Positions 1 to 64,000 of a DNA stretch of 64,000 bases are shown piece after piece. A program made the position numbers and the translations under genes. The stretch comes from an uncultured Gammaproteobacteria bacterium (lineage in GTDB: Bacteria > Patescibacteriota > Patescibacteriia > Magasanikbacterales > UBA922). Position 1 is the stretch's first letter. Each line of letters opens with the position of its first letter. The stretch covers positions 7,747 to 71,746 of the forward strand of contig CAZFTR010000005.1 in assembly GCA_964522405.1 (NCBI GenBank). The letters run 5' to 3'. The notes beneath the pieces were generated by a model. That model was not told where the DNA came from. It did no database searches and saw only the letters and a program-made list of their open reading frames with translations.

Positions 1-1091
1 AGCAGATTATTGAACCTGAATTAAGTCTGGAGAGTTATATTATCCAAGAAGGAGATACTTTTGCTACCATTTTTGAGAGTTTTGGAATTGGCTATTCAGA
101 TATGTTGGCAATATTGGATGTATCGTCTTCAACCTATGATTTCACTAGTGTCAGACTTGGTAGGGAATTGAGGTACAATATCAGCGAGGGAATATTAAAT
201 AGGCTTGAATATGATATTGACACAGAAGAAATGGCAATAGTTGAATACATTGGGGATGAATACCAGTCGTACAGAGAAGATATTGAATATAAGATTGAAC
301 AAGTAGTTGCCAAAAATAGTATAGAATCATCACTTTTTGAGTCAGCAGCAGGTGCTGGAGTAGATGAAGCTACAATCCTAGATTTGGCTGCTATTTTAGC
401 TTGGGAAATAGATTTTGCAACAGAAATTCAAGAAGGGGACAGTTATATTTTTGTTTATGATAAAAGATACAGAGATGGTGAACTGGGTCCATCAGGATTT
501 ATACATGCGATCAAATTCATAACTAGTGGCCGTGAACATTATGGGTTTTATTTTGAGTCAGATGATGGCGAAGTAAAAGGATATTTCAATGAAAAAGGTG
601 AATCATTGATTAAGCAGTTTCTAAAAGCGCCACTTAGATTCTCTAGAATTACTTCAGGATACTCTTATGCGCGTTTTCATCCTTCATTGGGGAGGACAAC
701 ACCTCATAGGGCAATAGATTATGGGGCGCCGCTTGGTACTCCGATTATGACTGTGGGGGATGGTACTGTCACATTTGTTGGCTGGAATGGTGGGTATGGG
801 AAAATGGTTACAGTTCATCATAATGATGTTTATACAACCAGATATGCGCATATGACTAGTTATGCAAAAGGGATCAAAAATGGAACCAGAGTAGAACAGG
901 GAGATATTATTGGTTATGTTGGCTCTACGGGTTTTTCTACAGGACCTCATCTTCACTATGAGATAAAAAAACATGGAACGTTGGTAAATCCACTCAAAAT
1001 AGAGCTTCCTAGTGGTGATCCCATACCTGAGCAGTATTTGGGTGATTTTGAGGCTAAGAAGGCTAAATTTATGCCATTTTTGGCCGAGTAG
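1..1091 (+). CDS. LysM domain + M23 family metallopeptidase (5' partial; frame open from base 3)
   Basis: Upstream in-frame translation QIIEPELSLESYIIQEGDTFATIFESFGIGYSDM is LysM-like; C-terminal HRAIDYGAPLGTPI...GYVGSTGFSTGPHLHYEI is the M23 HxxxD/HxH signature. Confidence 0.75.
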   Translation, partial: QIIEPELSLESYIIQEGDTFATIFESFGIGYSDMLAILDVSSSTYDFTSVRLGRELRYNISEGILNRLEYDIDTEEMAIVEYIGDEYQSYREDIEYKIEQVVAKNSIESSLFESAAGAGVDEATILDLAAILAWEIDFATEIQEGDSYIFVYDKRYRDGELGPSGFIHAIKFITSGREHYGFYFESDDGEVKGYFNEKGESLIKQFLKAPLRFSRITSGYSYARFHPSLGRTTPHRAIDYGAPLGTPIMTVGDGTVTFVGWNGGYGKMVTVHHNDVYTTRYAHMTSYAKGIKNGTRVEQGDIIGYVGSTGFSTGPHLHYEIKKHGTLVNPLKIELPSGDPIPEQYLGDFEAKKAKFMPFLAE

Positions 1092-1151
1092 TTGACATTT
1101 TTATAGATATTTGATAGTATATATCCACTATATTTAGTAATAAGGAATTTT

Positions 1152-1307
1152 ATGTCACAAGACAACATGATTAAACTTGAGTGTACTGAATGTAAACGTG
1201 TAAATTATTTTTCTAGAAAAAATAAAAAAACCAACAAAGATCGCCTTGAACTTATGAAGCATTGTGATCATTGTGGAAAACATGTTTTGCACAAAGAAAC
1301 CAAGTAA
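1152..1307 (+). CDS. rpmG: 50S ribosomal protein L33 (not in ORF track)
   Basis: 51 aa [51 protein letters not shown]; CxxC...CxxC zinc ribbon and KHxLHKETK tail typical of L33. Confidence 0.8.
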
Positions 1308-1315
1308 ACTATAAT

Positions 1316-1340
1316 AACTCCCAATGGGGGTTATTTTTTT
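1316..1340 (+). terminator. intrinsic terminator after rpmG
   Basis: aactccc-aat-gggggtt hairpin followed by tattttttt. Confidence 0.55.
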
Positions 1341-2211
1341 ATTTAAAAACAATATGAATTTTTTTAAGCATCTATACAACAGCAGTTGGAATTTTACATG
1401 GCTAAATGAAATCAAAGATAAAAAGGGAAGGTCCTGGGGATATTTCTTTTTATTTATATTCTTGCTTTCGGTTTTTATCCTAATCCCTTATTTTTGGAAA
1501 GGTCCGGCAATTCTTGATGAGCTTTCTGTGACAATTGAAGAAAACTTGCCAGTATTTACCGCAGAGTTCGAAGACGGTGAATTATCTGTGAGAGATTTGG
1601 ATCAGCCATTTATTTTGAGCAATCTTGAGGAAGATAGTGATGAAATGTTCCAAACAGAAATAAATGAATTTTTATTGTATATAGATACTGAGACTACCAG
1701 TACTTTGGATTTCAAAGAAATAATGGAGCAAAAAAATGCCACAAATGGTGTTTTGGTAACTAGAACATATGTTGAAATATATGAAGAGGATGGAAGTTCA
1801 GAATCACAGGATTTTTCAGACATGGATGATGTAAGTTTTACAAACGAAGATGTTTCAACTGTGATAGATAAAATTAAGGGTCCGCTCATGTATATTGGAT
1901 CAGTGCTCGCAGTTGTTTTGGTATTTATCGGCTTAATAATTGGTAAATTGATATACTTATTGATTTATTCACTTATGATATTTGCAATTTCAGCGGTAGC
2001 TAAAAAAGGCTGGAGTTTTGATGAGATTTATACTCTTGGTTTGAGTGCGGTTATACTTCCATCAGTTGCTAAGTTGATTTTGGGATATTTTGGGGTTAAG
2101 TTGCCATTTGTCTATACAGTGATATTTTTGATACTTGTTATTGGAACGATATTCACTCAGAACCATGCTAGTAGTAAGGGTGTAGAGGAAGTGAGGCCAG
2201 AAGAGATATAA
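1324..2211 (+). CDS. hypothetical membrane protein (start uncertain; possibly 1354)
   Basis: 295 aa ORF; N-terminal and multiple C-terminal hydrophobic helices; no recognised motif. Confidence 0.45.
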   Translation: MGVIFLFKNNMNFFKHLYNSSWNFTWLNEIKDKKGRSWGYFFLFIFLLSVFILIPYFWKGPAILDELSVTIEENLPVFTAEFEDGELSVRDLDQPFILSNLEEDSDEMFQTEINEFLLYIDTETTSTLDFKEIMEQKNATNGVLVTRTYVEIYEEDGSSESQDFSDMDDVSFTNEDVSTVIDKIKGPLMYIGSVLAVVLVFIGLIIGKLIYLLIYSLMIFAISAVAKKGWSFDEIYTLGLSAVILPSVAKLILGYFGVKLPFVYTVIFLILVIGTIFTQNHASSKGVEEVRPEEI

Positions 2212-2244
2212 AATTAATAATTTTATTTAGTTAATATAAAATAT

Positions 2245-3066
2245 ATGGGCGAGATAAAATCATCAGGGGAATATTCTATGGGTGGAGATGGTGCAGGTTC
2301 GGCTGGAGGAGATCGAAGAGAAAAAACTTTTAAATTATTCAAGGAAGGTGAAGTCATGCCTAATCATGAGCAATATCTAAATATGGCAAGAGATCTGAGG
2401 AATATGCCATCCCAGGCTTGGTATGATGAAGCAACAAAAAAACCAGAAGTTTTGGAAAAACTGGAGAATATGCAAGCTGCTTTGGCGCGTGCTTCAAATG
2501 TTTCAGATAGGAATACTGCGGCTGAATTTTTTTTAAAAAGGGCCGGATCAGGTGATATAGCGCATGCACAAGCAGCGACAGAGGGATTTAAGACCTATTT
2601 AGAGCATGGATTTAGAATCCAAGAGGATCCACATAAGTATGGTGTGGAGAAAAAAGATGTTCCTAAAATACTAGAGGCGCAAGCTGGGCACACTGCTAAT
2701 CTTCAGCATGAATTATATGTTGATGCTTCTAGTGCGCCTGCTGAAGAAAGAGATGGGGCAATTGAATTAAATGATAGTTTTTTTCAATACAGTTTAGATT
2801 TTTCTGCAAGAGAAGATACGGTTTTGCCAGCCTTTGGGCCAGGTAAGCCAAATAGTTGTTTTCGCAAAATTTTTGATGGTTTGAAAAGGGATTGGGATTC
2901 TATGGTAGAGCATGCAAAAAGAGGTGGAGAAGATGCTGAAAGAGCAAAAAACAGGTTAAGTGTTTTAAGGAGAAACAAAGAAGCTATGAGTGAATTTTTG
3001 AGTGGAAATGAAAAGTTAAGAGAGCTAGTAGATGATTTGCCTGAGAATTGGGAAGACGTGGAATAA
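2245..3066 (+). CDS. hypothetical soluble protein
   Basis: 273 aa ORF with typical AT-rich codon usage; no recognised motif. Confidence 0.45.
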   Translation: MGEIKSSGEYSMGGDGAGSAGGDRREKTFKLFKEGEVMPNHEQYLNMARDLRNMPSQAWYDEATKKPEVLEKLENMQAALARASNVSDRNTAAEFFLKRAGSGDIAHAQAATEGFKTYLEHGFRIQEDPHKYGVEKKDVPKILEAQAGHTANLQHELYVDASSAPAEERDGAIELNDSFFQYSLDFSAREDTVLPAFGPGKPNSCFRKIFDGLKRDWDSMVEHAKRGGEDAERAKNRLSVLRRNKEAMSEFLSGNEKLRELVDDLPENWEDVE

Positions 3067-3076
3067 ATATGTCTAA

Positions 3077-3104
3077 ATCAACCCCTTGGGGGGTTGATTT
3101 TTTT
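3077..3104 (+). terminator. intrinsic terminator
   Basis: atcaacccc-ttgg-ggggttgat hairpin then tttttt. Confidence 0.7.
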
Positions 3105-3132
3105 ATGATTTTAGTGTATAGTATTCGAACTA

Positions 3133-3203
3133 TGGGCGTGTCGGTTAATGGTAAACCACGGGTCTCCAAAACCCGAACTGGGAGTTCGATTCTCTCCACG
3201 CCT
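3133..3203 (+). tRNA. trnW: tRNA-Trp (anticodon CCA)
   Basis: Cloverleaf: acceptor gggcgtg/cacgcct, D arm ggtt-aatggta-aacc, anticodon arm cgggt-cTCCAaa-acccg, T arm gggag-ttcgatt-ctctc; CCA not encoded. Confidence 0.8.
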
Positions 3204-3207
3204 GCTA

Positions 3208-3240
3208 AAAATACTAGTTTTACTACTAGTATTTTGTTTG
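3208..3240 (+). terminator. intrinsic terminator after tRNA-Trp
   Basis: atactagt-tttact-actagtat hairpin followed by tttgtttg. Confidence 0.6.
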
Positions 3241-3301
3241 TATAGAAATAGTTTTTCTGATATCATAATAGTATAAATTTAACTAATTTTAATATAAAAA
3301 T

Positions 3302-3670
3302 ATGGGAAAAAAAGTTTTAGTCATCGAAGATGATATTATCCTGAGAAAGGCAATAGTAACAGCCCTAAAAGACGCAGAGTTTGATATTTCCGAAGCTCTT
3401 GATGGGGATGAGGGCTTGAGAAAGGCTATTTCAGAAAAGCCAGATCTAATACTTTTAGATCTAATTTTACCAAAAAAGAGTGGTTGGAGTGTTCTTGACG
3501 ACCTAAAAAAGAATGATAAGGTCAAAGATATTCCAGTCTTGGTTCTTACCGTAGTCCCGGCTCTTGAAAGTATAGAGAAGTGTACCAAAATGGGAGCTGT
3601 GGGTTATTTGATAAAATCAGATTATTCTCTAGACGATATTGTCACATCGGTCAAAGAGCATATTTCTTAA
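3302..3670 (+). CDS. single-domain response regulator (CheY-like receiver)
   Basis: VLVIEDD...PDLILLDLILPKKSGW...VLVLT...K: receiver acid pocket, T/S and conserved K. Confidence 0.7.
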   Translation: MGKKVLVIEDDIILRKAIVTALKDAEFDISEALDGDEGLRKAISEKPDLILLDLILPKKSGWSVLDDLKKNDKVKDIPVLVLTVVPALESIEKCTKMGAVGYLIKSDYSLDDIVTSVKEHIS

Positions 3671-3680
3671 TTTCAGATTT

Positions 3681-4238
3681 GTGAATTTGAAAAAAATATC
3701 AAAATTTACTTTTTTGTTTTTAGGTTTTTTGACTTTCGTTGGATGTGGATTATTTAGTCCATCAATCAGGCATCATAGTGAGCCTGCCGGAGGCTATCAG
3801 TTTGATGTGCCTTCAAATTGGAAAGCAGCTAAGCCAACTTCTGACCTGCTTTCCACTGATAGTGATGTGGTGGTTTATACAACTTTTATTGTTCCGGAGA
3901 TAAGTGCGTCCAATCAATTGGTGCAAATAGCCGTAGTTAGAAATGCTCAATCATCCAAAAACGCAGTAGAGAAATTTATTAGAGGGGTTGATTGGGATTT
4001 TGCTCTGATTAAAAATGTAAGTAAATACACTGATTTTGAAACAAAATTACCTTCAGAACTAGTCAAGATGCAGGTTCAGGACCTGGAGTGGGATTGGATT
4101 GTCTATGAGCTTGAATCTGGAACTTATGGCCTTGTTCATGGAACCGGTGGATTGAATTTTTCAGATCCTGATGATGTGGTGGATAAATATAGACGAGGTT
4201 TTGATATGCTAATTAAAACTTTTGATAAGTTTGAATAA
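3681..4238 (+). CDS. hypothetical lipoprotein (GTG start proposed; ORF-track start 3639 overlaps the upstream gene)
   Basis: Signal peptide with lipobox FLTFVGC; in-frame GTG at 3681. Confidence 0.45.
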   Translation: MNLKKISKFTFLFLGFLTFVGCGLFSPSIRHHSEPAGGYQFDVPSNWKAAKPTSDLLSTDSDVVVYTTFIVPEISASNQLVQIAVVRNAQSSKNAVEKFIRGVDWDFALIKNVSKYTDFETKLPSELVKMQVQDLEWDWIVYELESGTYGLVHGTGGLNFSDPDDVVDKYRRGFDMLIKTFDKFE

Positions 4239-4329
4239 TCCTGATCTTGCTAAAAGTTGCTAACCAGCGACTTTTAGATTACAAAATTCTTGTTTTTTGC
4301 TATAATAACTATATATTTAATTAAATTAT

Positions 4330-4542
4330 ATGGATTTAAGCGTTATTGGTCCACTTTTTGATGTTATAGGTACTCTTATGATTGCCTTTGCTGCTCTTAG
4401 GGTGCATCATCGTGTTTTAAATGAACACAGTATTGATGATCAGGTATTCACGGTTATGAGGCGCGAGCAATTTATTGGTGTTATTGGTGTTTGTTTTGTA
4501 ATTGCTTCGTTTGCTTTACATATGGTAGAGAAATTTCTTTAA
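4330..4542 (+). CDS. small hypothetical membrane protein
   Basis: 70 aa, two hydrophobic helices. Confidence 0.35.
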   Translation: MDLSVIGPLFDVIGTLMIAFAALRVHHRVLNEHSIDDQVFTVMRREQFIGVIGVCFVIASFALHMVEKFL

Positions 4543-4548
4543 TTTTTT

Positions 4549-5907
4549 ATGCCTGTCAAAAAATATAAAAATGCCTATGTTGTTACAGTGGACATGGGTT
4601 ATGGTCATCAGCGCGCAGCTTATCCGCTCAAGGATATTGCCAGATGCATGACTAGCGGGAAGTGTGGAGAAGATTTTATTATAAATGCCAATACTTACAA
4701 GGGGATTCCGGCAGGTGATGCCGGCAAATGGAAGAGTAGTAGAAGTGTTTATGAATTTATCTCAAGACTAAAAAAATTACCCTTGATCGGTGATCCTATT
4801 TTTAATGCAATGGATTATTTTCAGAGAATTCAGCCTTTTTATCCTAAACGTGATTTATCAAAACCCAGTTTGCAGCTAAAATCTATTTATAAAATGATTA
4901 GAAAAGGTTGGGGAAAGCATTTGATAGATAAATTAAATCAAAATCCTTTGCCGATCATAACCTCTTTTTTCATACCAGCTTTTTTTGCAGATGAGCATGG
5001 TTATGAAGGGGATATTTATGCAATATGTACTGATACAGATGTGAGTCGTGCCTGGGCCCCACTTAACCCAAACAGAAGTAAAATCAATTACCTGGTTCCG
5101 AATAAAAGAGTTCGTGAAAGGTTAAAATTATATGGAGTTAGAAAAGAAAAAATCTTTGTAACCGGTTTTCCGTTACCAAAAGAAAATATTGGTAAAGATC
5201 TAAATATTCTAAAACAAAGTATTGGTTGTAGAATTGGAAATCTAGATCCCAAGCAAAGATATCAGAAAAAATATTCACATACTTTGGATTATTATCTTGG
5301 AGAAAGATACTGCAAGCTTAAAGCAAAACATCCCCTGACTATTACTTTTGCAGTTGGTGGCGCTGGAGCGCAAAGAGATATTGGGGTTACAATTTTGAAG
5401 AGTTTGCATAAATATATTGATAAAGGTGAAATAGCCCTAAATTTGGTGGCTGGTTCAAGATTGGATGTTTATCAATATTATAGAAAAGCGGTAAAAGAGC
5501 TTCATTTCAAAAAGCAACATGGTGGAAATGTGAAAATAATTTATGATGCTCATAAATTGAGATATTTTGGTCAGTTTAATAAAATTCTTCTGACCACTGA
5601 TATACTTTGGACCAAACCAAGTGAATTGTCTTTTTATGCAGGTTTGGGAATTCCTATAATTATGGCTCCGACAATTGGTTCACAAGAAGAATTCAATCGA
5701 TCTTGGTTACACTCTATAAACGCTGGTTTTGAACAAGAAGATCCAGCATATACACATGAATGGTTATTTGATTGGCTTGATTCTGGTTGGCTTGCAGAGG
5801 CTGCAATAGAGGGATTTCTTGATGCGCCTAGAAATGGGGTTTATCATATAGAAGATATTGTCTTACGAGGTGTGCGAAGTGAGATTGAGGATATGCATCT
5901 GCTTTAA
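4549..5907 (+). CDS. GT28-like glycosyltransferase (MGDG synthase/MurG-like fold)
   Basis: N-terminal VDMGYGHQRAA (GxGH motif) and C-terminal FAVGGAGAQ nucleotide-sugar-binding half. Confidence 0.45.
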   Translation: MPVKKYKNAYVVTVDMGYGHQRAAYPLKDIARCMTSGKCGEDFIINANTYKGIPAGDAGKWKSSRSVYEFISRLKKLPLIGDPIFNAMDYFQRIQPFYPKRDLSKPSLQLKSIYKMIRKGWGKHLIDKLNQNPLPIITSFFIPAFFADEHGYEGDIYAICTDTDVSRAWAPLNPNRSKINYLVPNKRVRERLKLYGVRKEKIFVTGFPLPKENIGKDLNILKQSIGCRIGNLDPKQRYQKKYSHTLDYYLGERYCKLKAKHPLTITFAVGGAGAQRDIGVTILKSLHKYIDKGEIALNLVAGSRLDVYQYYRKAVKELHFKKQHGGNVKIIYDAHKLRYFGQFNKILLTTDILWTKPSELSFYAGLGIPIIMAPTIGSQEEFNRSWLHSINAGFEQEDPAYTHEWLFDWLDSGWLAEAAIEGFLDAPRNGVYHIEDIVLRGVRSEIEDMHLL

Positions 5908-5910
5908 TAG

Positions 5911-5990
5911 TTGACAGTTGACAATTATTAGTTGACAGTTATTGATTGAATAATAAACACTGTAAACTATAAACTGTAAACTGTCCACTA
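5911..5990. promoter_or_regulatory. heptamer-repeat array (TTGACAGTT x3 ... AACTGTAAACT x3), inverted halves
   Basis: ttgacagttgacaattattagttgacagtt ... actgtaaactataaactgtaaactgtcc; 7-bp periodicity of AACTGTA; lies just upstream of the 6001 gene. Confidence 0.5.
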
Positions 5991-6000
5991 TTTATTATCT

Positions 6001-6921
6001 ATGCTTTGGTTTATAATCGCACTTATTGGCTATCTGCTACTTGCAGTTGTTTTTGTTTTGGATAAATTAATCCTGACTAAGTCAGTTAGTAAGCCAGTTG
6101 TCTATACATTTTATTCAACCATCATGATGTTTGCTGTAATTGTTGCTTGGCCTTTTGGGGTTGAAATGCTTAATGGAATTGATTGGTTTTGGGCCTTGGT
6201 TTCCGGATTAGCATTTGGTTTTGCTCTCTGGACCATGTTTATAGCTGTAAAAAAAGGAGAAGCAAGCCATATAAATCCTTTCATGGGCGCTGTTATAACT
6301 ATTGCTACCTATATTACTTCCTATCTTTTTTTAGCTGAATCACTTTCACCAGTTCAGATTTGGGGGATTGTTATACTTGTTTTTGCTTCATTTTTATTAT
6401 CTTTTGAAAAAAGCAGAAATGGCAGTGGATTTCATATGGGATTTGTTTGGGCAATTTTGGCGGGTATATTTTTTGCCATTTCTCATGTTAGCGCAAAATA
6501 CCTATATGATATTTATCCTTTTTTGACCGGATTTGTGTGGACCAGATTTACTACTGGTTTTGTGGGATTGATTTGTCTTGCCTATCCAAGTGTTCGTAGA
6601 GTTTTCAAAAAAAAGCAGAAAACAGAAAAAAAACAAAAAAAAATTCCTTATGCCAAAAAACATGCTCTTGGTATTGTGGTTGCCAACAAAGCGATCGGAG
6701 TTGTGGCTGTGATTTTACTTCAGTATGCAATAGCGATAGGAAGTGTAACTCTGGTAAATGCCATGAGTGGCTTACAATATGTTCTGATGTTTTTGTTAAT
6801 TTTTATTTTAACAAAACTTGCGCCAAAAGTGTTTAAAGAGTATTTTACTAAGAGAGAGTTATTGATGCAGACAATTGCCATTATATTGGTTGTGATTGGT
6901 TCGGCCATGTTTGTCTTGTAA
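6001..6921 (+). CDS. multi-pass membrane protein, DMT/EamA-like permease
   Basis: 306 aa, about 10 TM helices in two halves. Confidence 0.4.
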   Translation: MLWFIIALIGYLLLAVVFVLDKLILTKSVSKPVVYTFYSTIMMFAVIVAWPFGVEMLNGIDWFWALVSGLAFGFALWTMFIAVKKGEASHINPFMGAVITIATYITSYLFLAESLSPVQIWGIVILVFASFLLSFEKSRNGSGFHMGFVWAILAGIFFAISHVSAKYLYDIYPFLTGFVWTRFTTGFVGLICLAYPSVRRVFKKKQKTEKKQKKIPYAKKHALGIVVANKAIGVVAVILLQYAIAIGSVTLVNAMSGLQYVLMFLLIFILTKLAPKVFKEYFTKRELLMQTIAIILVVIGSAMFVL

Positions 6922-6925
6922 GTGC

Positions 6926-7040
6926 ATTCGGATTTACGGATAATACTGATTATCCGGATGCTGAGTATGCTTGAATACATAAACATAAATTTAATTAAAG
7001 ATATCCGGATTATCAGGAATTATCTGTATATCAGGATACC
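6926..7040. repeat. Family A repeat, locus 1 (forward copy 6926-6960 plus partial inverted copy 7003-7040)
   Basis: attcggatttacggataatactgattatccggatg matches the 40-bp element seen at 28147, 28687 (inverted) and 54397. Confidence 0.6.
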
Positions 7041-7058
7041 TTCGTGTCAGTATAAATT

Positions 7059-8039
7059 ATGAAATATATAAAAATTTTAATTTTAATTTTAATCTTACTG
7101 TATGTGCTTTTTTGGCTTTTTAGTTTTAAAAAATATCAAGTTAATTATGGTATAAGTTTTAATCAAGATCATGCTGTAGACCTTGGTCTTGATTGGAAAG
7201 AGGTTTATACAGAAATGTTAAATGATTTGAAACCTAAGTATATTCGAGTTGCAGCCATGTGGAGCGATGTTGAAGAAGTGAAAAATCAATATGATTTTTC
7301 AAATGTGGATTTTATGATGGATGAGGCGCAGAAACATGGTGCCAAAGCTGTATTAGTTGTGGGGCAAAAAGCCCCAAGATGGCCTGAGTGTCATGTGCCG
7401 GAATGGTTGGATTATGGGCAAGAAGGATCAAAGCAACATCTTTTGGGCTACGTAGAAAAAACAGTGGAAAGATACAAGAATCATCCAGCACTTGAAATTT
7501 GGCAAGTAGAAAACGAACCATTTATAAGATTTGAATTTGGGAATTGTGAAAATTACGATGAAGAGGCAATATTTGATGAAATAGATCTGGTTCGTTCCCT
7601 GGATTCTGAGCATAAGATCTTGGTTACTGATAGTGGAGAACTTAGCACTTGGTGGAGATCAAGCAAAGCAGGAGATTTGTTTGGTACTACCATGTATCGA
7701 GTTGTCAGAACTCCAAATGGTATGAAAGTGAGTTATGCTTGGATGCCGGCCGGTTTTTACCGACTAAAGGCAGCTCTCTATGGTAGAACTTATAATGATT
7801 ATTTTGTTTCAGAATTACAAGCAGAACCTTGGTTCAATGACTCAAACCCGACTAATACCTCTATTGAGGAACAAGAAAAAACCATGGATCCAACTCGTCT
7901 TAAAAAACATTTTAAATATGTGGAACATGTTGGTACCTCTAGAAGCTACCTCTGGGGTGTAGAGTGGTGGTATTTTATGAAAGAGGTAAAAAATGACAGT
8001 AGATATTGGGATATAGTAAAGGGAAAACTTTCAAATTAA
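7059..8039 (+). CDS. glycoside hydrolase, GH5-like TIM-barrel family
   Basis: Signal/TM N-terminus; WQVENEP motif (NEP catalytic acid region of clan GH-A). Confidence 0.45.
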   Translation: MKYIKILILILILLYVLFWLFSFKKYQVNYGISFNQDHAVDLGLDWKEVYTEMLNDLKPKYIRVAAMWSDVEEVKNQYDFSNVDFMMDEAQKHGAKAVLVVGQKAPRWPECHVPEWLDYGQEGSKQHLLGYVEKTVERYKNHPALEIWQVENEPFIRFEFGNCENYDEEAIFDEIDLVRSLDSEHKILVTDSGELSTWWRSSKAGDLFGTTMYRVVRTPNGMKVSYAWMPAGFYRLKAALYGRTYNDYFVSELQAEPWFNDSNPTNTSIEEQEKTMDPTRLKKHFKYVEHVGTSRSYLWGVEWWYFMKEVKNDSRYWDIVKGKLSN

Positions 8040-8623
8040 AAACATCTAATACAAAAAAAGTGTTGTATTTTCTTTTTAAATATTTCAAAACTTTCAAAAA
8101 ATAACACCAAACCAACTATTCCCATAGAAAAAATTACCGGCTGAGTGTTGAATTGAGGTAAGTTGAAATTAAAGATATATGAAATTGAGGGAAGTGCTAA
8201 ACTCCAAACAAAAATTGATAAGAAAATTGAAAATGCTAGATTCGTGAGCATGGATAAGATATTCAAAAAACTGCGTATCAGGAATATGTCAGTTTTTTTT
8301 ATTTTTAAAATTGTTTTTTTGGAAAGCTTATGATTTTTAGCTATTTTCAATACTAAAGAAAAAAATATGGCCAAAAGCCCTATTGCTAGTACCAATAACA
8401 ATAAATCAGCAAAAAAAGCATACCAACTAGGATATTGTTTTTGAATGGCAAAAGATAAGTCTGTATCAATCAAGGTTGAATTTTGGTTAAATCCAAGACT
8501 GGTAATGAATAGCAAACTACCCAAAATCCGCAAGATCCAAATGTAAGTCCTGGATTTCTTTTTTTGTTGGGCGCAAATTAATTTCATATTAAATAGTATA
8601 TAAAATAAAGACATTGTAGACAA
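8036..8623 (-). CDS. hypothetical membrane protein
   Basis: 195 aa, five or more hydrophobic helices. Confidence 0.35.
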   Translation of the reverse strand: MSTMSLFYILFNMKLICAQQKKKSRTYIWILRILGSLLFITSLGFNQNSTLIDTDLSFAIQKQYPSWYAFFADLLLLVLAIGLLAIFFSLVLKIAKNHKLSKKTILKIKKTDIFLIRSFLNILSMLTNLAFSIFLSIFVWSLALPSISYIFNFNLPQFNTQPVIFSMGIVGLVLFFESFEIFKKKIQHFFCIRCF

Positions 8624-8663
8624 ATTTATGATATAATATATTCATTAATTAAATAATAAAAAC

Positions 8664-9851
8664 ATGAAAAAATACAAACGTTTAGAAAAAGATCAGCCCA
8701 TTGTTCATCATCATGGTATTTTTCGTCGCAAATTGAATCTATTCGGGGCTGTGGCACTTATGGTCAGTGGTACAATTGGTGCTGGTGTTCTAGGTATTCC
8801 TTATGCTGTGGCCAAGGTTGGTCTTGGTGTTGGGCTCTTATATATAATTGGTATAGGAATTTTAATGACAGGATTAAACTTGTTGCTCGGCGAAGTAGTT
8901 ATTAGAACCAAACAAAAATTTCAATTATCAGGTTTGGCAAATCGATATTTGGGCAAAGTTGGAGAGTGGGTTATGACTTTTATTGTTTATTCTGCTCTTT
9001 TTGGAATACTTGTAGTTTATATAATTGGTGAGGGTGAAACTCTTTCTACTCTATTCGGTTCAACTCCTCTAGTTTGGAGCCTGGTTTTTTTCTTTGTTGC
9101 TTCAATTATTATAATGCGAGGTATTCGCACTATCAAGACTGTTGAACTTTTTTTGACTTTGGGGATTTTGGCAATAATAGTTTTAATAGCAGTATTTAGT
9201 ACTCCACATATAAGTTTTGATCATCTCAGTTATTCAAATTTAGCTTATCTACTTTTTCCTTACGGTGTTGTCCTTTTTGCTTTTCATGGTACCACTGCTG
9301 TTCCTGAGGCTCATGCGGTTTTGGTCAACAAAAATGCTTTGTTTAAAAAATCACTGATAATTGCTGGAATAGTTACTACGCTTTCTTATTGTCTTTTTGC
9401 TATAGCAGTTGTGGGAGTTACTGGCGCTGAAACTACTGAGATTGCTACAATTGGTTTGGGAAATAAACTCGGCTCGATCATGTTTGTTCTTGGAAATGTT
9501 TTTGCTGCACTTGCAATGGGAACTAGTTTTATTATGGCAGGACTCGCTCTTCGAGATTCTTTTAATTGGGATTTTCATGTAAATAAAAGAGTTTCAAACC
9601 TGATAGTTCTAGGAGTTCCACTTATAATTTTCCTTTTTGGAATCCGTGAATTTATAAAGGCTATAGATTTTGTTGGGGGAGTGCTTGGAAGTTTAGAAAT
9701 GCTTTTGATTATTGCCATTTACTGGAGAGCAAAACAAACTGGAGATGTTTCTCCTGGTAAGTACAAACTTCATCATACGGTTTTATTGGTTGCACTTTTG
9801 ATTATTGCGCTTACGTTTGGAGCAGTCTATAGTATTATTAAGTTGTTTTAA
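8664..9851 (+). CDS. amino acid permease (APC/AAAP-type)
   Basis: MVSGTIGAGVLGIPYAVAKVG N-terminal signature; about 11 TM helices. Confidence 0.6.
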   Translation: MKKYKRLEKDQPIVHHHGIFRRKLNLFGAVALMVSGTIGAGVLGIPYAVAKVGLGVGLLYIIGIGILMTGLNLLLGEVVIRTKQKFQLSGLANRYLGKVGEWVMTFIVYSALFGILVVYIIGEGETLSTLFGSTPLVWSLVFFFVASIIIMRGIRTIKTVELFLTLGILAIIVLIAVFSTPHISFDHLSYSNLAYLLFPYGVVLFAFHGTTAVPEAHAVLVNKNALFKKSLIIAGIVTTLSYCLFAIAVVGVTGAETTEIATIGLGNKLGSIMFVLGNVFAALAMGTSFIMAGLALRDSFNWDFHVNKRVSNLIVLGVPLIIFLFGIREFIKAIDFVGGVLGSLEMLLIIAIYWRAKQTGDVSPGKYKLHHTVLLVALLIIALTFGAVYSIIKLF

Positions 9852-9856
9852 TTTAA

Positions 9857-9885
9857 TTGACATTGGGCTAGTATTTTGTTAATAT
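9857..9885 (+). promoter_or_regulatory. sigma70-type promoter of metK
   Basis: TTGACA - 17 nt - TAATAT. Confidence 0.55.
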
Positions 9886-9889
9886 CATT

Positions 9890-10058
9890 TTAGTTCATGA
9901 AATGGTGTTCTTTGTTGGTCGGTCGTATTTAGCTTTGTTACAAAGCTGGATTACTGCTCAAAAAAGTCCTTTTTCGGCAAAAGCCGAAATATCTATTTCA
10001 ATGAACTCGCCTACACGTCTTTTGGCGAGCAGGCAACGTAATTTTTAACGTTGTTTTT
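9890..10058 (+). promoter_or_regulatory. structured 5' leader of metK (possible SAM-responsive riboswitch; class not assignable by eye)
   Basis: About 170 nt with hairpins agctttg-tta-caaagct, tttcggc-aaaa-gccgaaa, ctcgcc...ggcgag and caacgt...acgttg; no SAM-I GGTGGAGGGA core seen. Confidence 0.3.
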
Positions 10059-11210
10059 ATGGAAAAAGTTTTGTTTACCTCTGAATCAGTAACAGAGGGA
10101 CATCCGGATAAAATCTGTGATCAGATCTCAGACGCAGTTTTGGATGCAGTTTTGAGTGATGATCCGGACGGAGCATGTTGTTGTGAAGTTTTTACTACAA
10201 CAGGCTTAGTTGTGGTTGGTGGAGAAATTACCACCAAAACCTATGTAGATATACCGGCCATAGTTCGAAGTACCTTAAAGGATATTGGCTACACAGACGC
10301 AGATTATGGAATAGACTATAAGAGTTGTGGAGTGGTTGTGGCAGTAGATGAACAAAGCCCTCATATTGCTCAGGGTGAAAAAACAGAGGAAGGAAAACAC
10401 AAAGCTCAGGGAGCAGGGGATCAGGGTATGATGTTTGGTTATGCTTGTAAAGAAACACCGGAGTTTATGCCACTGCCAATTATGCTGGCACATGGCCTTA
10501 CCAAGAAATTATCAGAAGTTAGAAAAGACGGAACTTTGGGCTATCTTCGACCTGATGGAAAAAGTCAGGTAACAGTTGAATATGTTGATGGAAAACCAAC
10601 TCGAGTAGACGCGGTAGTGCTTGCAGCACAGCATGATCCGGAAATAACACTTGAGCAGTTACGAGAAGATTTAAAACGAGAAGTAATAAACCCGGTTTGC
10701 GGAGAATATATTGATGAGAGTACCAAATATTTTATAAATGAAACTGGAACATTTATAATCGGAGGTCCACAAGGAGATACAGGAGTGACCGGAAGAAAAA
10801 TTATAGTAGATACTTATGGTGGAATGGGCCGACATGGTGGAGGAGCATTTTCCGGAAAAGTTCCAAACAAGCAAGATCGATCAGGAGCATATATGGCCAG
10901 ATATATTGCCAAAAATATTGTTGGCGCTGATCTGGCAGATCAATGCGAAGTTCAATTATCTTATGCAATTGGTTTTCCAGAGCCGGTAAGTGTACTTGTA
11001 GACACATTTGGAACTGGAAAAGCTGATACAGATAAATTAGTTGATGCGGTTAGGAAAATTTTTGATTTAACTCCGGCTGGAATAATTAACCAGCTAGATC
11101 TTAAGCGTCCAATTTACAAAGCAACAGCAGCTTACGGACACTTTGGAAGAGATGAATTTCCCTGGGAGAAATTAGATAAAGTAGAAGAATTGAAAACAGC
11201 ATTAGCTTAA
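10059..11210 (+). CDS. metK: S-adenosylmethionine synthetase
   Basis: GHPDK, GAGDQG and GGGAFSGK...DRSGAY motifs. Confidence 0.95.
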
Positions 11211-11226
11211 AAAACCAAAAAATAAA

Positions 11227-11257
11227 AAAATCTCGTTATTTATAGCGAGATTTTTTA
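11227..11257 (+). terminator. intrinsic terminator after metK
   Basis: aaaaatctcg-(loop)-cgagatttttt. Confidence 0.8.
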
Positions 11258-11301
11258 TAATTAAATTTTTATATTATTTTCAAAAATACGCAATCAACGC
11301 A

Positions 11302-11416
11302 TATTGATTTGTACTATAAAGACTCATGAGACATTCCGCAGGCACATTGTTACCGCGGAGCAAGGTAACAATAGAGCCGAGGACGGCGAAGGAGGATTTA
11401 TAGTACAAATCAATAC
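11302..11416 (+). ncRNA. Family C structured element, copy 1 (conserved core in a 19-bp perfect inverted repeat)
   Basis: tattgatttgtactataaa ... actcatgagacattccgcag ... gagccgaggacggcgaaggagga ... tttatagtacaaatcaata. Confidence 0.5.
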
Positions 11417-11568
11417 TTTCCTATTGACAATAATATTAAAATTTAATTATTAGGAAGTGAGTGCCCGGGCAGCCCTCACGTCATGCCTGGCCCATAACCG
11501 TAGCCACTGTTGATTCCTCCCGACAGGGCGGACAGTGCGTACACGGTTTTGACCTCAGCAGGTCTTCC

Positions 11569-11961
11569 TCAAGTGGGGGAAGGAGCGTCCAAGATGGACA
11601 CGGCCCGTGCGATCAGATCACTCGGGCGAAAGGGTTTAGCAACGAAACCTTGCACCGAACCACTCGCCAGCAGGCCTTGCAGCTCGCCAGTTTGTTCGCC
11701 GGTGAAGCCGGACACGAGCAGAAGAGGGGTGTTGTTGCCAGCTTGCCGAAGCGCGCTTGCCACCTCTGTCCCACCCATGCACGGCATGATCACGTCGCAG
11801 AAAATCAGGTCAAACTCACCATCGAGTGCCTTTGTCAGGCCGTCAGCGCCGTTGCCGGCACATTCGACCTCAGCCTCACCGAAGTGGCGAGACAGCGCCC
11901 TCACAGCGATCAACCTGATCATTTCCTCATCGTCAATCACTAGAAACCGCTTTCTTCCCAT
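11569..11961 (-). CDS. standalone CheY-like receiver domain protein encoded in a GC-rich island
   Basis: MGRKRFLVIDDEEMIRL...DLIFCDVIMP...LLLVSGF...VAKPF; GC-rich codon usage unlike neighbouring genes. Confidence 0.55.
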   Translation of the reverse strand: MGRKRFLVIDDEEMIRLIAVRALSRHFGEAEVECAGNGADGLTKALDGEFDLIFCDVIMPCMGGTEVASALRQAGNNTPLLLVSGFTGEQTGELQGLLASGSVQGFVAKPFRPSDLIARAVSILDAPSPT

Positions 11962-11998
11962 AACACCTCTCTTTTGGAGAGGGCTACCCGGACAGGCC

Positions 11999-12027
11999 AT
12001 ATTATATCATCTATGTTGTGCTGTCAA
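11999..12027 (-). promoter_or_regulatory. sigma70-type promoter for the GC-island receiver gene
   Basis: Minus-strand ttgaca-17 nt-taatat, about 35 nt upstream of the ATG, with a cctctc-caaaa-gagagg leader hairpin. Confidence 0.5.
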
Positions 12028-12082
12028 TAGTATGAGATTATTAAATATTGCTTTTTGGCTAAAATATGCTAAAATAATACCT

Positions 12083-12877
12083 ATGACCATAGTTCAAGCC
12101 CTTTTTTTGGGTATAATTCAAGGAATTACAGAATTCCTACCAATTTCATCATCTGGGCATTTGATTTTCCTGCCTAGTATTTTTGGTTGGGAAGATCAGG
12201 GTCTTGCTTTTGACGTGGTAGTTCATCTGGGTAGTTTGCTGGCAGTTATTGTTTTTTTTAGAAATAAACTTTGGAAAATTCTCAAAGGTTTTTTTGCTCA
12301 AGATGATCTACAAAATAGGAATTTAGGATTATTGCTAATCCTTTCAATTATTCCAGCAGGTATAATTGGATTATTTTTTGGAGATTTTATCGAGACAGGT
12401 TTTCGCTCAGCTACAGTAGTTGGTTTTGGTTTAATCTTTTGGGGAGTTCTACTTGGTTTGGCAGATAAGTATTCAAATAAATTGCAAAATCCTAAAAATC
12501 TTGAGAAAGCAAATTGGAAAAATGCCTTGTTCATTGGTTGTGCTCAAGCAATTGCGCTTATTCCCGGAACAAGCAGATCAGGAATTACTATGACAGCAGG
12601 TCTTTTTGCAAAATTTGATCGCAAATCTGCAGCAGAATTTAGTTTTCTGATGAGTGTACCGGTTATTGGTCTTGCGGGTGCTTTGAAGATTTTTGAATTG
12701 TTAAGTTTTGGATTGGGTCAGCTAAGTCTGGAGATTTTATCAGTTGGGTTTATTGCTTCAGCTCTTAGTGGCTTTATAGCAATTTCAGGGCTTATGAAAT
12801 TAATTCAACGTTGGAGTTTTATGCCTTTTGTTTATTATAGGGTGGTTGTTGGAATTTTGATTTTGTTCTTATTTTAA
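12083..12877 (+). CDS. uppP: undecaprenyl-diphosphatase
   Basis: MTIVQALFLGIIQGITEFLPISSSGHL N-terminus and PGxSRSG motif. ORF-track 11510-12877 is an artefactual read-through from the GC island. Confidence 0.85.
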   Translation: MTIVQALFLGIIQGITEFLPISSSGHLIFLPSIFGWEDQGLAFDVVVHLGSLLAVIVFFRNKLWKILKGFFAQDDLQNRNLGLLLILSIIPAGIIGLFFGDFIETGFRSATVVGFGLIFWGVLLGLADKYSNKLQNPKNLEKANWKNALFIGCAQAIALIPGTSRSGITMTAGLFAKFDRKSAAEFSFLMSVPVIGLAGALKIFELLSFGLGQLSLEILSVGFIASALSGFIAISGLMKLIQRWSFMPFVYYRVVVGILILFLF

Positions 12878-12880
12878 TAT

Positions 12881-14296
12881 ATGACAGAAAAACAGATAAT
12901 TAAGAAAATTTATACAGTTTCAAAGGAGCTTGACCAGGATATTTATATTGTTGGTGGTTTTGTGCGTGATGAATTATTGGGGATTAAGCACAAGAAAGAC
13001 TTGGATTTTGTAGTAGTCGGAAGTGGTCTTGAATTTGCCAAGAAATTTGATTTATCTCTAGAAGAAGAGGGGAGTCTGGTTGAGTTCCCAGATTTTGATA
13101 CAGCTCGTTATGTTTTAGATGATTTTGAAATAGAATTTGCAGGAGCTCGCATGGAATCGTATGATTCAGATTCCAGAAAACCGCATGTTAAGCCAGCTAC
13201 TCTTGAAATGGATTTATCAAGAAGAGATTTTACAGTTAATGCCATGGCAAGAAAAGTTATGTCATCTGGTTTGAGTAGTAAAATTCTTGATCCCTTTGAG
13301 GGCCAACAAGATTTAAAAAAGAAGATCATAAGAACGCCACTTGAGCCAAATGAAACATTTTCAGATGATCCACTACGTATGATGAGGGCAGCACGTTTTG
13401 CAGCGCAATTAGAATTTGAAATAGAAGAAAATACTTACAAAGCACTTGATAAAAATGCCAAAAGACTTAAAATAATTTCAGCAGAAAGAATTCAAGAAGA
13501 ATTATTTAAGATGCTTTCAACACTTGAGCCTTCAAAAGGTCTGTGGATTTTATATAAGACAGGATTGTTATCAGAATTTCTTCCGGAAGTGGTCGCACTT
13601 GGCGGTGTAGAAGAAGTTGCCGGTTATGCACATAAAAACAATTTATCCCACAGTTTCAAAGTTGTAGACAATATTGCCCAGATGAGTGATAAGTCAATTT
13701 TGCGTTTTGCCGGTTTGATGCATGATATTGGCAAGGCTGATACAAAGAAATTTGTAAAAGGGCGGGGCTGGACTTTTGATATGCATGATCATCTGGGAAA
13801 GAAAATGGTTAGGCAGATTGGCCGTCGATTGCGCATGAGTAAGGGTGATATAGAATATGTAGCTCACTTGGTTCGCTGGCATCTCTATCCGATTGCTCTT
13901 ATGGATGAGGGGGTAACTGATAGTCCTGTTCGCAGATTAATTGTAAATCTTCAGGAAGATTTGGATGATCTTCTGATTCTTTGTCGAGCAGATATTACCA
14001 CTGGAAATCAGAAGAAACTTAAGAGGAGATTAAAAAATTATGATTATCTGGAAAAAAGAATTGTAGAGGTTTTGGAAAAGGATAAGTTGCGAGCATTTCA
14101 GTCGCCGGTTCGCGGAGAGGAAATTATGAAGGAGTGCGGTTTAGGTCCAGGTCCAACAGTTGGAAAAATAAAAATAGCAATCGAAGAAGCTATTCTTGAT
14201 GGAATTATTGCCAATGAATATGAGCCGGCATTAGAATATTTTAAGAAAATAAAAGATGAATATATGAAAGATGTGCAGGATTGGGAAAAAGTTTAA
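12881..14296 (+). CDS. cca: CCA-adding tRNA nucleotidyltransferase (PolyA_pol head + HD domain)
   Basis: GGFVRDELLG...DLDF nucleotidyltransferase motif, RDFTVNAMA, HD-domain HDIGK. Confidence 0.8.
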   Translation: MTEKQIIKKIYTVSKELDQDIYIVGGFVRDELLGIKHKKDLDFVVVGSGLEFAKKFDLSLEEEGSLVEFPDFDTARYVLDDFEIEFAGARMESYDSDSRKPHVKPATLEMDLSRRDFTVNAMARKVMSSGLSSKILDPFEGQQDLKKKIIRTPLEPNETFSDDPLRMMRAARFAAQLEFEIEENTYKALDKNAKRLKIISAERIQEELFKMLSTLEPSKGLWILYKTGLLSEFLPEVVALGGVEEVAGYAHKNNLSHSFKVVDNIAQMSDKSILRFAGLMHDIGKADTKKFVKGRGWTFDMHDHLGKKMVRQIGRRLRMSKGDIEYVAHLVRWHLYPIALMDEGVTDSPVRRLIVNLQEDLDDLLILCRADITTGNQKKLKRRLKNYDYLEKRIVEVLEKDKLRAFQSPVRGEEIMKECGLGPGPTVGKIKIAIEEAILDGIIANEYEPALEYFKKIKDEYMKDVQDWEKV

Positions 14297-14315
14297 TTCT
14301 AAAATATAAATAAAA

Positions 14316-14345
14316 GCCAGCCCACACAAGGGCTGGTTTGATTTT
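14316..14345 (+). terminator. intrinsic terminator after cca
   Basis: gccagccc-acacaa-gggctggt then ttgatttt. Confidence 0.75.
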
Positions 14346-14349
14346 GAAG

Positions 14350-14770
14350 GGAGGGGTCGGCGCGGCAAGTTGGTCCTGAATTGCCCCTTTTATACGGGTG
14401 GTTGATGATACAACCGCGCCTTCCCCATAAATAGCCTTAGCTTGCGCCTTGGCCAAAGAACAGATGGATCGGGAACCTGGATTTGAACCAGGGACTTCAG
14501 GATTTGGAGTCCTGCACTCTACCGCTGAGTTATTCCCGAAAAAGAGAGGGCTGGGCTTGGGTCTGTCGCCAAGGCATATAGACCACAATCGGACTGGGAC
14601 GCCAGATCCAAGCTTGCCCCCATAAAAGGACAGAAACGCCATCTAGTCCACCGTGGACTAGGGGGGTGACAGCGAGTCTGTGCTGATCCGTGCTGGGCAC
14701 GGGCCCTGATGCGGGGATTTGCACCCCAATGCGCGACGAGTGCCGCGGTTTACTTTGCCTGATTTTGCGG
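14350..14770 (-). other. GC-rich structured island surrounding a tRNA-like gene
   Basis: By eye >55% GC. Perfect hairpins ctagtcca-cgg-tggactag and gggg-tgcaaat-cccc; long-range pair ggggaaggcgcgg/ccgcgccgacccc; no convincing ORF. Confidence 0.4.
14465..14539 (-). tRNA. tRNA-Trp-like (anticodon CCA), GC-rich, CCA encoded; a second and very different Trp tRNA
   Basis: Minus strand: TCGGGAA-TA-ACTC-AGCGGTA-GAGT-G-CAGGA-cTCCAaa-TCCTG-AAGTC-CCTGG-TTCAAAT-CCAGG-TTCCCGA-T-CCA. Confidence 0.6.
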
Positions 14771-15074
14771 AGTCAAATTGAGGCTTAAGCTTACAATTTT
14801 CTTGGCAACAGCATCAGGGAAGCCACTCATGGCGGCTATGTTTGTGGATGAGAAGTGCTCAACACTTGTGGCGGATTATGAATACCGCTTACCAACCCGA
14901 CAAGTGGGGCACAAGTTTACTCCCGTGAACGGGCAGACTTTCTTCACTCCTCACATTGATATCGAAAGCAATAAGAATATTATACAAAAGAGTTCTTTTT
15001 GTCAATTATAGAAGTGAATAAACAAATTGCTATTTTCAATTAAAATTGCTATAATGGCATCATAAATTTTCTAT

Positions 15075-15803
15075 ATGTTTCTAGTGGAATTTTGGAATAA
15101 TTTTTTATATCGTCCATTATTTAATTTCCTAATTTGGATGTACAATAATTGGACTCATGGAAACTTGGGTTGGGCAGTTGTTTATTTAACTGTCTTTTTG
15201 CGTTTAGCACTTCTCCCTTTTACAGTTTTGGCAGAGCGAGCAAAAGTTAAAAATGAAATATATTTTACAAAAGTTAAGCAGATGATCAAGGAGTACAAAA
15301 AAGATCCGGTTTTGCTCAAACAAGAAGTGCGTAAATATCTGAAAAAGAAAAAAGTACGTCCATGGTCAAGAGTATTTGAAATCGGAGTTCAGTTAGTGGT
15401 ATTGTTACTTTTGTATCAGGTATTTTTGCGGGGAATTACAGGTGAGAGAGTAAAGATTTTACGTCTACTCTACGATTTTGTGAATTACCCGGGAGATATC
15501 AATACCATGTTCTATAGTTTTGATCTTGGAGCTATACATGATTCTATTTGGGCCGGATTTGTAGCTGTTTTCATGCTTTTTTATATTTTTCTTGAATTCA
15601 AAGAAAATAAGGTACTGCTTACCAAAAGAGATTTGGCTTATTTTACACTTTTTCCATTGTCAGTTTTTCTATTATTGTGGATATTACCAATGGTAAAATC
15701 TTTGTTTATATTGACTTCCATGATCATGTCAGTAGTTTTTCACTATGTGATTAAGCTATTTATAAGAAAGCCCAAGCTGCATGAAAAAGCAAAATCAACT
15801 TGA
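15075..15803 (+). CDS. yidC: membrane protein insertase YidC (short form)
   Basis: LYRPLFNFLIW...GNLGWAVVYLTVFLRLALLPFTV conserved YidC TM1 region; five TM helices. Confidence 0.6.
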   Translation: MFLVEFWNNFLYRPLFNFLIWMYNNWTHGNLGWAVVYLTVFLRLALLPFTVLAERAKVKNEIYFTKVKQMIKEYKKDPVLLKQEVRKYLKKKKVRPWSRVFEIGVQLVVLLLLYQVFLRGITGERVKILRLLYDFVNYPGDINTMFYSFDLGAIHDSIWAGFVAVFMLFYIFLEFKENKVLLTKRDLAYFTLFPLSVFLLLWILPMVKSLFILTSMIMSVVFHYVIKLFIRKPKLHEKAKST

Positions 15804-15908
15804 TATTAAAAGGTTTTAGTAGTAATATAGATACATCAATAAGGATCTGTAGCCAAATTTCATCCTAAAAGCATATTTGGCACAGCACCATTAAATAAAC
15901 CATCAAAT

Positions 15909-16520
15909 ATGGCTGAAGAATCAATTGATAAATTAATGTATTCCTTTGTCATGGAAGACGTACTCAAGGGCATTTTTATTTATGTGCCACCCGGGTATGT
16001 TGCCTGTGTCTATGATCTCGGCAGGGGAGTTTTAAAAAAAGTTCTTACACCGGGATTGCATTTTAAGATTCCATTTTGGCAAAAAGCAAAATTGTTCAAT
16101 ACTCAAACTTTAGAATACAGTATCAGTAGAGAATTTAATCCTGAGAACGAAAAAGCCATGGGAGACGTGCCAATTGCAGCAGTTACTATGGATTCTAAGC
16201 GTATAGCAGTAGAGGGAACAGTTCTCTTGAGATTAGATATTCACCAAATCCCACATATTTGGCAGACAATAGGTGAAGATTTTGTAGTGAAGATTATCCG
16301 ACCGACTATCCGCAGCCGTATTCGTATGGTAGCAAGTAGATTTGATCACAATGACATGATCGGAGCAAAGAGAGATTCAGTAGAAACAGAGCTCAAGAGC
16401 GAACTTGAGAGAATATTTTATCCGCGTGGAATATATGTAGAAAATATTCTTCTGAGTGAAGTTTCCACAGTATCAGAACAGCCCAAGAAAAAGAAAAAGA
16501 AAAAAGAAGACGAAGAATAA
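15909..16520 (+). CDS. SPFH/band-7 (prohibitin/slipin-like) protein with poly-Lys/Glu tail
   Basis: Band-7 core with PIAAVTMDSKRIAVEGTVLLRLD; C-terminal KKKKKKKEDEE. Confidence 0.5.
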   Translation: MAEESIDKLMYSFVMEDVLKGIFIYVPPGYVACVYDLGRGVLKKVLTPGLHFKIPFWQKAKLFNTQTLEYSISREFNPENEKAMGDVPIAAVTMDSKRIAVEGTVLLRLDIHQIPHIWQTIGEDFVVKIIRPTIRSRIRMVASRFDHNDMIGAKRDSVETELKSELERIFYPRGIYVENILLSEVSTVSEQPKKKKKKKEDEE

Positions 16521-16602
16521 ATAACAAATCTAAATTCAGCTCTGACACATGTCGGAGCTTTTTATTTAGCCGCAAAACTTGTTGACAATAAATTTTGAAT
16601 TA

Positions 16603-16780
16603 AATAGATATTAGCTTAAATTTAGCACATATATGGTTTGTGGATTAAAAACTCATGAGACAATCCGCAGCCCCCTTGCTGATGCTGAAAGCAGATCAGC
16701 AAGAGAGGCGAGGACGGCGAAGGAGGATTTAATCCACAAACCAATGTAGAATAGAAAAAATTTAAGCTAATATCTATTTG
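16603..16780 (+). ncRNA. Family C structured element, copy 2, nested in a 22-bp outer and 16-bp inner inverted repeat
   Basis: Outer aaatagatattagcttaaattt / aaatttaagctaatatctattt; inner tggtttgtggattaaa / tttaatccacaaacca; core actcatgagacaatccgcagccccc...gagaggcgaggacggcgaaggagga. Confidence 0.5.
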
Positions 16781-16790
16781 ATTCCATTTC

Positions 16791-16819
16791 TTGACAACAT
16801 TTTAAGGCGGTGGTATATT
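16791..16819 (+). promoter_or_regulatory. sigma70-type promoter of the hrcA operon
   Basis: TTGACA - 17 nt - TATATT, immediately upstream of CIRCE. Confidence 0.6.
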
Positions 16820-16844
16820 ATCACTCAAGTATCATGAGTGCTAA
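16818..16844 (+). promoter_or_regulatory. CIRCE operator (HrcA binding site)
   Basis: ttaTCACTC-aagtatcat-GAGTGctaa, a 9-bp spaced inverted repeat close to the TTAGCACTC-N9-GAGTGCTAA consensus; ends 4 nt before the hrcA ATG. Confidence 0.8.
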
Positions 16845-16847
16845 AAT

Positions 16848-17528
16848 ATGGAAACCAGAAAAGAACAATTACTCGGGCTGGTAGTAGAGGAATATATCAA
16901 AACAGCCCAGCCAATCGGATCAAAATTTTTAAGTACAGAAACAGAACTTAGAGTTAGTGCTGCAACAATTCGAAACGAAATGCGAGACCTAGAAGAAACC
17001 GGAATGCTAGCGCAACCACACACCTCAGCAGGAAGAATACCAACAGAAGCAGGGTACCGATACTATGTAGATAATATTTTAAAAATAGGAAAACTTACTA
17101 AGAAAAAACAGGAAAACTTACAAAAAATTGAAAAACTGGAATTAGATAAAAAAAGCAAATACAAAGAAATGGCAAAGTATATTTCAGAGGACTTGGGCGC
17201 TGCGGTTATCATTGCTTTTGGGAGTAATTCATTGTATTATACTGGGATTGGAAATTTATTTTCACAGCCAGAATTCCAAACTCATGCACATACAGTGGAT
17301 GTCTCAGCAGTATTTGACAAGTGTGAAGAAGTAATAGATCAGGTGTTTGAAGAAATAGAAAAGGGCTTACCAAAAGTTCTGGTTGGCAAAGAAAATCCAT
17401 TTGGTTCAGTCTGTAGTTTAGTGGGGGTCCGTTTTGGAAATCATAGTTTGTTGTCAGTTCTCGGACCCATGCGAATGAACTATGGTAGATCATTAGAATT
17501 TCTTGATTTTATCAAGGAAATCGATTAA
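16848..17528 (+). CDS. hrcA: heat-inducible transcription repressor HrcA (short)
   Basis: N-terminal wHTH QLLGLVVEEYIKTAQPIGSKFL...ISAATIRNEMRDLEETG; CIRCE upstream; grpE and dnaK downstream. Confidence 0.8.
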   Translation: METRKEQLLGLVVEEYIKTAQPIGSKFLSTETELRVSAATIRNEMRDLEETGMLAQPHTSAGRIPTEAGYRYYVDNILKIGKLTKKKQENLQKIEKLELDKKSKYKEMAKYISEDLGAAVIIAFGSNSLYYTGIGNLFSQPEFQTHAHTVDVSAVFDKCEEVIDQVFEEIEKGLPKVLVGKENPFGSVCSLVGVRFGNHSLLSVLGPMRMNYGRSLEFLDFIKEID

Positions 17529-17623
17529 TAGTTGATAGTTTGCAGTTTATTGACGATAATTAGTTGTAAACAAAATCAAATTTTAATCATAAACTAATAA
17601 CTATTAACTGTAAACTATCAACT
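17529..17623. promoter_or_regulatory. heptamer-repeat array with inverted arms agttgatagtttgcagtt / aactgtaaactatcaact
   Basis: 17/18 matching inverted repeat flanking a 58-bp AT spacer; second arm is tandem NAACTNN heptads ending 7 nt before the 17631 ATG. Confidence 0.5.
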
Positions 17624-17630
17624 AACAAAT

Positions 17631-18542
17631 ATGTCAGAAGAAAAAAGACCACGAGCAACAATGGGTGTTTATATTTTCAATAAAAAAGGTCAGATTTTAA
17701 TGGCAAAAAGCCCAAAATGGAGTGATCAGTATGTAGTTCCGGGTGGACATGTGGATTATGGTGAAAAAGTAGAAGATGCAGCAATTCGTGAAGTAAAAGA
17801 AGAAACAGGTCTTGATGTAAAAAATCCAGAATTGATTACAGTGATAAATATGATAGAGCCGGAGGATTTTACCAAATACACTGCCCATTTTGTTGGATTG
17901 CAATACCGGGTTGAGTTGATAGATGAAAATCAAAAGCCGGAATTGGATGAGCGTGAATTAACAGAATACAAATGGATTACACCAGAAGAAATTGTAGCAG
18001 ACGAAAACGTAGAACCATTTACAAGAAAAGTAGTACAAGATTTTCTAGTAAACAAAAAATCAAAGAAATTATTTAATAAAAAATGTAAAAACTGTGAGAA
18101 AAATGAAAACCAGTCACTAGAATACAAAGCTGGTTGGCAAAGAGCGCAAGCAGATTATAAAAATTTACAAAAAGAAATAGAAGAAAAAAGAAGCGAGCTA
18201 CTAAGATGGAGTAAAGAGCAAATACTTGGGGATTTTATCCCGGTATATGATAATTTCAAAAAAGCATTTGCAAGTAGAAAAGAGACAGATGATAAAGAAA
18301 TAGAAAATTGGGCAAAAGGAATTGAATACATAATGAAGCAATTTGGAGATATTCTAAAAGCTCACAATATAGAAGAGATTGAAACAGTGGGTCAGGAATT
18401 TAATCCAGAATTTCATGAAGCGATGAGTGAAGAAAATTCAGAAGAATTTGAAGAGGGAGTAATTATAAGAGAAATAGATGCAGGATATACAATGAAAGAA
18501 AAAGTTATAAAAGTCGCAAAAGTGGTAGTTTGTAAAAAATAA
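17631..18542 (+). CDS. grpE: NUDIX hydrolase - GrpE fusion protein
   Basis: N-terminal Nudix box GGHVDYGEKVEDAAIREVKEETGL; C-terminal GrpE region GWQRAQADYKNLQKE...ILGDFIPVYDNFKKA...FNPEFHEAM. Confidence 0.7.
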   Translation: MSEEKRPRATMGVYIFNKKGQILMAKSPKWSDQYVVPGGHVDYGEKVEDAAIREVKEETGLDVKNPELITVINMIEPEDFTKYTAHFVGLQYRVELIDENQKPELDERELTEYKWITPEEIVADENVEPFTRKVVQDFLVNKKSKKLFNKKCKNCEKNENQSLEYKAGWQRAQADYKNLQKEIEEKRSELLRWSKEQILGDFIPVYDNFKKAFASRKETDDKEIENWAKGIEYIMKQFGDILKAHNIEEIETVGQEFNPEFHEAMSEENSEEFEEGVIIREIDAGYTMKEKVIKVAKVVVCKK

Positions 18543-18546
18543 TCTT

Positions 18547-18915
18547 ATGTTTGGAAGAAAAGAAAGAGTAAGAATGCCAGATAGGTTTAAAGATGAAGTC
18601 ATGACCACTGATCATGCAATTGATAAATTAGAGGAGGAAGAAGACACAGCATCGATAATAAAGTGGGCTAAGAATAATGAAATATCAAGAGATGAGATAG
18701 TTTTTTCTTTAAATTGGATATTGGGGTTTGTTTTACTTGAGGAGGAGCTTATAAGAAACGCTGAAACTAGAGTAGAAACGTCAGAAGATGTAAATGATTT
18801 TGATAGCTCAATAGAGTCTACATTTAGTGTTGAGGAGCGTAAGGAATATATAGATAATTTAGCAAAGAGAGTAAGAAAACACGCCGACTATCTAGTAGGC
18901 CTAGATGATTGGTAA
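18547..18915 (+). CDS. hypothetical acidic protein
   Basis: 122 aa ORF inside the heat-shock cluster; no motif. Confidence 0.35.
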   Translation: MFGRKERVRMPDRFKDEVMTTDHAIDKLEEEEDTASIIKWAKNNEISRDEIVFSLNWILGFVLLEEELIRNAETRVETSEDVNDFDSSIESTFSVEERKEYIDNLAKRVRKHADYLVGLDDW

Positions 18916-18972
18916 TAATTAAAAAGGGTTTATTTCTCGTCAGACGGCGACAGATAAACGGAGGATAAAAGT

Positions 18973-19422
18973 ATGTCATTAATACGTTGGTCACCAGATT
19001 GGGATCCATTTGCCCAGATGGAGCAAATGATGAAAAACTTTCCATCAATGGGTGGTGCAGGATTACAAAAAGGATTTGTGCCTGCCATGGATGTTTATGA
19101 AGAAAAAAACGCAATAGTAGTAGAGGCTCCGCTAGCAGGAGTAGATCCGGAAGATGTAGAAGTAAGTGTAGAAAAAGGAATTTTAACAGTGCAAGGACAA
19201 AGTAAAAAAGAACATGAAGTAGAAGAAAAAAATTATTACCGAAAAGAAATGAGAAGTGGTTCATTTTTTCGACAAGTAGCACTTCCAGCAGCAGTAAAAG
19301 AAGACAAAGTAACAGCAAAGTTTGAAGATGGAATTTTGAAAATCAGTTGTCCAAAAGCGACTCCGACAAAAACAAAGAAAATAAACGTCAAAATAGTGAA
19401 AAAAGCAAAAGGAAAAAAATAA
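18973..19422 (+). CDS. small heat shock protein (Hsp20/alpha-crystallin)
   Basis: Alpha-crystallin domain AMDVYEEKNAIVVEAPLAGVDPEDVEVSVEKGILTV...FEDGILKI; GGAGG RBS. Confidence 0.8.
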   Translation: MSLIRWSPDWDPFAQMEQMMKNFPSMGGAGLQKGFVPAMDVYEEKNAIVVEAPLAGVDPEDVEVSVEKGILTVQGQSKKEHEVEEKNYYRKEMRSGSFFRQVALPAAVKEDKVTAKFEDGILKISCPKATPTKTKKINVKIVKKAKGKK

Positions 19423-19438
19423 ATTATATTTTCAAGCA

Positions 19439-19468
19439 TCTTGGTCGCAAATTGCGATCAAGTTTTGA
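19439..19468 (+). terminator. intrinsic terminator after hsp20
   Basis: cttggtcgc-aaatt-gcgatcaag followed by ttttga. Confidence 0.55.
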
Positions 19469-19763
19469 GGGGATAATTAAGAAATTATTTATTTCAGAGT
19501 TATGTTTAAGTTTAATTTAATAGAAAAATTGAAAATTATTTTTCATTTTAGAAAAAAAAGCAAAACAAAAGGAGGTAACGGTGGGGATATATTTATCGCA
19601 GGTGGAGAATTGAAAGGTGGCGGAACAATAAGTGCTGATGGGAGCAGGGGTGAAGTGGGTGGTGAAGGTGGTTCTGTAACTATAATTACAGATAAAAATA
19701 ATTTTGAAGGACAAATTTCAGCTCAGGGTGGAGGAAATTTGTAAGATAATAATATATGTAATT

Positions 19764-19820
19764 AAACTGTAAAATATTCACTATTAACTAATAACTATTA
19801 TCTATTAACTATTCACTATT
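19764..19820. promoter_or_regulatory. six tandem heptamers ttcacta-ttaacta-ataacta-ttatcta-ttaacta-ttcacta (mirror-symmetric) directly upstream of dnaK
   Basis: Exact 7-bp register 19777-19818; array ends 10 nt before the dnaK ATG. Confidence 0.55.
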
Positions 19821-19828
19821 AAAAAAAT

Positions 19829-21781
19829 ATGGGAAAAATATTAGGAATCGATCTAGGAACAACAAATTCATGTATGGCAGTGACAGAAGGTGGTCAGCCA
19901 AAAGTACTTGAGAACAAAGAGGGAAACAGAACAACACCTTCAATGGTTGCAGTTTCAAAAACAGGAGAACGACTTGCGGGACAACTTGCCAAACGTCAAT
20001 CAGTTACCAATCCAGCAAATACACTATATTCGATCAAACGTTTGATCGGACGACGTTTCAATGATCCGGAAGTGCAGGAAGTACAAAAGCATGTGCCTTT
20101 TGAGATTATTCCAGATGGAGATAGATTGAAAATCAAAATGGGGGACAAGGAACATACACCGCAAGAAGTTGCAGCAATGGTTTTACAAAAACTAAAAGCA
20201 GATGCAGAAGAAAAAACCGGTGAAACTATAACAGAGGCTGTTATTACAGTTCCAGCATATTTTGATGATGCACAACGCCAAGCAACAAAAGACGCAGGAG
20301 AAATTGCAGGTCTAAAAGTTTCAAGAATTATCAATGAGCCAACAGCAGCAGCATTTGCCTATGGTTTTGATAAGAAAAATGACCAGAAGATTGCAGTGTA
20401 CGATCTTGGTGGTGGAACTTTTGATATTTCAATTCTAGAGATTTCACATGATGCAGAAGACGACAGTTCAACTGTAGAAGTAATGGCTACAAATGGTGAC
20501 ACCCATCTAGGCGGAGATGATTTTGATCAGGCAATTATCAGATGGATAATCGATGAATTTAAACGCACTGAGGGTGTAGATTTGGGTTCAGACCCATTAT
20601 CACTCCAAAGAGTAAAAGATGCGGCTGAAAAGGCCAAAATAGAGCTCTCAAGCACTCCAGAAACAGAAATCAACGAACCATTTATCACAGCAGGAGCAGA
20701 AGGACCAAAACATTTGAATTTGAAGATGTCTCGAGCAAAATTAGAAGAGCTCGTGGGAGATTTAGTAGAGAGAAGTTTAATCCCAGTAAAGAAATCACTA
20801 GATGATGCTGGAGTTGCAAAAACAGATATAAATGAAGTAATTCTAGTAGGTGGAATGACCAGAATGCCATTAGTTCAGAAAAAAGTAGAAGAATTTTTTG
20901 GTAAAAAACCAAACTCATCAGTAAACCCAGATGAGGTAGTAGCAATGGGTGCCGCAATCCAAGCAGGACAGCTCCAAGGAGATCTTGGAAAAGAAATTTT
21001 GCTTCTTGATGTAACACCACTTTCATTTGGAATAGAGACACTTGGATCAGTTAGTACAAAAGTAATTGATAGTAATACAACAATTCCAACAACAAAATCA
21101 CAAGTATTTTCAACAGCAGCAGATAATCAGCCAAGTGTAGAAATACATGTGCTTCAAGGAGAGCGTGAAATGGCAACGGATAATAAAACATTGGGGAGAT
21201 TTCATCTTGATGGAATTCCACCAGCACCGCGTGGAGTGCCACAGATCGAAGTAAAATTTGATATTGATGCAAATGGAATCCTAAGTGTTTCAGCAAAAGA
21301 TAAGGGAACAGGAAAAGAACAATCAATTCGAATTGAAGCAAGTTCAGGACTAAGTGATGAAGAAATCGAAAAAATGAAAAAAGATGCAGAAGCGCATGCA
21401 GAGGAAGATAAGAAAAAACGTGAAATGATTGATATCAAAAATACAGCAGATACAATGGTTTACACAACAGAAAAAATGATGAAAGATGTTGAAGAAAAGA
21501 AAATAGAAATCACAGAAGAAGAAAAGAAAAAAGTAGAAGATGCATTAGTAAAAGTAAAAGAACTAAAAGAGGGTGAAGATATGGAAGCTTTGAAAACTGC
21601 ATCAGATGAACTTTCAACATCAGCCCAAGCAATCGGAATGAAAATGTATGAGCAAGAACAGGCTGCGCAAAAAGCAACTGGTGGAACAGAAGGCCAAACT
21701 GCAGGAGAAGCCGGTGCAGAAACTGACGAGAAAAAAGAAGATGGGCCGATTGAGGGTGAAGTTGTTGAGGATAGTAAATAG
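19829..21781 (+). CDS. dnaK: molecular chaperone DnaK (Hsp70)
   Basis: [28 protein letters not shown] signatures; 650 aa. Confidence 0.95.
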
Positions 21782-21850
21782 TTGACAGTTAACAGGTAAC
21801 AGTTCACAACTGGAAACTACAAACTGTAACCTGATAACTGTAATAAATAT
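21782..21850. promoter_or_regulatory. heptamer array gttgaca-gttaaca-ggtaaca-gttcaca / spacer / aaactgt-aacctga-taactgt
   Basis: GTTNACA x4, then the reverse-complement heptads; ends 2 nt before the 21853 ATG. Confidence 0.5.
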
Positions 21851-21852
21851 AA

Positions 21853-22500
21853 ATGCTAAACCAATACAACAATCTAGAAGCACAAGAACAGGAGTTCACT
21901 GAACTCCTTGTTCGCTTTTCAGAAGAAGATAGAGAAGAGATTAAAGGCGCGTACGAATTAGCAAAAGAAATGCATACAGGTCAGCTCAGACATGAGGGGA
22001 CAGCTTATGTAATTCATCCACTTCGAGTCGCTATGATTTTGATGAGAGATTCGGGTATTGAAGACAAAGAATTGATAATCGCAGCACTTCTTCATGACAC
22101 AGTAGAAGACACTCCAGTTACACTAGAAGATCTGAGTAAAAAATATACTCAAAGAACAGTAGGGTTGGTAGAAGATTTAACACGCCACAGACCGGAGAGT
22201 GAAACAGAGCAGCAGAAAAAGCAAGCAAAGCCGATTAAGCTAAATTGGTTTATAAAGAACGCATCCAAAGATTCAAAACTGATCAAATGCGCAGATATAC
22301 TAGATAATATGCGAACCTGGGAATTTATTCCAGAAGGGCATTGGGGAGAGAAGAAATTTTCGCGCTGGATGGACGAAGCCCAGAATTTGTATATTCCGCT
22401 TGCTGAAGTTACAGATGAGTATTTTGTTAAGGAGATTAGAGATTTGTATGAGAAGTATAAATTAAATGAAAGATTTAAGTTGTCATCCCGAGCGGAATGA
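21853..22500 (+). CDS. HD-domain protein, (p)ppGpp hydrolase-like (RelA/SpoT HD domain only)
   Basis: GQLRHEGTAYVIHPLRVAMIL...LLHDTVEDT HD signature. Confidence 0.55.
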   Translation: MLNQYNNLEAQEQEFTELLVRFSEEDREEIKGAYELAKEMHTGQLRHEGTAYVIHPLRVAMILMRDSGIEDKELIIAALLHDTVEDTPVTLEDLSKKYTQRTVGLVEDLTRHRPESETEQQKKQAKPIKLNWFIKNASKDSKLIKCADILDNMRTWEFIPEGHWGEKKFSRWMDEAQNLYIPLAEVTDEYFVKEIRDLYEKYKLNERFKLSSRAE

Positions 22501-22580
22501 GTCCGAGCGTAGCGAGAGCGAATGAAGTCGAGGGATCCCTAGATTACTTTTTTCTTTCAGAAAACTTCACTCGGGATGAC
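22482..22580. repeat. Family B MITE-like element, copy 1
   Basis: gtcatcccgagcgg ... gaagtcgagggatccct ... tttcagaaaac ... cactcgggatgac: terminal IR GTCATCCCGAG/CTCGGGATGAC plus internal AGGGATCCCT palindrome. Confidence 0.55.
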
Positions 22581-22607
22581 AGACTATTGAACTACAACCA
22601 AAAACAT

Positions 22608-23072
22608 ATGAAAAAACTTCCAATGTTCACATCCACGCTATTATTTTTGATAGTTTTTGGATTAGCATTTTGGTATTTTAATTCGCAAGAAGTAGAAGAG
22701 GTAGAAGAAGGTATCGTAGAACAAGAAGAATTGGAAAAACCAGTCTTAATTGGAGATGAAATTGGAGTATCGATTAGTTTTAAATTAGTTTCAAGAGAAA
22801 ATTTAATAGGATCATGGCAATGGACACAGGGTCCGGCATCATGGCAAAGTATAATTCTTGATCAAGATGGAAATTACTATACACATTTGCATGATCGGCC
22901 ATTTGATAGTGGTACTTGGAATTTGGAATCAGGAATACTGTCTCTGGATTCAGAAGTTGGAGAAGAAATGGATTTATCGTTTAAAGATTTGAAATTATCA
23001 AAAGAAGATAATTTGAATATGATGCGAGTGATTGATGACGCGACTGTTAGCGTTTGGGAGAGAATTAAATAA
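22608..23072 (+). CDS. hypothetical membrane-anchored protein (start moved from ORF-track 22497, whose N-terminus lies inside the repeat)
   Basis: MKKLPMFTSTLLFLIVFGLAFWYF signal anchor; in-frame ATG at 22608. Confidence 0.4.
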   Translation: MKKLPMFTSTLLFLIVFGLAFWYFNSQEVEEVEEGIVEQEELEKPVLIGDEIGVSISFKLVSRENLIGSWQWTQGPASWQSIILDQDGNYYTHLHDRPFDSGTWNLESGILSLDSEVGEEMDLSFKDLKLSKEDNLNMMRVIDDATVSVWERIK

Positions 23073-23112
23073 TTTTAACTATCAACTATAAGCTGTCAAC
23101 TATAATTAACCT
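23073..23112. promoter_or_regulatory. heptamer array ttaacta-tcaacta-taagctg-tcaacta upstream of dnaJ
   Basis: 7-bp register of (T/A)CAACTA, ending 9 nt before the dnaJ ATG. Confidence 0.45.
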
Positions 23113-24201
23113 ATGTCCAAAGACTACTACAAAACACTCGGCGTCACTAAAAATGCTTCACAAGAAGAAGTAAAAAAAGCTTTTCGTAAACTTGCCCATA
23201 AATATCATCCGGATAAAAAGGGTGGTGATGAGGCAAAGTTCAAAGAAATAAATGAAGCTTTTCAAGTTGTGGGTGATTCTACCAAGAGAAAACAATATGA
23301 TCAGTTTGGCGCAGACTTCCAGCAACAAGGCGGTTTTGGTGGTGGAATGAATTGGGAAGATTTCATGCGAGCAACTCGTGGTGGTGGAGGTGGAATGAAT
23401 TTTGGAGGGGTTGATCTTGGGGATATTTTTGGTGAGATGTTTGGTGGTGGAGGTGGTCGAGGAAGAGGTCAAACTCGTGGAAATGATGTGCAAGTAGATA
23501 TTGAATTAGATTTCAAAGACGCAGCTTTTGGAATAGAGCGTGAAATTAATTTAAAGAAAAACAATCCATGCGCAGTCTGTTCTGGAACTGGAGCTGAGCC
23601 TGGAAGTAAAATGGAAAATTGCGAAACTTGTGGAGGTCAGGGGCAGGTTCGAAGAATCCAACAAACTCTTCTTGGTGCTATGCAATCAGTAAGTACATGT
23701 CACAGTTGTCATGGACAGGGAAAATTTCCAGAAAAACAATGTAAGCATTGTGGAGGAGATGGACTTGAGAGAAGTAATTCAAATTATAAAATAAAAATTC
23801 CTGCTGGAATTGATCATGGCGGTCTTATTAAGTTATCCGGAAAAGGAGAAAGTGCAGGTGTTGGAAGTGTTCCTGGAGATCTTTATGTTCGTGTTCTTGT
23901 GAAATCACTTGAAGGATTTGAAAGAAGAGGTTTTGATGTTCATACTGAGGTTAATATCTCATACCCGCAAGCAGTTTTGGGTGATAAGATTGAAATAGAA
24001 ACTCTTGATGGAAATAAAAAATTGGTAATTCCGTCAGGTACACAGTCACATCAGGAAATCAAATTAAAAAGTTTTGGAATCACTCGATTAAATCGTGGTG
24101 GACGAGGGGATCAGTATGTAAAAGTTGTAGTAACGGTTCCGAAAAAACCGGGTAGGAAAGCGAAGAAGTTGATCGAAGAATTAGGAAATGAGCTAAAATA
24201 G
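23113..24201 (+). CDS. dnaJ: molecular chaperone DnaJ
   Basis: J domain KDYYKTLGV...HPDK; Gly-rich linker; four CxxCxGxG zinc-finger repeats. Confidence 0.9.
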   Translation: MSKDYYKTLGVTKNASQEEVKKAFRKLAHKYHPDKKGGDEAKFKEINEAFQVVGDSTKRKQYDQFGADFQQQGGFGGGMNWEDFMRATRGGGGGMNFGGVDLGDIFGEMFGGGGGRGRGQTRGNDVQVDIELDFKDAAFGIEREINLKKNNPCAVCSGTGAEPGSKMENCETCGGQGQVRRIQQTLLGAMQSVSTCHSCHGQGKFPEKQCKHCGGDGLERSNSNYKIKIPAGIDHGGLIKLSGKGESAGVGSVPGDLYVRVLVKSLEGFERRGFDVHTEVNISYPQAVLGDKIEIETLDGNKKLVIPSGTQSHQEIKLKSFGITRLNRGGRGDQYVKVVVTVPKKPGRKAKKLIEELGNELK

Positions 24202-24202
24202 T

Positions 24203-24712
24203 ATGCAAGAAGCCCCAAATCACAATGGAAAGTTTGGAATAGGAGTTTTTACAACTTTTATAAATGAAAAGGGTCAGGTTTTGCTGGGTCATAGAACTGA
24301 TCATGATTTATGGAATCAGATCGGTGGGGGAGTTCACACTGGTGAATCTCCAGAAGACGCAATGATTCGTGAAATAAAAGAAGAGATATGTGTGGATGCT
24401 AAAATTATTCGATTAGTTGGCGTTTATCCAAAACCAGAAAATAATGAATTGATTTTTTCTTTTGAATGTAAAATTACAAATGGAATTCCTTGTGAAAGCG
24501 CTGAAGTAAATAAAATTGAATGGTTTGATCCAGAAAATATTCCAAAAAATATCTCTCCAAATCAGTTTAAAAGAACTTTTGATGCTTTAGATAAAAATAA
24601 AAAATTTCATTTTTATAATATTCCGTATGCTCGGACTTTGGAGAGATGTAAAGATGGAACTCTAGAAAAATACAATGAAGAAATACTTAAAAAAATAAAA
24701 AGCCCCAAGTAA
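24203..24712 (+). CDS. NUDIX hydrolase
   Basis: Nudix box GGGVHTGESPEDAMIREIKEEICV. Confidence 0.7.
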   Translation: MQEAPNHNGKFGIGVFTTFINEKGQVLLGHRTDHDLWNQIGGGVHTGESPEDAMIREIKEEICVDAKIIRLVGVYPKPENNELIFSFECKITNGIPCESAEVNKIEWFDPENIPKNISPNQFKRTFDALDKNKKFHFYNIPYARTLERCKDGTLEKYNEEILKKIKSPK

Positions 24713-24725
24713 TCGGGGATTTTTA

Positions 24726-25055
24726 TTATGCTGGAGAAAATCCTAGGCCACTTCTGATTTTTCCAAGATTTTGCAATTTATCAGAATTTTCAGATACTTT
24801 GTGTATTATTTCAGTTTGTATTTCTCGCATATCACTAAATTCTTCCTTGAACTCAGAATATATTCTGTCAATTTTATAATCCATGGATTCCATATTGTCT
24901 TTTATTGAAACCATTTCTCCTTTTACTGAACTCATTTCATCTTTCAATGATCCAACATCGTTTTTTATAGAAACTATTTCTTGACCTTGAAAATCTACTT
25001 GTTTTCCGATTTTATCTAGTTTAGCCCCAATATCTTTTAATGTTATTTCCTCCAT
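24726..25055 (-). CDS. hypothetical coiled-coil protein
   Basis: 109 aa with repetitive heptad-like KDxxSxK segments. Confidence 0.3.
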   Translation of the reverse strand: MEEITLKDIGAKLDKIGKQVDFQGQEIVSIKNDVGSLKDEMSSVKGEMVSIKDNMESMDYKIDRIYSEFKEEFSDMREIQTEIIHKVSENSDKLQNLGKIRSGLGFSPA

Positions 25056-25181
25056 ATTGATTTTTTAATGAATAATAGTATATTCAATATTATCGCTCAA
25101 TCAAAATCACGTCAACACAAAAGATTAAATTTTTCTAAACTCATGTAGCTTGTAAAAAAACTTCTATCCACAAATAGAAGT

Positions 25182-25595
25182 TTATAATATGTTTTTCAGA
25201 TTTCTATGTAAAATGGTCGGCTTCATAGCAATTATTTCAGTCTCATAATACGGCATTTTTGGAATTGGATTTAATAAGTAAATTGGCTTATTTAGAATAT
25301 ATGCAAATCCCATTTCCAGAAAACTATTTCCCCCGATATATCCAGCAATTCCAGATTTTTCATAATTAAGAACCAGAACTTTATCACATTTTTTTATAGT
25401 ATCCCAATGTTCACGCATGGCATCTTGTTCGTATTTTTGTTTTAATTTGAGTTCTTCTGCTTGTTCATCATCTAAACCTCTAAATTCTGCAGAAAAAGTT
25501 GATGCAAATGCTTCGTGTCCATGAGATTTAAACCACTCAGCAGTTTTGATTGCTTTTTCAGCGTATTGCATGCTATGGCAAAGTGCGATTTTCAT
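25182..25595 (-). CDS. hypothetical protein, nucleoside 2-deoxyribosyltransferase-like fold (weak)
   Basis: 137 aa; Rossmann-like pattern KVLVLN...GYIGGNSFLEMGFAYILNKPIYLL. Confidence 0.3.
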   Translation of the reverse strand: MKIALCHSMQYAEKAIKTAEWFKSHGHEAFASTFSAEFRGLDDEQAEELKLKQKYEQDAMREHWDTIKKCDKVLVLNYEKSGIAGYIGGNSFLEMGFAYILNKPIYLLNPIPKMPYYETEIIAMKPTILHRNLKNIL

Positions 25596-25597
25596 AT

Positions 25598-25999
25598 TTA
25601 GACTTGATCATCCAAAACCTTATTTACTTCTGCATCTGCTTCTTTATTCAAAGCTCTTTCGACATGTGCTATCTTCACTTTTTTAAAACCTTGTATCTCG
25701 TTCCAGGCCTGTATAAATAGTTTTTGAATATTCGGATGTTTTACTTTCCAATTTCTGTTTAGCTGTTCACAAACAAGCTTGCTGTCTACCAATAGTTCAA
25801 TTTCTTCTGCTCCAAGTTCTTTGGCTTTTTTTAGCCCAGAAATTGCTGCTGAGTATTCTGCAAAATTATTTGTTTGTTCACCAAGATATTCTCCGTAGTT
25901 CGCTAGAATTTTTCCTGATTGGTCTTTTACCACAATTCCTGTTGCGGCTGGGCCTGGATTTCCGCGGGCTCCGCCGTCGGTGAAGATTGTTAGTTTCAT
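25598..25999 (-). CDS. rnhA: ribonuclease HI
   Basis: IFTDGGARGNPGPAA...NNFAEYSAAISGL...VDSKLV catalytic D/E/D pattern. Confidence 0.8.
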   Translation of the reverse strand: MKLTIFTDGGARGNPGPAATGIVVKDQSGKILANYGEYLGEQTNNFAEYSAAISGLKKAKELGAEEIELLVDSKLVCEQLNRNWKVKHPNIQKLFIQAWNEIQGFKKVKIAHVERALNKEADAEVNKVLDDQV

Positions 26000-26032
26000 A
26001 AAGTAGTGAGTATTGATTTATGAGTTTAATTT

Positions 26033-26186
26033 GTCATCCCGAGCGAAGTTTTCTGAAAGAAAAACGAAGTCGAGGGATCCCTGTCTATGTAGTATTGCGA
26101 ACGGATTAAGAGTGTTGCGCTATACTGTATAGACAGGGATCTCTCCACTACATCTCTTACTTCGTAGAGATTGCGGTCGAGATGAC
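26033..26186. repeat. Family B MITE-like element, copy 2 (longest, extra internal hairpin)
   Basis: gtcatcccgagcgaag ... gaagtcgagggatccctgtctat ... atagacagggatc ... cggtcgagatgac. Confidence 0.55.
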
Positions 26187-26190
26187 AACT

Positions 26191-27966
26191 TTAGTTTTTC
26201 TTCAAATCACTTATAGTCAACTGCAACTCACGATTTCCATTCCATTCATTTATATCTACTTCAAAAACCATGTCTATTTTATCTCCAGGTTTGAGAATTC
26301 TTGACCAGTCTTTTCCATCTCCTTTCTGTGTATCTGAAAGATTCCAACCAATTGTTTTTCTAACTATATGATTGTTGTGTTTAACCAAAATTCTCAAGTG
26401 TTTTCCTTCTTTTCCAACCGGTTCAATTTTGTGAACTGTTAGCCCTTCTGCTAAATATTTTGGTTTGGGATTTGCTTGTCCAAATGGTTTGAAATGGTCT
26501 AGTACATCATAAAATTTCCAATCCACATCTTCTAAGTTTATTTTTGCATCAATGTCCAGGTATGCATTTATATCTGAATCTTTTGTTTGTAAATCAAATT
26601 TTTCTAAAAGTTTTTTCTTGAACTCCTCAAGTGTCTCTGGACTTGCAAGTGTAAAACCACAAGCCATTGGATGTCCACCAAATTTTTTGAACATTTCCGG
26701 CATGCTTTGTAGCGCTTCTATCATATTAAAGGCAGGCATACTTCTGCATGATCCGGTTATTTCTTCTTTGTTCATGGTCATGGCAACGGTTGGTTTGCTA
26801 TATTTTTCTTTTATTCTTCCTGAGATAAGTCCCAGAATTCCTGTCATCCAGTGAGATTTATAAACAAATAGCACTTCTTTTTTGTCCAATCCTTCATTGT
26901 TTATTTGTGAGATTGCTTCGTTTACATATTCTTCGGTCATGTCGCGCCTTTCTTTGTTGTTTTGTTCAAGCTCAAAGGCTAGATCAACTGCGTCAGTGGC
27001 ACTTTCTGTTACAAATAATTTATAACCAACATTGGCATGATTGATTCTGCCTGCTGCATTTATTCTCGGTGCTATTCGAAATCCTATTGAATGTGCATCT
27101 AGCTCTTTGGTTAAAACACCTTCCTGATCCATTAGTTTTATTTCCATTAGCAATTTTTTCATTCCCACTCGTCGAGCTTTATTTAGAACTATAAGACCAA
27201 ATTTTGTCAGGGTTCTAGATTCACCAATCAGTGGAACCATGTCAGCAACACTTGAAATTGCTACCATGTCCAGTAACCATTTTTCAAATGCTTCATGTTT
27301 TTCCCCGTTTGGAAGTACTTCGTGTTTTTCTTTGTGTTTTTTTAGAATTGCTTGAACATATTTAAAAGCAACCGCGCCTCCTGCAAGCCCTTTATCTGGG
27401 TAAGATTCTCCTTCAACTTTAGGATGGATAATTGCATAAGCAGGGGGAAGTTGGTCTGGAATACTGTGATGATCTGTGACAATTACATCAATTCCCAGCT
27501 GATTTGCAAGTTCTACTTCTTCTTTATTACTAACACCACAATCACAAGTAATAATTAAGTTTGTACCTTGTTCATTTAGGTAATTAATTGTTTTTTTGTT
27601 AAGTCCGTATCCATCTATATCCCTGTGTGGAAGAAAGACATCAAAATTATCATGACCAAGTGCTTTTAAAATTGAATGAAGAATTACTGATCCTGAAACT
27701 CCATCAGCATCATAATCTCCATGAATTGTTATTTTTTGGTTATTTTCTACAGCTTCAAAAAGCCGATCAACAGCTTTTTCCATATCTTGAAACAAGAAGG
27801 GATCATGAACATCCTGAGAATAATCTGGATGCAGAAATTCATCTATTTGTTCTTGGGTATGTAGATTTCGGTGATAGAGTAATGCTGCTACGCCACGAGG
27901 AAGTTCTGGATGAGATTCAAAAAATGACTCAGGCGGGTCTGGCAATACATTCCAGATTTTTTGCAT
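26191..27966 (-). CDS. recJ: single-stranded-DNA-specific exonuclease RecJ
   Basis: DHH motifs HGDYDADGVSG and DHH; DHHA1 GGHPMACGF. Confidence 0.85.
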   Translation of the reverse strand: MQKIWNVLPDPPESFFESHPELPRGVAALLYHRNLHTQEQIDEFLHPDYSQDVHDPFLFQDMEKAVDRLFEAVENNQKITIHGDYDADGVSGSVILHSILKALGHDNFDVFLPHRDIDGYGLNKKTINYLNEQGTNLIITCDCGVSNKEEVELANQLGIDVIVTDHHSIPDQLPPAYAIIHPKVEGESYPDKGLAGGAVAFKYVQAILKKHKEKHEVLPNGEKHEAFEKWLLDMVAISSVADMVPLIGESRTLTKFGLIVLNKARRVGMKKLLMEIKLMDQEGVLTKELDAHSIGFRIAPRINAAGRINHANVGYKLFVTESATDAVDLAFELEQNNKERRDMTEEYVNEAISQINNEGLDKKEVLFVYKSHWMTGILGLISGRIKEKYSKPTVAMTMNKEEITGSCRSMPAFNMIEALQSMPEMFKKFGGHPMACGFTLASPETLEEFKKKLLEKFDLQTKDSDINAYLDIDAKINLEDVDWKFYDVLDHFKPFGQANPKPKYLAEGLTVHKIEPVGKEGKHLRILVKHNNHIVRKTIGWNLSDTQKGDGKDWSRILKPGDKIDMVFEVDINEWNGNRELQLTISDLKKN

Positions 27967-28030
27967 AAATAGTAATAGTTGACAGTTTACAGTTAATAGT
28001 TTTGAGTGGTGAACGGTGATTGGTTTGGAT
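27967..28030. promoter_or_regulatory. heptamer array directly upstream of recJ (minus strand reads aaaacta-ttaactg-taaactg-tcaacta)
   Basis: Plus strand tagttgacagtttacagttaatagtttt; array abuts the recJ start codon. Confidence 0.5.
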
Positions 28031-28146
28031 TTGTTGATTTTAGTAAAATGCTGGGAGGACTGTGAAGAAGATCATTCCGAGAATTGCGACTACGCTGATT
28101 ACAAGCCAGAGTGTTTTGAATTTTTTGGAGTTGTACATAGATTTAA

Positions 28147-28726
28147 GGGGTATTCGGATTTACGGATAATCCTGATAATCCGGATGTTTAATTAGAATTG
28201 TTTTTCAAGTCTTGAACCAACTTTAGCTTTTTATTATAATTATAAAATTTTTCTATCATTTAATTTGTCTCTTTATCAATTTTGTTTTCTAGCTCTTTGA
28301 TTGATTTTTTCATTGCACTTGTTATTTTAAAAAAGTGGAATTTCATAGTAGTGTCATCTGTTCTCTTTTTTTTATCACCCATCATTTCATCGAAATTATC
28401 ACCAACTTCTTTTGGAAAAGTAACCTTGAAATCAGCAATCATTTCGCAAGAGTAACTATTTTTTGCCATCGAAGAGCTTAGTTCTTCGATGACTTTTTTG
28501 TATTTATTTTCTAAATCGCGTTTCCTTTTGTAAAGCCTCTCAATTTTGATGGTTTTTTTCCATTTTTTATATTCTACATTTAAAGTAATAATGGGTGTTA
28601 TGCTTGCAATTAGGCCACCAATTAAAACTCCTAATAATGTCTCTGACATATATAAATTAAATTTTATTCTATTTAACCCCAGCAATCATCCGGATTATCA
28701 GGATTATCCGTAAATCCGAATACCCC
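28147..28726. mobile_element. MITE-like cassette: 40-bp perfect terminal inverted repeats (Family A) flanking one small gene
   Basis: ggggtattcggatttacggataatcctgataatccggatg at 28147-28186 and its exact reverse complement at 28687-28726. Confidence 0.55.
28260..28649 (-). CDS. hypothetical small protein inside the inverted-repeat cassette (N-terminal TM helix, charged coiled-coil tail)
   Basis: ATG at 28649 gives MSETLLGVLIGGLIASITPIITL...; the ORF-track TTG start at 28685 runs into the repeat. Confidence 0.4.
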   Translation of the reverse strand: MSETLLGVLIGGLIASITPIITLNVEYKKWKKTIKIERLYKRKRDLENKYKKVIEELSSSMAKNSYSCEMIADFKVTFPKEVGDNFDEMMGDKKKRTDDTTMKFHFFKITSAMKKSIKELENKIDKETN

Positions 28727-28760
28727 CAAGCCAGTTTCATCAACTCATTAACGGTTTGTA

Positions 28761-30551
28761 TTACCTCTTTAACACCGCCAAATAAGCCTCAGTTGGAATA
28801 TCAACCTTACCTTTTCCCATAGCCATCATTTTCTTTTTTCCTTTTTTCTGTTTTTCTAGGAGTTTTCGTTTTCGAGTTACATCACCACCATACAGTTTTG
28901 CTGTAACATCTTTTCGAAGAGCTGAAAGTCTTTCTCCGGCAATAATTTTTCCGCCAATTGCAGCTTGAATTTTGATCACAAATTGCTGTTTTGGTAATGT
29001 TTCTTTAAGAGATTTTACAATTTTCTTTCCGGTTGCAAATGATTGATCTCTCCAAACTAGACTTGAAAGCGCTTCTACCGGTTCTTCTGAAACAAGTATA
29101 TCCATTTTCACTACATCAGCTTTTAGGTATTCTTTGAATTCATAGTTTAAAGATCCATAACCGCTGGTCACAGTTTTTAGTTTATCATAAAAATCTGTTA
29201 TTAGCGAAGCAAGAGGCATTTCATAGTGGAGCATGGCGCGCTGGTCTGATCCTGCGCTTAAATACTCAGTTGTCAGGTATTTTCCTTTTCTTTCAGAGAC
29301 AAGTCCCATGACATTTCCAATATAATCTTGGGGTACAATTATGTCTACTGTCATCCAGGGTTCTTCGATATGATCAATTTGCTGAACTTCCGGGAGCTCT
29401 TGCGGGCTTTTGATAGTCAGTTCTTCTCCATTGGTTTTAAAAATATGATAAGCAACACTTGGAACTGTGGCAATGATATGAAGTCCAAATTCTCGCCAAA
29501 GACGCTCCTGGAAAATTTCCAGATGAAGCATTCCCAAGAACCCACACCTGAAACCAAATCCAAGCGCTTGTGAGTGTTCCGGTTCATAACTTAGGGCAGA
29601 GTCACTTAATTTTAGTCGATCCATTGCCTCGCGAAGCGCTGAATAATCATCTCCTTCTTGAGGAAAAATTCCAGCAAAAACCATGGGTTTTACTTCTTTG
29701 TATCCTGGAAGTGCTTCTTCTGCGCGATCTTTTTCAAGTGTAACCGTGTCACCAACCCGAACATTTCCCAACTCTTTTAATCCTGTAACTATATATCCAA
29801 TTTGTCCGTTTTCAAGGATCGTATCGGCAACTAGGGCAGGTGAGTAGTGCCCGGTTTCTAGGATTTCAACCGATGTTTTTGATCCCATGAAATATACCTT
29901 ATCTCCTTTTTTGAGTTCTCCGTCTTGCATACGAACTGAAGCAATAACTCCACGATAATCATCATAAAAAGAATCAAAAATCATTGCTCGAGGTTTGGCA
30001 GCATCAATTTTCTCTGGGGCAGGAACTTGTTCAATAACTGCCTCAAGAATTTGCTCCACACCTTCTCCTGTTTTTCCGGAAGCGTGGAGTATTTCTTCTT
30101 TTTTGCATCCAAGCAGGTGAATTAGTTCTGCACTGGCTTTTTCAACGTCAGCATTAGGAAGATCAATTTTGTTTAAAACAGGGATAATTTTAAGGTCTTG
30201 TTCTAGAGCCAGATAGAGATTGGCGATAGTTTGCGCTTGTACTCCCTGGCTAGCGTCAACTAGAAGAATTGCTCCTTCTACTGCAGCAAGTGACCTAGAA
30301 ACTTCGTATGTAAAATCTACATGGCCCGGAGTATCGATCAGGTTCATGGTATAGCCTTTGTAATTCATGCGAACGGGCTGGAGTTTGATGGTGATTCCGC
30401 GTTCTTGCTCCAGTTCCATGGTGTCGAGAAGTTGATCTTTCATTTTTCGTTCATCTATTGTCCCTGTAACCTCAAGAAATCTATCTGCTAAGGTAGATTT
30501 TCCATGGTCTATATGTGCGATTATACAGAAATTTCGGATCTGTTGGTTCAT
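28761..30551 (-). CDS. lepA: elongation factor 4 (LepA)
   Basis: IRNFCIIAHIDHGKSTLADR G1 motif, DTPGHVDF, NKID; start moved to MNQQIRNF by comparison with the usual LepA N-terminus. Confidence 0.9.
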   Translation of the reverse strand: MNQQIRNFCIIAHIDHGKSTLADRFLEVTGTIDERKMKDQLLDTMELEQERGITIKLQPVRMNYKGYTMNLIDTPGHVDFTYEVSRSLAAVEGAILLVDASQGVQAQTIANLYLALEQDLKIIPVLNKIDLPNADVEKASAELIHLLGCKKEEILHASGKTGEGVEQILEAVIEQVPAPEKIDAAKPRAMIFDSFYDDYRGVIASVRMQDGELKKGDKVYFMGSKTSVEILETGHYSPALVADTILENGQIGYIVTGLKELGNVRVGDTVTLEKDRAEEALPGYKEVKPMVFAGIFPQEGDDYSALREAMDRLKLSDSALSYEPEHSQALGFGFRCGFLGMLHLEIFQERLWREFGLHIIATVPSVAYHIFKTNGEELTIKSPQELPEVQQIDHIEEPWMTVDIIVPQDYIGNVMGLVSERKGKYLTTEYLSAGSDQRAMLHYEMPLASLITDFYDKLKTVTSGYGSLNYEFKEYLKADVVKMDILVSEEPVEALSSLVWRDQSFATGKKIVKSLKETLPKQQFVIKIQAAIGGKIIAGERLSALRKDVTAKLYGGDVTRKRKLLEKQKKGKKKMMAMGKGKVDIPTEAYLAVLKR

Positions 30552-30689
30552 AAGTTTTATTGAATTCTGGGTTATTTTATCTATTTTTAGATAAAAAATC
30601 AAGTCTTGGCAACTTGCTACTTTGATTGCTCTTAGAGAGTGATTTGAGATACATTAGTATTTACAGATAAATTTCTAATATTATCTATT

Positions 30690-31412
30690 TTAGATAGGAA
30701 ATAATAAAAATTTCAATCCTGCCAACAAAAGAAACAATGCTACTATTGTTCGAAATTTTTGCTGAGGAATGCGGTCGCTTAGTTTTTTGGCAACTCCGGC
30801 TCCTGCAAATGACATGGGAATAAACAACAAAAATCCCCAGAGAAATTGCTGTTCAAGCGTAACATTGTTGTATATATACGTGGCTATGCGTGTGGAATCT
30901 ATAAATAATGCTATTGCTCCCATGGCTGAGATATAAACAGCCTTGGGCAGGTCAAAAGCTGACAAAAAAACTCCTCTTATAGCTCCACCAACACCAAATA
31001 TTCCGGCAAAGAATCCGGATAATCCACCTCCACTTATTGCCGTTGCCGTGTTTCTGGGTATTTTGAATTTTGGTTTTAAAAAAAGGAAAACAACATAAGC
31101 AAGTAAAAAAATTCCTAAGATTTGTGAGAGGAGTTTTTCAGAGACAGTAAATACTATACTTGCCCCCAAATAACTGGCAAGAATACCTGCAATTCCAAAT
31201 TTAAGTACAAGTTCCCATCTGAAGCCTTTTCTAAAAAATAATATTTTCCAAATATCACTAAACCAGTGGATAATCCCAACTAGTAACAGAGTTTGAGGGA
31301 GAGGTAAAGACAATAAAAGAAGCGGTATCATAATTGTTGATGTGCCAAAACCGGTAAGTGTACCAACGCCACCGGCAAAGAATGTTAATAGGGCGATATA
31401 GATTATTTCCAT
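30690..31412 (-). CDS. TSUP/TauE-SafE family membrane transporter
   Basis: 240 aa, two 4-TM repeats, Gly-rich helices GGAIRGVFL. Confidence 0.5.
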   Translation of the reverse strand: MEIIYIALLTFFAGGVGTLTGFGTSTIMIPLLLLSLPLPQTLLLVGIIHWFSDIWKILFFRKGFRWELVLKFGIAGILASYLGASIVFTVSEKLLSQILGIFLLAYVVFLFLKPKFKIPRNTATAISGGGLSGFFAGIFGVGGAIRGVFLSAFDLPKAVYISAMGAIALFIDSTRIATYIYNNVTLEQQFLWGFLLFIPMSFAGAGVAKKLSDRIPQQKFRTIVALFLLLAGLKFLLFPI

Positions 31413-31425
31413 ATTTTTAATTATT

Positions 31426-32157
31426 TTAAGATTTTTTTTCAGCCCTTATTCGAATCCCGGCTCCCCAAAATTTATCAAGAAGAAATCCAAGCGGTAAGGT
31501 AAAAATCCAAATTGGAAAAAGATACTTAAGTTTGGTTTGAAAAAGATTTGGACGAAATAATTGATAAAATAAAGTAAGTGGAAGTGGTAGAATCTGTTCA
31601 TAATATGTATTTCTCAAACACTTGGCATTTCTTTTGAAAAGAGACTTTAATTCAAAATAAAGTGCTGCATTATGTCTTTCAGTTGAAATATTTTTAAATC
31701 CTGCTTTTTGCAGTCCTTTTTTTATTTCTGATCCATTGAAAAAGTCTATATGACCAATTTCTAGCCAATAATTTGGTCTGAGCTTTAGTAGTTTTTCTTC
31801 GGATTTAAAATAGGGGACAGTAATATATAGTTTTGTGCCAGAAGTTAAGTTTTCCAAATTTGAAATCACTTCTTGCCAATTTTCAATATGCTCCAGAACT
31901 TCGGTACAAATCACTTTTTTTATATTTGAAAATTTACTAAAATCTGTTTTTGAAATATCTCCAATCTCAAAACTTCCATTGGGCATTTTTTCTTGGCAGA
32001 TTTTGATATTTTCTGGATCAAGATCAATTCCAACTACATTGAATTTTCCATAAAATTTTAGAAGTTCATTTCCTGTTCCACATCCAAGATCTAAAATAGT
32101 ATTTTTCATAGTATGTTTTCTATAGGTTTCTACGATATTTGTGCATTTTTCTAACAT
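31426..32157 (-). CDS. class I SAM-dependent methyltransferase
   Basis: ILDLGCGTGNELL motif I and VIGIDLD motif II. Confidence 0.65.
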   Translation of the reverse strand: MLEKCTNIVETYRKHTMKNTILDLGCGTGNELLKFYGKFNVVGIDLDPENIKICQEKMPNGSFEIGDISKTDFSKFSNIKKVICTEVLEHIENWQEVISNLENLTSGTKLYITVPYFKSEEKLLKLRPNYWLEIGHIDFFNGSEIKKGLQKAGFKNISTERHNAALYFELKSLFKRNAKCLRNTYYEQILPLPLTLFYQLFRPNLFQTKLKYLFPIWIFTLPLGFLLDKFWGAGIRIRAEKKS

Positions 32158-32225
32158 TTTACTTAACGAGAGAATCTATTGATATAGTACACGAATTTAC
32201 AAGCTGTCAACAATTTGCAAACAAT

Positions 32226-32320
32226 CGTCATTCCGAACCAGTGTAACTGGTGAGGAATCCCTTGTTTAATTTGGTCGTTTATCTTTCTGAAAGGGATCCC
32301 TCGCGATACTCGGGATGACG
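32226..32320. repeat. Family B MITE-like element, copy 3 (opposite orientation)
   Basis: cgtcattccgaacc ... ttctgaaagggatccctcgcgatactcgggatgacg. Confidence 0.5.
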
Positions 32321-32351
32321 GCTCTGCCTACTATCATCTATTTACTGTAAA

Positions 32352-33953
32352 CTATGTTTTTATGTGAGAATCTGACCCAACAAAACGCAACCATCTTCTT
32401 CTCAGACTTTTTTGGAATAATTGCATTTCTTCAACTCTAAGTAGGTGAGTGAGAGCGCCATAAACTAAAAGACCTATGGTTCCGGCTATAAATCCTTGAA
32501 TCAAAATTCCCCAAAATCTGGTCATATCTACAATTTGGGCAAGTGGAATTTTTGCATATTGCACGATCACTGCCATAACCATAGCGCTAATTGAAATTTT
32601 ATATAAACTGTTTAACATTTGATATTCATTGAGAGTTCCAATTTTCCTGCGCAAAAACAACCACATCACTGCAAACTGAACTGTCATAGATATTGAAAAA
32701 GCAAAAGCAAGCCCTTGTACTCCGTAAATATCTTTTAGATAAAGACTTAAGAAAAGATTTAATATCACAGCTCCAAGACTGACTAAAAATGGTGTCCAAG
32801 TGTCATGAATTGCGTAAAATGCTCTGGCTAGAACCAGTATCAAACACTGTGCAAAGAGTGATAGTACAAAAAAAGCAAGAGTGTCAGCAGTCAGAATAGT
32901 TGCTTCCCATCCAAATTGACCAGAGCCGAGGACTACACGAACTATCTGCGCGCGAAGTAATAGAAAAACCACAGTAACCGGAACAATAAAAAAAACTATT
33001 TGTCGAATAGTTAGTGATAGGTTTGCTACCAGTTCTTTGTATTTGTTTTCTGCAGCCAGTTTTGCCAGAGTTGGAAAAGCAGCAATGGCAAATGAATGTC
33101 CAATTAGTCCCACTGCAAAGTACTGAAGATTATTTGCAAAATTAAATACGGCAATACTTCCAACAGCCATGGTTGAGGCAATTACAGTTATAATTAACAT
33201 ATTCATTTGAACCGTTGCCAGTCCAAGTGTTCTCGGTATAATCAATTTCCCAATTTTTCTAACCAGTGGATCTTTCCATTGAGTAATGAGTTGGTATTTA
33301 AATCCATAATGTCGGATGGCAGGGATTTGAATAGACACATGAAGCATTGCGCCAAGTACAACACCCCAAGCCAGACCGGAAATTCCCAGGATTGGAACTA
33401 GAAATACTGCACCGGTAATAATTCCAAAATTATATAGAATTGGACTTATGGCAAAAACAACAAAGTTTTTGAAGGAATGAAGAACGCTGCTGATAACACT
33501 GCTTACAGAGAGTAGTATTGGACTTAAAAACATTATCCGTGTAAGTGTGATAGTTGTTTGTAGTTTCTCTCCGGAAAATCCCGGAACTACAAATTTCATT
33601 AGCTGAGGTGTAAAGATGAAGAGAGCCGTACAAACCAGGATAAAACTAATTAATATTATATTTAAAACGCTACTGGTTACTTCCCAGGCTTTTTTCTTGT
33701 TTTGATGATAAATTTTTAAAAATACAGGTATAAAGCCGGCTGAAAGAGCTCCGGCAATAAGTAAATTAAAAACCAGATCAGGAATACGAAATGCTGCATA
33801 GTATGCATCCAGGATTTCTCCTGCGCCAAAATGGTGGGCAAAAATTCTATCGCGAATAACTCCGACTATACGACTAAGAAAAGACGCCGCCCCTAGAATT
33901 ATGGCAGCGCCTGTTATGGTTTTTGATTGTGATGAAAAAAGACGTTTGATCAT
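32352..33953 (-). CDS. murJ: lipid II flippase MurJ (MviN family)
   Basis: 533 aa, 14 TM helices, N-terminal ILGAASFLSRIVGVIRDRIFAHHFGAG MurJ pattern. Confidence 0.75.
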   Translation of the reverse strand: MIKRLFSSQSKTITGAAIILGAASFLSRIVGVIRDRIFAHHFGAGEILDAYYAAFRIPDLVFNLLIAGALSAGFIPVFLKIYHQNKKKAWEVTSSVLNIILISFILVCTALFIFTPQLMKFVVPGFSGEKLQTTITLTRIMFLSPILLSVSSVISSVLHSFKNFVVFAISPILYNFGIITGAVFLVPILGISGLAWGVVLGAMLHVSIQIPAIRHYGFKYQLITQWKDPLVRKIGKLIIPRTLGLATVQMNMLIITVIASTMAVGSIAVFNFANNLQYFAVGLIGHSFAIAAFPTLAKLAAENKYKELVANLSLTIRQIVFFIVPVTVVFLLLRAQIVRVVLGSGQFGWEATILTADTLAFFVLSLFAQCLILVLARAFYAIHDTWTPFLVSLGAVILNLFLSLYLKDIYGVQGLAFAFSISMTVQFAVMWLFLRRKIGTLNEYQMLNSLYKISISAMVMAVIVQYAKIPLAQIVDMTRFWGILIQGFIAGTIGLLVYGALTHLLRVEEMQLFQKSLRRRWLRFVGSDSHIKT

Positions 33954-34092
33954 TTTTTGGTATTCAATTTGTGTAAGTATATATTATAAAATGAAACGTT
34001 AGGCGATCAATTTAATTTGATGGTTAAATTATTTCCATAGAGCCCGGTTGAGTTTTATAATATATACTTACACAAATTGAACTGGCTATATA

Positions 34093-35013
34093 TTACAACC
34101 ATTTTCTTTTTTTCAAGATCCAAATCGTAGAAAGAATAAGCGCTAAAAGTCCGATAAAAAATCCCCAAATCCAAGTAGGATTATTGGCAAATGGTAGTCC
34201 GGCAACATTCATACCGTAAATTCCGGATAGTAAAGTAAGAGGAAGCAATGAAACAGAAATAACAGTCAGAATACTAATCACCTTGGTAGTTTTTTGGTTG
34301 ATAATTGATTCAACAGTTAAGTGAAGTCCGCCAATTGTTTCTTTGTAAGTTTCTACTATGGCCCAAAGTTTGTCCAGGTAATCACGAATATTATCAAAAT
34401 AAATTGACAAGCTTTCGTCCATAAAGCTTTTGCGGGTATGAGAAAGATTAGACATTAAATATCTCTGCGGATCAATTATTCTTCTGAAATTCAAAACATT
34501 TCTTCTGTGAAATGCCAGTTGTTTAATTACATCATTGTCTGGTTCATCTTCAAAAATTTCATTTTCAACCGCAGAAATTTGCTTGCCAAAATTATTTAAA
34601 ATCGGTCTGGTCTCATGGAAAAATGCTTCTAAAAGTTTATATAATAAAAACCCTGAATTTTTACTCATCCAATCCTGTTTGATTTTCTTATTATTCATAC
34701 ATCGGTAAAAGAAATTTTTCATTTCTTTGCTTTTGTGATGTTGGATTGTGATTAGAAAGTTTTCCCCAACAAATATATCAACTTCCTGAGATTTTATTTG
34801 TTGGCTGCCCCCATGCCATCTTGGAGCATCTAATACCAAGAAAAGATAGTCTTCATAAACATCTATTTTAGGAGTTTGGCCTTCACTTTGAATGTCTTCA
34901 AGATCAAGTTGATGAAATTTATAGTTTTTTTTCAGGTAATCAATGGCTGAATCATCAGTCTTATCAATATTTATCCAAACTAATTTGTCTTTTTTTATTT
35001 CTTTTATAGCCAT
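34093..35013 (-). CDS. corA: magnesium/cobalt transporter CorA
   Basis: YGMNVAGLP (GMN motif) before two C-terminal TM helices. Confidence 0.85.
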   Translation of the reverse strand: MAIKEIKKDKLVWINIDKTDDSAIDYLKKNYKFHQLDLEDIQSEGQTPKIDVYEDYLFLVLDAPRWHGGSQQIKSQEVDIFVGENFLITIQHHKSKEMKNFFYRCMNNKKIKQDWMSKNSGFLLYKLLEAFFHETRPILNNFGKQISAVENEIFEDEPDNDVIKQLAFHRRNVLNFRRIIDPQRYLMSNLSHTRKSFMDESLSIYFDNIRDYLDKLWAIVETYKETIGGLHLTVESIINQKTTKVISILTVISVSLLPLTLLSGIYGMNVAGLPFANNPTWIWGFFIGLLALILSTIWILKKRKWL

Positions 35014-35037
35014 ATTTGAATAATTAAGCCTAAAATT

Positions 35038-35739
35038 TTATTTTTCTTCTTGGTTTTTTTCTAAATCAACTGTAACTGTTACAGCAACCAGATCAGTTTC
35101 AACTGTGTCTTTTTTGTCTCTTATATATACCAAACCATCAATTGTGTCAAGACTGAAAGTGAATTGACTTACAGTGTCTGTCTTACTGACCAACCCTATA
35201 TCAAAGCCTTTTTTCTCTAGTTCGCTCATATAGTATTCTTCAATAAAATCAGCTTTTGAGCTAAGTAATGTCCACTCAATCTTATAAACATCTCGGTGAT
35301 CTGCAACCGGAGCTTTCATAAAAGCAATTAACTTTTTCCAGGCAGTTTTCAAAGTGCCGGCATCTGAGTCTTCATCTTCCAATTCAGGTATAAAAGAATT
35401 GTCTTTGTCTATGGCAACCAAAACAGGAGATATGAACAATTTAGGCAAAAATGCTGCATATTCTGCGCCTTTGTTTCTTTCTTGTCCTATAGTAATTTCA
35501 ATTTTTTCAATTCCTTTTTCATTGTAGAGCGGCACTGTATCTGTAAAATTATCCGGCAGATCTTTTATTTCTCTGGTTTGTGGTCCAAGTGTAAATTTGA
35601 GGAGTATTAGCGAGATGACAATTATAATGGTTACGCATCCAAGTCCGGTAAAACAGCTTCTTCTAAGGCAGGAACGCTTTCTTGTTAATTCTTCAAGAGG
35701 GGGTTCTTTAATTTCTATCTTGTCTATTTTGCTGCGCAT
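35038..35739 (-). CDS. hypothetical membrane-anchored protein
   Basis: 233 aa, single N-terminal TM helix. Confidence 0.35.
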   Translation of the reverse strand: MRSKIDKIEIKEPPLEELTRKRSCLRRSCFTGLGCVTIIIVISLILLKFTLGPQTREIKDLPDNFTDTVPLYNEKGIEKIEITIGQERNKGAEYAAFLPKLFISPVLVAIDKDNSFIPELEDEDSDAGTLKTAWKKLIAFMKAPVADHRDVYKIEWTLLSSKADFIEEYYMSELEKKGFDIGLVSKTDTVSQFTFSLDTIDGLVYIRDKKDTVETDLVAVTVTVDLEKNQEEK

Positions 35740-35901
35740 AAATTAGCTTTTTTAAATTAGACTATAACTATAAGATAAAAAATCGTTGCACACGATTGGA
35801 GTTATTATATCAACAAAAGGGGAGCGTGTACAGGTTTGCTTTTAGTTTATATGGTATACTAATTTGCAGTAGATTTTTTAATTTAATTATGAGCTAAAAA
35901 T

Positions 35902-37254
35902 ATGAAAATAACATTTTACGGAGCAGCACATGAAGTAACAGGGTCATGTCATTTGGTAGAAACCAGTACCAAGAAAATTCTCTTTGATTGTGGAATGTTC
36001 CAAGGTTCAAATTTTAGTGAAGGACAGAATCACGAAGATTTTCCATTTGATCCCAGTGAGGTGGACATACTACTGGTTAGTCATGCGCATCTTGATCACA
36101 CCGGAAGAGTACCAAAATTGGTTAGAGATGGTTTCAATGGAAAAATATACATGACCAAAGCGACTTGTGAACTTGCCAGAATAATATGGGATGATGCCTA
36201 CAAAATCATGCAATACAACAAAAAGAAATTTGAACTGCCTATACTTTATGACACAACAGACATAGAAAGGTCAACAGAGCTTTGCCATGGTTTGGATTAT
36301 GAAGAAGAATTAGATCTCGGTGATGGTATAAAAGTAAAATTCAAAGATGCAGGACATATTTTTGGCGCAGCTTTTATAGAATTAACAGCAGATGGAAAAA
36401 CAATTGCCTATTCAGGAGATATAGGAAATGTAAATGTGCCCATCCTTCGGGAAACCACAGGATTGGGAGACATAGATGTTTTGCTATGTGAATCAACTTA
36501 TGGTGATAGGCTACATGAAACAGAAGAAGAAAGAAATAAAATTTTACTTGATCTTATAAAAGAAGGTTGTAAACGTGGCGGAACTATTATGATGCCGGCT
36601 TTTTCTATTGAAAGAACCCAAGAAATTTTATATAGGCTTGATGAGTTAAAAGAACATGACAAAACCTTGCCAGATATTCAGATATTTGTAGATAGTCCCA
36701 TGGCTATAAATGCCTTGCCGGTTTACAAGAAGTACACTGAATATTATGATGCTGAAGCAAAGGCAAAATTTGTAAAAGGAGATGATTTTTTCGATTTTGA
36801 AGGTCTTACTTTGACTCCAACTGTAAATGATTCTAAAAAAATAAATAATGTTAAGGGTGTAAAAATGGTTATGGCAGGAGCAGGAATGATGAATGGTGGA
36901 AGAATTCTTCACCATGCTTTGCGTTATTTGTCAGATCCCAAGTCAACTTTGATAATAGTTGGTTATCAGGCATATGGAACCTTGGGAAGAAGACTTTATG
37001 AAGGTGCCGAAAGAGTTACTGTGATGGGAAAACAAGTAGAAGTTAAATGCACTATCAAAGCTATTGGAGCACTTTCTGCTCATGGAGATCAGAAGAAATT
37101 AATGAATTGGATAAATGGTGCCAAAACCAAGCCAAAAAAAGTTTATTTTATTCACGGAGAGTCAAATTCAGCAACAGTAATAGCCCACAAAGTAAGAGAT
37201 GAGCTGGGAATTGATGCCTTTGTGCCTGAACTTGGGGAGAGTGCTGAGATATAA
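35902..37254 (+). CDS. MBL-fold beta-CASP ribonuclease (RNase J/CPSF-like)
   Basis: HxHxDH as VSHAHLDHTG; beta-CASP and RMMBL regions; 450 aa. Confidence 0.65.
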   Translation: MKITFYGAAHEVTGSCHLVETSTKKILFDCGMFQGSNFSEGQNHEDFPFDPSEVDILLVSHAHLDHTGRVPKLVRDGFNGKIYMTKATCELARIIWDDAYKIMQYNKKKFELPILYDTTDIERSTELCHGLDYEEELDLGDGIKVKFKDAGHIFGAAFIELTADGKTIAYSGDIGNVNVPILRETTGLGDIDVLLCESTYGDRLHETEEERNKILLDLIKEGCKRGGTIMMPAFSIERTQEILYRLDELKEHDKTLPDIQIFVDSPMAINALPVYKKYTEYYDAEAKAKFVKGDDFFDFEGLTLTPTVNDSKKINNVKGVKMVMAGAGMMNGGRILHHALRYLSDPKSTLIIVGYQAYGTLGRRLYEGAERVTVMGKQVEVKCTIKAIGALSAHGDQKKLMNWINGAKTKPKKVYFIHGESNSATVIAHKVRDELGIDAFVPELGESAEI

Positions 37255-37289
37255 AAAACAAAAAACCGCTTTTTGCGGATCGTATAATT

Positions 37290-37880
37290 TGGGGTAGGGT
37301 ACGGCCAGCGCGCTACCCGAGTCCGTTGCCTCTCTCTAGGCTCCGGTTTGGACTCGGGCAGCGCGCGGCCGCTAGTTGAAGCTCCAGAAGGAGCGGTGGG
37401 ATGCGCTATGGCACCGTGTTTACTTCGTGACAGTTCTTCGCACAAAGTCGACACAGGTTGCCGCAGACGCGACACTGGGTGGGGATCGTCGCGACCCCCT
37501 CTGGATCTCCAGGCCATTCGATTCGGCCTGGGAGCAGCGCGCTTAACCGGACTTCTCCCGGAATGATGGGCGCGACTGCTGTCTCATCACAGTCTTAAAG
37601 AGCAACACGAACCGTTGGCTTTGCAAGAGTCCTCAGTTCTTGCAATAACCTCACCTGGGCTAATCAGCCCGCACTTCCACCGCCTCGCGGTGGTTCTGGC
37701 AACCCACTTTGGGGTAGGCAACGCATGACGTCCACCGGGATTGCTGATCGTATTCGTTCACGACCTGCGGGTCAAAATTCCGGGTGGCGACCGTTGCTTC
37801 GAGGTTTTGAATATAGCATAAAAAAAGCCTTTTGTCAACCCTGTCGCTCGCGAACGACAGGGTCAAGGCCCTAAGATTGA
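37290..37880. other. about 600-bp GC-rich, highly structured, ORF-poor island (candidate structured ncRNA or foreign DNA)
   Basis: Starts ggggtagggtacggcc; 20-bp imperfect hairpin ggccagcgcgctacccgagtcc / ggactcgggcagcgcgcggcc; gctcc-agaa-ggagc; ccctgtcg-ctcgcgaa-cgacaggg; minus-strand terminator-like ccgcaaaaagcggtttttgttttt at 37262-37285. Confidence 0.35.
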
Positions 37881-37941
37881 AATATAGAAAAATGAGAAAT
37901 ATCAAAATTTAGCTAAACTAAGCAAATTTTTGAAAATAAAA

Positions 37942-37972
37942 ATCCAGCTCTTGTTAAAAGCTGGATTTTGGT
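37942..37972. terminator. hairpin with flanking A and T runs (bidirectional terminator-like)
   Basis: aaaatccagct-cttgttaaa-agctggatttt. Confidence 0.5.
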
Positions 37973-37974
37973 TT

Positions 37975-38110
37975 TAAGTGAAGTGTGCACGCCGGGATCA
38001 TGGATCCCGGCGTGCCCCCAGAGGCGGGGGTCTGGACAAGTGCCCGACCCACCAGTGCGGAGCAAGGGAGTTTGACCCAAAACGCATCTAAACTTTCACC
38101 GCAAATCGCG
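37975..38110. other. second short GC-rich structured segment upstream of uvrB
   Basis: 13-bp perfect hairpin gcacgccgggatc-atg-gatcccggcgtgc; ccccc-agagg-cggggg. Confidence 0.3.
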
Positions 38111-38222
38111 GTTCCAGAGTAGAAGAAGAGGATCCTAAATAATATATCATTTTTTTGCTGTATTTACAATATTTTGCTAGTATTAAGTGGTGATATAAGT
38201 TTTTCTAAATTAGCAAAAATTT

Positions 38223-40286
38223 CTGAAATTTAAACTTAAGTCAAAATACAAACCAGCAGGAGATCAGCCTCAGGCAATTGAATCTCTGGTTTTGGGTATG
38301 CAAAAATCAGCAGAGAGACAAACCTTGCTTGGAGTCACTGGTTCTGGAAAAACTTTTACTGTTGCAAATGTGATTGAGAAGGTTCAAATGCCAACTTTGG
38401 TAATTGCTCATAATAAAACTCTGGCAGCCCAGCTTTGTAATGAATTTCGTGAATTTTTTCCAGGTAACGCAGTTGAATATTTTGTAAGTTATTATGATTA
38501 CTATCAGCCAGAGGCATATATGTCTGGCAGTGATACCTATATAGAAAAAGAAGCTCAGGTAAACGATGAAATAGATAGACTTCGTCATGCTTGCACCCAA
38601 GCGCTTATGACTCGAGATGATGTGATCATAGTAGCTTCAGTTTCAGCAATTTATGGTCTTGGTTCACCAAAAGAATATGAAAAAATTGTTTTGCATCTTG
38701 AAGTTGGACAGAAAATTGAGAGAAGAGAGATGATGAAACACCTTATTGAAATGCAATTCAACAGAACAAGCACAGATTTGAAACGAGGGATGTTTAGAAT
38801 GCGTGGTCAGGTTTTTGAAATCATGCCGGTAAATGAAGATAGAGTTTATCGGTTTGAGATAAGCGATACTATTGAATCAATAGAGGTTTTAGATCCGATC
38901 ACCAGAAAATCAACTTCAAAAAGACAAATTAGAGATGCTTGGATTTTTCCTGCTAAGCATTATGTGATTGGAGAAGAGTCAAAAGGGGTTGCCATACAGA
39001 GCATAAAAAAAGAACTAGAAGAGCAATTGAACTTTTTTAAGAAAAAAGGAAAAGTTTTGGAATATGAAAGACTTAAACAGAGAGTTAGATATGATTTGGA
39101 GATGATTGAAAATATTGGATATTGCAATGGAATTGAAAATTATTCAGCTCATTTTGAAGCTAGGAAATCCGGAGAGCCTCCATTTACACTTCTTGATTAT
39201 TTCAAAGAAACTTCGAAAAGGGTTGGTGGTTTTCTAACTGTTATAGATGAGTCTCATGTAACAACTTCTCAAATTCGTGGCATGTACAATGGAGACAGGG
39301 CTCGCAAAAATTCACTTGTAGAACATGGTTTTAGGCTTCCCAGCGCGAGAGATAATAGACCTCTTAAATTTGAAGAATTTGATGATCGAGTAGAATCTCT
39401 TGTCTATGTTTCTGCAACTCCGGCTGACTATGAATTGCAAGACAGCTCTCAAGTAGTTGAGCAGATTGTCCGACCTACCGGTTTGGTTGACCCTGAGGTG
39501 ATAATCTCACAAATTACACCGACAAAGGATAATCCCAAGAGTCAAGTCGATGATGTGATAGAGAGGATAGGACAAGTTATAAAAAAAGGTGAGCGCGCTC
39601 TTGTAACTACTCTGACCAAGAGGATGGCAGAAGATCTGAGTGAATATCTTGAAAAGCAAGATATAAAAGTTAAATACCTGCATAGTGATATTAAAACTTT
39701 GGAGAGAATTGAAGTGATAATGGCTCTGCGAAAAGGAGAGATAGATGTTATAGTGGGGGTAAATCTTCTTCGTGAGGGTCTGGATATTCCGGAAGTTTCT
39801 TTTGTTGCCATTCTTGACGCAGATAAAGAAGGATTTCTACGAAGTGAAACAAGCTTAGTGCAGACCATTGGTCGCGCAGCCAGAAATGTAAATGGGCAAG
39901 TTGTTCTCTATGCAGACCAAATAACAGGTTCAATTGAGCGAGCAATCAAGGAAACAGACAGGAGAAGAAAAATTCAAATTGAATACAATGAAAAACATGG
40001 TATAACTCCAAAAACAATTGAGAAAAATATTCGAAATATTCTCGAAGAGTTTGGAATAAGTGGAAGCAAAGTTGATAAGCAGGTAAGAGGAAGGAAAAAA
40101 ACAAAGTCACTTAGAGAAATTCTTGAACTTGATACTATTGGAGATGATAGACCGGTAAGTGATATTTTAAAAGATAAAGAACAGAAAATGAAAAAAGCAG
40201 CAAAAGACTTGGAATTTGAATTTGCAGCAGTACTTCGGGATGAAATTCGTCAATTAAAAAAATCCCAAAAAGGGATTAAGAAATAA
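38223..40286 (+). CDS. uvrB: excinuclease ABC subunit B (start codon uncertain)
   Basis: Frame open from 38214 encodes the conserved UvrB N-terminus FKLKSKYKPAGDQPQAIESLV upstream of the ORF-track start. No in-frame ATG/GTG/TTG there; CTG at 38223 proposed. Body contains GVTGSGKT, DESH and the helicase C-terminus. Confidence 0.8.
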   Translation: MKFKLKSKYKPAGDQPQAIESLVLGMQKSAERQTLLGVTGSGKTFTVANVIEKVQMPTLVIAHNKTLAAQLCNEFREFFPGNAVEYFVSYYDYYQPEAYMSGSDTYIEKEAQVNDEIDRLRHACTQALMTRDDVIIVASVSAIYGLGSPKEYEKIVLHLEVGQKIERREMMKHLIEMQFNRTSTDLKRGMFRMRGQVFEIMPVNEDRVYRFEISDTIESIEVLDPITRKSTSKRQIRDAWIFPAKHYVIGEESKGVAIQSIKKELEEQLNFFKKKGKVLEYERLKQRVRYDLEMIENIGYCNGIENYSAHFEARKSGEPPFTLLDYFKETSKRVGGFLTVIDESHVTTSQIRGMYNGDRARKNSLVEHGFRLPSARDNRPLKFEEFDDRVESLVYVSATPADYELQDSSQVVEQIVRPTGLVDPEVIISQITPTKDNPKSQVDDVIERIGQVIKKGERALVTTLTKRMAEDLSEYLEKQDIKVKYLHSDIKTLERIEVIMALRKGEIDVIVGVNLLREGLDIPEVSFVAILDADKEGFLRSETSLVQTIGRAARNVNGQVVLYADQITGSIERAIKETDRRRKIQIEYNEKHGITPKTIEKNIRNILEEFGISGSKVDKQVRGRKKTKSLREILELDTIGDDRPVSDILKDKEQKMKKAAKDLEFEFAAVLRDEIRQLKKSQKGIKK

Positions 40287-40348
40287 ATTGATGGTGCCGA
40301 CGGCCCGCGTTCGAAAACGCGGACCGACGACGGGGGTTGTGGGGATGC

Positions 40349-40471
40349 TCAGACGAGCAGGGTCAGGGGCCAGAGGCTCCAGAGCGTGCTCACGAACGTG
40401 ATCTGGTTCTGGGTCCTTGCGGACGGCTCGGGCAGGGGGATCTGGGGCATGTGCCCCTTCTCGAACGTCAT
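40349..40471 (-). CDS. GC-rich small ORF (40 aa, hydrophobic W-rich C-terminus) with strong SD
   Basis: ggaaggagagagtcgag-ATG; MTFEKGHMPQIPLPEPSARTQNQITFVSTLWSLWPLTLLV; GC-rich third positions; followed by ccgcgtt-cgaa-aacgcgg hairpin. Confidence 0.3.
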   Translation of the reverse strand: MTFEKGHMPQIPLPEPSARTQNQITFVSTLWSLWPLTLLV

Positions 40472-40626
40472 CTCGACTCTCTCCTTCCGCGGTTGATTCC
40501 ACGAAATTCTAAATCGACTGATCAATTCAGTATTTCATGGAATCAAACTTTGAAGATTTGGAGTATTAAACCCACAACCGAATTATTCTACACTATGCAG
40601 TCAGTTTTGTCAAGATAAAACAAAAT

Positions 40627-41226
40627 ATGAAGAATTTTTGGCTGAAATATAGGAAATTTTTATATATTTGCGCTGTTTTAACTGCTGTTTTTGTGTTGTT
40701 TTGTAATTACTCAATACTAAAATTTAACAATCAGATTTACTCAGATACTTTAGAGTTGCCAACTAGCTCAATAGCAGTGGTCTTTGGTGGTGGCATGACC
40801 CCAGAGGGTGAACAGTCAGATATGCAATTTGATCGAGTCAAAACCGGGATAGATTTATATAGGAGTGGAATTGTGGATAAGATTTTATTTACAGGAGATG
40901 ATGGCCAGTTCAGATTTGATGAAATTACTGCCATGAAAAATATGGCTCTTGATCTGGGTGTAAAAGATTCTGATATTTTGATTGATCCACATGCATATAG
41001 GACATACTTGAGTTGTAAACATGCAGCAGAAATAAGCGAAATAAAAAAAGCTATTGTGGTTTCACAAAATTTCCACCTTCCTAGAATTAGATATATTTGT
41101 GAGAATTTTGGAATTAAAACTATTGGTTTTTCTGCAGATGCACGAGAATACCATTCTCTTTGGAGGCCTTATCTTCGTGAATCTTTGGCTCGAGTCAAGG
41201 CTTGGCTGGAGGTTAATTTGAAATAA
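40627..41226 (+). CDS. DUF218 (SanA/YdcF/ElyC family) membrane-anchored protein
   Basis: N-terminal TM helix; DUF218 core AVVFGGGMTPEG...ILFTGDDGQFRFDEITAM. Confidence 0.55.
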   Translation: MKNFWLKYRKFLYICAVLTAVFVLFCNYSILKFNNQIYSDTLELPTSSIAVVFGGGMTPEGEQSDMQFDRVKTGIDLYRSGIVDKILFTGDDGQFRFDEITAMKNMALDLGVKDSDILIDPHAYRTYLSCKHAAEISEIKKAIVVSQNFHLPRIRYICENFGIKTIGFSADAREYHSLWRPYLRESLARVKAWLEVNLK

Positions 41227-41370
41227 AAAATACCTTAACAATAAAATTGACACATATTTATATTTTTGCCATAGTTATCAATGCTGTATCTGTGAGGGCT
41301 GCGTTGTGGCCCTGCAAACGCGAATACTTGTCCCGCGGTGGGGCTTGTGGATACCCTTGGGGGGTATATT

Positions 41371-41634
41371 ATGACAGCTCAAGAGATGAGAGACTTCGCT
41401 GCTTCGCGCGGCATTTACTTCACCAAGCCTGGTGAGAGTGCTGCCCCGCTCGAGGAGCAAAGAGAGCTCGAGGTTCGCTGGCTCGAAGACACGGACGCCG
41501 ATCCGATCGGTACGGTGGCGGCGGGTTCCTCGATGTTCATGTTCGACGAGCTGGTCTGGAAGGTCGACCAGCTTCTCGGTCAGCTGCAGGCTGGCAAGTC
41601 GGTCGGACAGCCTCGGGTCATGCGCGCGGGCTGA
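41371..41634 (+). CDS. GC-rich small acidic protein (87 aa) of unknown function
   Basis: gggggg tatatt ATG; MTAQEMRDFAASRGIYFTKPGESAAPLEEQRELEVRWLEDTDADPIGTV...; much higher GC than neighbours. Confidence 0.35.
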   Translation: MTAQEMRDFAASRGIYFTKPGESAAPLEEQRELEVRWLEDTDADPIGTVAAGSSMFMFDELVWKVDQLLGQLQAGKSVGQPRVMRAG

Positions 41635-41730
41635 TTCGCGGTTCGCATCGCAGAGCAGGTGGGGGTTCGGCATTGTCGGACCCCATCGCTTCCTTTGTTT
41701 ATTTCTAGTATATAGAGGAGGCGAAATTAA

Positions 41731-41758
41731 AAAACTACCAATTACGGTAGTTTTTTAA
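41731..41758. terminator. bidirectional intrinsic terminator
   Basis: aaaaaactacc-aatta-cggtagtttttt. Confidence 0.7.
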
Positions 41759-41779
41759 TTATCTGAGAACACTCAGCTC

Positions 41780-42232
41780 TTATTTTACTTCAACTTTGTG
41801 AATATCACTGTAAACTTCACATTCATTTGCTTTTACAATACAGGCTCTAAGATGTCTTTCTCCGCTTGGAAGATCTGTCCAAGTTTTAGAAGTGTGAGCA
41901 GTTCCAAGTTCATACCAATATCCCTTGGTTGGCCATTCAGCTTTTTCATCAGAACTTAGAATAAGTCTAAATGCTTCTGCTGATTCTTTTAGTTTTTCTT
42001 CTACTGATAGTTCAATTTCAAGTGTTCCTGTCTCTGTTGCTTCTGCTTTTGTGATGGTGATTCCAGTTGTCTCTGATTTTGTTTTGGTTTCTTCACTTAC
42101 CATTTCTTTTTCAGCGTCTTTCTGCGGTTGTTCTGCGTCTTTTATATCTGTTTGACCAGGTGCAGCACATCCTCCACCAACTAGAATTAGTAAAGCAAAT
42201 AATCCACCAATAAGTTTGATTTTTGATTGCAT
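41780..42232 (-). CDS. hypothetical lipoprotein
   Basis: MQSKIKLIGGLFALLILVGGGCA lipobox; acidic repeats. Confidence 0.5.
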   Translation of the reverse strand: MQSKIKLIGGLFALLILVGGGCAAPGQTDIKDAEQPQKDAEKEMVSEETKTKSETTGITITKAEATETGTLEIELSVEEKLKESAEAFRLILSSDEKAEWPTKGYWYELGTAHTSKTWTDLPSGERHLRACIVKANECEVYSDIHKVEVK

Positions 42233-42278
42233 ATTTAAATATAAATAATTACTCGAATATTATACAGCTTTTGCAACT

Positions 42279-42719
42279 TTAGGTCAATAAATTTCCCTTG
42301 AACTGGTCAAGATTGCTTGAATTATTAATTTTATTTACTATTGTTTTTAGAAATTGCACACTGTCATTTCCTGCATTTATTTTTGCTAAATGAAGTTCTG
42401 AAATTTTCTCAATTACTTGAAGTTTAAAATCTGCTATTTGATTTATACCATCATATTCAGCAAAAAGCCACTTCCTTAATCTGGCAAAAGTTTTTAAATT
42501 CTGATCATTAATTTTTATTTCTAAATATTGATTTTCATCATCTGACTGATATTCAAGATTGTAAACATTGAATCCAATCATTCCTTGATCTGTAACAGTT
42601 TCAAGAAGAGTGTAGTACCAAAGATGAAAAAGGCCTTCTGAAAGTTCAGTACCTGATTTTGAAATAGATCTTGAGTGATCAAAGTTGTCTTGAGTCCAGA
42701 GATTCCATTTTGTATGCAT
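42279..42719 (-). CDS. hypothetical protein
   Basis: 146 aa ORF; no motif. Confidence 0.35.
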   Translation of the reverse strand: MHTKWNLWTQDNFDHSRSISKSGTELSEGLFHLWYYTLLETVTDQGMIGFNVYNLEYQSDDENQYLEIKINDQNLKTFARLRKWLFAEYDGINQIADFKLQVIEKISELHLAKINAGNDSVQFLKTIVNKINNSSNLDQFKGNLLT

Positions 42720-42862
42720 ATATTTTGTTTTAGAATATTGCTAGTTTAGCAGAAAACATGACACTTATCCATAATTGACATAGTATCATCTTTGAGTATA
42801 ATAGAACTTGCTCTTTTCTACTAATTCATATGCAACCCCACAAAAGGGGCTTTTTGTAGTTT

Positions 42863-45427
42863 ATGAAGAATAAAATTTCTATAAAAGGTGCTCGAGAACA
42901 TAATCTCAAGAATATAGATCTGGAGCTTCCCAGAAACAAAATGATAGTTTTTACAGGTTTGTCAGGTTCAGGAAAGTCAAGCCTGGCTTTTGATACCATT
43001 TTTGCAGAAGGACAGCGAAGATATGTAGAGAGTTTATCAGCATATGCTCGTCAGTTTTTGGGAAATATGCAAAAACCGGATGTAGATGAAATAGATGGAC
43101 TTTCGCCTGGAATTTCAATTGATCAAAAAGCCCATAGTGCTAACCCTAGATCAACTGTAGCAACAATTACAGAGATTTATGATTATCTGCGTGTTTTATT
43201 TGCGCGAATAGGAAAACCGTATTGTCCAATTTGTAAAACAAAAATACAAAAAATGACTACAGATGAAATGATTGGGCAGATTATTGATACTACCAAGAAA
43301 AAAATTCAAAAAGCTAAAAATCAGGAATTAGTTATTTTATCTCCGGTTGTTCGAGGAAGAAAAGGGGAGTATTATCAGATGCTTTATGATATGTATAATT
43401 CCGGATTTTTGGAAGTTAGGGTTGATGGAAAGATCAAGAATTTGAAAAACAGAATAGTTTTGAGTAAAAATAAAAAACATACAATTGAGATAGTGGTAGA
43501 TAGAATGCCGGCTGATTCAGATAAACAAAGAATTGCAGAGGCAGTGGAGACAGCGGTTGATCTTTCAAATGGACTTTGTAGTGTTATTTATGCAAACAAG
43601 GAAGAACAAATTTACAGTACTCAGTATTCATGTCCTGAAGATGGATTTAGTTTTCCGGAAATTGAACCACGTTTGTTTAGTTTTAATAGTCCATATGGAT
43701 ATTGTAAATCATGTGTGGGTCTTGGAACAATTGAAATTTTCGGTGAGGAATTATGTAAAATTTGCAAAGGAAAAAGACTAAATGAAAATGCCTTAAGCGT
43801 TCGTATTGCAAATCAAAATATTTGGGAAATTACCTCAATGTCAATTCATGATGCTCGAGATTTTTTTGAAACACTACTCCAAACAGCAAAGTTGAGTGAA
43901 AAAGAATTGGAAATTGCCGGCCCGGCACTTCGTGAAATTCAAAATCGCCTTCAATTTATGTTTGATGTTGGTTTGCATTATCTAAGTATGAGTAGAAAAG
44001 CAGGAACATTGTCAGGTGGAGAAGCACAGAGAATTCGTCTTGCTTCTCAGGTTGGGCAGAGATTGGTTGGAGCTATGTACGTGCTTGATGAGCCTACAAT
44101 TGGTCTTCATCAAAAAGATAATGATCAGCTTGTCTCAACTCTTAGAAACCTATGTGATATTGGGAATACTATAATTGTAGTAGAGCATGATGAAGATACA
44201 ATTTTAACCAGTGATTGGATAGTAGATATTGGTCCTGGGGCAGGTGAGCATGGTGGAGATATAGTTTTTTCCGGGCCACTTGAAAAAATGCTTAGTTCAA
44301 AAAAATCTTCTATAAAAACTGAATATGACTGTACTGTAAAGGGCGATAATAGGAAATCTTTAACAGGTCAATATTTGAGAGGAGAACAGAAAATAAAAAT
44401 TCCAGAAAAAAGAAAAAATGTAGACAAGTACACTCCAAAAATTAAAATAAAAGGCGCGACTGAACATAATCTCAAAAAAGTAAATGTTGAAATCCCACTT
44501 AGACGCTTTGTTTGTCTTACAGGAGTTTCCGGTTCAGGAAAATCAACTCTTATGAATGATATTCTCTATCGTGCGGTTGCAAACAGACTTCATCATGTTG
44601 AAAAGAGAATTGGAGAGCACAAAAGCATAACCGGAACTGAATATATAGATAAAATAATTAGAATTGATCAAAAACCAATTGGTAGAACTCCCAGATCAAA
44701 TCCAGCAACTTATACAAAAGCTTTTGATCATATTCGAGATTTATTTGCATCAGTTCCAGAAGCTAGAATTCGTGGGTATAAAAAAGGACGTTTTAGTTTT
44801 AATCGTCCGGGAGGAAGATGTGAAAATTGTGAAGGTCGAGGTTCGCTTGAGATTGAAATGCATTTTTTACCGAGTGTCAATATTATTTGTGAAATTTGCA
44901 AAGGAAAGAGATTTAATCAGGAAACTCTGCAAGTTCATTTCAAGGGAAAAAGTATTTCAGATATTTTGGAAATGACAATTGAGCAAGCAGAGGAGTTTTT
45001 CCAAGATATCCCGGTTATTTTTGATAAACTAAAAGTATTAAACCAGGTTGGCTTAGATTATTTAACTTTGGGTCAATCAGCTACAACTCTCTCAGGTGGG
45101 GAAGCACAAAGAATAAAATTATCAAAAGAACTTGCCAAGAAAAATACCACTAAGACTTTGTATTTACTTGATGAGCCAACAACAGGTCTCCATTATGATG
45201 ATGTGCGAAAATTAATTGATGTTTTGCAAAGATTGGTTTCTCAGGGAAATACAGTTATGGTTATTGAGCATAATCTTGACGTAATCAAATCAGCTGACTG
45301 GATAATTGATCTTGGACCAGAAGGTGGTGATAAAGGTGGAGAAGTTGTAAAAGTTGGTACTCCAGAAGAGGTGGCTAGATATGAAAAAAGTTATACTGGA
45401 AAATATCTAAGGAGAATTCTTAAGTAA
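42863..45427 (+). CDS. uvrA: excinuclease ABC subunit A
   Basis: Two ABC modules (GLSGSGKSSLAF, GVSGSGKSTL), LSGGEAQR x2, zinc-finger CxxC pairs. Confidence 0.9.
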   Translation: MKNKISIKGAREHNLKNIDLELPRNKMIVFTGLSGSGKSSLAFDTIFAEGQRRYVESLSAYARQFLGNMQKPDVDEIDGLSPGISIDQKAHSANPRSTVATITEIYDYLRVLFARIGKPYCPICKTKIQKMTTDEMIGQIIDTTKKKIQKAKNQELVILSPVVRGRKGEYYQMLYDMYNSGFLEVRVDGKIKNLKNRIVLSKNKKHTIEIVVDRMPADSDKQRIAEAVETAVDLSNGLCSVIYANKEEQIYSTQYSCPEDGFSFPEIEPRLFSFNSPYGYCKSCVGLGTIEIFGEELCKICKGKRLNENALSVRIANQNIWEITSMSIHDARDFFETLLQTAKLSEKELEIAGPALREIQNRLQFMFDVGLHYLSMSRKAGTLSGGEAQRIRLASQVGQRLVGAMYVLDEPTIGLHQKDNDQLVSTLRNLCDIGNTIIVVEHDEDTILTSDWIVDIGPGAGEHGGDIVFSGPLEKMLSSKKSSIKTEYDCTVKGDNRKSLTGQYLRGEQKIKIPEKRKNVDKYTPKIKIKGATEHNLKKVNVEIPLRRFVCLTGVSGSGKSTLMNDILYRAVANRLHHVEKRIGEHKSITGTEYIDKIIRIDQKPIGRTPRSNPATYTKAFDHIRDLFASVPEARIRGYKKGRFSFNRPGGRCENCEGRGSLEIEMHFLPSVNIICEICKGKRFNQETLQVHFKGKSISDILEMTIEQAEEFFQDIPVIFDKLKVLNQVGLDYLTLGQSATTLSGGEAQRIKLSKELAKKNTTKTLYLLDEPTTGLHYDDVRKLIDVLQRLVSQGNTVMVIEHNLDVIKSADWIIDLGPEGGDKGGEVVKVGTPEEVARYEKSYTGKYLRRILK

Positions 45428-45429
45428 TT

Positions 45430-46677
45430 ATGAATAAATTAGAACTCAAAATTAAGAAACTCCCAGATAAACCTGGAATTTATCTTTTTTATAATTTAAA
45501 AAAAGAATTAATTTATGCTGGGAAAGCAACTTCACTTAAAACTCGAGTAAGAAGTTATTTTTCAGGCCAGAAAACTCCACGTCCGATTGAGGAAATGATT
45601 CATGAAGTCGTTGATTTAAAATATATAGTTGCTGATTCTGCTCTTGAGGCTATAATTTTAGAATCAATTTATATTAAAAAATTTAAACCTCGCTACAATG
45701 TTTTAGGTCGTGATGATAAGAGTTGGAATTACTTAACTATTAGTAGTGATGATTATCCAATAGTTGCAACCATTCGTCAGCATGAATACAAGAAAATTAT
45801 AGCTCAAGCTAGTTCAAAAAAAGAATTTCAATATATATTTGGTCCATATCCTAGTTTGAACACCAAGGCTGCGCTTAAAATTTTGAGAAGATTATTTTAT
45901 TTTTCAAATTGTCAAAAAATTAAAAGAAAAAATAATAAACCATGTTTGTATTATCAGATGGGGGAATGTTTTGGTGTATGTACAGGAGAAATCAGCCCAA
46001 AGGAATACAGGCAGAAAATTATCATGCCATTGGTTAGATTCTTAAAAGGAAATAAAAAACAGGTTTTGAGGGATTTCGAAAAACAGATGAAAAAAGCATC
46101 TAATAAGCTTGATTTTGAAGAAGCTTCAAGAATTCGAAATCAATTGTATTCTCTCAGAAGAATTCAGGATATTGCTCTTTTGAATTCCAGTTTTGTGGTT
46201 GATATAGAAAAACAAAATCAAAATTTGCGAATAGAAGGTTATGATATTTCAAATCTTGGGAAAACAGGAAAAGTTGGGAGTATGGTTGTCTTTGAAAATG
46301 GAAAATCTAATAAATCAAATTATAGAAAATTTAAAATAAGATCAGTTCTGGGTCAAAGTGATGTTGATTGTATAGATGAGGTTTTGCGAAGAAGGCTGAT
46401 GCATCAAGAATGGAAGTATCCAGGTTTGATTTTGGTTGACGGAGGAAAACCACAAGTAAATAGAGCAAAGAGAGTTATAGCTGATTTTGGTTTGAAGATT
46501 CCAGTAGTTGGAATTGCTAAAGGACCGAAGAGAAATAAAAATGAATTTGTTCTAGGTTCAAGAAATAGAGGATTTATTCGGTGGGTCGAGTCAAATCAGA
46601 AGTTATTGGTTCAAGTTAGAGATGAAGCTCATAGATTTGCAATAGCTTATCAGAGGAAATTGAGAAAAATTGCTTAG
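45430..46677 (+). CDS. uvrC: excinuclease ABC subunit C (short form, 415 aa)
   Basis: GIY-YIG N-terminus GIYLFYNLKKELIYAGKATSLKTRVRSYF; UVR-like region EASRIRNQL; RNase H-like endonuclease region; no C-terminal HhH tail. Confidence 0.7.
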   Translation: MNKLELKIKKLPDKPGIYLFYNLKKELIYAGKATSLKTRVRSYFSGQKTPRPIEEMIHEVVDLKYIVADSALEAIILESIYIKKFKPRYNVLGRDDKSWNYLTISSDDYPIVATIRQHEYKKIIAQASSKKEFQYIFGPYPSLNTKAALKILRRLFYFSNCQKIKRKNNKPCLYYQMGECFGVCTGEISPKEYRQKIIMPLVRFLKGNKKQVLRDFEKQMKKASNKLDFEEASRIRNQLYSLRRIQDIALLNSSFVVDIEKQNQNLRIEGYDISNLGKTGKVGSMVVFENGKSNKSNYRKFKIRSVLGQSDVDCIDEVLRRRLMHQEWKYPGLILVDGGKPQVNRAKRVIADFGLKIPVVGIAKGPKRNKNEFVLGSRNRGFIRWVESNQKLLVQVRDEAHRFAIAYQRKLRKIA

Positions 46678-46773
46678 GTTGGGTAAATTTTGCTTGAAAA
46701 GTGCAGATTTTAGCAGATCTGCTTTTTTTATTTAAAATTTTTGTGGATAACTGTGGTTGAAGCGATAGGAAAA

Positions 46774-46810
46774 GTGGTGTACAATGGAAGCACGTGGGGA
46801 AAAGTGGGGA
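46774..46810 (+). promoter_or_regulatory. putative MraZ operator: direct GTGGKG repeats
   Basis: aaaaGTGGTGtac ... cacGTGGGGaaaaGTGGGGaaaa at 10-bp spacing; a perfect 8-bp IR actgtcgc-gaatttt-gcgacagt at 46885-46907 lies just before the mraZ start. Confidence 0.45.
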
Positions 46811-46916
46811 AAATGCTTGTCTCTCTGCTTCTAAACAATTTTCAGCGTAACTGAATTTGTTCGGATGTCTATATAGGCACTGTCGCGAATTTTGCGACAG
46901 TACTTAAACCAAAATT

Positions 46917-47348
46917 ATGTTTATAGGCGAATATTCCCACAATTTAGACGAAAAAGGCCGACTGGCAGTGCCTAAGAAATTTCGTCAGGCTCTTTCAAAA
47001 GGGGCAGTAGTAACTAGAGGTTTAGATAACTGTCTTTTCTTGTATACCACCTCTGAGTGGAAAAAGCTTGCTGATAAGCTGGCAAACCTGCCATTTGCTC
47101 AGGCAAATACAAGAGCTTTTGCTAGGCTAATGCTTGCAGGAGCTATGGACGTAAATCTAGACAAACAAGGGAGAATTATTCTCCCGGAATATTTGCGAAA
47201 CTTTGCTGATCTCACTAAACAAACAATCGTGGCAGGTCTGTACAACCGTCTCGAAATCTGGGATCAGAAAGCTTGGAACGAATATACCAAGAAATCTGAA
47301 AAAGAAAGCACTAAGATTGCTGAGCAGATGTCAGAATTGGGGGTTTAG
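46917..47348 (+). CDS. mraZ: transcriptional regulator MraZ
   Basis: MFIGEYSHNLDEKGRLAVPKKFRQ and second DKQGRIILPEYLR (duplicated DxxxR motif). Confidence 0.85.
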   Translation: MFIGEYSHNLDEKGRLAVPKKFRQALSKGAVVTRGLDNCLFLYTTSEWKKLADKLANLPFAQANTRAFARLMLAGAMDVNLDKQGRIILPEYLRNFADLTKQTIVAGLYNRLEIWDQKAWNEYTKKSEKESTKIAEQMSELGV

Positions 47349-47349
47349 T

Positions 47350-48261
47350 ATGAGACATGTACCTGTTTTACTTTCAGAGGTTCTTGAATCTTTACAACTT
47401 AAACCGGGAATAAACGCAATTGATTGTACACTTGGAGATGCTGGTCATGCTCAAAAGATTTTAGAAATGACTTCACCTAATGGTAAATTACTCGGAATTG
47501 ATTCAGATCCGGAAGCTCTTATTCGCGCCAAGAATTTTCTCAGTCAGTATTCTGATAGAGTGAATTTTGTGCGGGACAATTTTTCTAATTTGAAAACCAT
47601 AGTTGAAAATGAGAATTTTGGTTCTGTGCAAGCGATTCTATTTGATTTTGGCTGGTCTACGCCTCAATTCAAAGAGCGAGGTAGGGGATTTAGCTTCCAT
47701 GAAAATGAATTTCTGGATATGAGATATTCAGGAATCAGTTCAGGAGACTCTGAAACAGCAGCCGATTTATTGGATAATCTCAGAGAGGAAGAATTAGCAA
47801 AAATATTCAAAGAATTGGGAGAAGAAAAATTGAATAAAGAAATTGCTGAAGCAATAGCAGAAACCAGAAAGGATAAAGAAATCAAATATAGTGGTCAGTT
47901 GGTAGAAGTTATCCTAGAAGTTTATAGAAAAAAATTAAAAACAGACAAAGAAATTCCCTGGATTGGTGGCTTGCATCCGGCAACAAAAGTGTTTCAGGCT
48001 CTAAGAATGGCTGTAAATCATGAACTGGAAGTAATTGAAAGGGCACTGCCTCAGGCAATAGAAATTCTTGAGAAAGGTGGAAGATTGGCAGTTATCAGCT
48101 TTCATTCTCTCGAAGACCGAATTGTTAAACATTATTTTAAATCACAAAAAGGAAAAACCATAGAAATAATAACCAAAAAACCAATAGTTTGCAGTAAAGA
48201 TGAGTACAGGGAAAATCCCGCCTCTAGATCTGCAAAATTAAGAGTGGTAGAAAAATTATGA
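47350..48261 (+). CDS. rsmH: 16S rRNA (cytosine1402-N4)-methyltransferase RsmH
   Basis: MRHVPVLLSEVLE...IDCTLGDAGHA...LGIDSDPEA...FDFGWSTPQF. The ORF-track start 47203 is an out-of-frame overlap with mraZ; ATG at 47350 used. Confidence 0.85.
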   Translation: MRHVPVLLSEVLESLQLKPGINAIDCTLGDAGHAQKILEMTSPNGKLLGIDSDPEALIRAKNFLSQYSDRVNFVRDNFSNLKTIVENENFGSVQAILFDFGWSTPQFKERGRGFSFHENEFLDMRYSGISSGDSETAADLLDNLREEELAKIFKELGEEKLNKEIAEAIAETRKDKEIKYSGQLVEVILEVYRKKLKTDKEIPWIGGLHPATKVFQALRMAVNHELEVIERALPQAIEILEKGGRLAVISFHSLEDRIVKHYFKSQKGKTIEIITKKPIVCSKDEYRENPASRSAKLRVVEKL

Positions 48262-48596
48262 AGCCATACAAAAAAACAACCCTCAGACAAAAACGTCAAA
48301 AGCTCCATAGATTGATCTTAAGCGCTTCGTTTAGAGCTGGATTAGTGGTATTTATTTTGGTGTTTGGTTTTTTATTTATTTGGCAAACAAATTCAGTCTC
48401 AACCAAGGGATATTCAATGAGTGATTTAGAGGGTCAAGTAAAAGTTCTTGAGCAGGAAAATCGAAAATTGGAAGTAAAAATAGCAGAAAATACCTCAATG
48501 CAAAATATACAAAATAGAATAACTAATAGTGGTTTGGTTGTTGTAGATAAAATTGAGTATATGAGTATGGTTGGTAGTGTGGTGGTACAGAGATAG
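48258..48596 (+). CDS. ftsL: FtsL-like cell division protein (bitopic, coiled coil)
   Basis: 112 aa; basic N-terminus, one TM helix, coiled coil VKVLEQENRKLEVKIAE; position after rsmH. Confidence 0.45.
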   Translation: MKPYKKTTLRQKRQKLHRLILSASFRAGLVVFILVFGFLFIWQTNSVSTKGYSMSDLEGQVKVLEQENRKLEVKIAENTSMQNIQNRITNSGLVVVDKIEYMSMVGSVVVQR

Positions 48597-48713
48597 GTAA
48601 TTATTTAGAATTGTTTACAGTTCAGCTTAGAAATGTAAACAAAACTGCGATAATTATTTAGTGCTGGCATTGTTAGTCGCAATTGCTGGTGCATCATCGC
48701 GCTATACTGTGTG

Positions 48714-48740
48714 GAACCTCCGAAAGGGGGTTCTTATTTT
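48714..48740 (+). terminator. intrinsic terminator
   Basis: gaacctcc-gaaa-gggggttc then ttatttt. Confidence 0.75.
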
Positions 48741-48824
48741 GTTAGTTAACAGTTTGAAGTTGGCAGTTTATAGTTAAGAATATTTCTACCAACTATTAAC
48801 TGTAAACTATTAACTATTTATTGT
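48741..48824. promoter_or_regulatory. inverted heptamer arrays agttaac-agtttga-agttggc-agtttat-agttaag / spacer / ccaacta-ttaactg-taaacta-ttaacta
   Basis: AGTTNNN x5, then the reverse-complement NNNAACT x4 in exact 7-bp register; upstream of the 48825 gene. Confidence 0.5.
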
Positions 48825-49211
48825 TTGCGATTCGTTATTATGTTAAAATATCTACATATGTGGATTATTGTTTTACAACGTATTTCAATTGAATTTTTTT
48901 GGCACTTAATTTATTTTCCAATTTGGTGGTATAGTGTTGGGCTCAAAAAATCTTTTGCTTTTGCATTGGACTGGTTTAAGATGGGTAATACTTATCTGGC
49001 TCCAGGACTTTGGCTTAAGAATATTTTTGTTCCCATGTATGGACAAAGAGATTTTCAGGGTAGGCTAACTAGTTTTTTCATTCGTTTTGTAAATGTGATT
49101 ATTCGAGGTCTTGGGCTTCTTTTTTGGTTAGTATTAAGCATATTAGTATTTATGGTTTGGCCTGCTTTGCCAGTTGTTTTCTTTTATATGTTTTTTATCT
49201 CCTTGTTTTAG
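48825..49211 (+). CDS. hypothetical membrane protein
   Basis: 128 aa, 3-4 TM helices; stop abuts the next gene. Confidence 0.4.
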   Translation: MRFVIMLKYLHMWIIVLQRISIEFFWHLIYFPIWWYSVGLKKSFAFALDWFKMGNTYLAPGLWLKNIFVPMYGQRDFQGRLTSFFIRFVNVIIRGLGLLFWLVLSILVFMVWPALPVVFFYMFFISLF

Positions 49212-51968
49212 TTGATTATGTTGTTTGAAAAAAACCAAAAACTTAAACTCACAAATACAGATCTGGTCAAAAGAAATGGTCTTTTGGGGAGAATTTCCAA
49301 AAAGATTCCCGGAGTTAGAGAGGTTGGGCTTTGGCATGAGGGATCTTTTTTGCATTATGCTCATCCACTTAGTTCTTATTATATTAGACTCAAAAAAGCA
49401 AGAAAGTTTTTACGAGTATTTGAGAAGATTGGAGCACTTGTTTTTGCCATTGGTTTTATTGCTTTGTTTTTTTGGACAATTTCAAATAAAAACTTGATTG
49501 CTGACTTGGCCAGTTTTGAGTTTTGGTTTGATTTAAATGTGCCTGAGAGATCATTGTTTTGGTTGGGATTAATTGCATTTTGTTATTTTATTTATCGATC
49601 TCTTGATACAAAAATTAAAATCAAGGATATTAGTTTTGTTGATGATCTTAAAAAAAATAAAAATCAGCAGGAAATGATTGGGCTGGATGAAAATTCCATG
49701 GAAATGAAAAAAATGCAGAAAAAATATGCTTTTGATATTAGCGAGGTTTTTACTTTGAATGCAACAGATGCTTTAGAAATGGCTTTTTCTATTGCAGAAA
49801 AAAACAATCATCCTGGTATAAATTCTGTACATATTTTTAGAGCACTTTTGGATCTTCCTAATATTCGGGGTATTTTTCTCAGACTGGCTTTGCCTGTAAA
49901 TTCTATCAAAAAAATGCTAGATAAAGTTATTTCTGAAATAAAAGAAAAAGGTTCTACAACTCTTTCGGAAGATGCTTATCAAATTATATTTCATTCTTAT
50001 CTACTAGCAAAACAATACAGAGATCATCATGTTCGGGAAACTGAAATATTGATTGCCACTGTGGGTCAGTCAGAATTTTTGCAGGAATTATTATATGATT
50101 TGGAAATTGATCAACAAAAATTAGTAAATGTTGTCGAATGGGTTAGAGTCAGAGAGCATCTACGTGAACAATATCAAAAGTTTAGAAAAGGTGCTGCCCA
50201 ATTTAGTAAATATGGGATGGATAGAGCAATGACGGCTGTTGCCACTCCTTTTTTGAATAGTATAAGCCAGGATATTACTATTGCTGCCAAGTATGGACAG
50301 CTTTCTGTCTGTGTAGCAAGAGAAAAGGAAATTGATGAAATTTATAGAATCATCAAAGCTGGGAGACAAAGTGTTATTTTGGTTGGTGAGCAAGGTGTGG
50401 GTCGTATGGCAATTATCGAAGGTATTGCTCAGAGAATGCTTTCAGGAGATGTGCCAGATAGATTAAAAGATAAAAGGTTAGTTCAGATTTCAACCTCTGC
50501 ACTTGTGGCTGGAACTACTGTGGCAGGAGCACAGGAGAGAGTGATTAGACTGATGAATGAAGTTTCCAAAGCTAAGAATATAATTTTATTTATTAATAAT
50601 CTTCATGATCTAACCGGCATGACAGATTCTGCAGGTGAGGGATTAGACATTACTGAGACATTGGCAGAGTATTTAGGTCCGGGAAGATTTTTAACTTTAG
50701 CAACAACAACCAATGAAGGGTATAATCGATATATTGTTAATTCATCTGCTGGAAAAGTATTTACAAAAGTAGAAATAGGTGAGATGGATACCAATCAAGC
50801 CATACAAGTGCTTGAATCAAAAGTTGGCGGTCTTGAGCACAAGCACCATGTCTTCTTTTCTTATGCTTCTATTGAACAATGTGTAGAGTTGGCCAAAAAA
50901 TTCTTTCATGATCAAAATTTACCCGAAAGCGCCTTGTCACTTATGAGTGAGGTTGCCAGTTTTGTGCAGAGTTCAAAAGGTGAAAATCAGCTTGTCACTG
51001 CTCAAGATGTTGGGAGTATAGTTGCAGCCAAGACAGGTGTGCCTGCTACTAGTATTACTGAAGATGAATCATCTAAGTTGCTTCGTCTTGAAGATGAAAT
51101 GCATAAGCGAGTTATTGGGCAAGATGAAGCCGTTATCTCAGTTGCCAATGCGCTTCGTAGAGCCCGTGCTGAAGTTCGTTCTCAGAAAAGACCAATTGCT
51201 AATTTCTTATTCCTGGGTCCAACCGGTGTTGGAAAAACTGAACTAGCCAAGACAATTGCTGATGTTTATTTTGGTGGAGAGAACAGAATGATTCGAATTG
51301 ATATGAGTGAATACCAGGATAAATCTTCAATTTACCGCTTAATTGGACAACCAGGGCAACAGGGTACTGGTCTTCTAACAGAAGCAGTAAGACAAAATCC
51401 ATTTTCACTTTTACTTTTAGATGAGCTTGAAAAAGCTGATCCAAATATTTTAAATCTATTTTTGCAAGTATTTGATGATGGAAGACTTACTGATAGTGTG
51501 GGAAGAGTAATTGATTTTACCAATACAATTATAATAGCAACATCAAATGCTGGAACCAGTTATGTGCAAAAGCGCATAGAAGAGGGCGTAGAAATGAAAG
51601 ACATACGAGAAGAAATGATTAGGGGAGAGCTGAAACAGTATTATCGACCGGAATTTTTAAATCGTTTTGATGGGGTTATATTGTTTAAATCTCTAAATAG
51701 AGATGAAATAAAATTGATTGCCGGGCTCATGCTCAAGAGAGTTGGGCGCGATTTAGAAATTAGGGGAGTTGGGCTAAAAGTCGAAGACGCTGCGCTTGAA
51801 TCATTGGCAGAAGCTGGATATGATCCGGAATTCGGTGCCAGACCTATGAGACGAGCAATTCAGGATTTAGTTGAAAATCGTTTAGCAGAATTGATTTTGG
51901 AGAAAAAATTAAATAGAAGGGACGTGGTAGTTTTGGGAAAAGGCGTACAAATAAGTATTGAAAGATAA
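49212..51968 (+). CDS. membrane-anchored ClpA/ClpB-family AAA+ protein with degenerate first ATPase domain
   Basis: N-terminal TM helices, a Clp_N repeat region, NBD1 with GEQGVGRMAI (Walker A Lys-Thr replaced by Arg-Met) and ILFINNLHDL (Walker B DE replaced by NN); NBD2 intact: GPTGVGKTELAK, LLLLDELEKA, GARPMRRAIQ. Confidence 0.7.
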   Translation: MIMLFEKNQKLKLTNTDLVKRNGLLGRISKKIPGVREVGLWHEGSFLHYAHPLSSYYIRLKKARKFLRVFEKIGALVFAIGFIALFFWTISNKNLIADLASFEFWFDLNVPERSLFWLGLIAFCYFIYRSLDTKIKIKDISFVDDLKKNKNQQEMIGLDENSMEMKKMQKKYAFDISEVFTLNATDALEMAFSIAEKNNHPGINSVHIFRALLDLPNIRGIFLRLALPVNSIKKMLDKVISEIKEKGSTTLSEDAYQIIFHSYLLAKQYRDHHVRETEILIATVGQSEFLQELLYDLEIDQQKLVNVVEWVRVREHLREQYQKFRKGAAQFSKYGMDRAMTAVATPFLNSISQDITIAAKYGQLSVCVAREKEIDEIYRIIKAGRQSVILVGEQGVGRMAIIEGIAQRMLSGDVPDRLKDKRLVQISTSALVAGTTVAGAQERVIRLMNEVSKAKNIILFINNLHDLTGMTDSAGEGLDITETLAEYLGPGRFLTLATTTNEGYNRYIVNSSAGKVFTKVEIGEMDTNQAIQVLESKVGGLEHKHHVFFSYASIEQCVELAKKFFHDQNLPESALSLMSEVASFVQSSKGENQLVTAQDVGSIVAAKTGVPATSITEDESSKLLRLEDEMHKRVIGQDEAVISVANALRRARAEVRSQKRPIANFLFLGPTGVGKTELAKTIADVYFGGENRMIRIDMSEYQDKSSIYRLIGQPGQQGTGLLTEAVRQNPFSLLLLDELEKADPNILNLFLQVFDDGRLTDSVGRVIDFTNTIIIATSNAGTSYVQKRIEEGVEMKDIREEMIRGELKQYYRPEFLNRFDGVILFKSLNRDEIKLIAGLMLKRVGRDLEIRGVGLKVEDAALESLAEAGYDPEFGARPMRRAIQDLVENRLAELILEKKLNRRDVVVLGKGVQISIER

Positions 51969-51976
51969 ACATATAT

Positions 51977-52013
51977 AAAAACCTATTCTTTAATTGCAAG
52001 AATAGGTTTTTTT
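51977..52013. terminator. bidirectional intrinsic terminator
   Basis: aaaacctattct-ttaattgcaag-aataggttttttt. Confidence 0.8.
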
Positions 52014-52087
52014 GCGGCCTGTCCGAGCGTGTGGAGCGCGGGCAGGCCTTGGGTCCCTCAGATGTGGATCCATGGTATCCTCCTTGG

Positions 52088-52198
52088 TTAGAACCGGTTG
52101 GGCTCGCCCTTGTTGGTCAGTAAGACCACCACGCAGAGGCCGGTGACGACCACGATCAGGCAGCCCGCGAAAGCAAATTGAGTTGCTTTTTTGAACAT
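52088..52198 (-). CDS. GC-rich small hydrophobic peptide (36 aa), possibly leaderless
   Basis: MFKKATQFAFAGCLIVVVTGLCVVVLLTNKGEPNRF; minus-strand ttgaca-17 nt-tagcat ends 6 nt before the ATG; an aaggagga SD and a 27-aa ORF follow. Confidence 0.3.
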   Translation of the reverse strand: MFKKATQFAFAGCLIVVVTGLCVVVLLTNKGEPNRF

Positions 52199-52294
52199 AG
52201 CTTTATGCTAGTTGATTTGCCTTTGTTTGTCAATCATGATGTCAGTATGATATTCTTTAGTAAAAAGGAGTTTGATTTTTATGTGAAGTAAGTT

Positions 52295-53359
52295 ATGTAT
52301 TTTGGATATTTTGTATTAAGTCTATCCCTTTCAGTTTTGATTACACCTCTTGTGCATATGATTATGTACAAGCAGGGCATAGTTGATCATCCACGTTCAG
52401 AAAAAAGAAAAATTCATAAGAAAAAAATACCTCTTGGTGGTGGTTGGGCAATTTTTATAAGTTTCTTTGTGGTTGTAGCTTTACTCTTGTTTGGTTCAGC
52501 AAATCTTGGTATTGAGATTTTACCCAAACATATCTATGGGTTGTTTCTGGGCTCTCTTGTTTTGATGGTCGGAGGCTATTATGATGATAAATATTCTCTT
52601 TTGCCCAAAAAACAAATGTGGTTTCCGGTTATTGCCACCTTGCTTATAATTGCCTTTGGTATTGGTCCACATATGTTTAGTAATCCGGCTGGGGGGCTTA
52701 TTGATCTTTCCAAATGGACAATTACAATTGATGGCTTTGGAAATTGGGTTGTTCTGGCAGATGCATTGGTTTTTATCTGGCTTATGGGTATGATGTTTAC
52801 AACCAAATTTCTTGATGGGCTTGATGGTTTGGTTTCAGGTGTAGTCACAATTGGAGCCTTAGTTTTATTTTTCTTAACTCAGCAAGAGCAGTGGTTTCAG
52901 CCGGAAGTTTCCCTCTTGGCTATTGTTTTTGCCGGAGCTTGTGTGGGATTTTTGGTTTGGAACTGGCATCCGGCAAAAATATTTCTTGGAGAAGGCGGTA
53001 GTTTGTTTACAGGATTTGTACTGGGAACTTTGGCTATTATTTCCGGGGCAAAAATTGCTACAACTCTTCTGGTTATGGGTCTGCCGGCTCTTGATGTTTT
53101 GAGAGTTATTATTCGAAGAATACAAAAGAAAAAATCAATTTTTAAGGGAGACAATGAACATCTTCATTTTAAATTAGTTGCAAGAGGCATGAAACAGTGG
53201 CAAGCCGTACTCTTGATGTATGCAATTTCTTTTCTCTTTGGTCTGAGTGCCTTGTTTTTACAAACAACCCAGAAATTGACAGCGCTTTTGCTATTGTTTG
53301 TGCTTATGGTTTTAATTGGGATTTGGTTTGCAAAGCGGGAGAGAGTAAATAGTTTGTAG
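52295..53359 (+). CDS. GT4-family polyprenyl-phosphate N-acetylhexosamine-1-phosphate transferase (MraY/WecA/TagO family; N-terminus WecA-like)
   Basis: KKKIPLGGGWAI, YYDDKYSL, FLDGLDGL motifs; 10-11 TM helices. Confidence 0.6.
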   Translation: MYFGYFVLSLSLSVLITPLVHMIMYKQGIVDHPRSEKRKIHKKKIPLGGGWAIFISFFVVVALLLFGSANLGIEILPKHIYGLFLGSLVLMVGGYYDDKYSLLPKKQMWFPVIATLLIIAFGIGPHMFSNPAGGLIDLSKWTITIDGFGNWVVLADALVFIWLMGMMFTTKFLDGLDGLVSGVVTIGALVLFFLTQQEQWFQPEVSLLAIVFAGACVGFLVWNWHPAKIFLGEGGSLFTGFVLGTLAIISGAKIATTLLVMGLPALDVLRVIIRRIQKKKSIFKGDNEHLHFKLVARGMKQWQAVLLMYAISFLFGLSALFLQTTQKLTALLLLFVLMVLIGIWFAKRERVNSL

Positions 53360-53424
53360 TTAACAGTTATAACTATTTTTGTTAAACTACTAACTGTTAT
53401 CTGTAAACTGTAAACTAATAAAGT
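53360..53424. promoter_or_regulatory. heptamer array agttaac-agttata ... taaacta-ctaactg-ttatctg-taaactg-taaacta
   Basis: 7-bp register, inverted arms, ends 7 nt before the 53425 ATG. Confidence 0.45.
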
Positions 53425-53910
53425 ATGTTTGGTTTCAAGAAAAAAAGAGAAGATGCAAAACTTTCCAAAAGTATGAAAGTGGTTTTCTTGGTATTTATAA
53501 TCTCTGCTGGTTTTTTGCAATTGTGGAAATTTCATATGGCTGACGAGATTGTAGAGTTGAAAGGTCAGCATCTCAATGTTTTGGTGGCCAAGACGATTTA
53601 TCATCAGTACAAGGGTCTTGGCAAAAGAGATTCTATAGAGCCTTATGATGGTATGATTTTCCCTTTTGCTTTTGAAGATCGGCATGGAATTGTCATGAGG
53701 GATATGAGATTTCCTATAGACATTATTTGGATAAATGGAGCTCAGGTTGTGGATTTCGCCAGAAATGTACCAACTGAGCCTGGTACTTCTGAAAATGCCT
53801 TAGTTAAGTATTACCCTAGGACCAATGCCAATATTGTCCTTGAACTACCTGCTGGTTGGATTGATGAGAATGACCTAAAAATAGGTGATCGAATCAGGTT
53901 AGTTAACTAG
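53425..53910 (+). CDS. DUF192 family protein
   Basis: Signal anchor; GMIFPFAFEDRHGIVMRDMRFPIDIIWIN pattern. Confidence 0.45.
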   Translation: MFGFKKKREDAKLSKSMKVVFLVFIISAGFLQLWKFHMADEIVELKGQHLNVLVAKTIYHQYKGLGKRDSIEPYDGMIFPFAFEDRHGIVMRDMRFPIDIIWINGAQVVDFARNVPTEPGTSENALVKYYPRTNANIVLELPAGWIDENDLKIGDRIRLVN

Positions 53911-53913
53911 CCC

Positions 53914-53942
53914 TTGACTATTTTTCCGTTTTTTAGTATAAT
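53914..53942 (+). promoter_or_regulatory. sigma70-type promoter of rplU
   Basis: TTGACT - 17 nt - TATAAT. Confidence 0.6.
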
Positions 53943-53988
53943 TTTAGCGTTTCCCAAAAACACTATTTATATTATTTATAATCAAATT

Positions 53989-54303
53989 ATGTTCGCAGTA
54001 ATAGAAACAGGTGGAAAACAGTACCTTATTAAGACTGGCGACACTCTAAAAATCGAAAAACTTGATGTTGAGGCAGGAAAGGAAGTAGTTTTTGACAAAG
54101 TGCTTCTACTTGCCAAAGAAGATGGTAGTGATGTACAACTTGGAAGTCCGTATTTGGATGGAGTAAGCATTGCCGCCAATGTAGAAGAACAAGGCAGATC
54201 TCGCAAAGTAAGAGTTGTTAAGTTCAAAAGAAAAGTTAGATACAAAAGAGTTCGCGGTCATAGACAGCATTTCACAAAAGTAAAAGTAAAAGCTGTAAAA
54301 TAA
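53989..54303 (+). CDS. rplU: 50S ribosomal protein L21
   Basis: MFAVIETGGKQYLIKTGD...KFKRKVRYKRVRGHRQ; the ORF-track start at 53914 adds a spurious N-terminus. Confidence 0.9.
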   Translation: MFAVIETGGKQYLIKTGDTLKIEKLDVEAGKEVVFDKVLLLAKEDGSDVQLGSPYLDGVSIAANVEEQGRSRKVRVVKFKRKVRYKRVRGHRQHFTKVKVKAVK

Positions 54304-54310
54304 GATTTTA

Positions 54311-54337
54311 AAAAACCGGCTCACACCGGTTTTTTGG
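54311..54337 (+). terminator. intrinsic terminator after rplU
   Basis: aaaaaccggc-tcaca-ccggtttttt. Confidence 0.8.
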
Positions 54338-54396
54338 TAGACGATTACAGATTTACTGATAATGGGAATCATTGATGTGTTGATGAAACTGGCTAA

Positions 54397-54437
54397 GGGG
54401 TATTCGGATTTACGGATGATCCTGATAATACGGATCG
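54397..54437. repeat. Family A repeat, locus 4 (solo copy, 3 mismatches)
   Basis: ggggtattcggatttacggatgatcctgataatacggatcg. Confidence 0.55.
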
Positions 54438-54508
54438 AGCGACGCGTTGATCAAGTCATGTTTATAGTTTTTTGGCTTTTCTGGCATTTAAGCTTATTCA
54501 GATTTTCT

Positions 54509-55108
54509 CTATCCCCCCGTCCTATTCTTCAATGCACTACTAAGCGTAATCTCATCAGCATATTGAATATCACTACCCATAGGTAGGCCTCTTGCTAAAC
54601 GGGTAACTTTTAAATCTGGATAAACTTCTTTTAATTTTTTTTCTACAAACATCATGGTTGTTTCTCCTTGAATGTCTGGGTTTAAGGCCAGAATAATTTC
54701 CTGAGCATTTTGATTTTTAATTCTTTTAAAAAGTTCTTTGGTTTTAGTTTTGGAAGCTATTGCTTGGGTGTCAATATTCAAAGTTCCGCGAAGAATATGA
54801 TAAACTCCTGAATAAGTTCCAGTTTTCTCAATTGTTCTCATATCTTGATGCTCAGCAACCACACATATGGTTGTTTTATCTCTTTTGGGGTCAGAACAGG
54901 TTTTACAGGGGGTAATATCAGAGAAATCCCAACATTCTTCACAGCTTTTAATATTCTCCATTAGGTTCTTAAGAGCTATCGATAGTTCGGCCACATTTTT
55001 TTTTCCGGATTTTAGCAAATAAAAAACAAAGCGTTCAGCAGTTCTGCGGCCCACGCTTGGCAGTTTTGTGAACGCTTTGATTAATTGTTCGATTGGGATT
55101 GGGTACAT
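54509..55108 (-). CDS. recR: recombination protein RecR
   Basis: PSVGRRTAERF HhH, CxxC...CxxC zinc finger, Toprim region. Confidence 0.85.
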   Translation of the reverse strand: MYPIPIEQLIKAFTKLPSVGRRTAERFVFYLLKSGKKNVAELSIALKNLMENIKSCEECWDFSDITPCKTCSDPKRDKTTICVVAEHQDMRTIEKTGTYSGVYHILRGTLNIDTQAIASKTKTKELFKRIKNQNAQEIILALNPDIQGETTMMFVEKKLKEVYPDLKVTRLARGLPMGSDIQYADEITLSSALKNRTGG

Positions 55109-55121
55109 ACCCGTTTAGTTT

Positions 55122-55436
55122 TTATTGCCCCGCTCCAGATCCTCCAAAAATATCCGGCAAACCACCCATTTCCTTCATCTTCATAGCCATTACTCTTTGG
55201 ATTTTTTTGAGAGCATCTTTGTGAGCATCTTTTAGAGCTTCTATAAGTTTATTTTTCTTGTCTGGTGACATAAGCTCATCATCAATAGCAAGACCGGTAA
55301 GAGTCATGTTTCCATCCATAGTAAGAACTACCTTGTCTCCGGCTGCTTTTACAGTTACAGATTCTTCTGACAAAACATTTTGCATTTGTTTTGCCTGACC
55401 TCTCATGTCTTTGAATTGTTTTAATTTATTGAACAT
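55122..55436 (-). CDS. ybaB: nucleoid-associated protein YbaB/EbfC
   Basis: MFNKLKQFKDMRGQAKQMQ...VTVKAAGDKVVLTMDGNM. Confidence 0.8.
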   Translation of the reverse strand: MFNKLKQFKDMRGQAKQMQNVLSEESVTVKAAGDKVVLTMDGNMTLTGLAIDDELMSPDKKNKLIEALKDAHKDALKKIQRVMAMKMKEMGGLPDIFGGSGAGQ

Positions 55437-55472
55437 AGATTTGATTTAGATAAATAATAATTAAATTTTAGA

Positions 55473-56894
55473 TTAATTTGAAGCTCCGGGGTTTGGTGGT
55501 GGACCACTTGATTGTTCATCGTATTGAGTTTCAAGATCTTTGAAACTGGCTCTTGTAGCATCAAAAAATAATTTTGCTACGCCAGTTGGTCCGTTACGAT
55601 GTTTGGCAATGTGAATTTCTGCTATGTTTCTTTCATCAGGTGGTATGTCTTCAAGTCGATAATTTCTATCAGCTGCTTTTCTATAAATAAACATAACAAC
55701 ATCAGCATCTTGTTCAATACTACCAGATTCTCGCAAATGAGACAATTTCGGGATAGCTGGTTTGGTTTGTTCTACTGCACGAGATAACTGTGAAAGCGCC
55801 AGAACAGGAACGCCTAATTCACGAGCAATACCTTTTAAATTACGACTCATTTCAGCAACTTCTTGGACACGATTATCAGTTGCCCTGGTTCGATGTGATT
55901 CCATAAGTTGCATATAATCAATTACAATCAAACCTAGGCCATGTTCAGCTTGTAGCCTTCTTGCTTTGGTTCTGATTTGCATAACATTGTTTCCTGGAAA
56001 ATCATCAATAAAAATTTGCGCTTCTGACAATATGCCCATGGCATGCCCAATGCGCGGAAAATCCTGGCTATCTGGGCTGTCAGACAAGTTACCTGTTCTC
56101 ATTTTCCAAAGATCAACTCCTGCTTCTGCACAAAGTAGTCTATCAACCAGCTGTTCCTTGCTCATCTCCAGAGAGAAAAAACCAACTGGCACTTTGGAAC
56201 GAACTGCCACATTTCTAACTATATCAAGTGCAAAAGATGTTTTTCCTACAGAAGGACGGGCAGCAAGTATAATCAGGTCTGATTTTTGTAGTCCTGCCAG
56301 GAGATTATCCATTTTTTTGAATCCTGTTGGTATTCCGCGTAGTTTTCCTCGTTCCTTGTGTAATTCATCGATTCTTTCAAAGGCATCACTAAGCACTCCT
56401 CTAATTGGTGTAAAATTCTGTTTAAGATGTTTTTGAGTTACTCCGTATAAGTGTTTTTGCGCTTCGTCGAGAAGTTGATCTATATCATCTTCCTCTTCTT
56501 TGTATCCAAGTTGAGTAATTTCATGTGCTGATTTGAGTAGTTTTCTGAGAGTTGATTTTCTTCTAATTATTTCTGCGTAATGTTTGATATGAGAGGCAGT
56601 TGGAACACTGTTGGATAGTTTTACCAGGTATGCTCGTCCACCAATGGTTTCTAATACTTGTTTTTCCTCTAATCGATTTCCAAGAGTGAGTAGATCAATA
56701 GGTTCATTTTTGGCGTATAGCTCCTGCATTGTTTCAAATACTGCAGAATGACTCTTTTTGTAAAAATCATCTGACTCAATCACGTCAGCAATTTTTAACA
56801 TGGCATCTTTGTCTAGCAAAATAGAACCTAAGAGCGACATCTCTGCTTCCAGGTTTTGCGGAGGTATTTTTTCTATTTGAGTGATATCTGACAT
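55473..56894 (-). CDS. dnaB: replicative DNA helicase DnaB
   Basis: PQNLEAEMSLLGSIL N-terminus; Walker A ARPSVGKTSFAL; Walker B LIVIDYMQLM. Confidence 0.9.
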   Translation of the reverse strand: MSDITQIEKIPPQNLEAEMSLLGSILLDKDAMLKIADVIESDDFYKKSHSAVFETMQELYAKNEPIDLLTLGNRLEEKQVLETIGGRAYLVKLSNSVPTASHIKHYAEIIRRKSTLRKLLKSAHEITQLGYKEEEDDIDQLLDEAQKHLYGVTQKHLKQNFTPIRGVLSDAFERIDELHKERGKLRGIPTGFKKMDNLLAGLQKSDLIILAARPSVGKTSFALDIVRNVAVRSKVPVGFFSLEMSKEQLVDRLLCAEAGVDLWKMRTGNLSDSPDSQDFPRIGHAMGILSEAQIFIDDFPGNNVMQIRTKARRLQAEHGLGLIVIDYMQLMESHRTRATDNRVQEVAEMSRNLKGIARELGVPVLALSQLSRAVEQTKPAIPKLSHLRESGSIEQDADVVMFIYRKAADRNYRLEDIPPDERNIAEIHIAKHRNGPTGVAKLFFDATRASFKDLETQYDEQSSGPPPNPGASN

Positions 56895-56977
56895 AAGATC
56901 TTGTGGACTTATAGTATCCTATTTTGATTTTTGATACAAATGGCTTTTGTGAGCTAATTGTGGAGATATTGGGGATT

Positions 56978-57105
56978 AATTGTCTGTGATTTGTGTTATG
57001 AAGACAGCTTCGCCGTCCTCGCCTCTCTTGTTACTCTGCTTTCAGCAGTAGCAAGGGGGCTGCGGATTGTTTCATCTGTCTTCATAACACAAATCACAGA
57101 CAATT
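56978..57105 (-). ncRNA. Family C structured element, copy 3 (minus orientation), in a 30-bp perfect inverted repeat
   Basis: aattgtctgtgatttgtgttatgaagacag / ctgtcttcataacacaaatcacagacaatt; minus-strand core acaatccgcagcccccttgctactgctgaaagcagagtaacaagagaggcgaggacggcgaag. Confidence 0.5.
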
Positions 57106-57215
57106 GGTTATATTATACGGAGATTTGAAATAGCTGAGTAATTCGTTTATACTTGGCCTTGTTAACCATTGGCTATTCCTGAAAGTGGATGCCATGCGGG
57201 TATGAACTACCAATT

Positions 57216-58412
57216 ATGAAAATCTGCATAATCAGCAATATCTTTCCGCCCTACGATAGGGGAGGGGCAGAACAAGTGGTGGTCAAAACTGTAGAAGGTC
57301 TTAAAAAACAAGGCCATGATGTTGTAGTTATTACCGGTTCTCCCAAGAAAGAAGAGTTTTCAGATCAGGGAAATTTGAAAATCTACAGAATCAAACCAAG
57401 AAATATCTTTTTTTATACTGATGCTCATAAATATTCAATTTTTTTGAGATTTTTTTGGCATATTATAGATATTTTTAATTTTTCTGTTTCTGGGAGAGTC
57501 AAAGAAATTCTTTTAAAAGAAAAACCAGATGCAGTTCATACTCATAATCTTATGGGTTTGAGTTTTCTACTGCCAAAGATGATTAGGAAATTGGAAATTC
57601 GTCATATTCATACTGTTCACGATGTTCAGTTGGTTGAACCGAGTGGTATGATCCTCAAACAAAAAGAAAATTCTTGGAGATATAATGGCATGATGACCAG
57701 AATTTATTCGGCAATTATCAGAAATTTAATGGGCTCTCCTCAGGTTGTAATTTCTCCTTCACAGTTTTTGTTAAATTTTTATAAAAAAAGAAATTTTTTT
57801 AGCAATTCAGATTTTAAAATAATCAGAAACCCGGCAACTTTTGAGATCCAACAAACAGTTTCTTCTCAAAAAAGCGATTCAGCTGTTTTTAATTTTTTGT
57901 ATTTAGGACAAATTGAATATCATAAAGGAATTGAATTTTTAATTTCAGTTTACCTGGAGCTGATGCAGGAGTCAGATTATGATTCGGTTTTACATATTAT
58001 TGGCGGTGGTTCAGTTTTAGATAAAATTAAGAAAATCTCTTCCGGCTCTCTAAAAATTAAAATTTATGGTAGGAAAAATCGCAGTGAACTTCCGGATTTG
58101 TTTAGAAGAATGGATATGACAGTTGTACCTTCACTTTGTTATGAAAATTCTCCAACAGTTATTTTCGAAAGTTTTGCTTTTGGACTTCCGGTTTTAGCTA
58201 GTAATAGCGAAGGAATTTCTGAATTGATTGAGGAAGGAGAAAATGGTGTTACTTTTCAGCCTTGTGATCCAGACTCTCTTAAGAAAAAAATAAAATGGTG
58301 TATTGAAAATCAAGAAGAAATTAAAAAAATGAAACAAAAAACAAGCCGTTCACTTAGAGGCTTGTCTCAGGAAGAATATATTGAAAAGGTTTTGCTTTCT
58401 TATCAAGGTTAA
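57216..58412 (+). CDS. GT4-family glycosyltransferase (GT-B)
   Basis: MKICIISNIFPPYDRGGAEQVV N-terminus; C-terminal E...E sugar-donor motif SFAFGLPVLASNSEGISELIEEGENG. Confidence 0.7.
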   Translation: MKICIISNIFPPYDRGGAEQVVVKTVEGLKKQGHDVVVITGSPKKEEFSDQGNLKIYRIKPRNIFFYTDAHKYSIFLRFFWHIIDIFNFSVSGRVKEILLKEKPDAVHTHNLMGLSFLLPKMIRKLEIRHIHTVHDVQLVEPSGMILKQKENSWRYNGMMTRIYSAIIRNLMGSPQVVISPSQFLLNFYKKRNFFSNSDFKIIRNPATFEIQQTVSSQKSDSAVFNFLYLGQIEYHKGIEFLISVYLELMQESDYDSVLHIIGGGSVLDKIKKISSGSLKIKIYGRKNRSELPDLFRRMDMTVVPSLCYENSPTVIFESFAFGLPVLASNSEGISELIEEGENGVTFQPCDPDSLKKKIKWCIENQEEIKKMKQKTSRSLRGLSQEEYIEKVLLSYQG

Positions 58413-60530
58413 TTATTTGGTATAAGTGAAGATATAAATTTTCCCATTGTCAATTATCTCAATTTTTTCAGCTGTTTGTTTTGCTCCTGCAACAATCCGA
58501 TCAGATCCAGCCCAAAATTCACTAACTACAAAATAAGCTTTGTCTACTCCCATGATTTCCATAGCTTCGAGCATGGTTTCTTTTTTTTGTCCTTGATAAA
58601 GCATTTTCTGGTAAAGTTTATACATAACACCTCCGGTTGGTATTGAATAGTAGGAAAGAGGTCCATGGTCTGTTTCAAAATATTTGGGAAAGCCATAATT
58701 AGTCATGGCAGCAACTGAGGTAAGAGGATTGGCCAGTACAATATAGTCATATTGTTGATTTTGATTTTGAATCCACTCAGCAGCATGGAAATCACTTATG
58801 CTTACATTGTATCCGGGAAAATGTACTTTGGGATTTTCTTGAGGATAGGCAAGATAAAAAGAAATAGTTAGAGCGCCTGCAAGGCCTAAAACTAGAATGG
58901 TTTTAATAGAATATTGAATTATTGTTTTATATTTATTTGAGAAACTTACCAGCTGATCGGTTATTTTGTATAGCGCAAACATAGCCCAGGGTAAAACAAA
59001 CATCAGGCTTGATTTGAGTAAACGCATTGGGTAATCTCCTTGTTCAGTAGTAGCCACATCCGGGAAAACAATCCAACTTCTCAGAAAGAAAGCACCGGAA
59101 CAAAGAGCTAGAGCAGTAATTATAAATAAGTTATGTTTTTTATTTTTTTGTCTTAGTAAGAAGAAACCGGCAATAGACAAAATAATAACTAAAATTGGAA
59201 TTAGGCGCTGCCATTGATAAATCGTCTCAAAAATTAGTGATGAGGTTGGAAAATACCAGCGTGGCCTTTTGAAAAGTTCGAAAAAAGTCCAAATTTTATC
59301 CAATGGATTAGATAGGTAGGGGAGATCACCGCCACTGATCAATATATAAATAGTAAATAATATTGAAAAAAGAAAACTTATCGCAAAAAAATATAAAATA
59401 TACCAAGCCATTCTACTCTTTGTCTTTTTAGTATTTTTGATTAGAAGAGCCATAATCACAAAGGCACTAATTGGTGCACCAAGCAAAATATGGGTACAGA
59501 GTCCGGCAATAGAAAGTATGAGTGGGATTGAAAATGGAATTTTCTCGTAAATATATCCTAGGGTGGTGAAAATAGTTAGTAATGAGAGTAAAATGACAAG
59601 GTTGTAAGGTGTTGTCAAATGCAAAGACATGAAGTAAATAAATGGCAAAGTCCAGATTAAGTTTATAGAATACTTGCGTGGAATATCCCAGACTTTCTCC
59701 AGAATGGTTGAAAAAAATAAAGGAATACTCAGTGAGGCCAGTATTGGCACCAGAAAACTATCTACATAAAAAATCGACCAGCCAGTTATATTGGAAATCC
59801 AAGTAACCAGATTGTATTGCCCAACATATACTGCTTGCTTGGGTGATATAAATCCATTTGCCTGTATATATACTTCTGTGGCTCGGTGAATAAAGCCATC
59901 AAATCCAAAACCAAGCGGAAAGAAAAGTACTGTTACACTATAAGTTGTAAACAGATGCAAAGAAGCCGCGATCAGGGATGTAATTCTATTTTTGGATACA
60001 AAACAAAAAACTATAACCAGTGAAGTTGCCACTAGATAGGCTATGAAAAACCAATGGTTAAATGATAACCATGGAGAATTAGTTACCTCTAGTGTGGAAT
60101 TATTTAAAATAGTTTTGATAATCCCAACTTCAAAGAGAAGTATGGTGATTCCGAGGAAGGTGGTTAATAGATTTTCCTTTTTAAATTTTATCAGTTTAAT
60201 TTCGATTTTTTTTACTGGAAAAAGCAATAAAAGAGGTAAAAAAAGTATTAGAAAGGAAACAAAAGTATTGATTTGGAATAGATAGTAAATTAGTGTTCCG
60301 ATAATACTAAATAAAAAGATTGATAAAATCATTGACCAGACAATGGATAAGAGATATTTCTTGAAAAAAACATGGTTTAGTAAAATTCCAGTTATGCCGA
60401 TATACGCCAAAAAGAATATCAGGCCTAGATATTTGTTTTGGAGAAAGAAAAGATTAAGAGATAAAATCCCGATTATTATCAGGAAAATAGCCAGAAGTTT
60501 CTTTTTCTTTAACAGAAAGCTTTGAAGCAT
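58413..60530 (-). CDS. large polytopic membrane protein (about 16 TM), possible GT-C-type glycosyltransferase
   Basis: 705 aa, almost entirely hydrophobic helices with a C-terminal soluble domain. Confidence 0.4.
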   Translation of the reverse strand: MLQSFLLKKKKLLAIFLIIIGILSLNLFFLQNKYLGLIFFLAYIGITGILLNHVFFKKYLLSIVWSMILSIFLFSIIGTLIYYLFQINTFVSFLILFLPLLLLFPVKKIEIKLIKFKKENLLTTFLGITILLFEVGIIKTILNNSTLEVTNSPWLSFNHWFFIAYLVATSLVIVFCFVSKNRITSLIAASLHLFTTYSVTVLFFPLGFGFDGFIHRATEVYIQANGFISPKQAVYVGQYNLVTWISNITGWSIFYVDSFLVPILASLSIPLFFSTILEKVWDIPRKYSINLIWTLPFIYFMSLHLTTPYNLVILLSLLTIFTTLGYIYEKIPFSIPLILSIAGLCTHILLGAPISAFVIMALLIKNTKKTKSRMAWYILYFFAISFLFSILFTIYILISGGDLPYLSNPLDKIWTFFELFKRPRWYFPTSSLIFETIYQWQRLIPILVIILSIAGFFLLRQKNKKHNLFIITALALCSGAFFLRSWIVFPDVATTEQGDYPMRLLKSSLMFVLPWAMFALYKITDQLVSFSNKYKTIIQYSIKTILVLGLAGALTISFYLAYPQENPKVHFPGYNVSISDFHAAEWIQNQNQQYDYIVLANPLTSVAAMTNYGFPKYFETDHGPLSYYSIPTGGVMYKLYQKMLYQGQKKETMLEAMEIMGVDKAYFVVSEFWAGSDRIVAGAKQTAEKIEIIDNGKIYIFTYTK

Positions 60531-60600
60531 ATTGGAATTTGATATATACTACATCTGTATTTCAAGATACAGTATTTTAATTGTAACCCATCAACTCCCT

Positions 60601-61218
60601 ATGTTCAATAGTCTAAAAACAAATCACCAGGATCTCTTTGTCTATTTAAAGGCTGATAAAGTCCATCGTCATGATATTTTTCTAGATAAGGTCTTGCTGC
60701 GTTTTTTGCCAAAATCTGTAACTCCAAATCAATTGACTGCATTTAGAATAATAATGACCCCCTTTGTTTTTTTTATTGTGTTGAATGAATACTTTGTCCC
60801 GGGTTTTATTTTATTCCTTTTAGTAGCTTTTACTGATGCTATGGATGGTTCCATGGCCAGAACTCAGAACAAGATAACTCGTTTTGGTATGCTCTTTGAT
60901 CCACTGGCTGATAAATTATTGGTTGGTTCAATGGTTTTACTTTTGGTTTTTGGTTATTATCATTATCTATTGGGGGCTACCATAATTGGAATGGAAGTTT
61001 TTGTGGTAGGTTTTGTTCTTTTTGAAAGAAAAGGAATTAAAATTGTGCGTAAGGCTAATATCTGGGGTAAGATGAAAATGATATTTCAGGTTATTGCCAT
61101 GTCTCTGACCATGATCGCTCTTATTGTTCAACTGCCGATTTTATTTTCAATAGCTTTTTGGTTTTTTATTTTCGCTGTTATTTTTGCTTTTATAAGTATA
61201 TTTGGGCATGGCATATAG
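60601..61218 (+). CDS. CDP-alcohol phosphatidyltransferase family protein
   Basis: DAMDGSMARTQNKITRFGMLFDPLADK = D-G-x2-A-R-x8-G-x3-D-x3-D motif. Confidence 0.65.
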   Translation: MFNSLKTNHQDLFVYLKADKVHRHDIFLDKVLLRFLPKSVTPNQLTAFRIIMTPFVFFIVLNEYFVPGFILFLLVAFTDAMDGSMARTQNKITRFGMLFDPLADKLLVGSMVLLLVFGYYHYLLGATIIGMEVFVVGFVLFERKGIKIVRKANIWGKMKMIFQVIAMSLTMIALIVQLPILFSIAFWFFIFAVIFAFISIFGHGI

Positions 61219-61223
61219 TTGTT

Positions 61224-62819
61224 ATGAGGCAATTTTTTAAAAAAAACTTATTTTCCATAAGCTTGTTGCTTTCAATATTTTTTTTTCTATCATATAGTTT
61301 TTTAAATATAACTTCTCCGGATTTATATAATTCTCCGGATGAAAATGCTAACTTTGTTTTTATTAGTCAATTTGCTGATTTGGGGATTTTGCATTTTGAT
61401 CATCCTGATAATTATGGAAAGTTGGCAGAGTTTATTCATCCGAGAAGCGCTTTTTCTGATTTTGGAGATTATATTTTGCCGGTTGGTTTTTGGGGTTTGG
61501 CTGTATTGTATGGTTTTTTAGCAAAATTGGTTGGAGTGGGTAGTATTGCTTTTGTAACACCTTTTCTCTCTGTCTTGGCCGGTTGGGCACTTTTTGCCAT
61601 CTGGAAAAAAATATTTACTCCCAAAATTGCAGGCTGGGCAACATTTCTTTATTTTATCCATCCGGTTGTCTGGTATTATTCTGCGAGAGGTCTTCTGCCC
61701 AATATCCCACTGGTCAGTTTTTTGATATTGGCAGTATTTTTTATATTTGTTCAGCCTTTTAAGTCTTTTTTTGATAATAGAAAACTCAATTGGATTGATG
61801 ATTTGCTGGGCAGTTCTATGCTTTGCTTTGCTTTGCTGATTCGTCCCAATGAAATTTTATGGATTGGATTAGCAGGATTGATTTTATTTTTTTCTTATCT
61901 AAGAAAAATCAGTTTTTTGAGAATTGTGGTTTGGTTAATCCCGGTAATACTATCAATGGTTTTGTATTTTTATATAAATAATTCAATTTTTGGAAGTGTG
62001 GCTGGAAGTTATGTGGTTTCAAGATCATTGGAAGTGAAATCATGGCTTGGCTTTATTTTTCCATTTGGAATCAATATAAAAAATATTTTGCTTTCTGGAT
62101 ATGTTTATTTTGCCAAGATGTATTGGTATCTGGTTTTGCCGGCTTTATTAGGAGTAGTATTTTATTTCAAAGAGTATATTTTATCCAAGAAGCCCATTTC
62201 AAAGGATCAGAAAAATTATTTATGGATTTTTATATTAGTTTCTCTGTTTTTGTTTATATATTATGGTAGTTTAAGAGTTGTTTCATTTTCACTTGAGACA
62301 ATTGGGATAGCATATTCAAGATATTGGGTTCCTATACATATCATGTCTTTACCTTTTGTTGTTTTAGGAGCTATTAAGATGCTAAGTTATAGTTTTTTAG
62401 AAAAGTATAAAAAATACTTGGTGGCGGTTTTAGTGGTTTTGGTTAGTTTTTTTAACTTCAGAGCAGTTTTTCTGGGGGTTGATGGATTGCTTGCTATGCA
62501 AGATAATCTTAACTACTTAGAAGAGGTCAGAACCGATGTATTGGCGAATACTGATCCAAGTGCTATAATCGTGACAGATAGGGAAGATAAGTTTTTTTGG
62601 CCTCATAGGCAGGTAATTGTTAAGTTTTATAATCCTAGAGTGGGGCAGGCAATTTCTGATTTCGTACAACAAGGTTGGCCAATTTATTATTTTTCTCCTA
62701 CTCTTGAAAAACAAAAATTAGAGGAAACACTTGATTATTTAGTCAAATTTGATATAACTATTAGTGAATTTATTAAGTTTGGAGATCATTCTCTGGGTAA
62801 ATTTATTAAATTAAGATAG
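61224..62819 (+). CDS. large polytopic membrane protein, possible GT-C-type glycosyltransferase (start uncertain; ORF opens at 61158)
   Basis: About 530 aa, 12 or more TM helices with a C-terminal soluble domain. Confidence 0.4.
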   Translation: MRQFFKKNLFSISLLLSIFFFLSYSFLNITSPDLYNSPDENANFVFISQFADLGILHFDHPDNYGKLAEFIHPRSAFSDFGDYILPVGFWGLAVLYGFLAKLVGVGSIAFVTPFLSVLAGWALFAIWKKIFTPKIAGWATFLYFIHPVVWYYSARGLLPNIPLVSFLILAVFFIFVQPFKSFFDNRKLNWIDDLLGSSMLCFALLIRPNEILWIGLAGLILFFSYLRKISFLRIVVWLIPVILSMVLYFYINNSIFGSVAGSYVVSRSLEVKSWLGFIFPFGINIKNILLSGYVYFAKMYWYLVLPALLGVVFYFKEYILSKKPISKDQKNYLWIFILVSLFLFIYYGSLRVVSFSLETIGIAYSRYWVPIHIMSLPFVVLGAIKMLSYSFLEKYKKYLVAVLVVLVSFFNFRAVFLGVDGLLAMQDNLNYLEEVRTDVLANTDPSAIIVTDREDKFFWPHRQVIVKFYNPRVGQAISDFVQQGWPIYYFSPTLEKQKLEETLDYLVKFDITISEFIKFGDHSLGKFIKLR

Positions 62820-62823
62820 ATAT

Positions 62824-63228
62824 ATGGCAGAAACGATTTTTACCAAAATTATAAACAAGGAAATTCCCGCACATATTATTTATGAAGATGATCATAATTT
62901 GGCATTTTTGGACATTACTCCTCATGCTCAAGGTCATACTTTGGTTGTGCCAAAGACAGAAGCAGAAACTATTGTGGATTTAGATGAAGATCAAATTGCA
63001 AGCCTATTTAGCGCTGTTAAAAATACAGCCAAAAAAATACAAGATATATTAAAACCAGATGGATTTAATATTGGAATAAATCATGGAGAATTTGCAGGAC
63101 AAACAATTCCGCATTTGCATGTACATATAATGCCAAGATTTGAGGGTGATTCAGGAGGGAGTATGCATTCAGTGGTAAGCAATCCAGGCGATAAGTCAGT
63201 TGAGGAAATTGCAGAAATGTTCAAATAA
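62824..63228 (+). CDS. HIT-family (histidine triad) nucleotide hydrolase
   Basis: GHTLVVPK...HLHVHIMPR histidine triad. Confidence 0.85.
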   Translation: MAETIFTKIINKEIPAHIIYEDDHNLAFLDITPHAQGHTLVVPKTEAETIVDLDEDQIASLFSAVKNTAKKIQDILKPDGFNIGINHGEFAGQTIPHLHVHIMPRFEGDSGGSMHSVVSNPGDKSVEEIAEMFK

Positions 63229-63230
63229 AT

Positions 63231-63770
63231 ATGCCCAAAAGACTTAAGAAAATCTCAGAAGAACTGATGCATGAAAATCCATATTGGAAATACATGCATG
63301 ATAAGTATCAACTTCCAAATGGAGAAGAAGCTGATTATTGGTATGGTGTTAGTCGGGGAACTGCTATGGTGGTTGCCAAATCTCCGGATGATAAGATAAT
63401 CATGGTTCGACAGTACAGGTATTTACATGATAAACAATGTTTACAATTTCCAGCAGGTGGAATTTTGCCAGAGCTTGACGCGCTTCAAACAGCACAAAAA
63501 GAATTAGCGCAGGAAACCGGTTGGGTTGCTGAAAATTTTATTAAGGTTGGTTCATTTCAACCTTCACCGGGATTATTAAATGAAGACATTCATGTGTATT
63601 TGGCCGAAGCCACAGTCCAGCAAGAACAGCAATTAGAAAGTACTGAAGATATCGAAGTGATTGAGAGAAGAGCAGATGAAATAGAAAGCATGATTAGAAA
63701 TGGAGAAATATGGTGTGGTCAAACTATAGGATCATGGGCTCTTGTAAGACATTATTTTTTAGATGAATAA
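63231..63770 (+). CDS. NUDIX hydrolase (ADP-ribose pyrophosphatase-like)
   Basis: Nudix box FPAGGILPELDALQTAQKELAQETGW. Confidence 0.6.
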   Translation: MPKRLKKISEELMHENPYWKYMHDKYQLPNGEEADYWYGVSRGTAMVVAKSPDDKIIMVRQYRYLHDKQCLQFPAGGILPELDALQTAQKELAQETGWVAENFIKVGSFQPSPGLLNEDIHVYLAEATVQQEQQLESTEDIEVIERRADEIESMIRNGEIWCGQTIGSWALVRHYFLDE

Positions 63771-63772
63771 TA

Positions 63773-64000
63773 TGGAAAATAATACTCCGAAATATAATTC
63801 TTTTGTTCAGACTTTTAAATTTCGTGATGATATTAGTAAGAGCGGAAGAGTTTTGTCGCAAGTAAAGATCGGGAGCGTTTATATGTCTAGACTTAGAATA
63901 CAGCCCGGTGTAACCACAGGAAATTATTATCACAAAGAAAATAGGGTAATGTTCTATGTTGAAAAAGGTGAGGTCTTGTCAGCTTGTGAGCATGTGGAAA
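63773..64000 (+). CDS. hypothetical protein, 3' partial (cupin-like beta strands?)
   Basis: ORF runs off the window end. Confidence 0.3.

What the first reader, a model, noticed from the sequence alone, without database searches (positions are those of the whole stretch)
11302..11416. Three-copy structured element with a conserved GC-rich core inside long inverted repeats that differ by compensatory changes
The same element occurs at 11302-11416 (+), 16603-16780 (+) and 56978-57105 (-).

All copies share the core CA(A/T)TCCGCAG(G/C)C...[internal hairpin]...AGAG(C/G)CGAGGACGGCGAAG. The enclosing inverted repeat differs in sequence between copies yet is perfect within each copy: 19 bp tattgatttgtactataaa, 16 bp tggtttgtggattaaa, and 30 bp aattgtctgtgatttgtgttatgaagacag. 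The internal hairpin also changes by compensatory substitution (attgttacc/ggtaacaat in copy 1, cttgctgat/atcagcaag in copies 2 and 3).

Preserved pairing with changed sequence is what a functional RNA secondary structure produces. Each copy lies in the 5' region of a gene on the same strand (uppP, hrcA, dnaB). I could not match it to any RNA family I know.
Basis: seen in the sequence. Interest (0 to 1): 0.75.

Follow-up and report, generated by a model that had tools for sequence, protein, structure and literature searches.

The report
Foldback repeat family in CPR genome
Three diverged copies of a non-coding hairpin-shaped DNA repeat (long perfect AT-rich arms around a GC-rich core) sit between housekeeping genes of a Magasanikbacteria (CPR) genome. 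They look like inserted foldback repeats rather than conserved regulatory RNA leaders, although an RNA role is not excluded.

Summary
Three copies exist (11302-11415 +, 16634-16743 +, 56978-57105 -). They share an invariant core and have perfect 19/16/30-bp inverted repeats. 14 of 38 pairs carry double (compensated) changes.

The RNA-leader interpretation is only partly supported:
- All 110 paired cells are Watson-Crick, with no G·U.
- Both strands fold about equally well.
- Two copies are wrapped in a second 27-bp inverted repeat of unrelated sequence.
- The elements lie outside the predicted transcription units.
- They are absent from the same intergenic sites in four syntenic relatives.
- No Rfam family matches, and no copy was found in about 1 Mb of other CPR DNA or in an exact-pattern metagenome scan.

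The same architecture (locus-specific, near-perfect AT-rich arms plus a GC-rich core) recurs with other cores in other Patescibacteria contigs. One pair there has 98%-identical cores and unrelated arms.

Best reading (about 0.5): a lineage-restricted foldback/MITE-like interspersed repeat whose arm complementarity is kept at the DNA level. A structured small RNA remains a live rival (about 0.25). Interest is moderate.

The parts
11302..11415 (+). Copy 1, whole homologous element (114 bp)
   Evidence: 120.2 bits.
11302..11320 (.). Copy 1 left arm TATTGATTTGTACTATAAA. It pairs perfectly with 11397-11415.
11397..11415 (.). Copy 1 right arm TTTATAGTACAAATCAATA
11321..11396 (+). Copy 1 core (55% GC). 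Contents: ATGAGACATTCCGCAGGC; variable hairpin ATTGTTACC/GGTAACAAT (11346-11354/11364-11372); AGAGCCGAGGACGGCGAAG.
11257..11283 (.). Copy 1 outer inverted repeat, left arm (27 nt, 93% complementary to 11424-11450). Not homologous to copy 2's outer repeat.
   Evidence: I5.
11424..11450 (.). Copy 1 outer inverted repeat, right arm. Begins with TTGACA.
16634..16743 (+). Copy 2, whole homologous element (110 bp)
   Evidence: 132.2 bits.
16634..16649 (.). Copy 2 left arm TGGTTTGTGGATTAAA. It pairs perfectly with 16728-16743.
16728..16743 (.). Copy 2 right arm TTTAATCCACAAACCA
16650..16727 (+). Copy 2 core (56% GC). Variable hairpin CTTGCTGAT/ATCAGCAAG (16675-16683/16695-16703). Invariant 14-mer at 16709-16722.
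16597..16623 (.). Copy 2 outer inverted repeat, left arm (27 nt, 96% complementary to 16758-16784)
   Evidence: I4.
16758..16784 (.). Copy 2 outer inverted repeat, right arm. It ends 7 nt before the hrcA -35 box.
56978..57105 (-). Copy 3, whole element (128 bp). The part homologous to copies 1 and 2 is 56987-57096.
   Evidence: 128.6 bits. Identical in independent Logan contigs L129, L130 and L213.
57076..57105 (.). Copy 3 arm (5' arm on the minus strand), AATTGTCTGTGATTTGTGTTATGAAGACAG. The outer 9 bp have no counterpart in copies 1 and 2.
   Evidence: I1: 30 nt, 100%.
56978..57007 (.). Copy 3 arm (3' arm on the minus strand)
57008..57075 (-). Copy 3 core (54% GC). Hairpin CTTGCTACT/AGTAACAAG with one C·A mismatch, which is G·U on the opposite strand. 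Invariant 14-mer at 57008-57021.

Best explanation
The three loci are old, diverged copies (74-79% identical) of a lineage-restricted, non-coding foldback ('hairpin') interspersed repeat.

Anatomy: a 68-78-nt GC-rich asymmetric core is closed by a long, AT-rich, strictly Watson-Crick inverted repeat.

Shown:
- The element is extra DNA in intergenic spacers compared with related genomes. It is not a conserved leader.
- Complementarity of the arms is actively maintained.
- The palindrome extends into sequence that is not shared between copies.
- Elements of the same build, with other cores and locus-specific arms, are scattered through other Patescibacteria contigs.

Inferred:
- The element spreads, or once spread, as a small non-autonomous mobile or selfish unit.
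- Its arms are kept perfect at the DNA level. The likely route is intramolecular replication template switching on a hairpin-prone sequence, which copies one arm from the other and can lengthen the palindrome outward. Alternatively, or in addition, the folded single-stranded form is what gets recognised and copied.
- The invariant purine-rich core blocks (TCCGCAG; CGAGGACGGCGAAG) would be the recognition module.
- If read-through transcription reaches a copy, it would form a very stable RNA hairpin (-49 to -67 kcal/mol on the element strand; -44 to -76 across both strands). This hairpin could act as a barrier or an RNase III substrate. I regard that as a consequence, not the reason the element exists.
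For: 1. Dispersed copies with an invariant core.

2. Sites are empty in relatives.
- The Band7-hrcA spacer is 327 nt here. It is 111 nt and 134 nt in two syntenic relatives that keep the same terminator, TTGACA-17-TATATT promoter and CIRCE operator.
- The difference is about the 188 bp of copy 2 including its outer repeat.
- The dnaB-upstream and metK-downstream sites also lack the element.
- The model finds nothing in those four loci with filters off.

3. DNA-like pairing.
- 110 of 111 cells are Watson-Crick, with 0 G·U and 0 one-sided changes.
- 7-12 of the 17-22 changed paired columns per pairwise comparison are transversions.
- No strand folds consistently better.

4. At 21-26% divergence, neutral arms should carry several mismatches each. 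They carry none. So complementarity is being maintained.

5. Nested 27-bp outer inverted repeats of unrelated sequence surround copies 1 and 2, and copy 3 has 9 extra arm bp. These cannot be inherited from a common element.

6. The elements sit between terminators and promoters.

7. The same architecture occurs elsewhere.
- About 13 elements were found in 1.13 Mb of CPR loci.
- They are patchy: 4 each in L173 and L187.
- In L173, two copies have 98% identical 62-nt cores but unrelated 19-28-bp perfect arms.
- Most abut stop codons of housekeeping genes.

8. Template switching is a documented cause of arm homogenisation (PMC8604942; PMC7202029). Lineage-restricted parasitic hairpin repeats are known, e.g. 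BOX, RUP and SPRITE (PMC3049150) and MITEs (PMC3184786).
Against: - No target-site duplication is consistent across the three copies.
- No transposase or recombinase was seen in the annotated parts of the window.
- Only three copies are known. The rest of the genome could not be searched.
- The conserved part is the interior and the variable part is the arms. This is the reverse of a classical DDE-transposase MITE.
- The GC-rich core (54-57% against a 36% genome) has not decayed despite about 25% divergence, and the middle pair of a 3-bp core helix has swapped (GGC/GCC to GCC/GGC). Both hint at selection on a folded single strand, which could be RNA.
- Core conservation is only suggestive statistically: 28 of 73 paired columns vary against 9 of 35 unpaired (p = 0.28).
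- Mobility itself is not demonstrated. No polymorphic site was found in the samples where a copy was covered: copy 3 in SRR8146440 and SRR8146441, and copy 1 in SRR8146440 plus its left half in SRR31802803.
Confidence: 0.5

Rival explanations
1. A family of small structured RNA genes. Each copy is transcribed from its own weak promoter. The GC-rich core is the functional RNA or protein-binding module. The long closing helix is free to vary provided it pairs, for example as a processing or stabilising stem.
For: - Strong covariation: 14 of 38 pairs, 0 of 500 shuffles, including a G-C to C-G swap inside the core.
- Invariant unpaired blocks, and a GC-rich island in an AT-rich genome.
- A perfect TATAAT lies 6 nt before copy 3.
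- TTGACA-17-TAGATA lies before copy 2.
- No coding potential. The 25-aa ORFs of copies 1 and 2 are in different frames across the conserved 3' block, and copy 3 stops after 14 codons.
Against: - No G·U in 111 cells, and no strand preference in folding.
- Perfect 19-30-bp stems are atypical for stable small RNAs.
- The promoter scan calls neither candidate promoter, and there is no terminator after any copy.
- Outer inverted repeats lie partly outside any such transcript.
- Absent from syntenic relatives and from about 1 Mb of CPR DNA.
- No Rfam match.
Confidence: 0.25
2. Host-serving transcriptional insulators or fail-safe (bidirectional) terminators. The very stable hairpin stops or marks read-through RNA between neighbouring transcription units.
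For: - Copy 1 lies between convergent metK and the REC gene. Copy 2 lies between the Band7 terminator and the hrcA promoter.
- Elements of the same architecture in other CPR contigs mostly abut stop codons, often between convergent genes. Several have A-rich left arms and T-rich right arms.
- REP elements have been proposed as 3'-UTR regulators (bioRxiv 10.64898/2026.03.23.713779).
Against: - No U-tract follows copies 1-3, and the terminator scan does not call them.
- metK and Band7 already have canonical terminators.
- Copy 3 lies between divergent genes, where nothing needs terminating.
- A structural role does not explain the invariant core sequence.
Confidence: 0.12
3. A site for a structure-specific DNA enzyme, analogous to integron attC, IS200/IS605 ends, or REP with its RAYT transposase. 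The enzyme would recognise the folded single strand through the asymmetric core.
For: - Structure is conserved while the stem sequence varies.
- Unpaired bases are conserved and asymmetric.
- Copy 1 sits directly 3' of an apparently foreign GC-rich single gene, which loosely resembles a cassette followed by an attC site.
Against: - No R''/R' boxes (RYYYAAC/GTTRRRY) at the ends, and no GTAG.
- Copies 2 and 3 flank syntenic housekeeping genes, not cassettes.
- No integrase, Y1 or HUH gene was seen in the annotated parts of the window.
Confidence: 0.07
4. A cis-regulatory 5' leader (riboswitch or attenuator) of uppP, hrcA and dnaB.
For: Copies 2 and 3 are co-oriented with, and upstream of, hrcA and dnaB.
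Against: - Copy 1 is separated from uppP by an opposite-strand gene.
- Copy 2 is upstream of the conserved hrcA promoter. hrcA already has its CIRCE operator.
- Orthologous leaders in four relatives lack the element.
- The three genes are functionally unrelated.
Confidence: 0.03

Closest known systems
Bacterial MITE-type hairpin repeats (Correia/NEMIS of Neisseria, ERIC, RUP), as reviewed in PMC3184786
   Same: - Size of 100-200 bp and non-coding.
- Intergenic, in several dispersed copies.
- The whole unit folds into one long stem-loop.
- Lineage-restricted.
- Often next to promoters or terminators.
   Different: - No consistent target-site duplication.
- Arms vary between copies while the interior is the conserved part.
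- No cognate transposase is known.
- The palindrome continues into non-homologous flanks.
Pneumococcal BOX/RUP/SPRITE repeats (PMC3049150)
   Same: - Small interspersed repeats with extensive secondary structure.
- Nearly absent from related species, and interpreted as parasitic elements with slow turnover.
- SPRITE is terminator-like, and the related CPR elements here abut stop codons.
   Different: - No sequence relation.
- Copies 1-3 have no U-tract.
- Copy number here is unknown (3 in 64 kb).
- Strictly perfect long arms.
REP/REPIN elements mobilised by RAYT
   Same: Extragenic palindromes that form hairpins, frequently at 3' ends or between convergent genes. A single-strand hairpin is the recognised form.
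   Different: - REP arms are conserved across copies and carry a GTAG-type tetranucleotide.
- Neither that tetranucleotide nor a RAYT gene was found here.
Integron attC sites
   Same: Structure is conserved and sequence variable. The recognised form is a folded single DNA strand with asymmetric unpaired bases.
   Different: - In attC the conserved boxes are at the ends and the centre varies. Here it is the opposite.
- No R boxes, no integrase and no cassette array.
Quasipalindrome template-switch homogenisation (PMC8604942, PMC7202029)
   Same: It explains 'compensatory' double changes, including transversions and clustered changes, strictly Watson-Crick arms, and lengthening of palindromes, all without selection on RNA.
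   Different: It is a mutational process, not an element family. It does not explain the conserved GC-rich core or the dispersal of copies.

Membership tests
Any Rfam 15 RNA family | Score at or above the family's gathering threshold | tested here: not met
   The whole window gives only 2 tRNAs. E-value mode on copies 1 and 2 gives only noise far below the gathering scores. The look-alike elements in other loci also have no match.
MITE | Short, non-coding, multiple dispersed copies | tested here: met
   Three copies of 110-128 bp. There is no conserved ORF.
MITE | Terminal inverted repeats conserved between copies (transposase binding sites) | tested here: inconclusive
   Only TG(A/G)TTTGT...ACAAA(T/C)CA is shared. 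8 of 20 arm pairs differ between copies, and the arm ends differ in length.
MITE | Target-site duplication flanking the repeats | tested here: not met
   The flanks are ...ACGCA / CTTTC......ATATA / ATGTA... and ...TAACC / AATCC..., with no consistent direct repeat. A TTGACAA direct repeat flanks only copy 2's outer unit.
MITE | A cognate autonomous IS/transposase with matching ends | tested here: inconclusive
   None is present among the annotated genes of window regions 8-17 kb and 46-64 kb plus about 6.6 kb of downstream contig, or among 10 further ORFs.
REP/REPIN | Conserved 20-40-nt imperfect palindrome with a GTAG-type 5' tetranucleotide, and a RAYT gene in the genome | tested here: not met
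   There is no GTAG-type signature at the arm feet, and the arms are not conserved. The RAYT gene could not be tested genome-wide.
Integron attC | R''(RYYYAAC)...R'(GTTRRRY) boxes at the ends, and a location 3' of cassettes next to intI | tested here: not met
   The ends read TATTGATTTG / TGGTTTG / AATTGTCTG. The neighbours are syntenic housekeeping genes.
Intrinsic terminator | GC-rich stem immediately followed by a U-tract | tested here: not met
   The terminator scan calls the metK and Band7 terminators, but reports no site at the 3' border of any of the three elements.
5'-leader cis-regulatory RNA (riboswitch/attenuator) | Lies between promoter and start codon, and is conserved upstream of orthologues | tested here: not met
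   Copy 2 lies upstream of the conserved hrcA promoter. Copy 1 is separated from uppP by an opposite-strand gene. The element is absent upstream of hrcA and dnaB in four relatives.
Structured functional RNA (generic) | Covarying base pairs | tested here: met
   14 of 38 pairs changed on both sides; 0 of 500 shuffles reach this; slid controls give 0-1. Only 3 sequences are available.
Structured functional RNA (generic) | RNA-specific signature: G·U tolerance and strand asymmetry | tested here: not met
   There are 0 G·U in 111 cells. The one C·A mismatch would be G·U on the other strand. Minimum free energy favours the + strand in copy 1 and the - strand in copies 2 and 3.
Structured functional RNA (generic) | Transcribed with defined ends | not testable with these tools
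   No expression data were available. Promoter-like matches are weak and inconsistent.

The most novel reading that the evidence does not exclude
The three copies belong to an undescribed class of Patescibacteria foldback elements. In this class a conserved GC-rich structured core moves between intergenic sites and acquires locus-specific, perfectly complementary arms. The arms could arise by inverted duplication of the target or by outward palindrome growth. That would imply a new insertion or copying mechanism, or a new structured-RNA class whose closing helix is built from local sequence.

Supporting hints:
- L173 copies with 98%-identical cores and unrelated perfect arms.
- Arms that overlap stop codons of housekeeping genes.
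- The 8-mer GACGGCGA is found inside 6 such cores, against 0.1 expected.
Probability: 0.2. Interest if true: 0.8.

Novelty: new variant of a known kind. Interest (0 to 1): 0.45.

Why it matters
If it is simply a hairpin repeat, it is a useful caution. Perfect 'compensatory' changes in long inverted repeats can arise at the DNA level, and they mimic RNA covariation in genome scans.

It also shows that even tiny, streamlined CPR genomes carry several families of intergenic palindromic repeats that reshape promoter and terminator regions.

If the class-level pattern holds (conserved core, arms made from local sequence), it would point to an unknown way of copying small elements. It could also point to unknown structured RNAs in a phylum radiation with almost no experimental genetics.

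Tried and rejected
**Searches that found no further copies**
- Genome-contig scan with TCCGCAG-N(20-50)-CGAGGACGGCGAAG. None is real; for example, the Nanosyncoccus hit is a sigma-factor coding sequence.
- The same pattern in viral contigs gave 6 chance hits.
- A stricter pattern in metagenomes gave 0 hits.
- blastn against phages and plasmids found nothing.
- I concatenated six-frame pseudo-peptides of the element and searched them against 5.8 billion proteins, hoping to catch spurious gene calls over other copies. Nothing scored.
- Walking along the source genome added only 6.6 kb and no new copy.

**Ideas tested and dropped**
- Small ORF. Rejected: the frames differ between copies because of a 2-nt indel, and copy 3 is truncated.
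- The 29-bp inverted repeat at 33963-34081 and the L216 element as family members. Local alignment is no better than shuffles, so I treat them as the same architecture only.
- GACGGCGA as a superfamily signature. It is enriched, but it sits in different structural contexts. Unresolved.
- GC-rich islands as the source of the core. They share no similarity with the element or with each other.

**Ideas checked only by eye**
- DnaA boxes, parS/dif, K-turn, attC boxes, TA target duplications and TIGR arrays. None fits all three copies.
- Contig breaks at the hairpin apex in Logan assemblies. I read these as assembly behaviour at palindromes, not as evidence about copy number.

Full report

Yes. Reading the three loci and aligning them shows one homologous unit at 11302-11415 (+), 16634-16743 (+) and 56978-57105 (-).
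- The 14-mer CGAGGACGGCGAAG is present exactly three times, against 0.05 expected by chance.
- GAGACAWTCCGCAGSC matches the same three places.
- A covariance model built from the copies scores them 120-132 bits. With filters off, the next best hit in the window scores 21.9 bits.
- Each copy is closed by a perfect inverted repeat of 19, 16 or 30 bp.
- Perfect repeats of at least 16 bp around 30-120-nt loops occur 4 times in the window, against 0.01 in shuffles.
- Folding z-scores are -9.4 to -11.6 on the element strand.
- On the three-sequence alignment, 110 of 111 pair cells are Watson-Crick and 14 of 38 pairs changed on both sides. No shuffle (0 of 500) and no slid register comes close.

- Copy 3's inner hairpin differs from copy 2's by two compensated pairs and one C·A mismatch.
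- The wider span given for copy 2 is a second, outer inverted repeat (16597-16623/16758-16784). Copy 1 has one as well (11257-11283/11424-11450).
- Copy 1 is not in the uppP leader.
- Copy 2 lies upstream of the hrcA promoter, not in its leader.

**2. Organism and gene context**

DnaB and HrcA homologues place the window in Candidatus Magasanikbacteria (CPR/Patescibacteria). The closest relatives have about 83% DnaB identity and about 60% HrcA identity.

Copy 1:
- It lies after the canonical metK terminator (11225-11256).
- It lies before a 58%-GC island that encodes a stand-alone receiver-domain protein on the minus strand (11569-12000; Pfam PF00072). That gene has its own promoter at 12027-11999.
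- It therefore sits between convergent genes.

Copy 2:
- It lies after the Band7 terminator (16538-16559).
- It lies before the hrcA promoter at 16791-16819 (11 of 12 matches, extended -10) and a CIRCE-like operator.

Copy 3:
- It lies between divergent dnaB and a glycosyltransferase gene, 20 nt from the latter's -35 box.
- A lone TATAAT lies 6 nt upstream of copy 3 on its own strand, but the scan finds no promoter there.

**3. Is it conserved?**

No, as far as I could sample.
- Two relatives syntenic around dnaB (L211, L212) lack it.
- Two relatives syntenic from metK through hrcA and dnaK (L215, L216) lack it.
- In both of the latter, the Band7-hrcA spacer keeps the terminator, the TTGACA-17-TATATT promoter and the CIRCE operator, but is 111 or 134 nt long instead of 327 nt. 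The difference is about the 188 bp of copy 2 with its outer repeat.
- In L215, metK is followed by a 48-nt spacer and other genes.
- About 1.0 Mb of other CPR dnaB loci give no hit.
- An exact-pattern scan of JGI metagenomes gives none.
- Phage and plasmid collections give none.
- The same organism carries identical sequence in independent Logan assemblies: copy 3 in SRR8146440 and SRR8146441, copy 1 in SRR8146440 and its left half in SRR31802803, from three sequencing runs in all. The elements, and the GC-rich island next to copy 1, are therefore not assembly artefacts.

**4. RNA or DNA?**

The compensation is real but does not look RNA-specific.
- There is not one G·U pair and not one one-sided change.
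- The only mismatch (C·A in copy 3) would be a wobble on the opposite strand.
- Many double changes are swaps that need transversions (A-T to T-A, C-G to G-C). These cannot pass through a wobble intermediate.
- Both strands fold with similar energies, and neither is consistently favoured.
- At 21-26% pairwise divergence, a neutrally drifting 20-bp stem should have accumulated several mismatches per copy (my estimate). There are none. So complementarity is maintained, but in a way that treats both strands alike.
- The palindrome does not stop at the homologous unit. Copies 1 and 2 are enclosed by further 27-nt repeats of unrelated sequence, and copy 3 has 9 extra arm base pairs. Such locus-specific symmetry cannot have been inherited from a common ancestor element. 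It has to be generated in place.
- Replication template switching between the arms of imperfect inverted repeats is a documented process. It homogenises arms and produces multi-nucleotide 'compensated' changes (PMC8604942; PMC7202029).
- Against a purely neutral DNA view: the core is 54-57% GC in a 36% GC genome; it contains invariant blocks; and one 3-bp core helix has swapped its middle pair.
- With three sequences, the excess conservation of unpaired columns is not significant (9 of 35 against 28 of 73 variable, p = 0.28).

**5. The same architecture elsewhere**

I scanned the 1.13 Mb of fetched CPR loci for near-perfect inverted repeats around 35-115-nt loops. This recovered about 13 further elements with AT-rich arms of 16-35 bp and GC-rich cores of 49-97 nt.
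- They are concentrated in a few contigs, with four each in L173 and L187.
- In L173, two copies share a 62-nt core at 98% identity, yet their perfect 19-28-bp arms are unrelated beyond a short TTTT-GGACA foot. A related core occurs in L187, which is a different genome.
- L189 and L187 share another core.
- Most of these elements abut or overlap the stop codons of housekeeping genes (L27/L9, L21, DnaB, an arginase-family protein, CysS, RecR, HrcA), often between convergent genes.
- None matches Rfam.
- Their arms carry 17 mismatches in 427 pairs.
- The 8-mer GACGGCGA of the window's core occurs 46 times in this 1.13 Mb. Six of these lie inside such cores, against 0.1 expected, and three of the six are elements from other genomes. 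However, the motif sits in a different predicted structural context there, so I do not claim homology.
- Two other hairpins, window 33963-34081 and L216 4294-4415, share only the architecture.

**6. Interpretation**

The best-supported reading is that copies 1-3 are members of a lineage-restricted foldback interspersed repeat. It is MITE-like in size, lack of coding capacity, dispersal and hairpin shape. It is atypical in three ways: it lacks target-site duplications, its conserved part is the interior, and its arms are partly locus-specific.

Shown:
- The copies and their structure.
- The maintained Watson-Crick complementarity.
- The locus-specific outer symmetry.
- Absence from syntenic relatives.
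- Position outside the predicted transcription units.
- The existence of sister architectures.

Inferred:
- Mobility.
- DNA-level arm homogenisation by template switching.
- The core as a recognition module.

The main rival is a small structured RNA family (about 0.25). The covariation and the GC-rich core keep it alive. The following weigh against it:
- No G·U pairs and no strand asymmetry.
- No credible promoter and terminator pair.
- No conservation in relatives.

A host-serving insulator or terminator role (about 0.12) fits the 3'-end location of the wider class better than it fits these three copies. An attC/REP-like enzyme site (about 0.07) and a 5'-leader riboswitch (about 0.03) fail their defining features.

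**7. Novelty and score**

Small palindromic interspersed repeats are well known in bacteria (PMC3184786, PMC3049150). I found no description of this family, or of this 'conserved core with local arms' pattern, in CPR genomes, but the literature check was shallow. I rate it a new variant of a known kind with moderate interest (0.45). There is about a 0.2 chance that it reflects a genuinely new copying mechanism or RNA class.

Noticed in passing
window 11458-12000: A 58%-GC island in a 36%-GC genome. It carries a stand-alone CheY-like receiver gene (minus strand, 11569-12000, PF00072) with its own promoter. It is present in an independent Logan contig and absent from the syntenic relative L215, so it looks like a recent horizontal acquisition.
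   Followed up: partly
window 37285-37815 and 37970-38130: Two GC-rich (58%) stretches with no ORF of 90 aa or more and strong local hairpins, between terminator-like sites. There is no Rfam match even in E-value mode. Possibly unknown structured RNAs or foreign DNA.
   Followed up: partly
window 41278-41673 (-), 40337-40618 (+), 14241-14642 (-): Further small GC-rich islands (48-61% GC) with ORFs of 93-133 aa that have no Pfam match. They share no sequence similarity with one another or with the element.
   Followed up: partly
window ~16827-16853; L215 9555-9585; L216 3601-3628: A CIRCE-like operator, TTATCACTC-N9-GAGTGCTAA, overlaps the hrcA start. It is conserved together with the TTGACA-17-TATATT promoter in two relatives.
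   Followed up: partly
window 5904-5998, 17525-17632, 19758-19823, 21770-21848, 23070-23121, 27967-28009, 48739-48838, 53341-53422: Arrays of 7-nt units (AACTGTA / TAGTTGA and variants) arranged as AT-rich inverted clusters in at least 8 intergenic sites. For example, one forms a 96-nt hairpin between hrcA and the next gene. This is a second, unrelated palindromic repeat family.
   Followed up: no
window 6918-6959, 28144-28185, 54394-54435: A 42-nt motif, AAGGGGTATTCGGATTTACGGATAATCCTGATAATCCGGAT, present three times (83-100% identical) and built from CGGAT/ATCCG units. Function unknown.
   Followed up: no
window 33963-34081: A perfect 29-bp inverted repeat with a 61-nt AT-rich loop. It fills the corA-murJ spacer and ends 10 nt from the murJ start. 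It has the same architecture as the finding but no significant sequence similarity.
   Followed up: partly
window 26068-26149 and 22521-22550: A 32-bp (84%) inverted repeat and a palindrome that share GTCGAGGGATCCCT.
   Followed up: no
L173 2477-2622, 3150-3262, 10480-10601; L187 4959-5075, 11361-11476: The 'X' family. The core is predicted to fold as a three-way junction: GGUC-GAGCGACGGCGA-GACC plus an AT-rich hairpin. Two copies have 98% identical cores and unrelated perfect arms. It is found in two different CPR genomes and sits at the stop codons of L27/L9, L21 and DnaB.
   Followed up: partly
L216 4294-4415: In a relative (GCA_964554925.1), a 22-bp-armed, GC-rich-core hairpin overlaps the last five codons and the stop of hrcA. 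Its right arm is an inverted copy of that coding end. This hints that arms can be made from local sequence.
   Followed up: partly
window 16582-16588 and 16791-16797: TTGACAA occurs on both sides of copy 2's outer unit. Relatives have a single TTGACA there. It could be a duplicated target, a promoter duplication or coincidence.
   Followed up: no
window 3134-3205 (+) and 14465-14539 (-): Two tRNA-Trp(CCA) genes lie within 11 kb of each other.
   Followed up: no
L121/L122 start, L217 end, L222 end (window ~16693-16705 and ~11363): Independent Logan contigs end at the apex of copies 2 and 1. This is probably assembly or coverage failure at strong nested palindromes.
   Followed up: partly

Follow-up and report, generated by a model that had tools for sequence, protein, structure and literature searches.

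The stretch of DNA analyzed here, referred to as the window, comprises 64,000 nt from the chromosome of a Candidatus Magasanikbacteria bacterium (CPR/Patescibacteria; 36% GC). On its minus strand, a tRNA-bearing island (~14307-15005) forms one unit between the gene for the CCA-adding enzyme (cca) and yidC, within a gene order, cca-gap-yidC-band7-hrcA-grpE, that is conserved and that resumes precisely beyond the island. Read 5′ to 3′, the predicted order of modules in this unit is a 5′ leader, a tRNA-like element (M1), GC-rich hairpins, a tRNA and a long terminal hairpin (Table 1). The match to a promoter places the predicted transcription start near 14970, and the unit apparently is strongly promoted and non-coding, with a consensus-like sigma-70 promoter and an intrinsic terminator of its own.

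Table 1. Features assigned to the minus-strand unit between cca and yidC
Feature	Position	Strand	Basis
Promoter-like site: TTGACA (15005-15000), 17-nt spacer, TAATAT (14982-14977)	14977..15005	-	Consensus scan, 10/12 matches
5′ leader, 49% GC, no excess structure (fold z -0.22)	14820..14970	-	Folding vs shuffles
Module M1, 116-nt tRNA-like element	14704..14819	-	Inverted repeat I9, T-arm motif scan, fold
Two GC-rich hairpins, including perfect 9-bp palindrome 14643-14661	14620..14703	-	Fold, inverted repeat I8
Imperfect long hairpin and U-rich tRNA 5′ leader	14540..14632	-	Fold z -1.30; inverted repeat I3
tRNA, anticodon CCA (14506-14504)	14465-14539	-	ARAGORN and Rfam tRNA alignment
3′ trailer: small hairpin, then long GC-rich hairpin with arms 14426-14414 and 14365-14353	14345..14464	-	Fold z -2.30; I4
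Intrinsic terminator: stem CCAGCCC…GGGCTGG, then U run	14307..14336	-	Terminator scan; inverted repeat I7

With respect to composition, an earlier note on this DNA had judged 14350-14770 by eye to be more than 55% GC, and the measured value is indeed 56.5%, against a window mean of 36.1% (sd 4.9%, 421-nt windows); 0.8% of 421-nt windows are equally GC-rich. The same note described an island of about 420 bp full of perfect hairpins. The GC richness stood, the extent and the hairpins less so: the GC-rich stretch is larger (~14299-14972), and the perfect 9-bp inverted repeats in the island number two, 14643-14651/14653-14661 and the long-range pair 14704-14712/14811-14819, the others being imperfect. 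Compared with shuffles, folding of the whole unit yielded only a modest excess of stability (z -2.6 for the minus and -3.7 for the plus strand), and individual sub-elements reached moderate values of -2.3 to -3.4, with -0.2 for the 5′ 150 nt. A neighbouring GC-rich gene for a response regulator, whose best database match is only 36-39% identical, is syntenic in relatives. On this gene the idea that GC-rich islands are recent foreign DNA was tried and rejected, given this synteny and the fact that no donor was identified.

The jump in base composition is sharp at both island boundaries, which is what speaks for an assembly chimera, as the earlier note had suggested among its three alternatives, or for contamination. 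However, the Logan assembly of run SRR8146440, which is independent, is 100% identical across window positions 9881-16705 (6.8 kb), both boundaries included, and the island is therefore not an assembly chimera. The exact return to syntenic gene order after the insertion and the occurrence of equivalent units in relatives from other samples point the same way, leaving this explanation with a negligible chance. A protein-coding island was likewise rejected, since stops occur throughout all six frames of the island flanks, the 77-aa (+) and 133-aa (-) open reading frames have no Pfam match, and no gene was called in the island region of the Logan contig. The convergent cca gene ends at 14296 and could share the terminator of the unit.

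The tRNA gene and its acceptor end

At 14465-14539 lies a genuine tRNA gene whose structure is intact and whose anticodon is CCA. ARAGORN calls it tRNA-Trp(CCA), 75 nt long including an encoded CCA and with the anticodon at position 33 of the call, in agreement with what the earlier note had read there, and it scores 69.2 bits against the Rfam tRNA family (RF00005; gathering score 29) over model positions 1-71. Its cloverleaf has the 7-bp acceptor stem, 4-bp D stem, 5-bp anticodon stem, 7-nt anticodon loop and 5-bp T stem of that family. The core nucleotides were tested for U8, A14, G18G19, U33, a purine at 37, G53-C61 and a T loop of the form UUCRANY; the alignment reads U8, A14, G18G19, G26, U33, A37 and G53-C61, with a D loop AGCGGUA, an anticodon loop CUCCAAA and a T arm CCUGG-UUCAAAU-CCAGG.

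The acceptor end is atypical, consisting of a U1-A72 pair, discriminator U73 and the encoded CCA. The discriminator recognized by bacterial TrpRS is G73, and that of archaea and eukaryotes is A73. Specifically, among 86 distinct tRNA-Trp genes from metagenomes that match this one in anticodon arm and T loop, the discriminator is G73 in 83 and A73 in the other 3, U73 occurs in none (0/86), and A72 is found in a single gene (1/86). The gene in the window thus carries the anticodon of a bacterial tRNA-Trp, but U73 stands in place of G73, and U1-A72 in place of the usual first pair A1-U72 (or G1-U72/C72). Because both features depart from bacterial tRNA-Trp identity, TrpRS may charge this tRNA only poorly or fail to attach Trp to it altogether.

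The native tRNA-Trp of the genome (3134-3205(+)) scores 61.3 bits against the Rfam tRNA model, has G73 and lacks an encoded CCA. The two genes share only 47% identity, which bears out the earlier remark that they are very different. Since the GC content of the gene at 14465-14539 (52%) does not exceed that of the native copy (57%), its GC richness is not evidence for a foreign origin.

Module M1 and the search for known RNA families

Upstream in the unit, M1 is bounded by a perfect 9-bp closing stem that resembles an acceptor stem (14819-14811 with 14712-14704, inverted repeat I9) and directly adjoins a T-arm-like hairpin, UGGGG-UGCAAAU-CCCCG (14728-14712). Its core is an expanded multi-branch region without a canonical D or anticodon arm, and a G takes the place of U55. 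A T-arm motif scan of both strands of the whole window returned three matches, namely M1 and the two tRNAs, and a T arm with adjacent 7/7 acceptor pairing arose in 10 of 5000 dinucleotide shuffles. The unconstrained minimum free energy fold of M1 also forms the closing stem and the T hairpin (z -2.70), and 0 of 200 shuffles were as stable. M1 was called neither by ARAGORN nor by the Rfam tRNA model; a weak, sub-threshold match to the Tymovirus tRNA-like element (11.4 bits, E 8.3) lies over its T arm and is the sole such match in the 5′ flank.

In terms of the remaining parts, the segment 14620-14703 folds with z -3.37 (equalled in stability by 1 of 200 shuffles), and the tRNA is preceded by a U-rich 5′ leader that ends in …CUCUCUUUUU, with U at -1. 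Positions 14562-14575 may alternatively pair with 14446-14459 (I3, 12/14 pairs), enclosing the tRNA.

The earlier note had also proposed that the tRNA is a module of a larger structured RNA, and had asked whether a known family explains the whole island. No such family emerged: at gathering score, Rfam found no family but tRNA in the whole window, and at E ≤ 10 none but tRNA at the island in 13800-15400 and 14540-14975. SRP RNA, 6S RNA, GOLLD, ROOL and Y RNA were rejected as candidates, as there was no Rfam match to any of them, and tmRNA was rejected because ARAGORN found none in the window and Rfam none at E ≤ 10 around the island. For RNase P RNA, the segment 14950-14770(-) looked P4-like by eye ('GAAGAAAGUCUGCCC … AAGCUUAAGCC'); it has no Rfam match at E ≤ 10 and a fold z of -0.2, and this candidate too was rejected.

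A single large structured RNA with the tRNA inside it, as in GOLLD and ROOL, or else a tRNA that lies beside a divergent RNase P RNA or tmRNA, would suit a GC-rich region of ~620 nt, the long-range complementary segments I3 and I5 that enclose the tRNA, and the presence by eye of 'GAAGAAAGUCUGCCC'. Set against these are the confinement of Rfam matches to tRNA, small sub-windows included, the lack of a tmRNA call by ARAGORN, the 5′ 150 nt without excess structure, and the fact that outside the tRNA-like motifs nothing is common to the relatives described below; we regard this explanation as very improbable. The part of the claim that stood is that the tRNA is one module of a ~660-nt unit with a second tRNA-like element, whereas there is no sign of a single large fold. 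Even so, of the three alternatives put forward in the earlier note, a module of a larger RNA is the closest to the evidence.

Arrays in relatives and the origin of the unit

Four arrays were found in all, those of the window and of three of its closest relatives, from other samples (L141, L143 and L146). In these relatives, whose CCA-adding enzyme is 70-74% identical, the cca-yidC gap likewise holds minus-strand arrays of tRNA-like genes, with two to four modules each that are mutually unalignable. The modules keep the acceptor, D and T arms, and in most of them the anticodon loop is aberrant, at 6, 12, 13 or 32 nt; as far as can be read from these loops, most of the relatives' tRNA-like genes would be unable to decode. 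Specifically, the L143 array contains matches to Rfam tRNA of 74, 56.9 and 40 bits and a 98-nt module with a 25-nt insert; the L146 array, matches of 51 and 49.6 bits and a 100-nt module; and the L141 array, one of 49.5 bits and a 132-nt module that matches Rfam tmRNA at 40.5 bits (E 5e-13), below the gathering score of 47 and over the tRNA-like domain only. The latter module has G3:U70 and no coding part.

L143 and L146 have a perfect TTGACA with a 17-nt spacer at the corresponding position, and TTGACA was read directly from the sequence in L141. By eye, one or more GC-rich hairpins lie ahead of the terminator in all three. Besides the T loops and the yidC promoter, the arrays have no 8- or 9-mers in common, and no conserved non-tRNA motifs were found among the four. 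Most array modules encode N73-CC. As a control, 734 kb of unrelated contigs gave 198 T-arm-plus-acceptor modules that are ARAGORN tRNAs and only 5 that are not, against 4 of the latter kind in ~2.8 kb of arrays. The equally close relatives L153, L148, L002 and L015 have no array and spacers of 42-86 nt. The locus can therefore be dispensed with, and may be no more than neutral passenger DNA. A search for literature on CPR tRNA-like arrays found nothing relevant.

These comparisons bear on how the island arose. One possibility is a plain redundant tRNA-Trp, horizontally acquired together with non-functional foreign flanks that are GC-rich because the donor was GC-rich. The low identity to the native tRNA-Trp (47%), the encoded CCA, which is missing from most native tRNA genes in this clade, the absence of the island from several close relatives, and its 56.5% GC in a window of 36% all accord with such an acquisition, yet the searches yielded no donor. 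BLAST against phages and plasmids returned only generic tRNA similarity (75-80% identity), two pattern scans of viral contigs were empty, and an exact 40-base tRNA pattern had no match in metagenomes. A relaxed pattern recovered 120 tRNA-Trp loci, none of them close (at most ~82% over 54 nt) and none with the same flanks. Viral contig L150 was rejected as a candidate, its one 19-mer match being attributable to chance since it has neither the tRNA nor shared context. Close matches of the tRNA or its flanks were thus lacking across the metagenome, viral, phage and plasmid collections. Moreover, the flanks have stops in all six frames, which would not be expected of a fragment taken at random from a gene-dense genome; they hold a second tRNA-like module, a promoter and a terminator; and different tRNA-like arrays sit at exactly the same spot in relatives. 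Taken together, these points render a simple acquisition unlikely.

A phage- or plasmid-derived tRNA with an integration remnant, as the earlier note had also suggested, found no direct backing. Among the 54 predicted window proteins, Pfam revealed no integrase, phage, plasmid or mobile-element domains, and the direct repeats that flank the island include no convincing att-like ones, only weak AT-rich repeats. Neither an integrase nearby nor att repeats duplicating the 3′ part of the tRNA, the marks of an integrative-element remnant, were found. Nonetheless, the tRNA resembles nothing sampled and could still be of foreign ancestry.

The same observations weigh on the proposal that the locus is a graveyard of decaying tRNA and tmRNA copies without present function, left behind either as elements that target tRNA or tmRNA genes repeatedly integrated and were excised, or by the degeneration of an acquired tRNA cluster. 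Mobile elements classically integrate at tRNA and tmRNA genes, and the defective anticodon loops of most of the relatives' modules, the one tmRNA-like domain without a coding part and the patchy distribution of the arrays would all fit such debris. We nevertheless consider it quite unlikely, given the lack of mobile-element genes and att-like repeats and the state of the modules. They are whole modules that include both strands of the acceptor stem, not 3′ fragments, and the D-loop GG and T-loop motifs are kept in 10 of 10 aligned array modules (the alignment left out M1 and the long module of L141). Promoter and terminator are retained in lineages that have diverged to the extent noted above for the flanking enzyme, and the arrays stay at ~50-54% GC in AT-rich genomes.

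A further explanation assigns function to the GC-rich hairpins as small RNAs, with the tRNA-like elements as no more than RNase P and RNase Z cutting signals in the precursor. tRNA punctuation is an established processing principle elsewhere, the hairpins outfold shuffles (z -3.4 for 14620-14703 and -2.3 for the trailer), and, by eye, one or more GC-rich hairpins precede the terminator in each array. We hold it to be improbable, however, because the hairpin sequences are not common to the relatives, no targets were identified, and the island resembles the rest of the window at chance level only.

Proposed function and comparison with known systems

On balance, the unit is probably a lineage-specific accessory operon of tRNA and tRNA mimics, compact (~660 nt, from ~14970 to 14307 on the minus strand) and dedicated to stable RNA. 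In our best reading, it is one of a class of lineage-specific accessory loci that are patchy in distribution and whose sets of tRNA look-alikes change fast. At every tRNA-like module, the primary transcript would be processed by RNase P and 3′-end nucleases to release stable L-shaped RNAs, one of which in the window genome would be a complete tRNA. Because the relatives share the tRNA shape and no particular anticodon, the unit is more likely to be a source of tRNA mimics than of additional capacity for routine Trp decoding. The mimics might act as decoys or back-ups in the face of nucleases that attack tRNA, or as aminoacyl carriers recognized by their acceptor stems, although a decoy, back-up, carrier or other non-ribosomal role is speculation from anatomy. 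No gene for a potential partner (a TrpRS paralogue, Fem/MprF-type transferase, Ro60, RtcB or anticodon nuclease) was found among the 54 window proteins.

A more specific version, which we put forward tentatively and with a modest chance of being right, is that a Magasanikbacteria subclade keeps a strongly transcribed, hypervariable tRNA-mimic locus. Its products would combine the acceptor/T/D 'top half' and elbow of a tRNA with scrambled anticodon loops, and would act either as arms-race decoys or nuclease-resistant back-ups against tRNA-targeting toxins of hosts, competitors or phages, or as anticodon-independent aminoacyl carriers. The tRNA in the window, with U73 and U1-A72, could then be orthogonal or mis-charged while reading UGG.

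CPR bacteria are symbionts with tiny genomes, and their RNA biology is barely explored. If stable RNAs are made from it, a promoter-equipped, dispensable locus whose L-shaped RNAs form unrelated sets across close relatives and have anticodon loops unfit for decoding would put the tRNA fold to a use that is new in bacteria. Such a locus would also be relevant to the ways in which cells withstand nucleases that target tRNA, and to roles of tRNA-like RNAs that do not depend on the anticodon. In addition, the tRNA, which joins a Trp anticodon to a non-Trp discriminator, is a candidate for a naturally occurring orthogonal or mis-charging tRNA. If the locus were neutral debris, the finding would be ordinary, yet GC-rich islands in AT-rich CPR genomes would still flag unannotated RNA loci.

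Among known systems, the unit resembles bacterial tRNA operons and accessory tRNA genes in its promoter, tRNA gene and terminator, in a canonical cloverleaf above the Rfam threshold, and in a 5′ leader that is rich in U, position -1 included, and suits RNase P. It differs from them in combining one decodable tRNA with the 116-nt tRNA-like element and ~400 nt of structured spacer, in an acceptor end that is atypical for Trp, and in that the genes at the same site in relatives are mostly non-decodable and tRNA-like.

A tRNA array unit is defined by at least 20 tRNA genes at a density of at least 2 per kb (PMC4758250). Such units are reported from Firmicutes, Acidithiobacillus and Mycobacterium and from their plasmids and phages (PMC4758250, PMC5966550, PMC12803027), and those of mycobacteria are described as a putative anti-defence system (PMC12803027). 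Clustering of accessory tRNA genes and a patchy distribution are shared with the loci described here, and array units have been proposed to be horizontally mobile. In contrast, the present loci have one to four modules in ~0.6 kb, well short of 20 genes; the modules are mostly non-canonical; and the loci are chromosomal, at a fixed spot amid housekeeping genes with no mobile-element genes nearby.

Allo-tRNAs, as reportedly described by Mukai et al. in 2017, have 8/4 or 9/3 acceptor/T stems; by definition, their acceptor branch is 12 bp and the cloverleaf is otherwise tRNA-like, with an anticodon arm. M1 is similar in its lengthened closing stem and short T stem (9+4 or 8+5 bp), whereas its acceptor branch is 13 bp rather than 12 and it has no recognizable anticodon arm or 7-nt anticodon loop. 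Mistranslating tRNA families are further non-canonical bacterial tRNAs (PMC10404621). With both groups the present unit shares identity elements and an anticodon that are off the pairing of the standard code, but expanded or shrunken anticodon loops, as in the relatives' modules, are not known from them, and no dedicated synthetase gene lies near the unit (among the 54 window proteins).

Finally, bacterial Y RNAs such as YrlA are also tRNA mimics (PMC4201824). The window contains no match to the tmRNA or Y RNA models, no tag reading frame and, in contrast to YrlA, no Ro60 (TROVE) gene among the 54 predicted window proteins. Nonetheless, one module of L141 gives the sub-threshold match to the tmRNA model and has G3:U70, and what the present modules have in common with the tRNA-like domain of tmRNA and with Y RNAs is an architecture in which the acceptor/T arm and elbow are kept and the anticodon region is replaced.

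The second tRNA gene and its acceptor end

ARAGORN places two tRNA-Trp(CCA) genes within the window, a native copy at 3134–3205 (+) and an extra copy at 14465–14539 (−), which score 61.3 and 69.2 bits, respectively, against an Rfam tRNA gathering score of 29. The minus-strand gene described in the earlier note is thus real, as is the contrast drawn there between its encoded CCA and a native copy lacking one. The extra tRNA exhibits a canonical cloverleaf and canonical tertiary-core nucleotides, and with 52% GC versus 57% it is not the GC-richer of the two.

Its acceptor end, on the other hand, is atypical for Trp, consisting of a U1–A72 pair, discriminator U73 and the encoded CCA. Bacterial TrpRS relies on G73 together with the anticodon, and the native copy carries G73, whereas U73 in bacteria is characteristic of tRNA-Cys and tRNA-Gly. 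Among 86 distinct tRNA-Trp genes from a metagenome scan that share the anticodon arm and T loop of the extra tRNA, 83 have G73, three have A73 and none has U73, while A72 occurs once. The gene thus qualifies as a tRNA, yet two of three tested sequence determinants of bacterial tRNA-Trp identity are absent. 'Trp' is therefore a label derived from the anticodon alone, and the tRNA may be charged with Trp poorly or not at all.

No close relative was found in the metagenome, phage, plasmid and viral-contig collections searched. Specifically, an exact 40-base pattern had no match in the metagenomes, and a relaxed pattern yielded 120 loci, none sharing the flanks of the extra tRNA, with identities to it of at most ~82% over ~50 nt. 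Viral-contig scans were empty or gave one chance match. Phage and plasmid BLAST returned generic tRNA similarity only, and with neither an integrase among the 54 window proteins scanned nor att repeats the phage or plasmid remnant suggested in the earlier note is unsupported; the same two absences speak against an integration scar. A Trp/Tyr-permease-family transporter gene lies at 8664–9851, 4.6 kb from the extra tRNA, and similar permeases occur near metK or cca in three relatives' contigs (L146, L149, L153); its nearness is probably coincidental.

Setting and anatomy of the island

Flanking proteins assign the window to Candidatus Magasanikbacteria (CPR/Patescibacteria); for the CCA-adding enzyme, the closest match other than itself is 74% identical. 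A Pfam scan of the 54 predicted proteins revealed ordinary housekeeping genes (including metK, uppP, dnaK/dnaJ/grpE/hrcA, uvrABC, lepA, murJ, dnaB, recR and clpB) and, among these proteins, no phage, plasmid, integrase or aminoacyl-tRNA synthetase genes. A Logan contig from run SRR8146440 is 100% identical to window positions 9881–16705 and spans both island boundaries, which renders a chimera particular to one assembler very unlikely and led us to reject that reading.

The GC-rich island proposed at 14350–14770 has 56.5% GC against a window mean of 36.1%, a level reached by only 0.8% of 421-nt windows; its extent had been set too short, however, as it really covers ~14299–14972 within a 779-nt spacer between plus-strand genes. 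The ~660 nt from promoter to terminator contain stops in all six frames and no Pfam-matching ORF. The terminator can also be used by the convergent cca gene. No Rfam family other than tRNA matches the island, and none other reaches threshold across the 64 kb.

Features of the cca–yidC spacer, in window coordinates
Feature	Position	Strand	Description
cca (CCA-adding enzyme)	12881–14296	+	PolyA_pol and HD domains
Terminator	14336–14317 (stem)	−	Stem plus U run, just 3′ of the convergent cca stop at 14296
Trailer with long hairpin		−	3′ of tRNA; fold z −2.3
Extra tRNA	14465–14539	−	Fold z −2.9
Imperfect hairpin and U-rich leader		−	5′ of tRNA
Two GC-rich hairpins		−	3′ of M1; fold z −3.4
M1 (tRNA-like module)	14819–14704	−	Perfect 9-bp closing stem abutting T-arm-like hairpin UGGGG-UGCAAAU-CCCCG
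5′ leader		−	150 nt; fold z −0.2, no excess structure
Promoter-like element	15005–14977	−	TTGACA-17-TAATAT
yidC	15075–15803	+	

The two strands of the window together contain only three copies of the T-arm motif that found M1, and the two tRNAs account for the others. When the flank was dinucleotide-shuffled 5000 times, a T arm with adjacent 7/7 acceptor pairing arose in 10 cases. The arrangement of stem and T arm reproduces tRNA acceptor/T-arm geometry, but with a 98-nt multi-branch core between the strands. Moreover, U55 is replaced by G, and neither ARAGORN nor Rfam calls a tRNA here; M1 is tRNA-like, not a tRNA. Beside these observations stands the possibility that the extra tRNA was plainly acquired and its flanks are junk.

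With M1 and a predicted promoter and terminator, the larger-RNA-unit reading is the closest of the three in the earlier note, whose interpretation is thereby partly supported. Judged by sequence, the extra tRNA is part of a compact unit that carries predicted expression signals of its own. In what we consider the most economical mechanism, transcription would start from the strong predicted promoter, and RNase P and 3′-end processing would then cut at each module, releasing stable L-shaped RNAs. A tRNA-punctuated small-RNA precursor and one single large RNA are other possible forms of the transcript.

Further GC-rich features were observed in the window. A non-coding island of ~530 nt (56% GC) at 37275–37838 (−) separates uvrB from the gene for a beta-CASP RNase. 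It agrees with the promoter consensus at 11/12 positions (TTGACA-17-TATATT with TG, 37838–37810) and has a very strong predicted structure, with a minimum free energy of −235 kcal/mol versus −190.7±6.5 for shuffles (z −6.8; plus strand −4.7). It has no Rfam match at the gathering score or E≤5 and no T-arm motif, and is a candidate large structured RNA without a matching Rfam family. Shorter intergenic islands (51–56% GC) at 37939–38137, 40256–40526, 41285–41700 and 51976–52213 have no Rfam match or tRNA-like motif; a GC-rich 98-aa ORF with a GTG start and an in-frame ATG ten codons in lies at 41338–41634 (+), and 52090–52200 (−) has the capacity to encode a hydrophobic peptide of 36 aa (MFKKATQFAFAGCLIVVVTGLCVVVLLTNKGEPNRF). 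Just 3′ of the metK terminator, a GC-richer segment of 76 nt that contains an inner hairpin is flanked by the arms of a perfect 16-bp inverted repeat (11305–11320/11397–11412); Rfam gave no match here at E≤10. The segment 11455–12000 (−) holds a stand-alone response-regulator receiver gene (11569–12000) on the strand opposite its neighbors, with 58% GC and GC3 of 0.62 versus 0.28 for neighboring cca; in a search of 5.8 billion proteins the best identity was 36–39%. At the equivalent position, between metK and uppP, L141 and L143 also have a response regulator, and L147 has one upstream of uppP; those of relatives are likewise GC-rich and highly divergent (L001 tblastn match, 32% identical).

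tRNA-like arrays in related genomes

The gene order cca-yidC-band7-hrcA-grpE is conserved among relatives, with a variable cca-yidC spacer. It measures 42–86 nt in L002, L015, L148 and L153, and holds an acyltransferase-like membrane ORF in L003, L004 and L014. L001 (5434–5632) and L147 (3856–4292) carry a different GC-rich non-coding island (core ~59% GC) without tRNA features or any tRNA-like module, and with a minus-strand TTGACA promoter-like element read by eye. GC-rich gaps of 640–760 nt (50–54% GC) that contain minus-strand tRNA-like genes occur in L141, L143 and L146, which share 74%, 72% and 70% identity, respectively, with the window in the CCA-adding enzyme.

L143 combines a canonical tRNA-Thr(CGU) (74 bits) with modules of 98 nt (25-nt insert in the anticodon loop), 77 nt (13-nt loop, 56.9 bits) and 73 nt (G33, 40 bits). 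L146 has one with a 6-nt loop (49.6 bits), one of 100 nt and one with an irregular anticodon stem (51 bits). L141 has a 79-nt module (G3:U70, 12-nt loop, 49.5 bits) and a longer one at 4794–4929 (−) of 132–136 nt, also with G3:U70, which aligns end to end with the tmRNA covariance model (1–374) and scores 40.5 bits (E 5e-13), short of the 47-bit gathering score. Its 3′ end is …CCUCCACC; too short to accommodate a tag reading frame, it is a 'mini' tmRNA-like tRNA domain.

G18G19 and the UUCRANY T loop are kept in all ten aligned array modules (M1 and the long L141 module were left out), and most encode N73-CC, in contrast to the clade's native tRNA genes, the majority of which have no CCA. At the yidC end of the array, L143 and L146 have a perfect −35 TTGACA followed by a spacer of 17 nt (in L141, TTGACA was read by eye), and a terminator lies at the cca end. 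The arrays have no 8- or 9-mers in common beyond T loops and the yidC promoter. In 734 kb of unrelated tRNA-bearing control contigs, 5 T-arm-plus-acceptor modules were not called by ARAGORN versus 198 called; the ~2.8 kb of arrays hold four uncalled ones. Only two of 11 modules across four genomes look decodable, namely Trp in the window and Thr in L143.

A graveyard of decaying copies is a possible reading of the island and arrays. The patchy distribution indicates that the locus is dispensable, which keeps such neutral readings alive; pure decay, however, sits poorly with the retention of promoter, terminator, D/T tertiary motifs and high GC in streamlined AT-rich genomes.

Possible roles and known systems

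Compared across these sequences, the unit is best read as one case of a lineage-specific, patchily distributed accessory locus; what recurs is tRNA shape rather than codon specificity. Its anatomy and the analogy with accessory tRNA arrays suggest that a tRNA-mimic role is more likely than routine decoding, and phage tRNAs with altered anticodon loops offer a further analogy. Such mimics could counter tRNA-targeting nucleases, as decoys or as resistant back-ups, or could act as carriers recognized by their acceptor stem. Accessory tRNA arrays have been proposed as anti-defence (PMC12803027).

As to established classes, tmRNA, RNase P RNA, GOLLD, ROOL and Y RNA are ruled out, having no ARAGORN or Rfam match, and a tRNA array unit is ruled out by its definition of at least 20 genes (PMC4758250). 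A full-text literature search found no published account of such loci in CPR; as its coverage was incomplete, this speaks only weakly for novelty. Both the anatomy of the locus and its comparative pattern are unusual, but only four arrays were found. The unit is similar to clusters of accessory tRNAs and to genes for non-canonical tRNAs or tRNA mimics, but is set apart from them by its small size, fixed chromosomal site and CPR host, and by the predominance of non-decodable modules.

Follow-up and report, generated by a model that had tools for sequence, protein, structure and literature searches.

A Nudix hydrolase domain stands in place of the N-terminal tail in the operon-encoded GrpE of some Patescibacteria

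The grpE gene in the window, which is the whole 64-kb stretch of DNA analysed here, encodes a fusion protein in which a NUDIX hydrolase domain (Pfam PF00293, aa 7-138) precedes a GrpE domain (PF01025, aa 149-302). The fusion is genuine and not a sequencing or assembly artefact, and the protein is most likely the operon-encoded housekeeping GrpE. We favor, with a probability of roughly 0.5, the reading that the protein is bifunctional and that being joined to GrpE gives the Nudix enzyme co-regulation upon heat shock as well as a dimer scaffold, with no obligatory link to the DnaK cycle. The features of the locus are collected in Table 1.

Table 1. Positions of the fusion gene, its parts and the surrounding features in the window.
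Feature	Position	Strand	Basis or detail
CIRCE operator, TTATCACTC-N9-GAGTGCTAA	16818..16844	+	3 nt 5´ of the hrcA start codon
hrcA, 226 aa, first gene of the operon	16848..17528	+	Pfam HrcA C-terminal domain, 47.7 bits
A-T-rich hairpin with 22-nt arms, filling the hrcA/NUDIX-grpE spacer	17529..17624	+	arms 17529-17550 / 17603-17624
NUDIX-GrpE fusion gene	17631..18542	+	ATG start, one frame, 303 aa
NUDIX hydrolase domain, aa 7-138	17649..18044	+	Pfam PF00293; small MutT/NUDX1/NUDT15-like alpha/beta/alpha fold
Nudix box G39-L61 (GX5EX7REUXEEXGU), complete	17745..17813	+	direct sequence reading
Flexible basic linker, aa 141-151, NKKSKKLFNKK, with basic-hydrophobic-basic 'KLF' motif	18051..18083	+	pLDDT <50 for aa 144-151
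GrpE domain, aa 149-302	18075..18536	+	Pfam PF01025; long helix 155-214, helix 222-244, C-terminal beta domain 247-301
CxxC motif C152-K-N-C155, N-terminal tip of the GrpE long helix	18084..18095	+	sequence, homologue counts
hsp20, 149 aa	18973..19422	+	Pfam
dnaK, 650 aa, client of the GrpE module	19829..21781	+	translation
HD gene (RelA/SpoT N-terminal HD)	21853-22500		HD_4, 62.6 bits
dnaJ, 362 aa	23113..24201	+	J domain, CxxCxGxG repeats in translation
Second Nudix gene	24203-24712		66.9 bits

The preliminary description reported a 303-aa open reading frame joining a complete Nudix box to a recognisable GrpE region. The frame is uninterrupted as described, the box string (GGHVDYGEKVEDAAIREVKEETGL) is found at aa 38-61, and the GrpE strings that were quoted (GWQRAQADYKNLQKE, DNFKKA and FNPEFHEAM) are all found in the translation. 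Both domains score far above their Pfam cut-offs. The NUDIX match reaches 94.4 bits where 21.1 suffice and spans positions 2-134 of the 134 in the profile; the GrpE match reaches 134 bits where 25.8 suffice and spans positions 14-165 of the 165. A start codon or frameshift splitting the gene in two had been named as a point to check; the frame is single, and residues 106-234 contain no in-frame ATG, GTG or TTG, so that the GrpE module alone could not be made from an internal start there. The search returned 584 homologues at E<1e-5. Both PF00293 and PF01025 are present in each of the 120 clusters (90% identity) that were listed, which derive from many independent assemblies. A frameshift, a misassembly or a mis-called start that merged two genes is thus a practically negligible explanation: it is contradicted by the single frame without an internal start between residues 106 and 234, by the recurrence of the same architecture in hundreds of independent assemblies, and by the unfused relatives, which have no mergeable Nudix gene beside grpE. 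The architecture is as unusual as was first supposed. Sequence and fold searches of the PDB returned no solved structure holding NUDIX and GrpE together, and no paper describing such a fusion was found in the literature searched (GrpE with Nudix, fusion, Patescibacteria). The words 'Nudix', 'fused' and 'fusion' are absent from a 2025 review of GrpE-like exchange factors (PMC12987570).

The C-terminal module has the complete GrpE architecture. In the AF2 model, the two helices (155-214 and 222-244) and the strands between residues 247 and 301 have block-mean pLDDT values mostly of 71-92, with one 10-residue block at 63. The closest PDB matches are GrpE proteins from G. kaustophilus (4ani, E 4.6e-20) and E. 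coli (1dkg, E 7.8e-10), together with 3a6m and human GrpEL1, and Foldseek adds the GrpE model 9a81. Along the stalk, residue i of E. coli GrpE corresponds to residue i+107 of the fusion. Of the functionally important residues R64, P97, G122, P151 and R183 of E. coli GrpE, the first four have their counterparts retained, and the fifth is a lysine: R171, P204 and G230 do not vary, P259 is found in 90% or more of the sequences, and the R183 position is taken by K291. As in bacterial GrpE proteins of known structure (1DKG, 4ANI and the M. tuberculosis DnaK-GrpE cryo-EM complex), the C-terminal 150 aa form helix, bundle and beta domain with the conserved stalk and beta-domain residues, and the gene holds the same slot of a CIRCE/HrcA hrcA-grpE-dnaK-dnaJ operon. 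The difference lies at the N-terminus. Those proteins bear a disordered tail of their own of 30-45 residues, whereas the fusion bears a folded Nudix domain of 135 aa, and the disordered tail with its hydrophobic motif (17-IIM-19 in E. coli) is absent. Membership of the Pfam GrpE family does not depend on a disordered tail. The window contains one GrpE, and no genome supplies two of the best 80 loci surveyed. GrpE acts as a homodimer that speeds ADP release from DnaK, and the C-terminal 150 residues of the fusion would act as an ordinary GrpE in this respect, with the beta domain opening the DnaK nucleotide cleft and the stalk touching both the nucleotide-binding and the substrate-binding domains.

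The NUDIX domain is modelled with high confidence (block-mean pLDDT 93-98) as an alpha/beta/alpha sandwich, with target-normalised TM scores of 0.72-0.83 to 4kyx, 5gp0, 3grn and 1vc8 in Foldseek. Its Nudix box reads GHVDYGEKVEDAAIREVKEETGL. Among 44 homologues, G39, E45, R53 and E57 never vary, conservation of E54 and E58 reaches at least 90%, and the catalytic core is intact in 40 of 40 fused species loci. The invariance of the catalytic Glu and Arg residues in all fused lineages argues for retained enzymatic activity, and the domain is apparently active as a hydrolase, judging from these residues. The closest characterised proteins belong to a set of small house-cleaning Nudix enzymes, namely AtNUDX1 (5GP0/6DBY), R. 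felis MutT (4KYX), human NUDT15 (5BON) and E. coli GDP-mannose mannosyl hydrolase (GDPMH; 1RYA/2I8T), which share its fold and size at 24-29% identity (Foldseek E about 1e-11, phmmer E down to 7e-17). H86, E109 and W115 of the fusion align in AtNUDX1 and 4kyx. The box of the fusion is complete with a full REVKEETG, in contrast to that of GDPMH, which is presumably degenerate. All these enzymes are stand-alone, whereas the Nudix domain of the fusion is tethered to a co-chaperone and reaches the threshold of no characterised subfamily. Compared with 101 stand-alone relatives, the fused domains share N17, K29, W30, P37, G38, G39, E45, R53, E54, E57, E58, H86, E109 and W115, and no conserved NUDIX residue is specific to the fusion. 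The fused domain would be expected to catalyse the reaction of these relatives, in which a derivative of a nucleoside di- or triphosphate is hydrolysed.

Assignment to one substrate was attempted and rejected. Every NCBIfam Nudix equivalog scores far below its own cut-off, so that the substrate class is not predictable: 35 bits against 97.9 (TIGR00586) and 33 against 148 (NF008044) for MutT 8-oxo-dGTPase, 42 against 146 for GDP-mannose mannosyl hydrolase (NF011963), 40 against 103 for NudB, 41.8 against 116 for RppH (NF001938, aa 4-63 only) and 22.3 against 79.55 for ADP-ribose pyrophosphatase (TIGR00052, aa 32-69 only), the last two matches both staying within the Nudix box and its surroundings in the N-terminal half. 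The PDB neighbours range over enzymes for 8-oxo-dGTP, GDP-mannose, geranyl-PP, thiopurine-NTP and ApnA. Substrate preference in Nudix enzymes can follow a Pro or Tyr 16-18 residues downstream of the box; read by eye in the alignment, P77 is present in only about half of the sequences. Genomic context gives no common answer either, since the contexts of three stand-alone relatives from archaea and CPR disagree among themselves: one lies beside PCNA/primase, one beside Ham1, and one is next to an NTP-transferase in a glycosyltransferase cluster. One stand-alone relative from Magasanikbacteria (40% identity) adjoins an NTP-transferase with GMPPB-type Pfam matches, which may be a weak lead to a GDP-mannose-type substrate.

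Between the two domains lies a flexible basic linker. The AF2 model consists of two confident domains with a low-confidence linker, and its pTM of 0.50 fits NUDIX and GrpE having no defined orientation towards each other. The spacing from Nudix box to stalk varies among relatives from 87 to 119 aa, a range of about 30 aa; the linker proper, which would tie the Nudix domain to the tip of the coiled-coil stalk, is put at 10-25 residues. Together, low confidence and variable length indicate no fixed docking geometry. A KLF-type motif is present in 59 of 111 fused relatives versus 9 of 37 unfused ones, and this motif might, from its sequence, take the place of the DnaK-binding hydrophobic motif of the tail. 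The stalk itself is capped by the CxxC motif, whereas E. coli GrpE has no cysteine, in agreement with the 1dkg alignment. The motif occurs in 71 of 111 to 81 of 120 fused homologues, and also in 23 of 37 unfused GrpEs of the same clade, which assigns it to the GrpE module. Vertebrate mitochondrial GrpEL2, likewise a GrpE-type exchange factor with cysteine in the stalk, has a redox-sensitive Cys87 whose disulfide was proposed to regulate Hsp70 binding (PMC12987570). It offers a possible analogy for C152/C155, although it has just one cysteine instead of a CxxC pair at the tip of the stalk, contains no enzyme domain and belongs to an unrelated lineage.

The location of the Nudix domain raises the question of a structural role. 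In E. coli and M. tuberculosis, the N-terminal tail of GrpE matters for function: it competes with substrates (PMC12915176, PMC10803776) and assists their release. The fusion is without this tail. Since the Nudix domain is placed at the stalk end by the DnaK substrate-binding domain, replacing this tail, it may affect substrate release. The Nudix fold could in the extreme be mainly a folded dimeric cap, possibly ligand-binding, with catalysis secondary, which would serve as tail replacement, as a clamp on a coiled-coil thermosensor or in steric control of substrate release from DnaK. The domain sits exactly where the tail would, the CxxC and basic-hydrophobic-basic motifs lie between it and the stalk, and tandem NUDIX-NUDIX-GrpE variants, which are found in the same operon slot, could be pseudo-dimeric caps. 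A mainly structural cap is nevertheless distinctly improbable, given that all fused lineages keep the catalytic Glu and Arg residues unchanged, that no fusion-specific conserved surface is present, that the linker is of low confidence and variable length, and that many sister lineages dispense with the domain.

The fusion gene lies in a heat-shock operon. The CIRCE operator upstream of hrcA has one mismatch to the consensus (0.01 chance matches expected), and CIRCE-like sites with at most 3 mismatches occur in 76 of 80 related loci; by this motif the operon, including the fusion gene, is predicted to be under HrcA heat-shock control. The fusion holds the grpE position of the hrcA-grpE-hsp20-dnaK-dnaJ operon in all 40 fused loci, and 39 of 40 unfused loci have the same arrangement. 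Upstream, hrcA precedes grpE in 79 of the 80 loci; downstream, dnaK follows in 40/40 fused and 33/40 unfused loci, and hsp20 is present in 34/40 and 22/40, respectively. The hairpin in the hrcA/NUDIX-grpE spacer is strong (arms 91% complementary, -27.3 kcal/mol, z -4.7), and a blastn search of related loci gave only one chance-level match of 18 nt (E 0.008). Neither this hairpin nor a second intergenic one is conserved in relatives, and Rfam offers no credible family for them, only sub-threshold look-alikes of miRNA precursors.

The preliminary description had further suggested that through the fusion the DnaK cycle could be coupled to a signal from ADP or an alarmone, pointing to an HD (p)ppGpp-hydrolase-like gene and two more Nudix genes in the cluster. 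The HD gene is indeed present, but only one more Nudix gene was found; all six frames of the window were scanned with a family HMM and with a permissive regular expression for the Nudix box, and no third was detected. A conserved nucleotide-signalling cluster was rejected, as no more than 2 of the 40 fused loci have the HD_4 gene at the corresponding place, and downstream of dnaJ no conservation of the second Nudix gene is seen. Apparent second-Nudix matches in the locus survey were the fused open reading frames themselves.

In its general form, coupling would mean that the substrate of the tethered Nudix domain is a nucleotide of the DnaK cycle or a stress nucleotide, which would make GrpE-driven exchange directional or sensitive to the nucleotide pool. 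The domain might, for example, destroy released ADP, remove damaged analogues of ATP or ADP, or cleave dinucleotides of the Ap4A type. Ap4A builds up on heat shock and is a reported binder of DnaK, and the Ap4A/Ap6A hydrolases 1f3y, 3i7u and 1vc8 are among the sequence and fold matches. Conservation of the fusion with intact catalytic residues and the predicted heat-shock control of the whole operon are in keeping with this idea, as is geometry (from PMC10803776): located at the end of the stalk to which the DnaK substrate-binding domain attaches in other species, the Nudix domain would lie within a few nanometres of bound DnaK. The stalk tip is, however, the part of GrpE most distant from the nucleotide cleft, the linker is flexible and differs in length among relatives, conservation of the fusion does not extend to the HD and Nudix genes nearby, the conserved residues are the same as in stand-alone archaeal and CPR relatives from unrelated contexts, and the module was gained or lost at least 10 times with no change in operon content. 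Nor was any GrpE or DnaK alignment column tied to the fused state past Bonferroni correction (best p about 1e-3), in tests of low power (18 fused versus 38 unfused sequences for GrpE, 15 versus 30 for DnaK). With the neighbours unconserved, the module labile and fusion-specific or co-varying residues lacking, nothing computed favors coupling, and we consider it rather unlikely. Equally on the unlikely side, and slightly more so, is a bolder version in which the exchange factor ejects its ligand and also destroys or edits it (released ADP, damaged adenine nucleotides or Ap4A), with the CxxC as a zinc or redox switch. If true, this would make the protein the first nucleotide-exchange factor to contain a nucleotide hydrolase of its own, and chaperone cycling would be tied to nucleotide-pool quality in organisms that must scavenge nucleotides.

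The lability of the fusion emerges from its distribution. The locus survey covered the best 80 species-representative loci, and 40 are fused and 40 unfused. Named records with the fusion are Magasanikbacteria, Falkowbacteria or unclassified Patescibacteria. The fusion spans two order-level lineages at 32-60% identity and is present in every sampled Falkowbacteria-type genome (21/21 in the GrpE tree, 18/18 in the DnaK tree), and the fused or unfused state changes at least 10 times on the DnaK tree in 100 of 100 bootstraps. NUDIX and GrpE are inherited as a unit, their divergences being correlated (Mantel r 0.55, reached in 0 of 2000 permutations). Whether the fusion arose once or several times was also approached with a neighbour-joining tree of NUDIX domains, but this tree is star-like and scatters the fused clusters among stand-alone sequences, which leaves the Mantel correlation as the one usable result. 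Origin by merging with a neighbouring Nudix gene was considered and rejected, because none adjoins grpE in the 40 unfused relatives; three of these loci have weak matches to the NUDIX model several kilobases away.

These observations bear on the preferred reading of a bifunctional GrpE. The linker variation of about 30 aa, the 10 or more state changes and the lack of associated GrpE or DnaK columns point to loose coupling of the two domains and make an obligatory mechanistic link of the Nudix domain to the DnaK cycle less likely. Conversely, retention in two lineages and fixation in Falkowbacteria-type genomes suggest more than accidental co-expression. In the bifunctional protein, a putatively competent small MutT/NUDX1/NUDT15-like pyrophosphohydrolase would replace the usual disordered tail, and it could gain in two ways. 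It would be co-regulated by HrcA/CIRCE upon heat shock at 1:1 stoichiometry with GrpE, and the parallel GrpE dimer would scaffold a Nudix family whose closest characterised relatives (AtNUDX1, NUDT15 and GDPMH) are presumably homodimers.

Exchange factors with additional functional domains have precedents in the eukaryotic BAG family and Hsp110, whose extra domains direct or modulate the Hsp70 cycle. Their exchange domains are unrelated to GrpE, and to our knowledge none carries a nucleotide pyrophosphohydrolase. GrpE is among the best-studied co-chaperones, and the drive of DnaK substrate release by its tail was shown only recently. A natural GrpE with an enzyme for a tail, alongside sister lineages without the enzyme, amounts to a deletion series already made by nature, and these fused and unfused sisters form a ready experimental system for what the GrpE N-terminal region must do. 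If the Nudix activity touches the nucleotide cycle of DnaK, it would represent a new way of regulating Hsp70; if not, it would be a clean case of how fusion, in reduced CPR genomes, can bring an enzyme into a heat-shock regulon and onto a dimer scaffold. The database name of the protein, 'nucleotide exchange factor GrpE', conceals half of it.

The NUDIX-grpE gene is a single ORF of 303 aa that opens with ATG. In the Pfam scan, a complete NUDIX domain was found at aa 7-138 (94.4 bits against a cut-off of 21.1), followed by a nearly complete GrpE domain at aa 149-302 (134 bits against 25.8; profile positions 14-165 of 165). The Nudix box is canonical (GHVDYGEKVEDAAIREVKEETGL, G39-L61), and both the fusion and the complete box announced in the preliminary description are borne out. 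The top NCBIfam matches are approximately 20 GrpE equivalog models, each below its clade-specific cut-off, as expected for a divergent lineage. An internal start that would split the fusion into two genes was not observed: no in-frame ATG, GTG or TTG occurs between residues 106 and 234, so that translation cannot start a separate GrpE where the two domains meet. Of 5.8 billion proteins searched, 584 are relatives at E<1e-5. The survey of domain architecture suggested in the preliminary description found PF01025 together with PF00293 in 120/120 clusters among the matches listed (42-59% identity, mostly 285-330 aa). These clusters were drawn from NCBI, JGI, ENA and Logan assemblies, which makes the chance that the fusion is an artefact negligible. 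By every computable criterion, the protein belongs to both GrpE and NUDIX.

The gene is a member of a + strand heat-shock operon. The order hrcA-(NUDIX)grpE-hsp20-dnaK-dnaJ is common to relatives with (fused) and without (unfused) the N-terminal NUDIX domain, and CIRCE-like sites are present in 76/80 related loci, which indicates that the fusion gene and the operon grpE are orthologues. The 64-kb window has no other GrpE copy, and each genome accounts for at most one of the best 80 loci. Two more Nudix genes and an HD gene had been placed in this cluster; the HD gene and one Nudix gene are present, and searches of the window gave no third Nudix gene. The stand-alone HD_4 protein matches the RelA/SpoT N-terminal hydrolase domain (TIGR00691 positions 1-146, E 7e-31) and, from its sequence, resembles a small alarmone hydrolase; its gene is inserted between dnaK and dnaJ, where it is found in only 2/40 fused loci. 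Beginning 2 nt past dnaJ, the second Nudix gene (box GGVHTGESPEDAMIREIKEEIC) differs from the fused Nudix and is not conserved after dnaJ in related loci. The 122-aa orphan ORF has no counterpart in the 80 related loci, and the 191-aa orphan ORF has counterparts in only three of them.

Features of the window and regions of the NUDIX-GrpE protein
Feature	Position	Strand	Remarks
tRNA-Trp(CCA)	3134-3205	+	
BacA (undecaprenyl-diphosphatase) ORF	11510-12877		
tRNA-Trp(CCA)	14465-14539	-	
Nested inverted repeat	16597-16784		~190-nt hairpin, G+C-rich core
CIRCE	16818-16844		one mismatch
hrcA	16848-17528	+	
Hairpin	17529-17624		22-nt arms, z -4.7
NUDIX-grpE	17631-18542	+	
CxxC codons	18084-18095		C152, C155
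Orphan ORF	18547-18915	+	122 aa, no Pfam match
hsp20	18973-19422	+	
dnaK	19829-21781	+	
HD_4 gene	21853-22500	+	215 aa
Orphan ORF	22497-23072	+	191 aa, no Pfam match
dnaJ	23113-24201	+	
Second Nudix gene	24203-24712	+	169 aa
Nudix sandwich	aa 7-140		block-mean pLDDT 93-98 (AlphaFold2)
Linker	aa 144-151		pLDDT <50 (AlphaFold2)
Long helix	aa 155-214		AlphaFold2
Second helix	aa 222-244		AlphaFold2
Beta domain	aa 247-301		AlphaFold2

With each GTDB species represented by one genome, 556 relatives were found. Among the best 80 of these loci, 40 encode a fused GrpE: 19 are of the Magasanikbacteria type, and 21 form a second, more distant clade that is fused throughout and takes in Falkowbacteria genomes. 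The other 40 encode an ordinary GrpE (166-221 aa in the 37 with a complete N-terminus). On a DnaK tree (66 genomes, 629 columns), the fused/unfused character requires 12 changes (range 10-14 over 100 bootstraps), with 18/18 Falkowbacteria-type genomes fused; the two forms are also interspersed on the GrpE-domain tree. Pairwise identities of NUDIX rise with those of GrpE (Mantel r 0.55, 0/2000 permutations; r 0.50 for the Magasanikbacteria type alone), which indicates that the two modules have mostly moved together. The NUDIX tree has a star-like shape and does not separate a single origin from several. The most economical scenario would be an ancestral fusion followed by repeated in-frame loss. 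In a low-power test, no GrpE or DnaK column was tied to the fused state after correction. Tandem NUDIX-NUDIX-GrpE variants of 449-450 aa were also observed (P0179, P0237; L090 7001-8350), P0179 in the same operon slot, hrcA-x-hsp20-dnaK. A further homologue, P0027, is a single 403-aa NUDIX-GrpE-S1 protein, possibly a genuine fusion or a miscall.

The fusion protein was modelled with AlphaFold2 from a 44-sequence alignment (mean pLDDT 86.7, pTM 0.50). Along the stalk, residue i of E. coli GrpE (1dkg) aligns with residue i+107 of the fusion protein, and the long helix therefore begins at the position matching E. coli residue 48. What the Nudix domain replaces is the disordered tail of ~35-45 residues and nothing else. 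Unfused relatives carry an acidic low-complexity tail where the fused proteins have the Nudix domain, and the linker 'K-x-F-F-x-K-x-C-K-x-C-E' also follows this tail in many of them. The CxxC, right at the tip of the long helix of GrpE, occurs in 71/111 fused versus 23/37 unfused proteins and thus belongs to this GrpE clade rather than to the Nudix module. The parallel GrpE dimer would have two such pairs, which might build a Zn(Cys)4 site or clamp the thermosensing coiled coil by disulfides; human GrpEL2 is reported to carry one redox-sensitive cysteine in its stalk (PMC12987570). CxxCxxC is present in some GrpEs of the clade, and the unfused GrpEs with CxxC are among loci L020-L078. Deletion of the M. 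tuberculosis GrpE tail blocks GrpE-stimulated substrate release (PMC10803776), and the E. coli tail motif 17-IIM-19 transiently fills the substrate groove (PMC12915176). That the Nudix domain serves mainly as a structural or regulatory cap in place of the tail is very doubtful.

Four Nudix-domain residues, G39, E45, R53 and E57, do not vary across 44 homologues, E54 and E58 reach at least 90% conservation, and the GX5EX7RExxEE core is kept in 40/40 fused species loci. R. felis MutT (4kyx, E 7e-17), Arabidopsis NUDX1, NUDT15 and GDP-mannose mannosyl hydrolase are among the nearest solved structures, at 24-29% identity. No NCBIfam Nudix equivalog comes near its cut-off, and the domain cannot be assigned to a characterised Nudix subfamily. 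From 1.84 billion representatives, an exhaustive profile search returned 9592 relatives, many of which are stand-alone proteins of 135-150 aa with 41-47% identity, about as near as the more distant fused forms. Of three such stand-alone proteins, one belongs to an archaeal cluster of replication genes, one is a neighbour of Ham1 on a bacterial contig, and one is found beside an NTP-transferase in a glycosyltransferase cluster of Magasanikbacteria; these contexts are unrelated. The conserved positions are identical in fused and stand-alone domains, and no residue of the fused domain is fusion-specific. The simplest reading is that the module is a predicted, unaltered enzyme of unspecified substrate.

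In the complex, the Nudix domains would sit on flexible tethers at the stalk end, beside the substrate-binding domain; this would be the GrpE region furthest from the nucleotide cleft. A real coupling of the Nudix module to the DnaK nucleotide or alarmone cycle, as the preliminary description had proposed, is unlikely. DnaK-cycle coupling, if shown, would make the fusion much more interesting, an outcome to which we give a slim chance. The best explanation, with a probability of about 0.5, is a bifunctional protein in which GrpE would act canonically and the Nudix module would retain house-cleaning chemistry of its own, gaining HrcA/CIRCE co-regulation, a fixed stoichiometry and a parallel dimer scaffold. 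The Nudix module's closest characterised relatives are homodimers, and the tandem variants fit the dimer theme.

No PDB chain carries both domains, a full-text literature search returned no paper on a NUDIX-GrpE fusion, and the words 'Nudix', 'fused' and 'fusion' are absent from a 2025 review of GrpE-like factors (PMC12987570). The fusion sequences are already public, yet named only as GrpE. All named examples are Patescibacteria. Named records from the protein search read 'nucleotide exchange factor GrpE' of Magasanikbacteria or Patescibacteria; one IMG record is titled 'GrpE / NADH pyrophosphatase NudC (nudix...)'. Many species-representative MAGs with a clearly Patescibacteria-type operon (L002, L003, L007, L011 and others) are titled 'uncultured Gammaproteobacteria bacterium', a label that seems either generic or wrong.

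Two hairpins flank hrcA. The larger, single-copy in the window, lies between SPFH and hrcA, immediately upstream of CIRCE; the fold of 16585-16850, CIRCE included, reaches -99 kcal/mol (z -10.6). It matches no Rfam family and shows no sequence conservation in the 80 related loci. The smaller fills the spacer between hrcA and NUDIX-grpE, ends 6 nt ahead of the start codon and is not conserved in relatives; it is a candidate attenuator, processing site or thermometer. In the BacA ORF, ~196 residues without a Pfam match precede the domain, which may reflect a later true start or an uncharacterised N-terminal extension. Two tRNA-Trp(CCA) genes lie within 11 kb, and the second accounts for spurious overlapping ORFs at 14241-14724.
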